53,323 nt of DNA. Source: Octopus bimaculoides (Eukaryota). The notes beneath the pieces are model-generated. The model worked only from the letters and a program-made list of their open reading frames with translations, did no database searches and had not been told where the DNA came from. The first letter of the stretch is position 1; every line of letters starts with the position of its first letter. The stretch spans positions 129,923,775-129,977,097 of the forward strand of contig NC_068981.1 in assembly GCF_001194135.2 (NCBI RefSeq), read 5' to 3'. The translations under genes were made by a program, and so were the position numbers. Of this stretch, positions 1-53,323 are shown one piece after another.

Positions 1-53
<53 letters not shown>

Positions 54-215
54 GTCCCCCTCCACTGTTTGACTACTGGTGTTGGTGTGTTTATGTCCCC
101 ATGACTTAGTGGTTTGGCAAAAGAGACTAATAGAGCAAGTACCAGGCTTTAAAAAATACAAGAAAGTACTGGCCACAGTCTAATAATTAAAACAAGTAAA
201 AGAATAAAAGAAAAT
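1..215 (+). mobile_element. (TG)n plus 3' part of tRNA-derived SINE family A
   Basis: Matches the post-microsatellite part of the copy at 22572-22975 (gtttggcaaaagagact..atag, aaacaagtaaaag tail). Confidence 0.75.
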
Positions 216-553
216 AATAAATTCATAAAGTGTGTATTGTCAGTGAATAGCTACAATATATTTCAGGTAATTTATTTTATTAACACTGGGAGAATGAATG
301 GAAAAAAAATCAACCTAAGTCGGATTTTGAATTTGGAAAGGACTTTCCAAACTCAAAATCCAACTTAGGTTGATTTTTTTTCATTCTCCCAGTGTTAATA
401 AAATAAATAATCTGAATATTGTAGTTCCTTTTAGACTGGTGTTTCTAACAAATTATTAAGCTTGATTTTCAGGTAAAATAAATCAAAGCCTTTGTATTAG
501 AAATTGGGCCTTTCAATTTGTTTTTGTTCAACAATGTTACTGTACTCTTATAA

Positions 554-766
<213 letters not shown>

Positions 767-1258
767 TAAAAGTTACATTAATGACACTGTCCATAATTCT
801 CTAAGCCATCATTTTCCCAACCAGGATTCATTGGAAACCTAAGGTTTTGTAAGAAAAGGGGATATACAGGCTATTTGTAAATGCATTTTTGAGTAATTTT
901 CTTGTTCTATTTTTACCCCTGTAATTTTATTGTAAATGCATGACATAATCCATAAGATAGGAAAATCCTGGCATCTGTAGATAGTATGGAGACCCAATTA
1001 AAAAAATTACCTATATTGGGGGAATTATGAGGGGATTTGATCTAGATTAGGTTGTGGTTAACAAGAAATTTCTTAAAGATTCTTGTCATATCTGATGGAT
1101 CTAGCACAACCAAACTTACTAAAGAGTTTTATGATTTGTTTAATCATCCATGAAATTTAAGTCTAATTATGAAAAAGGTTAATAAAGATATGAAATAATT
1201 CACTTTTTGACTGTTGAACTTGAAGTAGAAAAGCCATAAACAATAGCATGTAAATATT

Positions 1259-1469
1259 CGTTTCAAATTTTGGCACAAGGCCAGCAATTTGGGGGAGGGG
1301 AGTAAGTCTATTAGATTGACTCCAGTGCTCAACTGGTACTTATTTTATTGACTCTGAAGGGATGAAAAACAAAGTTAACCTCAGCAGAATTTGAACTCAG
1401 AGCATAAGGGACAAAATGCCACTAAGCATTGTGTCTGGCATGCTAATGATTCTGCCAGCTCACTACCTT
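1259..1469 (-). mobile_element. SINE family B, full length, 16-bp TSD
   Basis: Head GAGCTGGCAGAATC, B-box GAGTTCAAATTC and the central CTTTGCCTTTCATCC..GTCAATAAAATAAGTACCAGTT block (resembles the Meta/MESC SINE domain, from memory). Direct repeat ATAGCATGTAAATATT at 1243-1258 and 1470-1485. Confidence 0.85.
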
Positions 1470-2249
1470 ATAGCATGTAAATATTGGGTTTAAAAAAATC
1501 CTTTTGGATAAAATAAGTCAAATGCTACCCGTAGACACCCTTTGAGTTATTTCTATGCAAAAGCTTTTTTACTCCATTTACATTTATAACTTTTCTACTT
1601 TGAGTTCAACTGTTAAAAATGAATCCTTTCATGCTCTCTTGAAGTTTCTAAGTTTTTATATCACTAACAAAAATATATATTAGTTTTTATGTAGGGGTTC
1701 CTTGTGATTTAGAATTTATTTAAAATGTTTCTCATGAGTAAAAAGATTAGAAACCTCTGTTCTCAGCTATATCTACACAAAAATTTGAGTTCAATTCTTT
1801 AGCTGGCAAAACATTTTTATATCATACAGTGCTTTCACTGCTTAGAACATGAAAATGCTCCACCTCTTTACAATATATTTACTACTAGAATAACAGAACC
1901 ACTACACAAGGAAGTATTTTTATGTGGAAAATGGTGCAGTGCCAGAAATGCAGTAAACTTTTTTCTGCCAAAGGTTGATACTCTATCAATTTGGCTGACA
2001 GCAATTTTCCAACAGAATCAGTCATTCTAAATGACATTATAAAATATTCTCATTGATTGAATGGCTGTCATTATAATATGGTTGAATAGTTGTCATTTGA
2101 TAAGGTCATCATGCTTATGTCACTTTTTGTCATGCTTGTATGAAGAAAATGATTGCAAAAATACAATAAAGTAAAATATTGACTAGCTATTTTGCATCCA
2201 CATACCCCCTGACACATCCTAATCACATAATATAATGTTAACATTCCAG

Positions 2250-2371
2250 GAGGACTTGAATTTGGAAGTCAATCCAAAGGTGACACATTACAACACTGGT
2301 ATGAGATGTTAAGAAATCCTGACCAGAAAGTTGAATACTGGCATACTCTAACTCCAGATTTTTGTCCATGA
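2250..2371 (+). CDS. RPH3A: Rabphilin-3A/DOC2-like protein, last coding exon
   Basis: Acceptor acattccag|. Translates (G)GLEFGSQSKGDTLQHWYEMLRNPDQKVEYWHTLTPDFCP*, stop TGA 2369-2371. Aligns by eye to rabphilin [33 protein letters not shown]. Confidence 0.93.
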
Positions 2372-4198
2372 AGGCAGTTTTTGCTTCTGGCATGGCATTG
2401 TTTACAAAGTGAGTGAATATAGCTTTTGTATGTATTTTTTACTTTGAAATAATCATCCTCACCCACTTTTTTTTTAAATGTAAACAAAAGTTAATGCAGG
2501 TATGCACTGAACCTAAAGAGTTTATTTTTACACCAATAGGACCTTGTGACTAATAAATTTAGAGTTCCAGAGAGATGCAGTGATGTGTTAAGAAGGATTG
2601 TACTTAATCATTTAGCCTGGGGCTAAGGAGAGAGATATTGAGAAAGATGTAATGATATCATCATCATCATCATCATCGTTTAATGTCCGCATTCCATGCT
2701 ATAATCTAATCTCTGATGGTATGAATGTAATTTACTAAAATGAAATATAGAATTTTTTCTTCTGTAATTTTTCAGTCAAAGTTACCTCTCAAAAAAATTC
2801 ACAGTTCCCTGCTCATCATTGACAGTGTAATCACATTTGTAGTATAATGTATGACAGCTACTCTTTATTTAGTCCAACTGCTCGTTTCAGCAGATCTTAA
2901 CTCCCTCCCCATATGAAAAAAAGAGACGTAGGTGTTTTTAGTTGTTTCAAATATTCATTTATTTTTCTTAGTGAATTTTTAATTCTCCTTTTTTTTTTTT
3001 TTTTGGTATATTTATCCTTTTTCTTCTTGATTACTTAATGCTATTTGTTTTGGAGATGTATTTGCCAGGCAACTGATTTGACCTGAGACAATGTGTTGAA
3101 ACTAAAATGATTGCAGTGCAGAAGACACATATTAACCATTCAGAAATGCGCAAAGAGTGTTAACTTCATTCAGACATGTATTATTTTGTACACAATGCCA
3201 AAGTTTTCGTTACGCAAACTGCAACCTGGTCTCTGACAGTGTACTCATGTCAATGACACAATCACACTGCAGTGTAATCTTGTCAATAACACCTCTGAAA
3301 TTCCAATAGCTTCAACAAGGCTACTAAAATTCTGAAGAAAACTTTTACTGGTTGCCTGAAGAAGATAACAATTATGCAACAATATCACTTAATATTTCTT
3401 ATGTTATTATATTAATATAATTAAATATTCCCCCATCCCTATGTACTTATTTGGCATGCTCTTTTTTTTTTTTCAGATTTTATTATATGATTGTATTTAT
3501 TAAACAAAGCAATAACAATGGATGTCATAAATGTTTATATTTCCTACAAAATTTTAATTTTATAGCTAGTTATTCCAAGCAAAATCTATGGTATGTATGG
3601 AACCATAAATGTTGTCCAGAAGGTATAGTCCAGCATTGATCTTAGATATTGTTGCAATGTAAAATTAGTGGTAATTCCAGGTGTTGTTTGTTGTATTGTT
3701 GTGTATGCTTTCATTGAATTTATTTTTTTGTTTCTTTTCCTCTCCTGCTTTTGTTGTATTGTTCCAAAGATTACCATCTTACACAAAATATTTGCTTTTC
3801 ACTATTATTTTTTGCTTTAATAAAGATTTTTGTTCAATGTTTTTATTAACATTTAAATTACATTTAAATGTTGTTAACTTTTGTATGTATTTTTTACTTT
3901 GAAATAATCATCCTCACCCACCTTTTTTTTTAATGTAAACAAAAGTTAATGCAGGTATACACTGAAATCAATAAGTGATTAACTTTATGATAATGATAGA
4001 CTATATAATATTTCTGATCTACTGGTCACAAATATTTACTTCATTCAATAAAATCTTTTCATCATTTATGCTAATCACACTTTTGGAAAGGCATTATTGT
4101 CATAACATCCAGTTAACCATCTACTTACTACAATATGAAGAATTCCTCTTCATATAGAGCATCTTAAACAAGTCAGTCTCACAGGGTTTATTCTTCTC

Positions 4199-4410
4199 TA
4201 ACCCTTTAGTATTTGAACTGACAATATCCAGCCCAAATATGTTTTATGTTCTAACTCGTCAGATCCAGCCTCTCACACCAACTCTATAATGTCACTCTAA
4301 AACCAAACAATCACATCATTGAAATATCAAAGCTATGGGATGATTAATTTAAAATGATGTGAATAAATAATCATTACATTTGACAGAGTAATCTGTATGC
4401 CTAGGGACTA
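4199..4410. mobile_element. piggyBac-like MITE (TTAA-CCCTTTAG family), older copy
   Basis: Same ~220-bp body as 31818-32020 and 33116-33335; left end taaccctttag, right end decayed. Confidence 0.6.
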
Positions 4411-6229
4411 AGGTGTATCCAGAGTAGAATATAAATTAACATTAGGAAGTTAACAAAGTACTCATCAATTACTGCAGTAAACTTTTCTCAAATAATTCTA
4501 AATGAGATGGAATTAAAAATAAAAGATGTGCACTGTGAGATATTGATTCAATCCGCTACAGACACACTAATTTCCCAATTTATGCAATACTATGAAATGA
4601 TATGAACCATCAACCTTTTGATTAGTTGTAGACTATTAGCCAAAAGGTTATGTTTGCATAAGCATAACATTTTTAAGGTGGTGTTATGCTTATGCAAAAT
4701 GATTCTTGTTTGATTACATGTAAGCTGCAGAAATAGCCAAAAGAATTATATTAAGTGTACAGCTTCATGTTTATGAGCTCAAATTTCACTCGAATAAACA
4801 ATCTTTTATCAGTTTGAGTTAATAAAATTAAATCAATTATAGATTAGAGCTGATTTTATGGAGTTTAATTTTTATTACTCTTTCTTCTTCATCTAAACAT
4901 ATAAAATAACATTGAAAATTGCTCTTACAGCATATTATTTCGCTCCTAATATAAAACCATCAGGACAGATTATAGGCTAAATATACACTTGCTTTTTAAT
5001 TTAACACTGTTTGCCTCATTATAAATCTAGTTGTAAATTTATAAAATCATTATAAATTTAATCATTTAATCATTATAAATGTAATTACATCACCACTTTT
5101 GACAATCCAATGTTTTGTTGTATATTTTAATAAACCCTCTGTTTGGTCCTCTCCCCACACTTTTGGTGACAGGTATAGCTTTTTTTACACAATCTGTTAA
5201 CTAACAAAAATTATCTAACAATTTGTACTTAAATTCAATATGTGGCTAATGCTTTGTTTTCTACATAAGTATTCTAAGCAGAATTTGCTCTGAATATATC
5301 AATAGATTCTTTTCTTCTCTCTTAACTGTTTAATATTGTATTTATATTTTTAAATGTCTTTTACATTAAGTTTAACTTATTCTGCAAATTTGTATGTTGA
5401 TGTTTTGTGGCCTATTGTTCTTTCTAATGGTAATTATTTATAATGGTTGATGATATTTGTTATTCACCTCAGTAAACTTGCATGACTAGACAAATTTGCT
5501 TCTGTTGTTTAGTCTTTACATGGTCATTCAACTTTCTAGAAACAATAACCAAATCTCTTTTAAGTTACACCCAGCTGGACACATTAGCTACTGTATTCCT
5601 GTACATCCTAAAAAGACAGAGTGATCATGGTTGGCATGTTCAATCAAAATAACCTGGATTTGAACAGTAACAACCCAATTACTGGTATTTAAATATCTAT
5701 TTATTAACAGTTAGTTGATAATTAAGCATTTCTGACAGACATAACATAGTACTTCTAATCAAATTACTCTGTCTTCACTTTTCCCATCACCTACACTGTA
5801 ACTTTCTTCCTTGTCCCTGCACTAAACATTTGGAACTAAATCTCTAGAATTATTCACACTCATCTTATTAAACAAAAACCTATACTAATTCAAATATTGT
5901 TCTAACCACATAGAATTGTGTAACAATCTCTTTATTCAATTCCTGATATCCTTTGTAATAATTATGGAGCTTGGTTCATATTTCATAACAGATTAGCAAA
6001 TATTTAACTTTTACTTTTGCATGTAAATTCTTACTGTTGTTTATTGTTGTTGCTGATGTCAGTGCGTCAAACAGTTTAATGGAATCCTACAAATGTTATG
6101 CTTTGCACTGATATATAGTAGTCATATTGTATTTTTCTGGCTGTAACAATGCAGTGCTTTGGTTTGAATGGTGTGGTGTAGAAGTATAGTATTCTGAGTG
6201 AATTCAATGATGTATTTTACCGGCACCAC

Positions 6230-6485
6230 ATTAAAAGCACTTGTGCTGATACCACATTAAACACACTTGTGCTGATGCCACATAAAAGCATCCATGCCAC
6301 TATCACCTAAAAATCTCCCAGAATACTTTGTATGGTGGTTGGCATTAGGAAGGGCATCCAGCCATAGAAACCATGCCAAAACAGACAATTGGAGCCTGGG
6401 CAACTCCCTGGCTAGTCAGCTCCTGTCAAACCATCTAACCCATGCCAACATGGAGGATGGTCATTAAATGATGGTGATGGTGATA
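6230..6485 (+). mobile_element. Old RTE-LINE-derived 3' tail
   Basis: ttggcattaggaagggcatccagc...aacccatgcc..catgga...(gat)n, the same motifs as the young copies. Confidence 0.75.
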
Positions 6486-6524
6486 ATGTTTTAAATGGAT
6501 ATTAACCTGCCTCCAATATTTCAC

Positions 6525-6740
6525 CACCATCATCATCATCATTACTACCATTTAATATCTGCTTTTCATGCTGGCATGGGTTAGATAGTTTAACAAAAGC
6601 TGATGAGCAGGGAGGACTGTGTCAAGCTTCAGTGTTTGCTTTTGCTTGGTTTCTACTGCCAGATGCACTTCCTAATGCTAACCACTTCACAGAGTGTATT
6701 AGGTGCTTTTTACATGGCACTGGCACTAGTGATGTCACCA
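6525..6740 (-). mobile_element. Old RTE-LINE-derived 3' tail, inverted relative to the previous copy
   Basis: (cat)n..tttaatatctgcttttcatgctggcatgggtt..cttcctaatgctaaccact. Confidence 0.7.
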
Positions 6741-7109
6741 GGTAACTCACAAGACAAGATTCCACAGCTGTGGGGAAATGGCTTTATGCTATGTGATGAG
6801 AAGACTGTTTGATTTGATTGTGTTGTGAGTTGCCTTCCAGAAAAACCAAATCATTCTTGATTGATGCTAATTTATGGTATCAGCAACAACATTGACAAGC
6901 AAAATCAACCTGAACACATTTGAAATCTTTAACTATAAATGCAAGTAGAATGTACATCCAAGGTAATTCCTCATGTATGTCATATATATTTAAATATCAT
7001 TTAGCAGAATTTCAAGAAATTCAGTGTATTAGACAACAAAAATACAGATAGAGAAAATCACATCTTTAATTGTTGAATTCACTATTCAAAGCTGACAATC
7101 GTTTCTTTT

Positions 7110-7739
7110 CATCATCATCATCATCATCGTTTAACGTCCGCTTTCCATGCTAGCATGGGTTGGACGATTTGACTGAGGACTGGTGAAACCGGATGGCAAC
7201 ACCAGGCTCCAGTCTGATTTGGCAGAGTTTCTACAGCTGGATGCCCTTCCTAACGCCAACCACTCAGAGAGTGTAGTGGGTGCTTTTACGTGTCACCCGC
7301 ACGAAAACGGCCACGCTCGAAATGGTGTCTTTTATGTGCCACCCGCACANNNNNNNNNNNNNNNNNNNNNNNNNNNNNNNNNNNNNNNNNNNNNNNNNNN
7401 NNNNNNNNNNNNNNNNNNNNNNNNNNNNNNNNNNNNNNNNNNNNNNNNNNNNNNNNNNNNNNNNNNNNNNNNNNNNNNNNNNTCTTACTTGGCTTGCCGG
7501 GTCTTCTCACGCACAGCCCATTTCCAAAGGTCTCGGTCCGTAGTCATCGCCTCGGTGAGGCCCAATGTACGAAGGTCTTGCCTCACCACCTCAGCCCAGG
7601 TCTTCCTGGGCCTACCTCTTCCACGGGTTCCCTCAACTGTTAGGGTGTGGCACTTTTTCACGCAGCTATCCTCCTCCATTCTCACCACATGTCCATACCA
7701 GCGCAATCGTCTCTCTTGCACGCCACAACTGATGCTTTT
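7110..7739 (-). mobile_element. 5'-truncated young RTE-clade LINE (ORF C-terminus, 3'UTR, (GAT)n tail)
   Basis: ORF 7485-7721 QERRLRWYGHVVRMEEDSCVKKC...GRGRPRKTW.E.V..DL...DR..W is the RTE ORF2 C-terminal signature. The gap 7350-7482 lies in the 3'UTR. Confidence 0.9.
7350..7482. other. Assembly gap
   Basis: N run. Confidence 1.
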
Positions 7740-8444
7740 GTATCAACATATTTAGATACAGAAAATATCATTCAAATTAATATATCTGAAAATACATGTT
7801 AACTCAACATTTTCAAGGTGATCCAAAATTAGTTAAATTCAAAGTGAACTAAGAAAATATTTTCAGTACATGAATGCATATACAAAGAACATTAAGAAGA
7901 AATATAATCTAAAAAAAGTTATTTTTGTATTCAACTCTTGGTGACATCATTGGATAACGAAAAAATAACGATGTGAATTTTATGTTATGAAAGTTGGAAA
8001 CAGAGATTCTATGTCATGACAATTATCTATTTATTGAATATAGAAAACTTTTTTTAGAAAAATTATGCTTATTATATAATATATAAAAAGCAATGATAAT
8101 TAAGAATTGAAATATTTAAATACCTTCTGAAATTTGTGATAACATTTCATTGTAAAATAGCTATTAAAATTTGATAATATTAATTTAGAAGTAATTATAT
8201 AATACATTTCTTCAAGGCAAAGATCACATGTAGAATTGCCAATATTGTACAACAGTAACTAATAATGGACCACTTTAACTCATACTTAATGTTCTTATCT
8301 TTTAATCCCAAATGCATTTACTAAGATTTTTAGAATTACTTTTTCTTCTATACTTAAATGAATGAGAATGATTATGAAATCTAGATTTCCAAGTTGTAGC
8401 AAATGAACCTTTGTGATAATATTTGTAATCCCCTGTTATTACCT

Positions 8445-8770
8445 TATATGGCTGAGTAATTAGAGCATTGGGTTCACAATCATGAGGTAGTGAGTTTGAT
8501 TCCTAGACTAGGCTGTGTTCTGTTCTTGAGTAAGACACTTTATTTCACAATTATCCAGTTCACTCATCTATAGAAATGAGTTGTGACGTCACTGGTGCCA
8601 AGCTGTATCGGCCTTTGCTTTTCCCTTCGACAACATCGCTGGTGTGGAGAGGGGAGGCTGATATGCATGGGTGACTGCTGGTCTTCCATAAACAGCCTTG
8701 CCTGGACTTATGCCTTGGAGGAAAACTTTCTAGGTGCAATCCCATGGTCATCTGTGACTGAAGGGGAACT
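8445..8770 (+). mobile_element. tRNA-headed SINE (family C variant)
   Basis: gtttgattcc B-box, then ttcttgagtaagacactttatttcac...ccagttcactca core shared with the family C copies. Confidence 0.65.
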
Positions 8771-9133
8771 TTGCTACTTTATGTATTTGGGTATACCGAT
8801 AATTTTTTTTATTTTGCATGAAAGCATTCAGTGATGTTTGTTAACATTCCTTGTCAAAAAAAATCATCCTTTACCTTTGCATATTCTAAGACAAGTAGAT
8901 TTTTAAAAAAAATTATTGGTTGAAAAGCAGTTAAAGGTTAACAACAGGAAGGACATCCAACTACAAAACAATGTCTCAATATTATGTATTCATCCAACAC
9001 ATGCTAGCATCAAAAATTGACTAAATTTCTGGCCTTCTACCTAAATTAGATACAGTTATAAAGAACAGAATCATTACAGTCTCAAACTGTAGTAGAATTT
9101 TAAGTAGATTTTGCAGATTTTTGAGGCTCTTTT

Positions 9134-9945
9134 TGTTCAGTGTTCAAATCCTAATGACATTGTCCTTTCAGGGTCAATAAAATAAAGTATTGGGGTCAAT
9201 ATGATTGACACCTTTGTGTTTAAATTAAATACTATTATTATTATTGTTATTATTATTATTATTTATCAAAGCAACGAGCTGGCAGAATCTTTAGCAAGTG
9301 AGGCAAAATGCTTAGTCTGTCATTATGTTCAGAGTTCAAATTCCACTAAGGCCAACTTTGCCTTTCATCCTTTCAGGGTTGATAAAATAAGTACCAGTTG
9401 AACATTGGGGTTGATATAATTGACTTACCCTACCCCCAAAATTGCTGGCCTTGTGCCAAAATTTAAAAACATTATTATTATTTTTATTCTTATAATTATT
9501 ATGAAGATAGAAAGCTGGAAGAACTGTTATCATACTGGGCAAAATGTTCAGCAGCATTTCATCCAGCTTTATATTCTGAGTTTAAATTCTACCAAACTCA
9601 ACTTTGCCTTTAGCCTTTTCAGGGTCGATTAAGTAAGTACTAGTTGAGCACTGGGGTCAATGTAATCGATTTATCCCATTTCCACAAAATTTTAGGTCTT
9701 GTGCCTATAACACAAAAAAATTATTATAATGAAAGTAGTGATCTGGCAGAATTGTAAACATGCTGGACAAAATGCTTAGTGACATTTCATCTGTCTTTAC
9801 ATTCTGAGTTCAAATTCTGTCAAGGTTGACTTTGCCTTTAATCCTTTTGGGGTCAATAGAATAAGTACCAAACAAGCACTGAGGTTGATGTAATTGACTA
9901 GTCCTCTCCCCTAAAAATTTCAGGCCTTGCATCTATAATAGAAAC
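9134..9945 (+). mobile_element. Head-to-tail cluster of four SINE family B copies
   Basis: Copies at about 9134-9225, 9268-9470, 9503-9720 and 9731-9945, each with the ctttgcctttcatcc/aagtacca block, separated by (ATT)n. Confidence 0.85.
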
Positions 9946-11059
9946 TATTGTTATTATGTTATGAATAAATGTTTCCATGTACCATGCTTTTTTTTAATTT
10001 ACAATCTTGTATTATTTACACCAAACACAATAGAACTGTTTCTAACTTAATATTATTTTTATTTTTCAGAAATCAGATTTCCTGTGCAGATGTCAAAATA
10101 TTCAACTCCTTTTTTTCTCATTACATTTTTTTTTTCTTTTAAATCACAAGATATCATTGTTTCTTTGTTTTATTATTGAGAATATTCCATTTTCTGTTTT
10201 AATATTGATTTTTCTAATTTTTTTAAAATCAAAAACTTTATTTTCTTCTGAAGTATTACATAACATTTTTCTTTTATTTCTATTTTGTTGAAAATGCCAC
10301 TTTAAAAAATTTGTTTAATAATCTAACATTATGTTTCTTGTATCATTAAGAATTATTGTGCAATTTCTTTTATTTCCTATGAATTTGTTCCAGACATAAG
10401 GCAGCCCAATTTTTTTAAAGTTACATACTTACTTTGTTGACCATGTACTGTGTTTTGTTGTATGATGCAATACTTGCTTGCTTTGGGAAATAGCATTCTT
10501 ATTATATTATATATGAAATTATGGAAAAATTTGAACAAAAATATATAAATTAATGCATAACAGTATGTGACTGATATCTCTCTTGTAACTGTCTATTGGG
10601 TAACCCTCATGTCCCACTTTGTAACCATCATGTTGCTATTGGATAATTGTCTGTTATATGTCCATCATGTACTGACCTGTCATAAAACTGTTTGTTATAT
10701 CACCTGTCATATACATGTTTGTCATGTGACTAAGCTGTAAGGTTGGTGTTATGTCATTGTCATGTGACCACTTGTCATGTAATTGTGTGTCATGTGACTT
10801 ATGCGATCATTTGTGATGTGACTTCCTCATCTACTTGTCCTTTAGTACTCTGTGTATCCCAGGATCAACAGGTAACTGTAGAATTACTATCATGTGATTG
10901 TTTGGCATAAAACTCTTTGTCATGAAGCAGTCAAAAGACTATCAATAATATCATTCTTTCCTCAAGTTAATGAAACCTTACTGTTAGAATTCTAACATTA
11001 TTATTATTATTGTTCAGTAGTTTTATTTTTATAACGTGCTTTCACTTCACTACCGAGCG

Positions 11060-11512
11060 CAGATTGTACTCACGATTGCAAGATCATGGTTTGAATTACT
11101 AGACCATGTGGTGCATTGTGTTCTTGGGCAAAACACTTCATCTCACATTGCTCTGTGTCAGATCAACACCTGATGTGTGGCACACTGTGCACCTATTTAG
11201 GTAACATCAATTTGATGGAAGGAGTGAGCTAATTTACAGCACATACATTTGATTACTATAAACAAATCATTTTGTAGGTCGTCCGGCAAAAGCTGAACTA
11301 GGACAACAAGCTGGCAGAATCAATAGTATGCTAAACAAAATACTTGGTGGCGTTCCATTCATCTCTATGTTCTGAGTTCAAATCCCGCCAAGGCCAAATT
11401 TGCTTTTAATCCTTTGGGGTCGATAAAATAAATACCAGTTGTCCTCTCTGGGGACAATGTAATTGACTTACCCACTCCCCTGGACTTGCTGGCCTTGTGT
11501 CAAACTTTGAAA
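11060..11512 (+). mobile_element. tRNA-headed SINE (about 11060-11300) followed by SINE family B (about 11300-11512)
   Basis: ggtttgaattac..ttcttgggcaaaacactt core, then aagctggcagaatc...gagttcaaatccc...ctttggggtcgataaa. Confidence 0.7.
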
Positions 11513-11569
11513 TCATTATTATCATTATTATTATTTACATTATTGTTGCTTTGTTTTATAAAAACCGTT

Positions 11570-13300
11570 CCAAGACTCAGTCAAGTAACAACAAGTTGAA
11601 TGTTTTACTATGGGTATTATTCATGATTAGCAATGACATTTTGCATGGGAAGGAGAACAGAATCTAGGAACTGAGATTCTGTTAAATTTGTAATATTTCA
11701 GTTTTGAAAGAGTTTTAAGAGAATCAGTTATTTTCAAGTTGTTGATGTTTTTCTTAGGATATAGGATGTACCTATGAAAACACTTGATATCTTGGGGCAT
11801 CTTGATTATTAGCCATACTGTTTTAGTGCACCATTTGATATTGTCCCCAGAGCTCTGATGATCACAGATAGAGTTGCTGTTCTTAGATGCCACATATTTT
11901 AGACCTCTATTTCAAAGTTCTTATATTTACTTACCTTTCAAATGTTTTTACAAAAGTGTTGCTGTCTGCTGGGATTGGAATACCTATTAACAGACATGTT
12001 TTGTCATTGTGATTTTTTTTACCACAATGTTTGGTCTAGTGGCCTGTATAGCACAATCAGTTTGAATTCTAAAATCCAAAAGAATGGTGATGTCTTTATT
12101 TTCTACTAGTTTGGTAGGCTTGTGGTCCCACCAGTTCTTCTCATATGGGAGTCCAGACTTATGGCATATAATCCATTGCAAATACTGGCCAAATCTATCA
12201 TTGTGATTAATATATTCATTTGAGGCTAATATAAAACAGCCAGAAATAAGGTGGTCCATTGTTTCCCTGGCTGCACCACAAAAGTGGTAGGCAGGATCAG
12301 CACCATTTAAAAAATGTTTTCTTGGCAGTTTCAGGTGGACATACATTGATCCTGTGCTGCAGTAATGAAGCCCTCTGTTTTTGATTTAAGTGCAGATGTA
12401 ACCAACCATTGATGGGTCATATCTGTATCTACATCAGGATCGGTGACAATGGTTTACTTTTCCATGTATTCCACAGCACTGAGAGTCTATTTGATTTGGC
12501 TTGTGTTTTTGTCTGTTTTGCTACCACAGTGAGTTCTTCTGTCTCGTCTAGTTGCATTGTAGTCTCGTTGATCTTGAATTCTTGTATTTCTTTGCTTCTT
12601 CTCATATTGAATACATATTTTGGAGCTTTCATGTTTGCAAACAAGTTTAAGCATCCAGTCATTAGTGTTCTTTAGATAGGCACCTAACGCTATGGTTGCT
12701 GTCCTTAGAGACAGTTGTAGCTGCAGCAGTTCATGCTCTTCATCTTTCATGGGGTGTATAGTCTATCTATATCTGCCTTTGGGTGATGCATGTGGTGGAC
12801 TGTGATGAGATTGTATATTTTTGTATCAATTTTACTGATTTCACTAATGGATCATTTTATGATAAAGCTGTAGGTCACCACAGATATACTTAAGTTACTG
12901 ATTGCATCAATCTTGTTTCTTGCATTAAGATTGCTCTAACTCTACAATAATATTCTTTTCATATTTTTCCTCACATTTGTGAATGCTGGATGCTATCCCT
13001 TTTACATACAGCTAAATATTTGTAATGTTTTTACTACAATTAAAAGTCATTCCAGTTGTTGATCATCTTTTGTGAAAAGCTTTAGATCATCCATGTAAGG
13101 GAGGTGATTGATTTGTCTATTGTACACTCTGTACCCATGTTTTGTCTCATTCAACAGCTTAAGTAGGAGAATGAGAACCATGCAAAAGAGTAGTGGTGAT
13201 AAAGATTTGTCTTGAAAATGCCTCAATTTATGTTTATGACACTAGTGTTCTTAGTACCTGAATCTGAATTCACTATAAGAGTTGTTTTCCATTACTTCAT
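11570..13300 (-). mobile_element. Decayed R4/Dong-type (RLE) non-LTR retrotransposon fragment
   Basis: ORF 11987-12346 has a CCHC knuckle relic (HFCGAARETMDHLISGC), EY..HN...YLQWIICHK, WWDHKP.K..EN....L.DF.IQTD..I.A.RPNIVV (the PD nuclease motif as PN). ORF 12487-12750 resembles the post-RT region. Many stops and frameshifts. Confidence 0.8.
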
Positions 13301-13305
13301 ACTAT

Positions 13306-13486
13306 TCATCATCATCATCATCATCATCATCGTTTAACGTCCGCTTTCCATGCTAGCATGGGTTGGACGATTTGACTAAGGACTGGTGAAACCAGATGGC
13401 TACACCAGGCTCCAATCTGATTTGGCAGAGTTTCTTCGGCTGGATGCCCTTCCTAATGCCAACCACTCCAAGAGTGTAGTGGGTGC

Positions 13487-13489
<3 letters not shown>
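13306..13489 (-). mobile_element. Young RTE 3' tail copy
   Basis: Near-identical to 7110-7290; ends in (CAT)n on +. Confidence 0.9.
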
Positions 13490-13525
<36 letters not shown>

Positions 13526-13547
13526 GTTATTATTATCATTATTATTG
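13489..13547. repeat. (TTA)n microsatellite
   Basis: About 19 near-perfect units; explains the poly-L and poly-N ORFs. Confidence 0.95.
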
Positions 13548-14539
13548 CAGTGGGCTGGCAGAATTGTTAGCATGTCAGGCAAAATTTGAAACCATTATTA
13601 TTGTTATTTTTGTTATCATCATTGGCTTGGTAAAGTGTCTTTTATAATAGCCTCAGGTTGACACAAGCTTGTGGACAAAAAGTGAGCAAATGTGAAAGTC
13701 CATCAAATGGACTGTACTTGAAATTCAATGATCTTATCTCACCATAACATTGTATCACACAGATTCTGCATGAGAATTACATTAAGTTTACAAAGATTTG
13801 TCAAATACTCAGCCGCTTACATGTTAATTTACTAAGTAGTTCGTTTAATTACTTGAATGACTACAATACCTCTCATTGAAATATGTGAGGGATCCATCGT
13901 TTATAAGATTGTCATCATACTTCCAAAGGGAATAAAATATGTATTTATATGTTATATATTGGTGTCATTCATAAAATTAACCTTGTGCCTTAGAAAGCCA
14001 GTATTATTGTTGTTGTTATAATTGTTGTTTATATTATTACTATTACCATCATAATTTATTTTGTCAATTTTCCTTCTTACAGGACTTCGATGACTACATT
14101 CCTAACTACCCCAATAAGTCAGCTTTGGTCAAAGCACAAGTGTCCACTGCCTGAACATCAAGACTATTCCAGCCTCAGCAGCTTCTCTTTATTATTTACC
14201 AGTTCTACTATATTTTACTGTTTTTTCTTTTCTTTTACTTGAGCCAAGAGCAAGATTTTCAGATTCTCATTGTGATTGCCGTTAGTTTCAACCTTATTTG
14301 GAAATTCACTTTTCATTGAGAAGCTTGTAAATTTGAATTTCTTTCCTTCTTTATTTGTGTATTTCATTATTATTACCATTTTATTTTATTCCATTTGGTT
14401 CAATTAAAGCTAATATGAGCTTTCACTTACTCAGAAAAAAAAATTGAAAGAAATGTGAGAACTTTTGGTTATCATAAAAATGTCCTTGTCTTTCATATTC
14501 CATTTGAGTATTGTTGCTTCTGAAAAATGTATGTTAATT

Positions 14540-15180
14540 CTTGTTATTAAAACACACTGGATTCTATTTGAAAAGAAAATACACTGGGATCTAGCTGGTA
14601 AAGATTTTGGTTTCTAGTTAAGTATTTTTAAATTCTAAATTCTTGTTAACAAAATATACTGGATTCTAATTAACAAAATATATGGGATGTTATACTGTTA
14701 ATAGCTGATTTACAATGCTCAAAATAAAATACACCAACCTTTACTAATGACATAATATCTAGTTAATAAAACATGTTGGTGCTTTGTTGTAGAAACTCAT
14801 GTTTGCTTGTTATTAAAATACACTGTTTCTTTGTGATGAAATTAGTCTTGTTTTTACTGGTCAAATGATACCAGTTGTTAGTGGTTTGAACATCAACAGA
14901 TCCTAGTGGTCAAATTACATTAGTTTTTAAATGTCAAACCACCAATGTTCCTAATGTTCAAACCACAATAGTTCCTATTGGTCAAAGCATATCAGATCCT
15001 AATGTCCAAATCATAGCAGATATTGATGATCAAAACAAGTTTTTATTGGTTAAAATATTCTTGCTTCTCCTCGCCAAATTCTTAGTGGTCAACCACTACA
15101 GTTTCTCATGTTTAAATTTACCTGGTTCTTACTGGTTAAAGTTACACCAGTTTCTAGATGTCAAATTTTTCCAGCTCCTT
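14540..15180. repeat. Decayed ~24-bp tandem array
   Basis: Recurring tggtcaaa..N..gttccta / aaaatacactggattcta units about every 24 bp. Confidence 0.65.
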
Positions 15181-15494
15181 AATATGTTAAAACTGTACAA
15201 TTGTATCATTTGTTTTGTTTTGCATTTAATATTTTGCTTAAGCTCTGTTACTGTGTTTTATATATATATGTATATATATATATATATATACACACACCCA
15301 CACACATACACACACACACACATAAACACATTGTTCAATATTTTTTTCATATTTTCTCAATCATTCCACTATTTTGGGGGATTGACTCAGTAATCTGATA
15401 AAATCCTGTGATTATTGAAGAATATTGAAAATAAAATTTAGCATCTTGATATCAGTTTTCTTTGTCATTAATTTTTTTATTTTTATTTAAAATA

Positions 15495-15965
15495 NNNNNN
15501 NNNNNNNNNNNNNNNNNNNNNNNNNNNNNNNNNNNNNNNNNNNNNNNNNNNNNNNNNNNNNNNNNNNNNNNNNNNNNNNNNNNNNNNNNNNNNNNNNNNN
15601 NNNNNNNNNNNNNNNNNNNNNNNNNNNNNNNNNNNNNNNNNNNNNNNNNNNNNNNNNNNNNNNNNNNNNNNNNNNNNNNNNNNNNNNNNNNNNNNNNNNN
15701 NNNNNNNNNNNNNNNNNNNNNNNNNNNNNNNNNNNNNNNNNNNNNNNNNNNNNNNNNNNNNNNNNNNNNNNNNNNNNNNNNNNNNNNNNNNNNNNNNNNN
15801 NNNNNNNNNNNNNNNNNNNNNNNNNNNNNNNNNNNNNNNNNNNNNNNNNNNNNNNNNNNNNNNNNNNNNNNNNNNNNNNNNNNNNNNNNNNNNNNNNNNN
15901 NNNNNNNNNNNNNNNNNNNNNNNNNNNNNNNNNNNNNNNNNNNNNNNNNNNNNNNNNNNNNNNNN
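15495..15965. other. Assembly gap
   Basis: N run abutting the palindrome arm. Confidence 1.
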
Positions 15966-16779
15966 AGAAAATCTATAATCTTTTATAATCTCCTTGTCAA
16001 CTTTGATCAAAAGTATTCCAGCTGTGAACATGTCGTCTTTTTATGTATAATGATCATATTATTGAATATGTTATTTATTTTTAAATAAGTGTGATTTAAC
16101 AGAGACTTAGATGTTATTGATAGCATGTTACAAGAAGTAGAATTCCTTCTAGTGTTCCCTCTTTCTGTCTCATCTCTGACTTTATAAACAAGTGATCAGA
16201 TCTGGTAAAATATAAGGAAGTGATCTCAGCATTGTAAGCTCATCAAATTGCCATGAATTTTACAATGTCATTGTTGGAACCATATTATTTTGTGATATCT
16301 AATGTAACTACATAGATTGGCTTGGTGAATGTGCAAACACTGGACACAGAAAAGTACTTGTGTGACAGTACATATTTTGCCACACAATTACTTTCCCATG
16401 TCTAGTGTTTGCACATTCACCTAACCAATCTATCTAGTTACATTAGATTTCACAAAATAATATGGTTCCAACAATGACATTGTAAAATTCATGGCAATTT
16501 GATGAGCTTACAATGTTGAGATCACTTCCTTATATTTTACCAGATCTGATCACTTGTTTATAAAGTCAGAGATGAGACAGAAAGAGGGAACACTAGAAGG
16601 AATTCTACTTCTTGTAACATGCTATCAATAACATCTAAGTCTCTGTTAAATCACACTTATTTAAAAATAAATAACATATTCAATAATATGATCATTATAC
16701 ATAAAAAGACGACATGTTCACAGCTGGAATACTTTTGATCAAAGTTGACAAGGAGATTATAAAAGATTATAGATTTTCT
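15966..16779. repeat. 814-bp inverted repeat (two ~400-bp arms, short loop near 16372)
   Basis: The ORF track shows the identical peptide on + (15462..16088) and - (16657..16878). Direct comparison gives 10 mismatches, 9 of them in the inner ~70 bp. Confidence 0.95.
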
Positions 16780-19190
16780 ATTAGTTTTCATAAGTGATTT
16801 AGTTGTTCCAGAATCAGAACCACCTACACATTCTGTTATAGTGCATGTGGCTGAATGTTCCACAAACATGTGTATCACTAATGTAATCTTCTGATAAAAT
16901 CAGTGACATTATGAGTGGCTGTTTGAATTACATGTACAATCCATCTGGCAGACTTCCACATATTTTCCCTCAACCCAGTTTCACTCACAAGGCTTGGATC
17001 AACCTGGAACTATAGTAAAAGCTATTTGTCCAAAAGTAAAATGAAGTGGGATTGAGCTGAAGACCTCATGCTTGTGAAGCAAACTTCTAAATTATTCAGT
17101 CATGTTTGCACTCTGGGACTGTACAACATCAACAACAAAAGCATGTATCTGCACTCTGTGAGCAAATCAATAAATACCTGTTAAATCACACTAAAATCAC
17201 ACTCTACCATCTTGAAAATCCAAATTAATGTAGATTCATTAGGCCTTAGACAAAGACAGAATGGTTGTGATTGGAATGATTTTGCTCATAGTTCTGCTAT
17301 ATCATGGCTGAGCTGAGGCTTAACAGCATGTACTGGTGTTAAGTAAAAAGCCAAGACTGTTAGTGTCACATAACCTGACCTGATCTGACAGACTTATATA
17401 GATGGTTTTTCCCTTTCAAACAAGAAAAAGAAAAATTATATGAAAGAAAGAGAAAAAACACCTTCTTGGACAAAGCTTTTATTCATAACTCATCTCATCT
17501 TTATTTAGCAAGTTTTATTGAGTAAGTTATAATGTCTATATTTTCCATTGTTAATTTTCTTCCAGAGTGGGTGTGAGAAAATATTGTATACAATAGAAAG
17601 CTGCAAATAAGTGGGTATGGCTTCAGTTAGGTGCCAAAGGAACTGTTGATGGTTCGTTGAGTTCATCATCTTCATTTTAAGAGACGTATACTCTTTAGTG
17701 GTTGTGACAAATCTGATAGTATGTTATTTTGCTACTTGTCTTGTTGCTATTTTACATCATCGTCTCTCTTATGTCTAATGTTCTGAAATCTGACTGTATC
17801 ACAATTTTCATGATTTCTCTCTCTCTCTCTTGCTCAAGCTCTGGTATTTTGTGTTATATCTTCATATAAACGAAGACACATTATATCCTCATCTCAAAAC
17901 AAGAAACACTTGAAATAACTCTTGATGACCAAGTCCACTTTGCAAATCTTTAATATGTAGAAATACAGCTCACTGCTTCTTTAGATCAGGCAAAAGAAAA
18001 CCACTGAAACCTATTCTCTCCTTTTTTTAATGTTGTTCAGTCAGGAAGGAAAAGCACTCCTCATGATCCTTTACAGCCCTCCAACGCTGGTGAGAGGGAA
18101 GAGGGAACCTCAGACTGGAGGCTAGACACAAATGCTTGAAACAGAGTGGACTCTGCTAAAAGCACGTAATGACCAAGTATGTAGCCACCTAAATAGGCTA
18201 CTGCAGGATTTGAACTCAGAATGCAAAGATCCAAAACAAATATAGCAAGGCATCCTGGTCTTCAATGTAACAACTCTACCAGCCCGCCACCATAGGTTGA
18301 TACTTTTATTTATTCACCCAGAAAGATGGAGGACAAAATTGACCTTGTCAGGATTTGAATTCAAAATTCAAAAAACCAGCAAGGCATTCCATCCATGCTC
18401 TAGCAACTGCTATTTTCCACCTTCAATCTCTACAAAAAAAAAAATAATAATAATAATAATAATAAACTTCAATGTTACCTCAATAAGCAAAAGTTATGTG
18501 GCATTATAATCAAAGAATATATAAATTAAGAGAACTCAGTATAGTTGTTGTGATGATTGAAAAAGTTTGTCATTTTGATGAAATGATCAAGTATAATGAC
18601 CAGTTGGGAGTAAATAGATTAAAAAGTTAGAGACATGAAGTAGATGAAAAGATGCTCACTGTGTGAGTGATGTAAGTTACAAAGAAGCAAGAATACAAGT
18701 GAGCAACATGAAAAAGAAGTAGGAAAATTAGGTAGCAGAATTGGAGGTAAATATTAAATTACCAACATTCCAAAAAGGAAAATCAGCCACAGTTTACTGA
18801 GTCAGTGGGTTGTTTTCAGATTAAGGTATTGCTGAACACCAAAGATAGAGAGGTGGTGGTGAAGAATTTGTCAAAGGAGTTGAAATAGCAAGTCACATTG
18901 TAGACATTTAACAGATCACCACTCACCTTACTACCTCTCTGTATGTGGAATTAATGAGTTTCATGGTCCAATGGTGACTCACCAACTTAGAGAACAACAG
19001 CTCATTTTCCAAGTAGGAACTTCAACTCTTGGTGGTTTGAATACTTACCTCCAAATTCACCACTCACTCCGCAACTGTTTCTTTGTAATTGTGTGTCCAT
19101 CATTGATTAATTCAATTACTACTACCACTTCCTCTCACCAACTGCCTCTCTCCCTAAACAGCTCACATGAACCAACTGTCTCCTTAAGTG

Positions 19191-19407
19191 CAAGGGGGTG
19201 CTCAAAAGTTCCTGACTTTAAGGGTATCATGAAAGGCCTGGTTGAAGGCTCAACCTTCTGAGTTCTTTTACAGAGCTTAGAAAAACTGAAGGATCACTGC
19301 AATAAGTGTGTGAATCTGAGAGGAGAAAATGTTGAATAAAATTATATTTAACTGATCCTTCTGTATTTTCTTTTACCCAAAGCCAGGAACTTTTCAGCAA
19401 CCCCTCA
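19191..19407 (+). mobile_element. Mariner-derived MITE
   Basis: ~29-bp imperfect TIRs (caagggggtgctcaaaagttcctgacttt / aaagccaggaacttttcagcaacccctca), TA on the right. Interior reads LEKLKDHCNKCVNLRGENVE*, a mariner transposase C-terminus. Confidence 0.85.
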
Positions 19408-20139
19408 TAGCTCACACTAACTGCTTCTTTCTCAGCTTTCTTCCTTCACACTCCTGCAGCATTCCTTATGCATTGCAATATTTTCTCATCTACTTTCTTT
19501 CCTCATTTTTTTAATTTTTGCTAGTTATTAGTTGAGCAATTCATCAAAGGATCTGTTTCTGAAATATCAGACTGTTTCACTTCTCATAGCAAAGAAACAT
19601 TGATACTTACAAATTCCCTTGAATCTTATTACTATTACTTTTGTCACTAGGTTCCTTGAATTTGAGATTTTACCCAAAATGAGTCAAATTTGGGTCAACA
19701 AAAAGCCAAGGAAAATTAGTGTCAAAAATTAGGTTGAACGATAAGAAAAATCAATCTCTTTTTCACATATTTCTGTCAATAAATATATATTTATTATCAG
19801 TTACTTTTATCTTTTCTTTTCAAACTGTTATTTGCTTTTTTGTTTAGGTGAAAATCAGTCAAATTTACTTGGCCACAATATATCATATGCTAGATAACAC
19901 ATGAATGACATTTTAAAAGACTTGTTTAATGTGAGTGCCAGTTTTTGAACTCCTGATCTTTAGGTGAGTTGTTTAGTGCTCTGACCCTAAAGATACTTAT
20001 TTGGTCTTAAGCATACATTTTACCAGACACATAACTGCAGTAGAAATAACTATATGGAAAGTTGCTAGATTAAGATATGTATTGTATAGTCATAGCACTC
20101 AATAATATCAGACATATTTTATAGTAATTTTTAATATTA

Positions 20140-20305
20140 GGCCAAAGCCACAAAATATGGAAGCAAGGTGAATACCTGAGTACTTGTTTGATGACCTTGG
20201 AAGGATGAAAGGCAAAGTCAGCCTCAGCAAGATTTGAACTCAGGCAGTAAAAGTATGTTACTAAATATTGTAAAGTATTCTGCCCATAACTCTACCAATT
20301 CTGTT
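20140..20305 (-). mobile_element. SINE family B, old copy
   Basis: ggatgaaaggcaaagtcagcctcagcaagatttgaactcag. Confidence 0.7.
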
Positions 20306-22219
20306 AATCCTTATCAAGCATACTAAAGTGACCAGCACTGGAAGCTTGGTAAACTTTGATATAACTTTTAAAGGATCTGCAAGTTGGTGTTTGATGGTTT
20401 GTATAGTGTCACCACCAGTATTTTGTTTGTAGTCAAGATCAAGATACTTAATGCACAAATGGCCTTGGCATACAATTCAACAATTGATTGAAATGTCTTC
20501 TAGGTTGGTACTGCAAGGTATGCAAAACTTGCTGTTGTAGGTAGTGGCTACACAGTACATTTGATAACAGTTTCATTATCATTGTTAAATTCAGTTCTTC
20601 TTATAGGAAACATTATCTGCAATAAACTTGTCATATCCAGAAAGGCATTTGTCATTCTTCTACTTAGTAGCATATAAACCAGAAATTAGTATCGATCTAG
20701 TAGAATGCAAAATATGGTCAAACTTATGATATTTGAAGCTAACTATAAAATGTACACACAGAAAAATCTATTCTTTGGGATCGTAGTGTCAAGAGATGAG
20801 CTGTTAATATGAGATTTCAAATTACATTTGCTACTTGGATATTCTTTTGTCACATGAAACTTGTTCCATCTAATTTTGATTTAATAGACATACAGTTTGC
20901 TGATAAGATGAAACATTTTAAAATGTATTTATACCAGGTTCCACTTATAGGATCAGTCTGTCTTTCACTTCTTGGATTGAAAGCTTCGTGTCAGTCAAGA
21001 CAATTGTTTCCAATACAGCACCTTGGTCCATAATCGAATATTTCACTCTATATGAGACTTAATCTGCAGTTAGGAATACCACATCTTAAAGAACTGTATG
21101 GGATTAAATACTAACAAAAATCTCATCATTAAAGAAAAGATATTGCCTGAAGAAAACCATTCCACATTATTAATATTTTGCCTGTCCAATGCATTTTCAT
21201 AAGTTGGTCCTAAATGCTCATGGTTGTTTTCAGATTTTTAGTTAGCCCTTGTTTTATATGTTCTGAGTAATGTAAGGCTTTTCTTTCCTAAGTCTCAAGT
21301 TACTCTAGTAGTTAAAAATAATTGGGAATGTATATCATATATGATGCATAGACACTAGAGAAATATGTCCTGTGTATCACATGATATACAAGACAGGCAA
21401 AGGATTAACACGCAATTGGTACAGATAAACTTGATGCAAATTTTATCTGTTGGAAGAGAGAAATTAGAATGTTTCCTGTAGACTGAAAAATAAAATTCTA
21501 TATAGTTCTGAGAAGTTCCACTGAAATAACCATCTCTCATTCTGTCTTGAGAATTGTTATCTATTATTTTTCACTTTAAACTAGCACTCTGTCAGTTATG
21601 ACAATGAGGGTTCCAGTTGATCCAATCAATGGAACAGCCTGCTCATGAAATTAACGTGCAAGTGGCTGAGCACTCAACAGACACATGTACCCTAAGTAAA
21701 TCTCAGGAAAATTCAGTGTGACACAGAATATGACAAGGCTGGCTCCTTTGAATTGCAGGTAGTACTCATTTTTGATTGCAAACTGGTCAACAAGTCTCCA
21801 ACAGCAGGGAAGAAAAGTCTAATCCTAGATGGACGAAGCAAGATTGAGTATAACCAAAAAAGTTATATCACATCTATGTGGAGAAAAGAAATCAGTTAAA
21901 AAAACTCACTGGTATAAGCTCATGAAGAAGGCTTAATGACCTGTCTAACCTCAAAGCTGTAGACTTATGAAACAGACATTCTGATGTGATAATGTACATT
22001 AGCAGTACCCATGAACATTCTACACTTAGTTTAAAATTTGTAAGATGATTATACATAATCATGAAATATATTTTTTGAAATTGTACTTTGTTAGAAACAG
22101 TTAATTCTTTAGGTGGTCCACGTAGGTAGTACTGAAATCTTAGGAGATAACATCCCTGAAAGAGATGTTACACACTTGTCACATCTTCTGTCTTGAGAAT
22201 TGTTATCTATTATTTTTCA

Positions 22220-22535
22220 CTTTAAACTAGCACTCTGTCAGTTATGACAATGAGGGTTCCAGTTGATCCAATCAATGGAACAGCCTGCTCATGAAATTAA
22301 CGTGCAAGTGGCTGAGCACTCAACAGACACATGTACCCTAAGTAAATCTCAGGAAAATTCAGTGTGACACAGAATATGACAAGGCTGGCTCCTTTGAATT
22401 GCAGGTAGTACTCATTTTTGTCAGCTGAGTGAATTGGAACAATGTGAAAGAAAGCGTCTTACTCAAGAACACAACACACTGCTGGTAATCGATATCATGA
22501 GCTGAATACCCATAAGCACTAAACCAAGCACCTTC
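22220..22535 (-). mobile_element. SINE family C (partial duplicate at 21574-21774)
   Basis: gtcagttatgacaatgagggttccagttgatcc...gtgacacagaatatgacaaggctgg...actcaagaacacaacac, shared with 26234, 50366 and 51172. Confidence 0.85.
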
Positions 22536-22571
22536 AACATTTTCCACTTTACGTAAAAAGTAAACAAATTT

Positions 22572-22735
22572 AGGCATAGGAGTGGCTGTGTGGTAAGTAG
22601 CTTGCTTACCAACCACATGGTTCCGGGTTCAGTCCCACTGCGTGGCATCTTGGGCAAGTGTCTTCTACTATAGCCTCGGGTCGACCAAAGCCTTCTGAGT
22701 GGATTTGGTAGACGGAAACTGAAAAGAAGCCTGTC

Positions 22736-22785
<50 letters not shown>

Positions 22786-22975
22786 TTGTTCCCTCCCCCC
22801 CAACATCGCTTGACAACCGATGCTGGTGTGTTTACATCCCCGTAACTTAGCGGTTTGGCAAAAGAGACTGATAGAATAAGTACTAGGCTTCCTGGGGTTG
22901 ATTTGCTCGACTAAAGGCGGTGCTCCAGCATGGCCACAGTCAAAAGACTGAAACAAGTGTAAAAGAGTAAAAGAG
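22572..22975 (+). mobile_element. SINE family A, near full length, young
   Basis: Head aggcataggagtggctgtgtggtaag (A-box), gggttcagtccc (B-box), ttgggcaagtgtctt core, internal (TA)n(TG)n, tail gactgaaacaag..aaaagag. Confidence 0.9.
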
Positions 22976-23177
22976 CAGAATGAATCTGTCTATAATATTG
23001 TGCTATTGTATGACTAAGTTGGTAAAGCTTTAACAAATCTTAATACACTGTATTACATCCTTATTTTCATATCAGAGGAAAGTTCATATGGCTAGACTTG
23101 AACCTACAGTCACAACGACTGAAACATGATAGCTACCCATTAAATTGTGGATTCTAAAAAAAGAACATACAAGTAAT

Positions 23178-23545
23178 TTAGGTACAGACATGGCTGTAAG
23201 GTTAAAAAGTTTGCTTCATAATTGTGTGGTTCTGGATTGGGCCTCACTACACAGTATCTTTGGCTAAAGTTTTCTGCTATAGCCTAGAGCTGATTCATGC
23301 CCTGAGTGAAATTTTGTAAGCAGAAATATGGAAGCAGACGGTGTGTGCATGTGGCAAGCACATATGAATGTGTGTTTACAGTTATGTCACGTAAAACCAG
23401 TCATGTTGTTGATGTGCTTTAACATAGCAGTTCAACATAAAATATGTACCATATTTAAAAATATTGATTGGGATTGATATGCTAGACTAAACCCTTGAAA
23501 GTGGTGGCCCAGCCTGGCCACAATCCAATAACCAGTAAAAGACTA
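23178..23545 (+). mobile_element. SINE family A, old copy
   Basis: Degenerate head catggctgtaaggttaaaaagtttgcttc and tail gaaagtggtggcccagcctggccac. Confidence 0.65.
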
Positions 23546-24086
23546 AATGAACAAAAAAAATATATATGCTGTACTTAATTCAATTTATTCATGTTACAAT
23601 AATTACAACAATTATGGCATGTTTGATTATGATTATGTCTTTAATTACACCCTAACTTAGCCTTTAAGATGTATTTATATTTATATATATATATAAGTAT
23701 GTACAGCATATCTCAGCATGTCTTCCATACTTGTAACAAAATAATACTTTCAGTTAACCCATAAATGGCGACATCATCAACTGATGCCAAAGCATCACTT
23801 TGTCAAATGTGCCTAACTGTAAGTGACCCTTTTTGATGGGAGAAATCAAGTTGCAAATCAAAGATTTATATAGCTAATGAAGAAGTTTTTTCTGACTTAC
23901 CTTCAACAAATGTGGTAGATGATGATATTCCAGGTAGCATGAGATGCTTCAACATTTGCTACTTGGATATTCTTTTGTCACATGAAACTTGTTCCATCTA
24001 ATTTTGATTTAATAGACATACAGTTTGCTGATAAGATGAAACATTTTAAAATGTATTTATACCAGGTTCCACTTATAGGATCAGTC

Positions 24087-24552
24087 NNNNNNNNNNNNNN
24101 NNNNNNNNNNNNNNNNNNNNNNNNNNNNNNNNNNNNNNNNNNNNNNNNNNNNNNNNNNNNNNNNNNNNNNNNNNNNNNNNNNNNNNNNNNNNNNNNNNNN
24201 NNNNNNNNNNNNNNNNNNNNNNNNNNNNNNNNNNNNNNNNNNNNNNNNNNNNNNNNNNNNNNNNNNNNNNNNNNNNNNNNNNNNNNNNNNNNNNNNNNNN
24301 NNNNNNNNNNNNNNNNNNNNNNNNNNNNNNNNNNNNNNNNNNNNNNNNNNNNNNNNNNNNNNNNNNNNNNNNNNNNNNNNNNNNNNNNNNNNNNNNNNNN
24401 NNNNNNNNNNNNNNNNNNNNNNNNNNNNNNNNNNNNNNNNNNNNNNNNNNNNNNNNNNNNNNNNNNNNNNNNNNNNNNNNNNNNNNNNNNNNNNNNNNNN
24501 NNNNNNNNNNNNNNNNNNNNNNNNNNNNNNNNNNNNNNNNNNNNNNNNNNNN
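24087..24552. other. Assembly gap
   Basis: N run abutting a duplicated block. Confidence 1.
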
Positions 24553-24708
24553 AGACTAACAATTATTATAGCTTTTGTAGTTATTTAAAATGAAAATAGA
24601 TACAAAAATTACCCTTAAGAAATACTTTTTTTTAATTTTTAGCCCATTTGGCACACACATTTATGCAACCCTTTCCTGCTGTCTAAGGGTTAAATATGCC
24701 ATAAGATG

Positions 24709-24930
24709 TTGAGCGTGGCCGTTTTCGTGCGGGTGACACGTAAAAGCACCCACTACACTCTCTGAGTGGTTGGCGTTAGGAAGGGCATCCAGCTGTAGAA
24801 ACTCTGCCAAATTAGATTGGAGCCTGGTGTTGCCATCCGGTTTCACCAGTCCTCAGTCAAATCGTCCAACCCATGCTAGCATGGAAGGCGGACGTTAAAC
24901 GATGATGATGATGATGATGATGATGATGAT
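24709..24930 (+). mobile_element. Young RTE 3' tail copy
   Basis: Reverse complement of 7110-7320, ending in (GAT)n. Confidence 0.9.
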
Positions 24931-26233
24931 ACACTTCATAAACATTTTAGATGCAGAGAAAGAGAGGGAAAAGGAGACTGAGCTAACTAAGGAGGCAGTG
25001 ATATTATGAACTCCCTTTCCATTATTGAATTTAAGTCTCCATTTCATTTTCATCCTCTTTCTGTTGCATGTTTACTTTAACACCCACTTTTACTCAACCT
25101 CTCACTTCTTAAAATCCTTATTTTCTCTAACTCTTCATTGATTTCAGTATTTCCACCTCTCTTTTTCCTGTTCTTTCCTTCACTGTCTTTGTATCATTCT
25201 CCATTTACCATTATCAACACCAATGCCACTGCCAGCATCACTACCATAACTACCGACAGTTTATTTCTTATATTGTTTGCGCTACTTGCACAGAATTACA
25301 CTTCCCTATTATATTGCCAAATAAGTATTATTTACATACATTGCAAAAAACTTACCTCTGAACAAATTACTTGTGTATAGAAAGCAGAGTTCCCCATCTC
25401 CATTCCACCAATTATTCCCATTCACATTAATGAGCGATGTGCAAGGGTCTGAAATTTCCTTGATGTTCCCTATGTCTACAGAGAGCAGTCCCCCACATCC
25501 TTTACTAGAGTGCTTTGTTGTTTTGCAATGGAAAAATGCAAATGAAGAAGGTAGGTCCTCTCTAGTACTGGAGAACACCTACACTTGCATAGACCTGGCA
25601 GAATGAAAACTGATAGAGGCTGAGAAGTATGATAACCTTCATTTTCAGCTTCCCATCCACGGTAACCCAATTAAGCTTTCATCTGCTGAACCACCTTGTT
25701 ATACTCTCACATCTCTCCTTTTTCATTGTACCATGTTTCTCCATGTAACTAGGAATGGTATTAGATCTGCCTGACCCTCTAATCTGTTTCACACATTCTT
25801 CTATTCATTGAATCATGATACTTGATTATTAAGAGATGGCAATTCTCTTTTACTACTATCTCTATCACTCTACCTCTTTCTCCACTGAATACACTTCTGC
25901 ATGAAGGATTACATATCAGAATGTAATTAATACACCCTACTATTACCCTTATTTTGACTGTCAATTACTTATTACTCTCTTTCACCATTGTGCCACCACT
26001 ATCTCCCATTACATCTCACCTTATTCTATCTCTTCCTTAACTTAAACCCTACTGTTCCTCCTTTCACCCACTAACTCTAATTCTTCTGTCATTCTCTCTC
26101 TCTCTTTCTCTTCACCTTTTCTATCCTCTTAAGCATTTTGCCTTGGACAAACAAATTTTATAGTATAGTAAGGTCCCTCAGCCTTGTGGGGCATAAAGCA
26201 ATCTAGTGTTGGTGCTAGGTTTTCAAGTGATAT

Positions 26234-26541
26234 TCTGTCAGTTACGACAATGAGTGTTCCAGTTAATCTGATCATTGGAACAGCCTGCTTCTGAAATTCA
26301 TGTGCAAATGGCTGAACACTCCACAGACATGTGTACCCTTAACATAGTTCTCAGGGAGATTCAGTGTGACACAGAATGTGACAAGGCTGGCCCTTTGAAA
26401 TACAGGTACTACTCATTTTTGCCAGCTGAGCAGACTGGAGCAATGTGAAATAAAGTGTCTTGCTCAAGGGCACAATGCATTGCTGGGAATTGAACTCACA
26501 ATCGTGAGCTGAGTACCCTAACCACTAAGCTATGCTCCTTC
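26234..26541 (-). mobile_element. SINE family C
   Basis: Same body as 22220; head gtggttagggtactcagctcacgattgtgagttcaattccc on -. Confidence 0.85.
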
Positions 26542-27256
26542 ATGGTGCCAAGTACACTATAAAATAGAAGACAAATGAATTGAGACAACATAGGGTTGAG
26601 AGGAATGCCTCAATCTGGCTGTGGGCATGATAGTGTTGATACCTTGACAAAATATACCTGGTATTGTTTATAAAGTGGTTTTAGTTAGGAAGTGCATTGA
26701 ACCACAGAAGTTATGCCTCAAATAAAATACATAAGTAAGATGTGGTCCTCCAAGTCATTTAGGAGGCAATATCGCCAAATAAAAACTTGGAATCATAGAC
26801 CCATCCAACCTGTGCCATTAGGAAAAGCAGCTATAAAATGCTGATGAGGATATATATATATATATATATAGAATATAAAGAAAAGTCAGGACGTATGAGA
26901 TGAATATATTTATTTTACCAGTTGATATCCCATAGGATGACGATTGTTTTGCAGCCAACATCATACAAAAATAATTTTAGTGTATAATTAATTATTTTAC
27001 ATGTCTTCTATAAATTGCATAAACCTATTGTACATTTTACAAACGAATGCAGGTAAAGAAGGCGAGCTCATCAGATCAACACAATATGATAACATCTATT
27101 TTCTCAACTCCAGTATACACATACAAATCATCAAATTATTAATGCATGGAAGACATTACACTCCTATGTATTGTTTACTATGTGATTTGTAGCCTGGTCC
27201 CCCAAAGGGAACTTTTTGTGATTATCACCAGGTTATGTAAATCCATATATTGTGCA

Positions 27257-27298
<42 letters not shown>

Positions 27299-27309
27299 AT
27301 ATATATATA

Positions 27310-27355
<46 letters not shown>

Positions 27356-27688
27356 TACTAGCTACTGATGGTATTAAGGGCAGACATCGGGACACACATA
27401 CATACATAGTGTAATAAAATCTATAAATATATTATTGTTCTTACCATATTAATATATAGATATATATAAAATATAACAGGTCTTGAATGGCACAACAATG
27501 CAGAATGGACTATAATAAATGTTATAATTTAATTATTCATAGTCTGATATAATAATGTTTTGAAATATAAAAATTCCTTCTTCAGACATGGCTGAGCTTT
27601 ACAGTTGATAATATATATATAAGTTATTGCAGATGCACTATTATATCTTATTTAGTATTATACCATTGTAAGTGTTGTGTTTATTATA

Positions 27689-28910
27689 TTGGATTGGCCA
27701 AAATGTCCATTCAGTTCTTAAGCGAAAATAAGACACAAGTTTTAAACAAAAATCAATTTATTCAATCAATGATATAATTACTATTTCATCCCAGTATCTT
27801 CTGCCATCTTGTGGGCAGATCCATTATTTCCTGCTCAAAGGATTTTCTGTTTTTACACTTCCAGGCAAATTTTTCAGAGTTGAAGGTCTGTCCACTTAAT
27901 GAATTTTGAAGAGACCAAAAATCTGAAATCTGAAGGTGCAAGGTTGGGTGATTATGGAGGGTGCAGCAAAACTTCCCAGCCGAGCTCCAGTAACTTCTGC
28001 TGTGTCTACAAAGTGTACAGTCTGGCATTGGCAAAATGAAAGACAATGCCCTTATGATTAGTAAGTGCTGGATGATTCTGGTGGATTGCTGTGTGTAATT
28101 TGTTCAGTGGGTTACAATAAACCTCAAAATTGATGTCCTGCCTGTGAGAAGCTCATAAAAGACAACACTCTTCCAATCTCACCAAATTGGGAGCATAAGT
28201 TTCTTTGGGTGAAGTCCTACTATGGAGGTTGGTTATGGTAGTTCGCTGTGCTTTCCCTGATTGTTTGCACTAGTTGTAGGTAAACCATTTTTCATCCCCT
28301 GTCACCTTTCTCTTCAAAAAAGGATCATTTACTTCACGTTTCTGCAACAAATCACAGTTGAAATTTGTTGGATAAGGTTAGCTTCATTCAATCTCTGTGG
28401 GACTCAAACATCGAGTCTGATGATGTAACCAAGTTGATGCAGATGGTTTTCAACACTCAGTTTGGTTATATGGAGAATATTTGTGATCATATAAGAGTGG
28501 ATGGTGTCAGCTAATGCCTTCATTTTGATGCTGTTAATGTCAGTTGGTCAGTTAGACTGAGGTGCATCTTGAACTGAAAAATTTCCTAATCGAAATCTCA
28601 AAAACCACTTCTAGTACACATGTTCTGCAACAGCATCCTCTCTGTACACAGCACATGTCTTCCTGTTGATTTCTGGCACTTTGTCTTTCTTTTTTTAAAT
28701 AAAAATAGCATGAAGTGTTGGTAATGTTCGTTTTGTCTCTGCATTTTCAGAATGATTCCAAGTACACAAAACAACCTGTTTCGCTGCAAGTTTGCATCGG
28801 ACTATATTGAAGAGTCAAGTATTTAATGAGTGCATATGTGCAAAGAACAGACTGAAGTTAGCCACTTATTAGAGTGTTCGAAAACTAAACGGACTTGTTG
28901 GCCAATCCAG
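27689..28910 (-). mobile_element. Decayed full-length mariner (Tc1/mariner) DNA transposon, ~1.22 kb
   Basis: TIRs ttggattggccaaaatgtccattcagtt and aaactaaacggacttgttggccaatcca, TA at left. Minus-strand relics MQRQNEHYQHFMLFLFKK (N-terminus) and SLQNSLSGQTFNS...FEQEIMDLPTRWQKI (C-terminus). Frameshifted. Confidence 0.88.
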
Positions 28911-30838
28911 GAAAATGCATGAATCATCATTGCAACTAGGTTTCCATTTAAAAATTTTTATTTTATAATCCACTTTTGTGAACAAAACAATAGTATTGAT
29001 GGTTACAGGTTTCAAATGGTTCAGTGTATTTATGATGGTAAAAGTGATAAGGAGTATCTTGTAAATTGAGCAAATAAATAGGACATATTTCTATTTGTAA
29101 TTACTAGTTACTCATTGATGCTTATATCTTTCATTGATATGAATCAGCAAAAAATACACACACATATGATGGGTTTCTGCAGTTTCCATTTACCAAATTC
29201 CTCACTGGAATTTCAAGACTGTTATGAAAAAAACTTACCCACGATGCCATACAGTCAGATCAAACATGAAAGCATGTGATTATAAAAGTAAATTTCTTAA
29301 TTACACCAGTTATGACTAAAGAGATTTTTGCTTTTTTCTTTTTAAATAAATACAATAACATTTCATAGAATCAAAATGAATTGAGCTCAATTCAGAAATA
29401 TAGCTCCCTAGAATAAGCTTTGCCACTAACTTTTCAGAATCCATGTTCTAGATGACTTGTGACTGTAAATACCTACAGCATTTTTCTGACTTTCTAGAAC
29501 AAGGGGCAAATACAACATTTTCATTGAGAATTTTTGCTGATAAAAGGTTCAAAGAAAAATATGGTATGAACAGAATTCTAAGATGTAATTTTAGAAAGGA
29601 GAGGTTAAATAAATGCTTACTATGGAATCAGAATGTGAATTAGATGAGTAATAGGTGCCTTAGTGTGTTTAGTTTAAAACGGTATGCAGTCAGAAATATT
29701 AGAGGAGCAGAGTTTGTAGCAAAAAGAGTAGTTCTAGTATTGAAAATTGGAGAGTGAAGGCAGGTGAAAGCTTACTGAGTGAACACACTTTAAGTTTGTG
29801 CTTTAATGTAATGCAAAAATGCCTATCTTATGTGGTATGCATGGTTTCAGATATCTGAGCAGTGCTGTAGCATAAATCATATATGTTTTATGTTTTAAAA
29901 GGTGATAGTGATGAAAACCATAGAAGAAACCACTGAGAGCCCTCAAAACAACAAATATATAATGTAGGGGTCTTAGAAAGCTTAACATATGCTGTGGTGG
30001 AATTGCCTGAAAAGAAAGCTTGTGATTTGACTGTTTTATCATTATAAATATATCTTAGAAAAATTTCATAGCTTATTATGAGATGTTTACAGTCCTGACT
30101 CATATTTAAGTTGTTATTCATGAAGTATACAATTTCAGTCCTGATCTTTTTAGGAACTGGATTGAAGGTGTGTAGATTGTAATAACTGAACGAAAACTGT
30201 TACTTGACCAATGTTTTCATCAAATTAAAACTTAAAATGTCAACTGAAACATGAGCATCTTATAACATTTTCTTGTGAATATGTTTCTTTTAGAGACATA
30301 AGTAAAACTCTGCAGTTTATATTTGCCAAATGTTAAGTCAATAAAGGCGTAAAATTCAAGAATATTGATTTTTCACACTGGCACTATACTACAGATAAGT
30401 AACTCATTACATGACTAGTACCTATTCAACTAATCCCACAAAGATGCAAGATGAAGTAGTAAAATGTCATTAAAACTGGAGAATGAGAGAATTAAATACT
30501 TTAAGTGTTCAGTCTAACATTTTTCATCAGACTTCATCCAACCTTAAATTCAAGGAGATTGAAAAACAAAACAAAGTTTCTGAGTTTACTATTTTTTTCT
30601 CATTTTTTAATTTTGTTTTTTTTTTGCTTTTATATAGTAAGAAAAAAGTTATGTTGTTCATGGGGCTTCTTACTATGGTTGTAATTGTTTGTTTTGCTAG
30701 CTACCAACTTCTCACAAGAAGAGTGCTACAGTTTGAAACTGGCTGTCCATCTACACAGTGTAAACAAACAGGGTACAGTATCTTCTAAAAGGAGGTAGGC
30801 AGGCAGGCATTGATATAATAACCTAAGTTTAGTCTTCG
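28911..30838 (-). other. Probable PRELID3 3'UTR (far end uncertain)
   Basis: Mostly unique AT-rich sequence after the stop, with an AATAAA on - near 28960 just before the mariner fossil. The end is not demonstrable. Confidence 0.4.
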
Positions 30839-30964
30839 TCATAATGATGTTGCTGTAGAATGGTTCGTTGGTAATACAGAATCCATACATTTTTTAGCTT
30901 CTTCGGTTAAATCCTTAGCTTCTCCTTTCAGTTTACCAATCACCCATTCCATTGCTTGTCGGCC
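30839..30964 (-). CDS. PRELID3B: PRELID3/SLMO2 last coding exon
   Basis: ctttgtttttgcag|. Translates GRQAMEWVIGKLKGEAKDLTEEAKKCMDSVLPTNHSTATSL*, stop TGA at 30841-30839. GR.AMEWVI is conserved in the family. Confidence 0.94.
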   Translation of the reverse strand, partial: GRQAMEWVIGKLKGEAKDLTEEAKKCMDSVLPTNHSTATSL

Positions 30965-31580
30965 CTGCAAAAACAAAGACAATTAGTGAATTATTGAAAT
31001 AAAGGATTATAAACTATTTTCAAAATATGTCATAGTGTCACTTCTAATGAGTAAATGAGGAGATTTTTAAATGATTGCTTCACCATTTAAATACTACAAC
31101 ACCAAACTTTCCCTCTAATAAATCTCTAGTCTGAAATCAATATGCTCAGATATTAATTTGAACATATTGGGACTAGCTGAATAACAGATAAAGAAAATTA
31201 TATATATATATCATATAATGGAGTCGTTTATTTGTTGAAAGAGTTGTCTTGTGAATCACTTAAATATGAATTAGGACTGGAACCAGTTTTGGGTTCATTC
31301 AGTCAACTTGATCAAGTAGAAGTTTAGCAGCATAACACGTTGATGGATTTATAGATTGTTCAAACTAATAAGTTCTGGCCATGTTGAAATACTTTCTTTC
31401 TAAAATGAAACATCATGAATTGATGTGTCAACCTAATGCCATGCTAATGTGTTCTGCCTTGTTCCAATTTAGAATGCGTAAAATTTGAACTTGTGGTCAC
31501 TGTTGTCAGTAGAATATAATAAACATGATAATTAAAAGTTTGTTTTCCATTTTTTATGCTTCAAATACAAAAACAAATTA

Positions 31581-31736
<156 letters not shown>

Positions 31737-31817
31737 TTAGAAAATTTGGTATTAAAACAGAACACAAAAACTTTGAGATGATGTGCTTTCAAGTAATGTT
31801 TTTTTAAATCCTCTTTA

Positions 31818-32020
31818 ATCCTTTAACATTTAAAATGACCATATCCAGCCCAAATATTGTACCTGATCTATGTTCAAATCAACCAGATCTAGCCTCTTAC
31901 ACTTGCCCTACAATGTCATTCTAAAAATGACAATCATAACATCAAAATCTCAAAGCTATGAGATAATGTTAACAAATAGGCATTACATTTGACAGAGTAA
32001 TCTGAATGTGAAAGGGTAAA
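31818..32020. mobile_element. piggyBac-like MITE
   Basis: ttaatcctttaacatttaa...ctgaatgtgaaagggtaaa; same body as 33116. Confidence 0.7.
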
Positions 32021-33115
32021 CATCCTATTTCTAAGAATACACATCCTTTAAATTAGTGAAAAACCAAAATGGATAAGAAAGTTGAAGCATCTGGAGATGA
32101 TCAACAAACTAGAATAGATAGAAACAAACAAAACTGCGGTTGGTATGGAAAAATACCTGCTGCCCAACAGTAACTCCTAAAAAAAATATAGACATATGAT
32201 AATTAAATAAGTTTAGCTACTGGAAAGAATAATTCAATTTAAAGAAACAAACAACACTAATGACTGTGATGATGATAATAAATAGAACAAAAGAAGGATG
32301 CTTCTTTTTGATAACAGTAAAGAGATAAGGGTGCCCTAAATGTTTACAGGTCAACCCCTTAGCATTCAGCTTATTTTATCAAATGCACAGATATAGCCAG
32401 TTTAAACACTAAAGGGCTAAACAGACAAACAGTGAAACAAAGTAGACACACAGGCAGTCAGAAAAAAATGGGAAGTAGTTCAAAACAAAACAGGTCAATT
32501 ATGATCACTTAACTTTGAACTATCAAAAGACAAATTATGGGTTGCCTCATAATTTGTTTGAAGTCTGAGTTTACTATTTTTTTCTCATTTTTTAATTTTG
32601 TTTTTTTTTTGCTTTTATATAGTAAGAAAAAAGTTATGTTGTTCATGGGGCTTCTTACTATGGTTGTAATTGTTTGTTTTGCTAGCTACCAACTTCTCAC
32701 AAGAAGACTTCAAGGCATTCTAAGACTAATTCATATATTGTTTTGAAAAAATGTAGAAGTCATTTCAGTTTATGTGGAAATCTGCCAGAAACAGCAATTA
32801 TAGATTTATATCTATAATTACTAAATATTTAATTACAAGTCATTGACTGGCAGGAACTGTAGAGCATTGAGGTTAATAATTTATGATATCTAGTTTTGCT
32901 TCTGTTTTGAATTTATGCCCCAATTTTAATCACAGTCAATAAGTACCAGAAATATATTTGAACTGATTCCATAAACTATAGCCTATGGGATTTTATGACC
33001 ATTCCACATTATACTAATATATTCCTGCTGTGAAAAAATAGGATGGTAATTGCAATATTTTTTTAATGAATTTCCTAATAATCATAAAATGTTTGTTGCA
33101 GTTCAGACTATTTAA

Positions 33116-33335
33116 ACCTTTAGCATTTAAACTGGCCATGTCTGGCCTAAATATTCTACTAGTTTTATGTTTAAACTGGTCAGATCTAGTCTGTCATATC
33201 TAGCCGACAATGTTATTCTAAAAACAAACAATCACATCATCATAATCTTTAAGCTTGGATATAATGCATGATTAATTCAAAACAATGTAAATAAATAAGC
33301 ATTATATTTGACAGAATAATCTGAATGCTAATGGG
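33116..33335. mobile_element. piggyBac-like MITE with TTAA flanks
   Basis: TTAA|acctttagcatt ... aatgctaatggg|TTAA. A short deletion derivative lies at about 32353-32420. Confidence 0.75.
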
Positions 33336-34359
33336 TTAAATCACAATTTTAACACTGTGGGGATACTTTCAAGAGAAAGACAGAATCCAGAACAAAAGAA
33401 ATGCATTACAAGGGTGGCCCTTACATATATTTATGACTGTTGCTCTTTGAGTGAACATTTTACTATGTGATGCTTTACACAGAACAGTGAAACCAATTAA
33501 ATCAACAGTGTTGAGCCAAGCTTCTGAAGTCACTAAATAAAGTGCTAGTTTAGGGCAGTGGAATGAGGAAATTGATAGAATGTCAGTCGGGATGCCTTAC
33601 AGTATTTGTTCCAGTGCTTTGTTCTCCAAGTTCAAATCCTGTCATAGCATACTTAGGTGGTAGACTTAGTCAGTCATCTGGTTTAACACTAGCATCTTGT
33701 CCTTGAGTGTTTTTAATAGAGTTCACTTCATTGCAAGCTTCCTCCCTCCCACCACACTCATCAGTTCTCTCAGAATCATGGGCACATATATAATAAACTT
33801 ATCAAACACTGGTACTGTACAGTATCCACAGCTAAGACTCTTTCACTTTCACAGACTCTTTCACAGTTTCTTAACTGTAGTTATAATGAATAGATTTAGC
33901 TAATTGTCATAAGCAGCCAGGACGAGTGTTTTGTTAATTAGTAAAACTGAACTCAAATCTTCCTATGGACTTCAATCAAACAATAGAAAACGACTTAAGA
34001 ATACTTCCCCTTGAAATCCTTAGGAAGTGGTTGATGACAAACATTTAAGATATTTTCTTCATAAAATTAGTAAGCTAACGATGCAGGCATCAGTAGCTTA
34101 GTGAGAGCCCCCAGTACCCCAGTGTGGTGAGGTATTCTTTTGCATCTTTACCTTAATGGGCATGAAAGGCCATAGGACATTTCAAACCTTCTCATATCTC
34201 CACTCCACCTGGGATATGGACATGCAGTTAAAAATGTTGGATTGGGTTCTGGGTTCATTCCTACTGCATAGCAACTAGAGCAAGTATCTTCTACTACAAC
34301 CTTGGGTTTACCAAGACCTTGTAAATAAAATGTGGTCAATAGAAACAACAGAATCATTC

Positions 34360-34396
<37 letters not shown>

Positions 34397-34584
34397 CAGT
34401 GTGAATTGACAAAACTGGTGCAACTAAATGCAGTAGTATTTTGGTTTCTGTTATGGTTATGCCCCTTCGTGGATGAGCACAAAATAAATACCAAAGTACT
34501 GGAGTTGATATAATTAACTAAAGCTCTTTTGGCTGTGTTCCAGTGCAATAAGAAATTCAAATATTTTTTCTAGAAAATCTGCCA

Positions 34585-35196
34585 ACTGGAAATATGCTGC
34601 GCGTGGGAAGGCCCGGCAGCCCAGGTGAAACCTAAATCTAAGGCCTCAGCCAGTCCACTTATGCGTACCTTCCTTCATTGTACACTAAACTCCACTTGCG
34701 AAGACCTGTTGAGGCAAGTGAAATCGAAATTGAGTTAAATTCGACGACTGGCACCCATGCCAACGTCGTCTCCTTCATTGGACACGAAACTCAGCTTGCG
34801 AAGACTTATTGGGGCAAGCGAAAGCGAAATTGTGATGGCACCTGTGCCCAGCGTCGCCTTTCTGGCACTTGTGCCCGCGGCATGTGTAAGGACTTTCGAG
34901 CGAGATCGTTGCCAGTGCCCTTGGACTGGCTCTTGTGCGGGTGGCACATAAAATACACCATTTTGAGCGTAGCCGTTGCCAGTACCGCCTGACTGGCCTT
35001 CGTGCCGGTGGCACGTAAAAGCACCCACTACACTCTCTGAGTGGTTGGCGTTAGGAAGGGCATCCAGCTGTAGAAACTCTGCCAAATCAGATTGGAGCCT
35101 GGTATAGCCATCTGGTTTCACCAGTCCTCAGTCAAATCGTCCAACCCATGCTAGCATGGAAAGTGGATGTTAAACGACGACGATGATGATGATGAT
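34585..35196 (+). mobile_element. RTE LINE 3' end (last ORF codons plus complete ~560-nt 3'UTR)
   Basis: Begins with a relic of W.WAVREKTRQAK* (ARGKARQPR*), is CpG-rich, and ends with the same tail as 7110 and 24709. Confidence 0.88.
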
Positions 35197-35929
35197 CAAA
35201 GACATATGGAGGTTTTGCTTTTAGTGAAGGAGGGATTATTTTCCCAGCTAACATCAACCAGTAGATCTGCAGTGTATTATATACTTAAAAACAGATACTT
35301 TACAGCTGAATTCCCTCCCAAATACAGAAAGATGTGTTAAGTGACAGTAAAACATTTTAGTTGGCTCCAAATTGATCAGAGTAATGTCCCTTATCACAAG
35401 ACGCAGCATAAAATTTGAACCAAAAAAATATCAGCTTACCCAATTTAATTGCAAAATTAAATTTCATGATCATTCTAGTAACAATGTTAAATATCTACCA
35501 AAAACTAGATTTTAGTATTTACTGCAATAATCTCAACTTATCTGAACAGAAAATAGTTTTAAACATGACATAACTTGACAAAAGATAGACTGGTATATGA
35601 AACTGCTTTCTGCAGTTAAGGGTAATGAAATTTTGAGTCAATAAACAGGATTTCCACAGTTAAAGGGTTAACTTCTTGAATACTGAAATGTTTACCTTAC
35701 TAGAAACAACTTCATCAAAGAAGCAAGTTTCTCATATGAGACTCTGATGAAGCTATAAAATATTACTCAAGCACTCAAGTATGAGTCCATTGCACTTCAT
35801 AGCAGAAACAGTAGTAAGCTAATGAAGTTCATAAGGTAATCGTTTATTTCTTTGTCATCTTATTTTCTTATACAAGGTGTTGACAGTAGGTAACAACAAG
35901 AAACAACAACCTACTCTCCTTTAATATCA

Positions 35930-36130
35930 AATATTGGTTTCAAATTTTAGCACAACCCCAGTAATTTTGGGGTTGATTACATTGACCCCAGTGTTCAACT
36001 TATTTCACTGACACCAAAAGGATGAAAGGCAAAGTTGACCTCAATGGAATTTGAACTCAGAACATAAAGACAGACAGAATGCTGCAAAGAATTTTGCCTG
36101 GTGTGTAAACAATTCTGCTAGCTCACTGCA
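35930..36130 (-). mobile_element. SINE family B
   Basis: aatattggtttcaaatttt...ggatgaaaggcaaagttgacctc...aattctgctagctc. Confidence 0.85.
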
Positions 36131-36344
36131 TATCTCTAATATTAGATATTGATAGCTAACATAAAGCATAGTGAGAGAGGGAGAGAGCAAGATGGTGGAG
36201 GGGAAAGTGCTTCAGGCAGAGAAAAGCTGTTTTTCAGGATAATAGATTACAAAATCAAATTTTAGTTTGAAGAATATGTCCTAACATTCAAATATTGTTT
36301 TCAGTTGATTCAAATAAAATTTTAATGTTATATAGTTGACTTAC

Positions 36345-36415
36345 CTAGATTTATCTTTGGGATCAGGACAATATGTTAAGTTTTCATCAATAGATACAAT
36401 ATTATAGAATGTTAA
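36345..36415 (-). CDS. PRELID3B: PRELID3/SLMO2 exon, 71 nt
   Basis: ttttgttttccag| ... AG|GTAAGT. Translates LTFYNIVSIDENLTYCPDPKDKS. Phase 0/2. Confidence 0.93.
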
Positions 36416-38115
36416 CTGGAAAACAAAATGTTAGAATTGTCACTAAAGAACAAAAGAGAACTGCATCAATAATTAAAAAAAAAAATTTTTCTAGCAATAA
36501 ATCCAATTTTCTATAGTAGTATGGGTGGGATATGCTTTGCAAATTTATATATTTTGAATATTGTTGGGTCAGTTAATTTTATAACTGGATTCTTTTCTCC
36601 ATCTATGAAGCAGAAGAAAATTTGTTTTTAGATAAATCAAGCAGAATCATGTTAATGTCTAGAGAAGTGCAATACATAAGTATAAATTAGAAGTCCCTTT
36701 TCATTGTCATTGTGGTAGATCTTTGTCATTGAACAATGAAATTTCAGAAGTTCAAACAACTGAATTACCTGCTCCTGAATTAAAGTATGAGTGGCTGAGC
36801 ATTCCAAAGACGTGTGTACTCTTAACACAATTCTCAAATAGAATCAGCATGACAGTGAGTGACAAGGCTGTACATCTTGAATTCATCATCATCATTATCA
36901 CAATCTAGCATGGGTTAGGCAATCTACCCCATGAACTTCTATACAGCTTCCATGTATCCAATTTCACAAGATATGGGTCAACTCCAAGCTAAAGAAAATT
37001 TGCCCATGATGCCACACAGTGGAATCAAACCTGAAGCCTTGTGGTTGCCAAACAAACTTCTTAACCATTCGACCATACTGTACCAACACTGTTGTAACAC
37101 ACATATAAAAAAAAATATACTCCACAATAAGGGGTAACTTCCTCACATGAGATAGGCTAGCCATTTCAATCTCTGACACACTACACTGCATTCAGATGAA
37201 GAAAAAGTACTCTAACAATTTCATAACAAAGTATCTCAGACACATACTTGTAAAATAAATCTCACAATCCTACTGATTCATACTGATTCATATATACATT
37301 TTTGTTTGACTTTGGTCAATAAGTGTTATTTCCTGTATGTTTCTATCCAGAAATCAAAAGAAATGACTATTATTCCCTTCAAACTTAGCTTTTGTGACAT
37401 GGACATCAATGTTTTGAAGTTGACCTATTTCCCATTACATTTCAGACAGATTCAGCACTGAGTTGCTGTGGCAGAAATATTGTTATAGCAAATATTCTGC
37501 TCAATGTCACATATTTGCTTGTCAGTTGCTTGACCACTTGCATAACCACTTGAGCATGTCTCTTAGTGACTGACAATATGTACATCTCTGATCATGAGCA
37601 GTAGTGGGGGAGCATCATAGCCATGTGTTGAGAGAAATTCTTAGGAGTTTGAATAAGTGTAACAAAAGCCATTTTTCATGCGTTCTAGGGGTAAGCAAAT
37701 AGGAAATAACAGCTACTATTGAAGGACAAAAATTGTGTTACACAGCGTTATTAAACCATGCATCTTAATTCTCATAAGTAAAAATTATAATTGGAGTGAG
37801 CATTCTGGTAATCTAATCTTAATTGCAACAGTAATATTACTAAGTGTTGAAAAATTACTAGCTATAACAATCAAAAACGCTCATTTTCTCTTTATGAATT
37901 TAAGATTTCTTACTTCTAATAGTCTTATTTTGAGAATGAATGAATAGATAATGTGGACAATACACATGTCACATTAACTCCACTTTTGCTCTTTTAGTGT
38001 AGAGATCAAATCAAATGATGGCCACCAAAATAATTTTTTGCTCCTCCCCCTCCCCCATTATATTTCACACACACACACATAAACTAACAATACAACATTA
38101 AAAAAGGTAACTTAC

Positions 38116-38202
38116 GTTTCGTGTTTGTAAGGTCATTCGTTTAGAGCGTGGGTCAACTTCTGAGATTTCACTAGCAAAACATGTTCGGTCAATGCCAACA
38201 AT
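38116..38202 (-). CDS. PRELID3B: PRELID3/SLMO2 exon, 87 nt
   Basis: ttttatccag| ... AAC|GTAAGT. Translates IVGIDRTCFASEISEVDPRSKRMTLQTRN (compare Drosophila slmo TCFASERSTVDP..KQMVLKTNN). Phase 0/0. Confidence 0.93.
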
Positions 38203-38339
38203 CTGGATAAAATATAAAATAAAATTGCAATAATTTTTATTTCATCTCTACAGAATATAATGATAATTATGATGTAAATTAATTTCTATTTCAAATGTGC
38301 AAGTCAGAGGGATACTACTATTTACTTACTTTGTCATAA

Positions 38340-38732
38340 CTATCTTTTATCTTTTATTTGTTTCAATCACTGGACTGTGGCCATGCTGGGGTACCACTTT
38401 AAAGGGTTTTAGTTGAAAAAAATCAATCCCAGTATTTTCTTTTTCTCTTTTTTTAAACCTAGTACTTATTCTATTGATCTCTTATGTCAAATTGCTAAGT
38501 TTGGCATAGGAGATCAATAGAATAGCAGTTGTCAAGCAATGGTGGGGGACAAATACAAACACACACGCACACATACATTACAGGTTTCTTTCAGTTTTTG
38601 TCTAACAAATCCCCTCACAAGGTTTTAGTAGGCCAGGGGATAAAGTAGAAAACACTTACCCAAAGTGCCATGCAATGGGACTGAAACCAGAACCATGTGG
38701 TTGGGAAGCTAACCTCATACCATTCAGGCACA
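38340..38732 (-). mobile_element. SINE family A
   Basis: ggactgtggccatgctgggg...gggactgaaaccagaaccatgtggttggg. Confidence 0.8.
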
Positions 38733-38931
38733 TATTATTTACAAACTAATATTTTTATTTTCAGTACAGTATTCCTTGCTTAGTTGATAATTACATAAAC
38801 TGTGGTTAATTAGAATTAGCAATGTAAATAGCTTTCATTAATGCTTCAATTTAAAAAATGTAACAGCCATAAATTAATTTGACAACTGTAAAGATTTAAT
38901 CTATTTTAACAGGTGAGAAAGAAGTCTATTA

Positions 38932-39225
<294 letters not shown>

Positions 39226-39472
39226 CTAGAAAATAAATACTAAAAATAATTACAATCACACTCGAAATGAAACAAAAAAAAAAAAACATCATCATTATCA
39301 TCCTTTAAAATCCATTTTCCATGCTGGCATGGGTTGGACATGTAGAGAGTAAAACTGATAATACATAAGAGTAAAAAATGATTCCATAGATTTTGCCACT
39401 AAAAAGCAGAACAACATACTGTTTCTAATTTAAAATGCCCGGACAGTTAACCCAATGTTTCATACACTACAA

Positions 39473-39726
39473 CAGTAGTTCTCAACCATTCCTTACCTAT
39501 GAACCCCTTTGATTCCTATTTTATTCAGATGGACCCTGATAGCCATCCAATGTTTAAAGTATCCTATTATATTTTTATAATCAAATATTATTAGGAATTT
39601 TATTGACAGAAATTGTTAAAATGTTTTGTGTATTGTAGAAGTATAATCAATTTATTGCACATATTTTAACAACAAAATTTCATATGGACCCCCAAGGGTC
39701 ATTTGGAACCCTGTTGAGAAATACTG
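39473..39726. mobile_element. hAT (Charlie-like) MITE
   Basis: Termini cagtagttctcaacc ... tgttgagaaatactg, matching the CAGTGGTTCTCAACC-type TIR. Confidence 0.7.
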
Positions 39727-39973
39727 CTCTTCAATAACTTCATTCTCAGAGCACATTCAAATGCCATAACCTTCTGTTCAGAGACCCTTCTCAAGCAGAG
39801 TATTTGAATTCATAACATTTCTAATGCAAGATTTAACTGCCTTAATCCCAAAACAATTGTCAGTAAAATGTTAACACATTTGAATAACAAATGAAAGCCT
39901 ATCCATATATGCATGTGTGTACACATGTATATGTAAGTATGTATACGTATGTATATATGCATATACATATATT

Positions 39974-40660
39974 ATTTATATTATTATATGATCGAACGCC
40001 ACGCATCCACTTTCAAGTAAGTTTTATCTTAATAATCCTGATGCGACACTATTACTATCTCTATTTCTCTCTCTCTTCTTCCTTCTTTCTTTTTTTTTCT
40101 TTCCCATCCTTTCTCTAATTCTTCTCCCCCTTTCACTGTTCTCTATCTGTCCCTCTCTCTCCCTCACTCCTCCTCTTCCTCCTTGACACTCTCATTGCTC
40201 ACATGTGACCAGCGGCCATCTTTTTTCTCCCAACTCAAATTTCTTTCTTCCCTCTTGTTAAACTACAAGGGATAGCATGCATTTTTTCTGTCTCCTATCA
40301 AAGCTTGTTTCTCCAGCGTTCAGCACTTCACCTCATTATGGCTTAACAGCTCTTACCGTTTGTTTTAACTGTCCTGTTTTTGTTACCAACTTTGACCCTC
40401 TGCAAATCCAAAATTTGATTTAATTTGCTTTGCGGGAGTGTCTGTTTTGATGAAGACACATCTTGTCCTAACGCTCAAAATGCAGAGTAGATAAAACAGT
40501 GGACAACTGAAGAAGGGATGGTTCTTTATATGGCCTGTCTCGTTTTTTTATTTGTTTCTTTCATTGGTTGCAAAAAAAGTTAATTTTCCATGTTTTTGTA
40601 TTTCATTGTCTTCTTTTTCATGTTGTTTATGTTTTTTGAAGTCCTGTAGCCATTTGTGCA
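39974..40660. mobile_element. Possible Penelope-like element terminal relic
   Basis: Recognised by style only (pyrimidine-rich tract, tggacaactgaagaaggg, hammerhead-like relic at ~40448). No coding evidence. Confidence 0.3.
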
Positions 40661-40827
40661 TGTGTATATATACATATATGTAAGTACACACATGTACTTT
40701 TATGAGTTTTTTTTTTAATAATTGTTTGTTATATAATATTATGTTATATTATATTCATAGTATATCAAGTAATATTGTAATATAAATAAATTATTGGATT
40801 GTCAATAGTATCTCTCTATTTAATTTA

Positions 40828-40839
40828 NNNNNNNNNNNN
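40828..40839. other. Assembly gap
   Basis: Short N run next to (TA)n. Confidence 1.
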
Positions 40840-40881
<42 letters not shown>

Positions 40882-41971
40882 TGTAACTTATAATTTATTT
40901 ATTAATTGTAATAAATCAACCAGCTGGTGATATACACTAAAAGAGATGAGTTTTCCAGACAAACTGTATGAGTAAGCTACTTTCAATCTCTTGTCGAAAC
41001 CATTCCTTTACTCATGTTATCAAGGCAAGTTGGGATCAAAAGAACTGACCCCTTTTGATATCGACTCATCTGCAATTGCCCTTGGTTATATGACACAAAC
41101 TTCCAGTTTTAAAGTAGCCTAAATTAAAATCTTCGATCGAAATTTGTCTTAATTTGGTCCAAACACAAACTTGATACTAACAAAGTTATTTTACTAGATT
41201 CATCATTATTTTTTTAATTATTTGAAACAAAACCAGTGTATTTCAAAGGAAATATAGTAGTAAAAGTGTTAATGCACATGAGAATGATCTAGCTGTCATA
41301 TCTGCACAATTTCCATTTTCCTCTTCTGTTGCCTTGACTTCTGTAAACTGATCAAGAAATTAATCAGTTACTAAGCAATTACTAACTAGACTCAAACGAA
41401 CATAAAACTTTCCAGTAGGAAAATCAAATAAATTAACAAACATTTCACTATAAGAAAAAAAAATTTATTCACATATTTTTAAAGTTTTATTAATAACAAA
41501 TGAAATTTAAAAACAAAAATCAACATGGGGGTGTGTCCAGTCTTAATATTAGATCTTTTATTTTAACAGCACATTTTTTAAGAATTTTTATAAGATAGTC
41601 AAGAGAGGAAGTGCCTTATGATGTTTGCAGGCTCTTCCAGGCTGATGTCCAGCCTAAACATCTGTAGGTAAAATACAACAGAGTGAACTGTTGCTAAAGC
41701 TCACCCAAGGACCAAATGATATTGATCTGAGCAACATGTTTGGCCTCTAATCCTAAAAGTCCTTATCAAAATAAGCTAAGCTTAATGAACGGGCTATGTA
41801 AAGATCAAGATGATGCAATAATTAGTCATTTAATACAAATCTTAAATTTCTGAGAATAATTTCATCATCTACTGCAAATTAAAAAAGTTGCAGGATAATT
41901 AAAAGATAATTGAACTGCCAGCTTAAAGCTCCTGAGGTCATATCTGTTTTAATCTCTGCACAGTTCACTTA

Positions 41972-42139
41972 CTGTATTTACTTATGTGTATGTAAGTCGC
42001 ACTATTTTATACTCAATTTTAACTGAAAAACTAAGGTGTGACTTATACAAGGAGCAATGCTAAAACTATGAAGAGAAAAAGTTTTCTTCCATGGTTTAAC
42101 ACTATATTAAGGGCACGACTTATACACAAGTAAAGATGG
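41972..42139. mobile_element. pogo/Tigger-like MITE
   Basis: TA|ctgtatttactt..tgtatgtaagtcgcac ... gcacgacttatacacaagtaaagatgg|TA; imperfect TIRs. Confidence 0.6.
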
Positions 42140-42327
42140 TAATTCTACTTATCTCAATTCCCCTAGCTACAAGGTAGATATACACTTTCTAGAAAAGGTT
42201 ATTTGTGATAAGTTAGAACTGTATCCTGAAAGAAATTTATCTTATCCTTTAAATTCTAGGAAAATTGAAATGAATCACTGTGAACTGTGAAAGAGTTTAT
42301 TCTTTTTAGCTCCATCAAACCCGTCTA

Positions 42328-42551
42328 TAATAATCCTTTCCACTACAGGCACAAGGCCTGGAATTTTGGTGGGAGGAGATTAGTAGATTACATTAACCCC
42401 AGTATTCAACTAGAGTTTATTTTATCGGCTTCAAAAGGATGAAGGGCAAAATTGACTTTGGTGGTGTTTGAACACAGAGCATAAAAAAATGGAAGAAATG
42501 CTGCTAACCATTTGGTCCAGTACAGTAACAATTCTGCCAGCTTGCTACCTT
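42328..42551 (-). mobile_element. SINE family B
   Basis: ggatgaagggcaaaattgactttgg...aattctgccagcttgctacct. Confidence 0.8.
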
Positions 42552-42777
42552 CAGTCCATAATAATATCAAGATCAATAGATAATTGCAACTGAAATGATA
42601 TATCTAGATTGTAGTCACTATGTCTAAAGAGAAATAAATATGAAATAAGATTTAGCAAGAAAACAAACATGACTAAAAAGTTGTAAAATCAAAAGAGGAA
42701 GGTCTTGAAGAAAAGATGTGTTTGTTACTCAGTGGTAAACAAATTTAAAATAGTTATCTATATTACTTTTGTTTCTA

Positions 42778-42987
42778 AGGTGGCGGAACAGGCAGAATTG
42801 TTACTGCACAGGAAAAAATGCTTAGTAGCATTTCTTCTGACTTACAAATACTGCTGGGGGTCAACTTTGCCTTTCATCCTTTCAAAGTCAATAAAATAAG
42901 TACCAGCTGAACAGTGGGGAAGGTGTAATCAACTTACCCCATCTCCCAAAAATTGCTGGCCCTGTGCCAAAATTTGAAACCAATATT
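42778..42987 (+). mobile_element. SINE family B
   Basis: aggtggcggaacaggcagaattg...ctttgcctttcatcc...gtgccaaaatttgaaaccaatatt. Confidence 0.8.
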
Positions 42988-43340
42988 CCTTTTGTTTCCA
43001 ATTTTCTACTTCAGAACAAAGTTTCTGTTATCCAAGTAAAGGAGTTCAGGAATGAAAAAAATGCAGAAGATTTTGGATGGCAATTATATTTTACTAACAG
43101 CTAAGCCCGGTTTCACCCAGTCAGTTAGGATGATGTGGCTGTTAAACCTGCTCTGTATAAGCATTCGACTTGTCTGGGCACGCTTACGTTAAAAAACAAT
43201 TTTAGAATGACTTTTTTCTCTCAAAACACTAAAACTAACTGATCAACAGAAAAATAAAAACCAACCAAGATTCAACCAAATCAAAACAAACCCAAATACT
43301 AAGCGAACAAAGATGAACCATTATACTTCCATTGTGCATG

Positions 43341-43452
43341 NNNNNNNNNNNNNNNNNNNNNNNNNNNNNNNNNNNNNNNNNNNNNNNNNNNNNNNNNNNN
43401 NNNNNNNNNNNNNNNNNNNNNNNNNNNNNNNNNNNNNNNNNNNNNNNNNNNN
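43341..43452. other. Assembly gap
   Basis: N run next to (CA)n. Confidence 1.
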
Positions 43453-43476
43453 CTCACACAAACACACACACGCATG

Positions 43477-43519
<43 letters not shown>

Positions 43520-44661
43520 TCACATATATTCACAAGGGGTTGAAACACTGATTTATTTTTTCAGCGTACAGTTTTCATCATCCCATTACTAAGTATGACA
43601 TCACCCTTTCCTTCTTTATTCATCTATCACCCCTTTCTTTCTCATTCATAAACACAAGAGTATTATTATAGGAGATTATCTTGGTAACCATGGGAGCTAT
43701 GAAAAAAATACAAAGCCCAGCATCACCACCGGATCATTCTACACATCTGTGTAATTTTTCACACAATTCCACCCAGCCGTTTGACCGTGAATCCCAAGAC
43801 AAGAAAGAATCGCCCGTGTCAAATTTATATGTATAGACTATGGCAGAATTAAAAGAACTTGAACATTTTTTCATAAGATACAAAGTCATAAAAAAAGTTT
43901 TAAATAATAAAACAATGTGAGTTGGCATTAATTAATGGAGGGGTGGGGGTGAATGAAGATAAAACAAGAACGTAATACTCAGAATATCACAGACGAGCAG
44001 GAATTAGTGGTTTGTAATTAAAGTACAAAGTACAAGGCGGAGTTACTTTTCAACAAATGACTAATGACAATTTGAAGAGAACTGTGGAAGCTACACTGTT
44101 CAACATATGCCAGCATGGAAACAAAGGAATGCAATAAAAGTTTCAACGTAAGAAGAATTACAAAATAGCAAAGTTATAAACTATACAACATTGTATTTTT
44201 TTTATTTTACTGAGACTTACTGTCTAACAAAACAAGCATGAACAGATTAACACTTAGAAATTAAATATGTTATAAACAGACCCTGATAAGAGAAAAAATA
44301 AGTCAAGGATGAGTGACAAATACTTAAATAAGGTTATTAACTATTAACAATGAAGGGGGCATTTCACAAGGAAAATAACAATCCTCATATTGAAGCTTGT
44401 TGTTAGACTACGCTTAGTCTTTGACTATTATTATTGTTGCTAGACTACACTTACATCATTTACAAGGGAATTTGTGGCTCAGATAATACAGGAAAAAGGC
44501 TTTAAGACGGAACTATTACAACATTTATCACTATAACTTAAATTAACATAGCTTTATTTTCTTCTTAACCCTATAACTTCCAGGGCAGGAGGTTTTCTTT
44601 AGCAAACCAGAGGAATAAACATACTGAACATAAACATAGAGAACAGGAAGTTGTAATATAT

Positions 44662-45042
44662 ACTCTTTTACTTGTTTCAGTCATTTGACTGCGGCCATGC
44701 TGGAGCACCGCCTTTAGTCGAGAAAATCGACCCCAGGACTTATTCTTTGGAAGCCTAGTACTTATTCTATCGGTCTCTTTTTGCCGAACCGCTAAGTTAC
44801 GGGGACGTAAACACACCAGCACCGGTTGTCAAGCGATGGTGGGGGTGGGGGGGACAAACACACACACACATATATATACGACGGACTTCTTTCAGATTCC
44901 GTCTACCAAATCCACTCGCAAGGCTTTGGTCAGCCCGAGGCTATAGTAGAAGACACTTGCCCAAGGGGCCACACAGTGGGCCTGAACCCGGAACCATGTG
45001 GTTAGTAAGCAAGCTACTTACCACACAGCCACTCCTGCGCCT
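44662..45042 (-). mobile_element. SINE family A, young full-length copy
   Basis: CpG-rich and near consensus; head aggcgcaggagtggctgtgtggtaag on -. Confidence 0.92.
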
Positions 45043-45830
45043 CCACACAACCACTCCTTAATTTATATAAGTTTAAGTTTTTAAATACAACCCAGTTAAA
45101 GAAACTACATATGATACTAAATCACTACAATATTCTTTCATAAAAGGTGTTTATTTTAAAACGTTATGACATTAGATATTAATAAGTATGCTTTATAATG
45201 TAATATTTTATTAGGCAGCAAACTAGGAAAAATTCATTAGATTGTTGGATAAACAGTCTTGTGGGTTTTGTTCTAACTTTCTGTATTCTGAGTTCAAATT
45301 TCACCACCGTCAACTTTGCCTTCCACCCTTTCAGGGTAAAGATGGAGGACTGGCAGAACTGCTAGAGGGTCAAATGAAACACCTTGTAGTGTCTGCTTTG
45401 GATCTTTGTCCTCTGACAGACATGTCTACTATGATACTGGTGCCAAGCTCTATCAGGCCAAGCTGGTTGGTATTTTTTTTTTTTTTTACTGTGGGATAAA
45501 CCTTGATAGTATGGAGAGAGGAGACTTTCATGCAAAGACAACTCTACTGGTCTTCCTCAATACAAATCTTGCTCAGGCTTATGCAGATATATGATCAACC
45601 TTCACCATGGCCCTATATAATATCTTTATTTCTCAACATGTTACATAACACAATGTAAGGTTCTACACATGCTTTACACATGTTATAAAAATATTCTTTT
45701 AAGCTGTTTTGATTTACTTTTGCTTCTGTAATGAACATATCAAATATACTAAAGGTATCATTACTTCAGTAATATACTCCAGCAAGTCTGAAAATATTTT
45801 GTAAGTGTTTAAATCAGTTATAACCTTTTT

Positions 45831-46241
45831 ATCATCTATTTTTTACTGGTTTCAGTCTTTAGACTATGGCCATGCTAGAGCAACACCTTGAAGAATTTTA
45901 GCTGAACTTATTGACCTCAGTACTTATTTTCTGTAAAGCCTGGTACTTATTCTATTGGTCTCTTTTGCTGACCTACTAAGCTACAGGGATATAAACACAC
46001 TAACACCAGTTGTCAAACAGTGGTGGTGGACGAACAGACACAAAGACACACACACATATCTACACACACACACACACACAGACGGGCTTCTTTCGTTTTC
46101 TGTCTATCAAAACCTCTCACAAGGAATTGGTCAGCCCAAGGTTATAGTAGAAACCACTTTCTCAAGGTGACATGCAGTGGAACTGGATCTGGAACCATGT
46201 GGTTGGGAAACAAAATTCTTACCACGTACCCACATCTGTGC
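45831..46241 (-). mobile_element. SINE family A
   Basis: Same architecture with internal (CA)n. Confidence 0.82.
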
Positions 46242-47185
46242 TTAAGTCTTAATATATTTTGTTAAGTGTTTAGACTAATTATCACCCTTAATTAACCTCT
46301 TTCTCATTTAATTTTCACTTGAGCTGAACTTTTTGACAATTATGATGATTCAGTCATGTGGAATTCAACAAATGCCATATATTAGCAAGAAAAACCAAGA
46401 AATACCATATGATTTTAAAATGCACACATATTATTTTCATATAATTTTGTTTCTATATCAGAGCCTCTTGATGGCTTCTTGACCTGAAAGAAATAGCAGC
46501 CACATCTCCATCAAATAACACTTTAACATTTTTAGAAAGAAAAGGCACATTTGCCCAGTGTTTTTGTAGACATGCGAAAAACAGGAATACCACAGCTAGA
46601 AAGCCACTGGAAGATTAACAACATAAAAAGAATTATAGAAACTATACGGTGATTAACTATTGAAATGAAGGGAAAATAACAAAAGGTATTTGAAGTTTAG
46701 TACTATTACCAGACTATACTTAGATTAACAAAAGAAGCCATGACTCATGTAGAATTGTAGAGGCTTTATTACATCATTTATCAATATAGCCTAAATCAAT
46801 GTAGCTTTTTTGTTATTGAACATAAGCAAAGAAAATACAGTTTTTAACTGAATGATAACTCCCAGGACAGGGCTTTTTTTGTTTCTTTGCAAACTGAATG
46901 AATAAACATATTGTCAAAACAGGAATGACATTGAATATAGGCATACTCAGTCAGAGTTGACTTGAGATTAAACAACTACAAATTTTTTTTTAGCAAACCT
47001 ATAAAATATCTTTGAATTTAAACTAATGTATAAAAATCCTCATAATTTTCTTTTTTTTCTTCTTCTTCCAAATTAGTCAAAACTGAAGATTGAGGGACAT
47101 GGCTTCAATTCTAATTCTGCTGCACATATTTCGTGTTTCAATGGTGATGCTAACAAAATATAGGTGGACTTTTTGCCACACAGTT

Positions 47186-47359
47186 ATGCCTGCATGGCTG
47201 TGTGGTAATAAGTTTGCTTCCCAGCCACATGGTCCTAGGTTCAGTCCCACTGCATGGCACTTTGGGCAAGTGTCTTCTACTATAGCCTTGTGAGTGGATC
47301 TGATAGAAAGAAAGTGAAAGAAGCCTATCGCATATATATGTGTTTATATGCATACATAC

Positions 47360-47406
<47 letters not shown>

Positions 47407-47605
47407 GTGAAGTGTGTGTCTTTGTGTTTGACCCCCACCACCGACTGACGACCAATGCTTAGGTTCGGCAAAAGAGACTGAGAGAATAAGTACCAGGCTT
47501 AAAAAGAATGTAAGTACTGGGGTCAATTAGTTTGACTAAAAATTCCTCAAGGCAGTGCTCCAGCATGGCTGCTGTCTAATGACTGAAACAAGAGATACAA
47601 GATAA
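47186..47605 (+). mobile_element. SINE family A
   Basis: catggctgtgtggtaataag...ggttcagtccc...(TA)n...gactgaaacaag. Confidence 0.85.
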
Positions 47606-49191
47606 ATATGGACATTTACACATTTTCATATATTATATTATAAATAAATCATCACCTATCTGTTCCCACTAGATAGAAATAGGAAATGGGGATGCGAGAC
47701 TGCATGTCAGATCTACATACTCAATATATTGTAATGTATCAGTAGGCTGAATATACTTTCATGTGACAGTTCCCAAGCCTTGTTACTATTGTTTGTGTTT
47801 TATATATTTCTGTTGTAACTAATGATTAAACAATTCCAAGACAAATTACGTTAGTCTCCAGTTTTTTTTTTTCTAACAAAGCAAAATCTTATTTAGGACA
47901 CTGGTTTCTGATTTTTTAACCAATATATATTACAGCCCTGAAGTCAATATAAAATCTCAAGAACATTGTTCACAACTCTAAATTGATGCATCTACTTTAA
48001 TCACCAAATTATAAAAATAGGTTTCCATTAGTTTTGACTTGTATTCCAACTATTCAGTTAACAATGGCTATTTCACTCAGTTAACTTACAAGTGGCTGAG
48101 TATTCCACAGACATGTGTACTTTTAATGTAATTCTCAGGGAGGATCAGCATGACACAGTGTATGACAAGGCTTAACTCATTGAATCCAAGCTACAGTCCA
48201 TCTGACAAGCTCCAAACAATTTCCATCAACCTTACTTCACTCACAAGGTTCGAATCAATCTGAGGCTATAATAAAAGATGCCTGTTCAAGATGCCACAAA
48301 GTGAGATTGAACCTGGAACCTAGTGACTGCAAAGCAAATTTCTTAATCTTTCAGCTGTGCCACAAAATATTACACTGCATCTAAAAATTGTATATAATCA
48401 TAAACAATTTAGGGCTTTAGTTTCCAAATACTTTGAACTTCCCAAGCCAACGAGGGTATCTCTGTGGTTGTTCCACCAGCTAAAAATAGCAACTAAATGT
48501 CCCTCAAATTACACCATACTGTCTGGACACATTAGATGGTGTTGTTCTACACATGCCTAAAATGACAAAATACCTTTGATCATAGGTCTGCTCAAATAGA
48601 GTTGGCCTGGGGTTAAATAATGACAACATTGCACAGTTAACCCATCCCATACTCTTCCTACATTTATTCTACTCATGTTGAGTAAACAGCAGCTATATTA
48701 AACTTATTCAACCATTTCATCCCTTCCCTCCAATTCAGAAAGATCCTTGAAAATTATAAATTTTCAATTTCTTTTTTCCTTTGTCTTCCTAGTTTTAAAA
48801 ACATTTTTTTCAGGCGGATGTGAGTCAGACAGATTTGCAACATAGTAACTCTTCATCAATACATCTATCTGGCATCATTTATTTTTCAGATGTAAGCCAT
48901 TTCCACCACACCTTAGATCTAATCTAAATATTTGTTTCAATTCACCTTAGAGTTAAATCCTATTTTTCCCTATTCACCATAAACTTTTTATCTTTATACA
49001 GCTTCTAAGAGCTCTTTTATCATCTCATAGTAAAACATCAATAAAACATTTTTCATCCAAAATTTCCATTTTATACATTCCTTGTTCAAATGACCCAACA
49101 TTTTAGCACTAAATGTTTATCAGTTCTTCATGCAAGACAATATTTTCCATGGGTCACACACACAGAACAAAACAATAATGCACATAATATA

Positions 49192-49384
49192 TGAAGGGGC
49201 TTCTGGCTTTAAGGGTATCATGAAAGGCCTGGTTCTGAGTTCTTTCGCAAGGCCTAGAAAAACTGAAAGACCACTGCAATAAGTGTGTGAATCAGAGAGG
49301 AGAATGTGTTGAATAAAATCATAATTAACTGATCCTTCTGTATTTTCTTTTACCCAAAGTCAGGAACTTATCAGCATCTCCTTG
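49192..49384 (+). mobile_element. Mariner-derived MITE, second copy of the 19191 family
   Basis: Shares ctttaagggtatcatgaaaggcctgg...tacccaaag.caggaactt with 19191-19407; TA flanks. Confidence 0.82.
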
Positions 49385-49395
49385 TATAATTTACC

Positions 49396-49581
49396 CTGGG
49401 CAAAATGCTTAGCAGCATCTTGTCTGTCTTAACGGTCAAAGTTCAAATTCTGCCAAGGTTGACTGCCTTTCATCCTTTTGGGGTTGATAAAATAAGTACC
49501 AGTTGAACACTGAGGTCGACCTAATTGACCTCCCCTATTACCCCCAAACTGCTGGCCTTATACCAAAATTTGAAACCAATA
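49396..49581 (+). mobile_element. SINE family B (5'-clipped)
   Basis: gcaaaatgcttagc...gttcaaattctgcc...gcctttcatcc...ccaaaatttgaaaccaat. Confidence 0.8.
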
Positions 49582-49869
49582 TATAATCTAATTATTATAT
49601 AATATAAATATATTACATATATAATACATATATAATGCAAAAACATCCTGCATACTGTGATAGTTAATAAGATAGAAATAAAATTTTTAAAATTTTTTCT
49701 TTCTGTGCGAACCAGTACCAAATGATCCATGGCTTGGTACTTGGTCTGTGGTAAGATGGTTGGGGACTCCTGCTTATAGATGTCTTGCAAACAACTCGCA
49801 CATGCAAGTGCTATCAGTCGAGAACTCCACATACCGGAAACCAGCAAGTGTATGGGGTCATCAGGAGAG

Positions 49870-49955
49870 AATGCGTGCCGTTTCGGGGCCTACCTCTCAA
49901 CAGCATCAATGCGCACCGTTTCGGGGCCTACCTCTCGACAGCATCAATGCGCACC
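49870..49955. repeat. 38-bp GC-rich tandem repeat, 2.3 copies
   Basis: aatgcgYRccgtttcggggcctacctctcRacagcatc at 49870 and 49908, partial at 49946. Confidence 0.9.
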
Positions 49956-50365
49956 ACTTGCTAGATCAACTAGTTATTAAAAACAAAGCTCAATATTTCT
50001 CTAGCCATTACTCATCGTCTCTTTTTAACCAAATCCAGTGGCTAGCCTTCTCCACTGTATTTTGGATATCGGTCATGGTGGTATTTACCTTACGATGAGT
50101 TAGGCCTAACGATAACAGCAGTCGTCTCACACTGTGTCCTACAGACCCTCTACATCCAATTTATACTGATTTACTGGATATATTATTATTATTTTGTTCT
50201 TGTGTGTTTGTTTTGTTGGCATATGCATTTCATGTGACCTGGAAATTTGCAAGCCTACTTATAAGCCTGCAAGGAGTGGCATGCACATACTGCAAACTTC
50301 CTTGAATGAACAAAAGAAAGATAAAGAAAAAGGACAGGCTACTTTCCTTCCAGCACTAGTTATTT

Positions 50366-50749
50366 TGTTGGCACTCCGTCGCTTACGACGACAAGGGTTC
50401 CAGTTGATCTGATCAACGGAACAGCCTCCTCGTGAAATTAATGTATAAGTGGCTAAGCACTCCACAGACACGTGTACCCTTAACGTAGTTCTCGGGGATA
50501 TTCAGCGTGACACAAAGTGTGACAAGGCTGGCCCTTTGAATTACAGGCACAACAGAAACAGGAAGAAAGAGTGAGAGAAATTTGTGGTGAAAGAGTACAG
50601 CAGCGTTCGCCACCATCCCCTGCTGGAGCCATGTGGAGCTTTAGGTGTTTTCGCTCAATAAACACTCACAACGCCCGGTCTGGGAATCGAAACCGCGATC
50701 CTATGACCGTGAGTCCGCTGCCCTAACCATTGGACCATTACGCCTCCAC
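50366..50749 (-). mobile_element. SINE family C with well-preserved tRNA-like head
   Basis: On -: gtggaggcgtaatggtccaatggttagggcagcgg...ggtttcgattcccagacc (A and B boxes), continuing directly into the SINE body. Confidence 0.9.
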
Positions 50750-51171
50750 TATTGTTTTTGTTATATATTGTAACCATTTAAAAGTTTAATTCACTTTATT
50801 TCATACTTAAAGTTCCTATTTTCAAAAATATTTTGAACTATTTCATTCAGCATGATTATACACTTAAGAAGTTTACTTTGCAAACATATGACTTCAGGTT
50901 CAGTCTCACTACCCCAGTACCTTGGACCAAGCAATACCTTGTGAGTGAATTTGGAAGAAAGAAACTGTGCAGAAGCCTATCACATTTGTGTGTGTGTGTG
51001 ATGCAAAAAAAAAACAGTATTGGTTTGTTTTCATCCCCATAACTTAGCAGTTCAATAAAAAGGGTTTGATAGAATGTACCAGAGTTGGATCTGATCTTTA
51101 AGGAAATGCTCAAAGCCCCCAGTCCAATGTCAAGAGAATAAAGGAATAATTAAGACCTACTGAATACCTAT

Positions 51172-51497
51172 AAAAACTGGCATTCCATCGCTTATGACGA
51201 TGAGGGTTCCAGTTGATCCGATCAATGGAACAGCTTGCTCGTGAGATTAACGCGCAAGTGGCAGAGCACTCCACAGACATGCGTACCCATTCACATACTT
51301 CTCAGGGAGATTCAGCATGACAGAGTATGACAAGGTTGGCCCCTTGAAATACAGATACTACTCATTTTTGCCAGTTGAGTGGACTGGAACACTTTGAAAT
51401 AAAGTGTCTTACTCGAGGACACAACACACTGCCAGGAATTGAACTCATGACCCTATGATCACAAGCCAAATACCCTAACCACTAAACTACGCACCTT
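51172..51497 (-). mobile_element. SINE family C
   Basis: Body as 22220 and 26234. Confidence 0.85.
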
Positions 51498-51662
51498 GAC
51501 TTATAGAATAATTCCATTAAATACATTTATTTTCTGTTTGTTTCATTGCTTCGAACAACAGTTTAACAAGTTCCGTCTAGAACACTAGAGTCAATATTTT
51601 AAATATCTTTATTGACTTCACTGTAAGACAAAGTAGTCTTTAGCAAAACTTGTTCTTAGAGA

Positions 51663-52074
51663 TTCTTTTTCTTTTATTCTTTTGTTTCAGTCATTTGACT
51701 GTGGCCATGCTGGAGCACTGCCTTTAGTCGAGCAAACTGATGCCAGGACTTATTCTTTGTAAGCCTAGTACTTATTCTATCGGTCTCTCTTATTGAACCA
51801 CTAAGTTACGGGGACGTAAACACACCAGCATCAGTTGTCAAGCGATGTTGGGGGGGGGGGGGACAAACACAGACACACAAACATATACATATATGTATAT
51901 ACATATATATACAATGGGCTTCTTTCAGTTTCCGTCTACCAAATCCACTCACAAGGCTTTGGTCAGCCTAAGACTATAGTGGAAGACACTTGCCCAAGGT
52001 GCCACGCAGTGGGACTGAACCTGGAACCATGTGGTCGGTAAGCGAGCTACTTACCACACAGCCACTCCTGCGCC
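51663..52074 (-). mobile_element. SINE family A, young
   Basis: Near-identical to 44662-45042. Confidence 0.92.
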
Positions 52075-52183
52075 ATTCTGGACAAGATGCTTTAATATAT
52101 CAAATCCAATCTTTTGTCTCATCTTCACCCTAATCAACTCCTCTGTCCTACTATTGCTTAAGTATGAGGAGTACAGTTCTTTG

Positions 52184-52572
52184 TCTTTTATCTTTTACTT
52201 ATTTCACTCATTGGACTGTGGCCATGCTGGGGGCATTGCTTTGAAGTGCTTAGTCAAACAAATCAAGCCCAATACTTATTTTCTATTTTTAAGCCGAATA
52301 CTTATTTTATTGATCTCTTTTGCCAAACTGCTAAATTAACAGGGATGTAAACAAACCATCACTAGTTGTCACGTGGTTGTGAGGGAACAGACAACACAAA
52401 GACACACACACATATATATATCTCTGACAGACTTCATTTCAGTCAACCATATCTACTCCAGGTCAGCCTGGAGCTATAGTAGAAGACACTTATCCAACGT
52501 ACTGAGCAGTTTGACTGAACTGAAGATCACATGGTTGGGAAGCAAGCTTCTTAACCATATATAGCCATGCCA
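52184..52572 (-). mobile_element. SINE family A, older
   Basis: Same architecture, more diverged; tandem with the previous copy. Confidence 0.8.
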
Positions 52573-53262
52573 GCACATGTGGAAACAGTCAGCACAATTT
52601 CCATTTTTGATACTGTACACAAATTTAATAAGCATATATAACACTATTCTTAGCCACCTACAAGCATGTAAACACACTGCAACAATACTGTCTTAAAATG
52701 CCTGTCTTCCACACTTAGTAATATGGATATTTCTACATCAGGTTAAAATATTTTGTATGTTGACAAACATGTATTGGTAACAGCTGTGACAAGAGCTTTT
52801 GATCTCATAAGAAATAAACAGCTAACAACCTTTGCATAAGAATGCACAATAAGTTATTAACTCAGCTGAAAAACGAAATATGAATCAATGTATAGAACTA
52901 ATAGATTAGTTTTTAGTGTTTGACAAGTTACTCCTGTATTACATGTATGCTTGGGTAGACCCAACTGAAATTATTGTACAATGACTACTGTATTTCAGAA
53001 AGCATTCACAAGTAGGACAAACACCATCATCATTTTAACATCCCCTTTTCTATACTTGCATGGGTCAGGTGGAATTTGTTGAGACAGAGTTTTTTATGGA
53101 AGGATGCCTTTCCTGTTACCAACCTTCACCTGTTTCCAAGTAAGGTAATATTTTCCCATGGCAGGACATATTTTCACAGAAGATGTGAATGAAGGATGCT
53201 GTGTGCATGATGGTGACACTTATTTACAACTATTGCATGATGCCAAGACAAGGAGACATACA

Positions 53263-53267
53263 CACAT

Positions 53268-53323
<56 letters not shown>
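53263..53323. repeat. (CA)n microsatellite
   Basis: Direct reading. Confidence 0.97.

What the first reader, a model, noticed from the sequence alone, without database searches (positions are those of the whole stretch)
15966..16779. 814-bp palindrome whose arm identity rises with distance from the loop
Seen: the arms pair without net indel around ~16372. The outer 263 bp (15966-16228) are identical, there is one mismatch at 16229, then another ~65 identical bp, and 9 mismatches crowd the inner ~70 bp. The left arm runs into a 471-N gap, so the true arm may be longer. Known: centre-proximal asymmetry stabilises long palindromes, and arm-to-arm conversion homogenises arms. Inference: either a real, self-homogenising fold-back (a ~400-bp dsRNA if transcribed, so an ADAR or siRNA substrate), or a real ~140-bp imperfect hairpin at which library template-switching or the assembler created a false outer arm.
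Basis: partly seen in the sequence, partly recalled or inferred. Interest (0 to 1): 0.7.

Follow-up and report, generated by a model that had tools for sequence, protein, structure and literature searches.

The report
Gap-edge palindrome, probably part artefact
An 814-base mirror-image repeat really is in this draft animal scaffold, but only its ~150-base imperfect centre is safely genuine; the near-perfect outer arms start exactly at an assembly gap and are about as likely a copying or assembly error as a true young duplication.

Summary
The arms are 15966-16367 and 16378-16779, centred on 16372.5, with no indel. The left arm starts at the first base after the 471-N gap. Identity falls into two regimes: 13 of 77 pairs are mismatched within 77 bp of the centre, against 1 of 330 outside it (p=2e-9). 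A step and a smooth gradient fit equally well.

The core (about 16296-16449) is a stable imperfect hairpin. Its two halves share no k-mer of 19 or more, so a de Bruijn graph alone could not fold back there. The junction must rest on reads, either real DNA or snap-back chimeras.

The locus is intergenic, about 14 kb past a slowmo/PRELI-like gene. It matches no RNA family and no coding sequence, and the arm has no other copy in the window.

The window also holds three 100% identical direct local duplicates with abrupt edges. One of them also ends exactly at a gap. No local duplicate of intermediate identity exists, which points to the assembly rather than to biology.

No independent copy of the locus could be reached, so real versus false stays open. 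My estimates are: false outer arm about 0.5, real young fold-back duplication about 0.3, and long-inverted-repeat element or conversion-maintained palindrome about 0.1 each. Interest is low.

The parts
15495..15965 (.). 471-N scaffold gap. It hides whatever lies left of the left arm, so the true outer end of the arm and the true left flank are unknown.
15966..16228 (.). Outer left arm, 263 bp. It is a perfect reverse complement of 16517-16779 and starts at the first base after the gap. This is the part whose reality is in doubt.
   Evidence: perfect run of 263
16229..16229 (.). The only mismatch in the outer 330 bp: G here against T at 16516, a transition (G vs A) between the arms. It is either one substitution between two real copies or the two alleles of a heterozygous site in a single real copy.
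16230..16295 (.). 66-bp perfect stretch of the left arm, pairing with 16450-16515.
16296..16367 (.). Inner left half of the imperfect core hairpin: 10 mismatches in 72 pairs (6 transitions, 4 transversions) and no indel.
16368..16377 (.). Central 10 nt, the loop. 3 of its 5 mirror pairs are mismatched.
16378..16449 (.). Inner right half of the imperfect core hairpin.
16450..16779 (.). Right arm outside the core. It runs on without a break into the right flank and is the presumed original copy. It carries the partner mismatch at 16516.
16780..17111 (+). Right flank (context only). An old, diverged SINE copy, 64-68% identical to 48074-48354 and 13627-13863, whose 5' edge lies at about 16770-16790. 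The assembled arm therefore ends at the edge of this SINE.

Best explanation
Only the central ~150 bp (about 16296-16449) is a securely genuine feature. It is an old, imperfect hairpin-forming inverted repeat in intergenic DNA, with 72-bp arms about 86% complementary and a 10-nt loop.

The outer left arm (15966-16295) is most likely a false copy of the right flank. In this reading, single strands ending in the hairpin snapped back on themselves during library preparation. They were then extended along their own right flank, giving molecules of the form rc(right flank)-core-right flank. The true left flank was probably low-complexity, AT-rich sequence that the assembler could not build. So the contig end was extended with these fold-back reads, and afterwards with ordinary right-flank reads read in reverse, until extension stopped and the gap was left. 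The single outer mismatch would then be a heterozygous site sampled as different alleles in the two passes.

Shown: the two-regime anatomy, the stability of the core hairpin, the exact abutment on the gap, the impossibility of a graph-only fold-back, and the presence of other suspicious perfect duplicates. Inferred: that the supporting reads are chimeric rather than genomic.
For: (1) The left arm starts at the first base after a 471-N gap. A false fold-back extension must end in a contig end.
(2) The pattern is what snap-back priming predicts. Mismatches are confined to a pre-existing hairpin (13/77) and identity is essentially perfect from there outward (1/330).
(3) The core is a strong single-strand hairpin: DNA -57 kcal/mol, z=-15; RNA -96 and -108 kcal/mol.
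(4) Internal control: the same 53 kb holds three 100% identical direct duplicates of 135, 235 and 144 bp. They have abrupt edges and no terminal inverted repeats, target-site duplications or junction microhomology. One of them (23952-24086) also ends exactly at a gap.
(5) No local duplicate of 93-99.9% identity exists apart from members of a dispersed repeat family. A real, ongoing duplication process should leave many older copies.
(6) The left contig ends in (TA)n(CA)n and AT-rich low-complexity sequence. That plausibly makes the true path unassemblable.
(7) Literature: natural inverted repeats seed chimeric fold-back reads in sonicated and enzymatic libraries (PMC10908179). Short-read SPAdes assemblies contained 81 wholly palindromic contigs that their authors judged assembly errors (PMC9455707). 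False duplications at contig boundaries next to gaps are among the commonest assembly errors (10.1101/2020.05.22.110833). Iterative gap filling can choose wrongly among similar sequences (PMC3626529). Long, highly similar palindromes with short spacers are unstable in vivo (PMC7999016).
Against: No reads were available, so nothing shows directly that the arm is false.

A chimeric path normally has far lower coverage than the true path and would be pruned, so this explanation needs the true left flank to be missing from the data.

The single mismatch at 16229/16516 is more simply explained by two real copies. Its correct phasing to each arm is possible with reads of 68 nt or more.

A contig break exactly where inverted identity ends, with the right side contiguous, is also what a real two-copy inverted repeat produces through an unresolvable fork after 263 identical bases.

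Two of the three direct duplicates lie inside contiguous sequence, which is harder to explain as an artefact. If they are real, local perfect duplication may be a true property of this genome.

The mismatched centre would itself stabilise a real palindrome against cruciform extrusion. The assembler and library types are unknown.
Confidence: 0.5

Rival explanations
1. Real, young inverted duplication seeded in vivo at the older hairpin. A break or a stalled fork beside the 72-bp imperfect inverted repeat let the 3' end snap back and copy at least 330 bp of its own flank. The end then rejoined the chromosome. The core is old (about 14% diverged) and the outer arms are young (0.3% diverged). No gene conversion is needed.
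For: It predicts the same two-regime anatomy. It accounts for the single outer mismatch as one substitution since the event. The contig break sits exactly at the end of inverted identity, with the right side contiguous. That fits an unresolvable fork after 263 identical bases, the same logic that would explain the direct repeat ending at the gap at 24086. The junction cannot be a graph-only error. Breaks next to 42-229-bp inverted repeats produce palindromic duplications in yeast and CHO cells (PMC7999016), and divergent inverted repeats can do so in single-stranded DNA (PMC10164571, abstract). Other natural hairpins exist in this window: 250-425 and 6295-6725.
Against: Fold-back events in vivo usually give chromosome-scale palindromes or very short templated insertions (5-34 bp; PMC11724301, abstract). 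A 0.3-0.8-kb interstitial arm needs a second switch back. There are four perfect local duplicates and none of intermediate age in 53 kb, which is not what a steady real process leaves. The arm's exact abutment on a gap is equally an artefact signature.
Confidence: 0.3
2. A mobile element with long terminal inverted repeats (foldback- or MITE-like). Its family consensus would have perfect outer repeats and a partly self-complementary middle. This would be a young copy, and the gap exists because short-read assemblers break at young repeats.
For: The window carries another MITE-like hairpin (250-425, about 77-nt arms, 93-95%) and head-to-head repeat copies (6295-6725). Gaps in this scaffold do sit beside young repeats: 7109-7323 and 24706-24920, 98% identical.
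Against: There is no second copy of the arm or the core in 53 kb, even at about 60% identity. The ORFs have no transposase or any Pfam domain. Termini and target-site duplication cannot be seen because the left end lies in the gap. The hairpin pattern and a core-left 33-mer are absent from the metagenome collection, and the 33-mer is also absent from the genome-contig collection; these are weak tests, since neither collection is expected to hold this genome.
Confidence: 0.1
3. A real, old palindrome whose outer arms are kept identical by arm-to-arm gene conversion. The ~75 bp next to the turn escape conversion, for example because two stiff duplex segments less than about 150 bp apart cannot synapse, and so they diverge.
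For: Divergence is confined to within 62-88 bp of the centre. That means the unconverted DNA spans about 125-175 bp, close to the persistence length of duplex DNA; this comparison is my own inference. An exponential gradient fits as well as a step. Arm-to-arm conversion is documented for large sex-chromosome palindromes (PMC6790999, abstract).
Against: Known conversion-maintained palindromes have kilobase-to-megabase arms. 330 bp of homology is near the lower limit for efficient recombination (own knowledge). There is no sign of function or selection: the locus is intergenic with no RNA family and no coding similarity. The model is not needed, because a single copying event explains the same data. 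All the doubts that come from the gap edge still apply.
Confidence: 0.1

Closest known systems
Fold-back (snap-back) chimeric molecules formed at natural inverted repeats during library preparation, and the palindromic contigs or false contig-boundary duplications they and assemblers produce (PMC10908179; PMC9455707; 10.1101/2020.05.22.110833)
   Same: A natural imperfect inverted repeat sits at the centre. The sequence beyond it is the exact reverse complement of the other flank. The duplicate ends at a contig boundary next to a gap.
   Different: Such chimeras are normally low-frequency and are outvoted by true reads. Here the arm is 330 bp or more, longer than one short read, and it carries one base difference from its source. 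The libraries and assembler used are unknown.
Palindromic duplication in vivo initiated by a short inverted repeat next to a double-strand break (yeast, Tetrahymena and CHO work reviewed in PMC7999016)
   Same: A 42-229-bp inverted repeat acts as the snap-back primer. The product keeps the original repeat and spacer at its centre and has perfect arms outside.
   Different: The documented products are chromosome-scale, often dicentric, palindromes or gene amplifications. They are not a sub-kilobase interstitial arm in a germ-line genome.
Human palindromic AT-rich repeats (PATRR11, PATRR22, PATRR17; PMC1851657, PMC3197554)
   Same: Several-hundred-bp, nearly perfect, AT-rich palindromes in non-coding DNA. 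Central asymmetry lowers their propensity to form secondary structure. They are notoriously hard to sequence and assemble.
   Different: Their defining behaviour (cruciform extrusion, recurrent translocations, size and symmetry polymorphism) was not testable here. At 30% GC the palindrome is barely more AT-rich than the window average of 34%.
Hairpin-RNA (endo-siRNA) loci of Drosophila and other animals (own knowledge)
   Same: A long inverted repeat with arms of about 400 bp and a short loop. It would give a long dsRNA if transcribed: -650 kcal/mol for the 814-nt RNA.
   Different: There is no evidence of transcription or small RNAs. The arms resemble no gene that could be a target. The locus is intergenic.
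Foldback / MITE transposable elements
   Same: The whole unit is one long inverted repeat with a short middle. The host genome is repeat-rich and has other hairpin elements.
   Different: No other copy was found. No termini or target-site duplication are visible. Divergence is strongly non-uniform along the arms.
Large sex-chromosome palindromes maintained by arm-to-arm gene conversion (PMC6790999)
   Same: Near-identical arms around a non-identical centre.
   Different: The arms there are 10-1000 times longer, contain genes and have a true unique spacer.

Membership tests
False fold-back duplication at a contig boundary (library or assembly artefact) | The duplicated copy ends at a contig end or gap | tested here: met
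   The left arm begins at 15966, the first base after the N run 15495-15965.
False fold-back duplication at a contig boundary (library or assembly artefact) | A natural hairpin at the turn, with exact identity beyond it | tested here: met
   13/77 mismatched pairs in the core against 1/330 outside. Core ssDNA hairpin is -57 kcal/mol.
False fold-back duplication at a contig boundary (library or assembly artefact) | Read or k-mer depth over the two arms sums to single-copy depth, and no reads link the outer left arm to a left flank | not testable with these tools
   No reads or independent assembly of this genome could be reached.
False fold-back duplication at a contig boundary (library or assembly artefact) | Could arise from the assembly graph alone (shared k-mers between the two halves of the turn) | tested here: not met
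   The two core halves share 0 canonical k-mers at k=19 or above, and the longest perfect run is 18 bp. Read support, chimeric or real, is therefore required.
Foldback / MITE transposable element | Multiple copies in the genome | tested here: inconclusive
   No other copy in the 53-kb window down to about 60% identity. The rest of the genome is not available.
Foldback / MITE transposable element | Defined termini flanked by a target-site duplication | not testable with these tools
   The left end is inside the gap.
Hairpin-RNA / endo-siRNA locus | Long, nearly perfect RNA hairpin | tested here: met
   The 814-nt RNA folds into one hairpin, -650 kcal/mol, z=-57. This holds only if the assembled arms are real.
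Hairpin-RNA / endo-siRNA locus | Transcription and small RNAs from the arms, and similarity of the arm to a target gene | tested here: inconclusive
   Expression is not testable. There is no Pfam domain and no protein homologue for any arm or flank ORF. The locus is about 14 kb beyond the last coding exon of the nearest gene.
microRNA precursor | Match to a curated family at its gathering score | tested here: not met
   No hit at gathering thresholds. The best sub-threshold hits are 24-30 bits against gathering scores of 70-119, on both strands, which is generic hairpin signal. The core stem is also far longer than an animal pre-miRNA.
PATRR-like palindromic AT-rich repeat | Nearly perfect palindrome of several hundred bp that is markedly AT-rich | tested here: inconclusive
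   97% complementary over 402-nt arms as assembled. GC is 30% against a window mean of 34%, so it is not distinctly AT-rich for this genome.
PATRR-like palindromic AT-rich repeat | Cruciform extrusion, polymorphism, rearrangement hotspot | not testable with these tools
   This needs population and experimental data.
Conversion-maintained large palindrome (sex-chromosome type) | Kilobase-to-megabase arms around a unique spacer, often with genes | tested here: not met
   Arms are 402 bp as assembled, at most about 870 bp if they fill the gap. The spacer is 10 nt and there are no genes.

The most novel reading that the evidence does not exclude
The palindrome is real. It is either kept homogeneous by arm-to-arm conversion that physically cannot reach the ~75 bp next to the turn, which would give a natural read-out of the minimum loop size for intramolecular synapsis. 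Or it is a young hairpin-RNA gene caught just after birth by fold-back copying at an older hairpin, and would produce a ~400-bp dsRNA (an siRNA or ADAR substrate) in an invertebrate.
Probability: 0.1. Interest if true: 0.5.

Novelty: not a real feature. Interest (0 to 1): 0.2.

Why it matters
If the outer arm is false, the value is practical. A perfect inverted copy that starts at a gap edge and turns at a natural imperfect hairpin is a recognisable signature. It should be masked before anyone counts palindromes, hairpin-RNA genes or ADAR substrates in this assembly. The three perfect direct duplicates in the same 53 kb suggest that the problem is systematic here.

If the arm is real, it would be a clean natural example of a short, old inverted repeat seeding a larger young palindrome in a germ line. 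That mechanism is so far documented mainly in yeast, in cultured cells and in tumours. Either way it is not a new kind of element.

Tried and rejected
Attempts to find an independent copy of the locus:
- Exact look-up of ten ORF products from the arms, centre and flanks in the 15-billion-protein collection found none.
- A concatenated 1336-aa query of all stop-to-stop frames of the left flank, core, right arm and right flank found no hit.
- The hairpin pattern and a core-left-specific 33-mer gave no hits in metagenome contigs, and the 33-mer gave none in genome contigs.
- The slowmo-like exon found only a Logan relative at 86% protein and 80% DNA identity, with no conservation outside the exon. 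It is useless for the palindrome 22 kb away.

Other tests that led nowhere:
- RNA families: nothing at gathering scores, and only generic sub-threshold miRNA-hairpin hits.
- Pfam on local ORFs: nothing.
- Transposon reading: no second copy in the window.
- G·U bias as a sign of RNA-level selection: 5 of 6 inner transitions are G·U on the minus strand, which is not significant (two-sided binomial about 0.2).
- Gradient versus step: not distinguishable.
- SINE-induced stop of the contig walk: no exact 12-mer or longer from 16700-16860 recurs elsewhere in the window.
- k-mer jump or microhomology, terminal inverted repeats, or target-site duplications at the edges of the three direct duplicates: none.
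- Allelic (haplotype) duplication for those duplicates: rejected, because the sequences between and around the copies show no further similarity.
- PacBio missed-adapter palindrome: rejected on the sequence. There are no indels, and the centre is an imperfect genomic hairpin rather than a clean adapter-type junction.
- Organism: not identified. The tRNA-like SINEs, 34% GC and ~8-kb contigs reminded me of a cephalopod draft genome, but that is memory, not a test.

Full report
**What is there.** The window is an AT-rich (34% GC) eukaryotic draft scaffold. It has five N runs (133, 471, 466, 12 and 112 N), many microsatellites and many copies of SINE-like repeats. At 15966-16779 there is a single inverted repeat, with arms 15966-16367 and 16378-16779 (402 nt, 97% complementary, 10 nt between them). 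It is by far the longest inverted repeat in the window. Pairing base i with base 32745-i gives no indel. The mismatches are at 16229, then at 16296, 16311, 16321, 16323, 16342, 16347, 16348, 16350, 16357 and 16365, plus three of the five central pairs. The left arm starts at the first base after the 471-N run 15495-15965.

**Shape of the identity profile.** Within 77 bp of the centre 13 of 77 pairs are mismatched; outside it 1 of 330 is (Fisher p=2e-9). The maximum-likelihood change point is 77 bp from the centre, with a support interval of 62-88. A two-rate step (lnL -41.8) and an exponential decline (lnL -40.1) fit equally well. Inside the inner stem the mismatches are compatible with a uniform spread (KS p=0.5). 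So the sequence shows two regimes: an old imperfect core (about 14% diverged, 6 transitions and 4 transversions, no indels) and a nearly perfect outer part (0.3%). A continuous gradient is not demonstrated.

**The core.** The stretch 16290-16455 folds into one hairpin. As RNA it gives -95.8 kcal/mol on the plus strand and -108.3 on the minus strand. As single-stranded DNA it gives -57.2 kcal/mol, z=-15. The better minus-strand value reflects five transitions that are G·U on that strand, which is not significant. The whole 814 nt folds at -650 kcal/mol. Rfam gives nothing at gathering scores. At relaxed thresholds it gives only generic miRNA-hairpin hits of 24-30 bits, against gathering scores of 70-119, on both strands.

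**Context.**
- The arm sequence is unique in the window down to about 60% identity.
- The right arm runs without a break into an old SINE copy. This copy is 64-68% identical to 48074-48354 and 13627-13863, and its 5' edge lies at about 16770-16790, so the assembled arm ends at the edge of that SINE.
- No exact 12-mer or longer from 16700-16860 recurs elsewhere in the window.
- The left contig ends in (TA)n(CA)n and AT-rich low-complexity sequence.
- The nearest gene is a PRELI/slowmo-like gene on the minus strand. Its exons lie at about 39195-39040, 36415-36353, 31703-31602 and 30967-30893 (PF04707 on a relative). The palindrome lies about 14 kb beyond the gene's last coding exon and is therefore intergenic.
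- Local ORFs have no Pfam domain and no homologue.

**Can the assembler alone have made it?** The two halves of the core share no canonical k-mer at k=19 or above, and the longest perfect run is 18 bp. A de Bruijn graph with any usual k therefore cannot turn back at the core by itself. Reads must exist that join core-left-specific sequence to the reverse complement of the right flank. Those reads are either genomic or snap-back chimeras.

Snap-back of a single strand ending in the core, followed by extension along its own flank, gives exactly rc(flank)-core-flank. It keeps the core's mismatches and gives perfect identity outside. The same holds whether it happens in a tube or in a germ cell. 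Natural inverted repeats are documented seeds of such chimeric reads (PMC10908179). Breaks next to 42-229-bp inverted repeats give palindromic duplications in yeast and CHO cells (PMC7999016).

**Internal control.** The same 53 kb contains three 100% identical direct duplicates with abrupt edges:
- 20824-20958 = 23952-24086 (135 bp). The second copy ends exactly at the 466-N gap.
- 21540-21774 = 22186-22420 (235 bp).
- 30579-30722 = 32564-32707 (144 bp).

Two of them are otherwise unique sequence. None has terminal inverted repeats, target-site duplications or junction microhomology. Apart from one dispersed repeat family (94-98%), there is no local duplicate of 93-99.9% identity. A real, continuing duplication process should leave many more old copies than brand-new ones. 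Four perfect copies and no intermediate ones, with two of the four ending exactly at gaps, points to the assembly.

The literature agrees that false duplications at contig boundaries next to gaps are among the commonest assembly errors (10.1101/2020.05.22.110833). Short-read assemblers also emit palindromic contigs by error (PMC9455707), and iterative gap filling can choose wrongly among similar sequences (PMC3626529).

**Arguments the other way.** A contig break exactly where inverted identity ends, with the right side contiguous, is also what a real two-copy inverted repeat gives. A k-mer walk from the core can phase the 16229 variant, which lies 67 bp from the nearest core mismatch. It cannot resolve the fork that follows 263 identical bases. 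The single outer mismatch is most simply one substitution between two real copies. A chimeric path would normally be outvoted by the true path. Two of the three direct duplicates sit inside contiguous sequence. The mismatched centre would stabilise a real palindrome. The window also holds other natural hairpins: 250-425 (about 77-nt arms, 93-95%) and 6295-6725 (two head-to-head copies of a repeat, about 73%).

**Independent data.** None could be reached. Exact and homology look-ups of ORFs from the locus found nothing. DNA patterns found nothing in metagenome or genome contigs. The only relative found is 80% identical in one exon and unalignable outside it. The question 'one copy or two' therefore stays open. 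It needs read depth, phasing of 16229/16516, or long reads.

**Verdict.**

| Explanation | Probability |
|---|---|
| Real ~150-bp imperfect hairpin with a false outer arm | about 0.5 |
| Real young fold-back duplication seeded at that hairpin | about 0.3 |
| Long-inverted-repeat mobile element | about 0.1 |

None of these would be a new kind of element. The dsRNA/ADAR/siRNA reading has no support beyond the fold itself. Interest is low.

Noticed in passing
window 20824-20958 and 23952-24086: A 135-bp direct duplicate, 100% identical, of otherwise unique sequence, 3128 bp apart. The second copy ends exactly at the 466-N gap (24087-24552). The left edge is abrupt, with no microhomology. It may be a false contig-end extension or a real repeat that stopped the assembler.
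   Followed up: partly
window 21540-21774 and 22186-22420: A 235-bp direct duplicate, 100% identical, 646 bp apart. It consists of an old SINE fragment (81-84% to other copies) plus about 35 bp of flank. The edges are abrupt and the 411 bp between the copies is unique. A perfect copy of an old, diverged SINE together with its flank cannot be two independent insertions.
   Followed up: partly
window 30579-30722 and 32564-32707: A 144-bp direct duplicate, 100% identical, of unique sequence, 1985 bp apart. The two copies bracket the last two coding exons of the slowmo-like gene. There are no terminal inverted repeats or target-site duplications.
   Followed up: partly
window about 30893-39195, minus strand: A PRELI/slowmo (PRELID3-like) gene. 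Exon matches lie at 39195-39040, 36415-36353, 31703-31602 and 30967-30893. The closest relative in the protein collection is a 52-aa Logan ORF (86% identity, PF04707). It is the only clear host gene in the window.
   Followed up: partly
window 250-425: A natural MITE-like hairpin: about 77-nt arms, 93-95% complementary with small indels, and a 2-nt loop. It is similar in size to the core of the palindrome but unrelated in sequence.
   Followed up: partly
window 6295-6725: A ~430-bp imperfect palindrome (about 73%). Its sequence motifs suggest two head-to-head copies of the repeat family also seen at 7109-7323, but this relationship was not tested by alignment. Divergence is uniform along the arms, unlike the finding.
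   Followed up: partly
window 7109-7323, 13306-13489, 24706-24920, 34999-35196: A young dispersed repeat family (94-98% between copies). Two copies lie within 30-160 bp of gaps, which shows that contig breaks in this assembly track young repeats.
   Followed up: no
window 7488-7742 (-) and 11990-12385 (-): Open frames that look like the C-terminal tails of non-LTR retrotransposon (LINE) reverse-transcriptase proteins. This is by eye only: the one tested (11987-12346) has no Pfam hit, and the other was not scanned.
   Followed up: no
window 22583-22676, 47195-47288, 44928-45020, 51961-52053 and others: Many copies of a tRNA-like SINE and of a second SINE-like family (26215-26500, 50356-50553, 51136-51447, 48074-48354, 16790-17111), at 60-92% identity. 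Together with the microsatellites they make up much of the window.
   Followed up: no
window 14536-15034: A degenerate 24-49-nt tandem or interspersed repeat array just left of the microsatellites that precede the gap.
   Followed up: no
window 16636-16746 and 17171-17293: Weak direct similarity (62% over 125 bp, including an exact 15-mer CTGTTAAATCACACT) between the outer right arm and the sequence just beyond the SINE. It may be an old duplication split by the SINE insertion.
   Followed up: no
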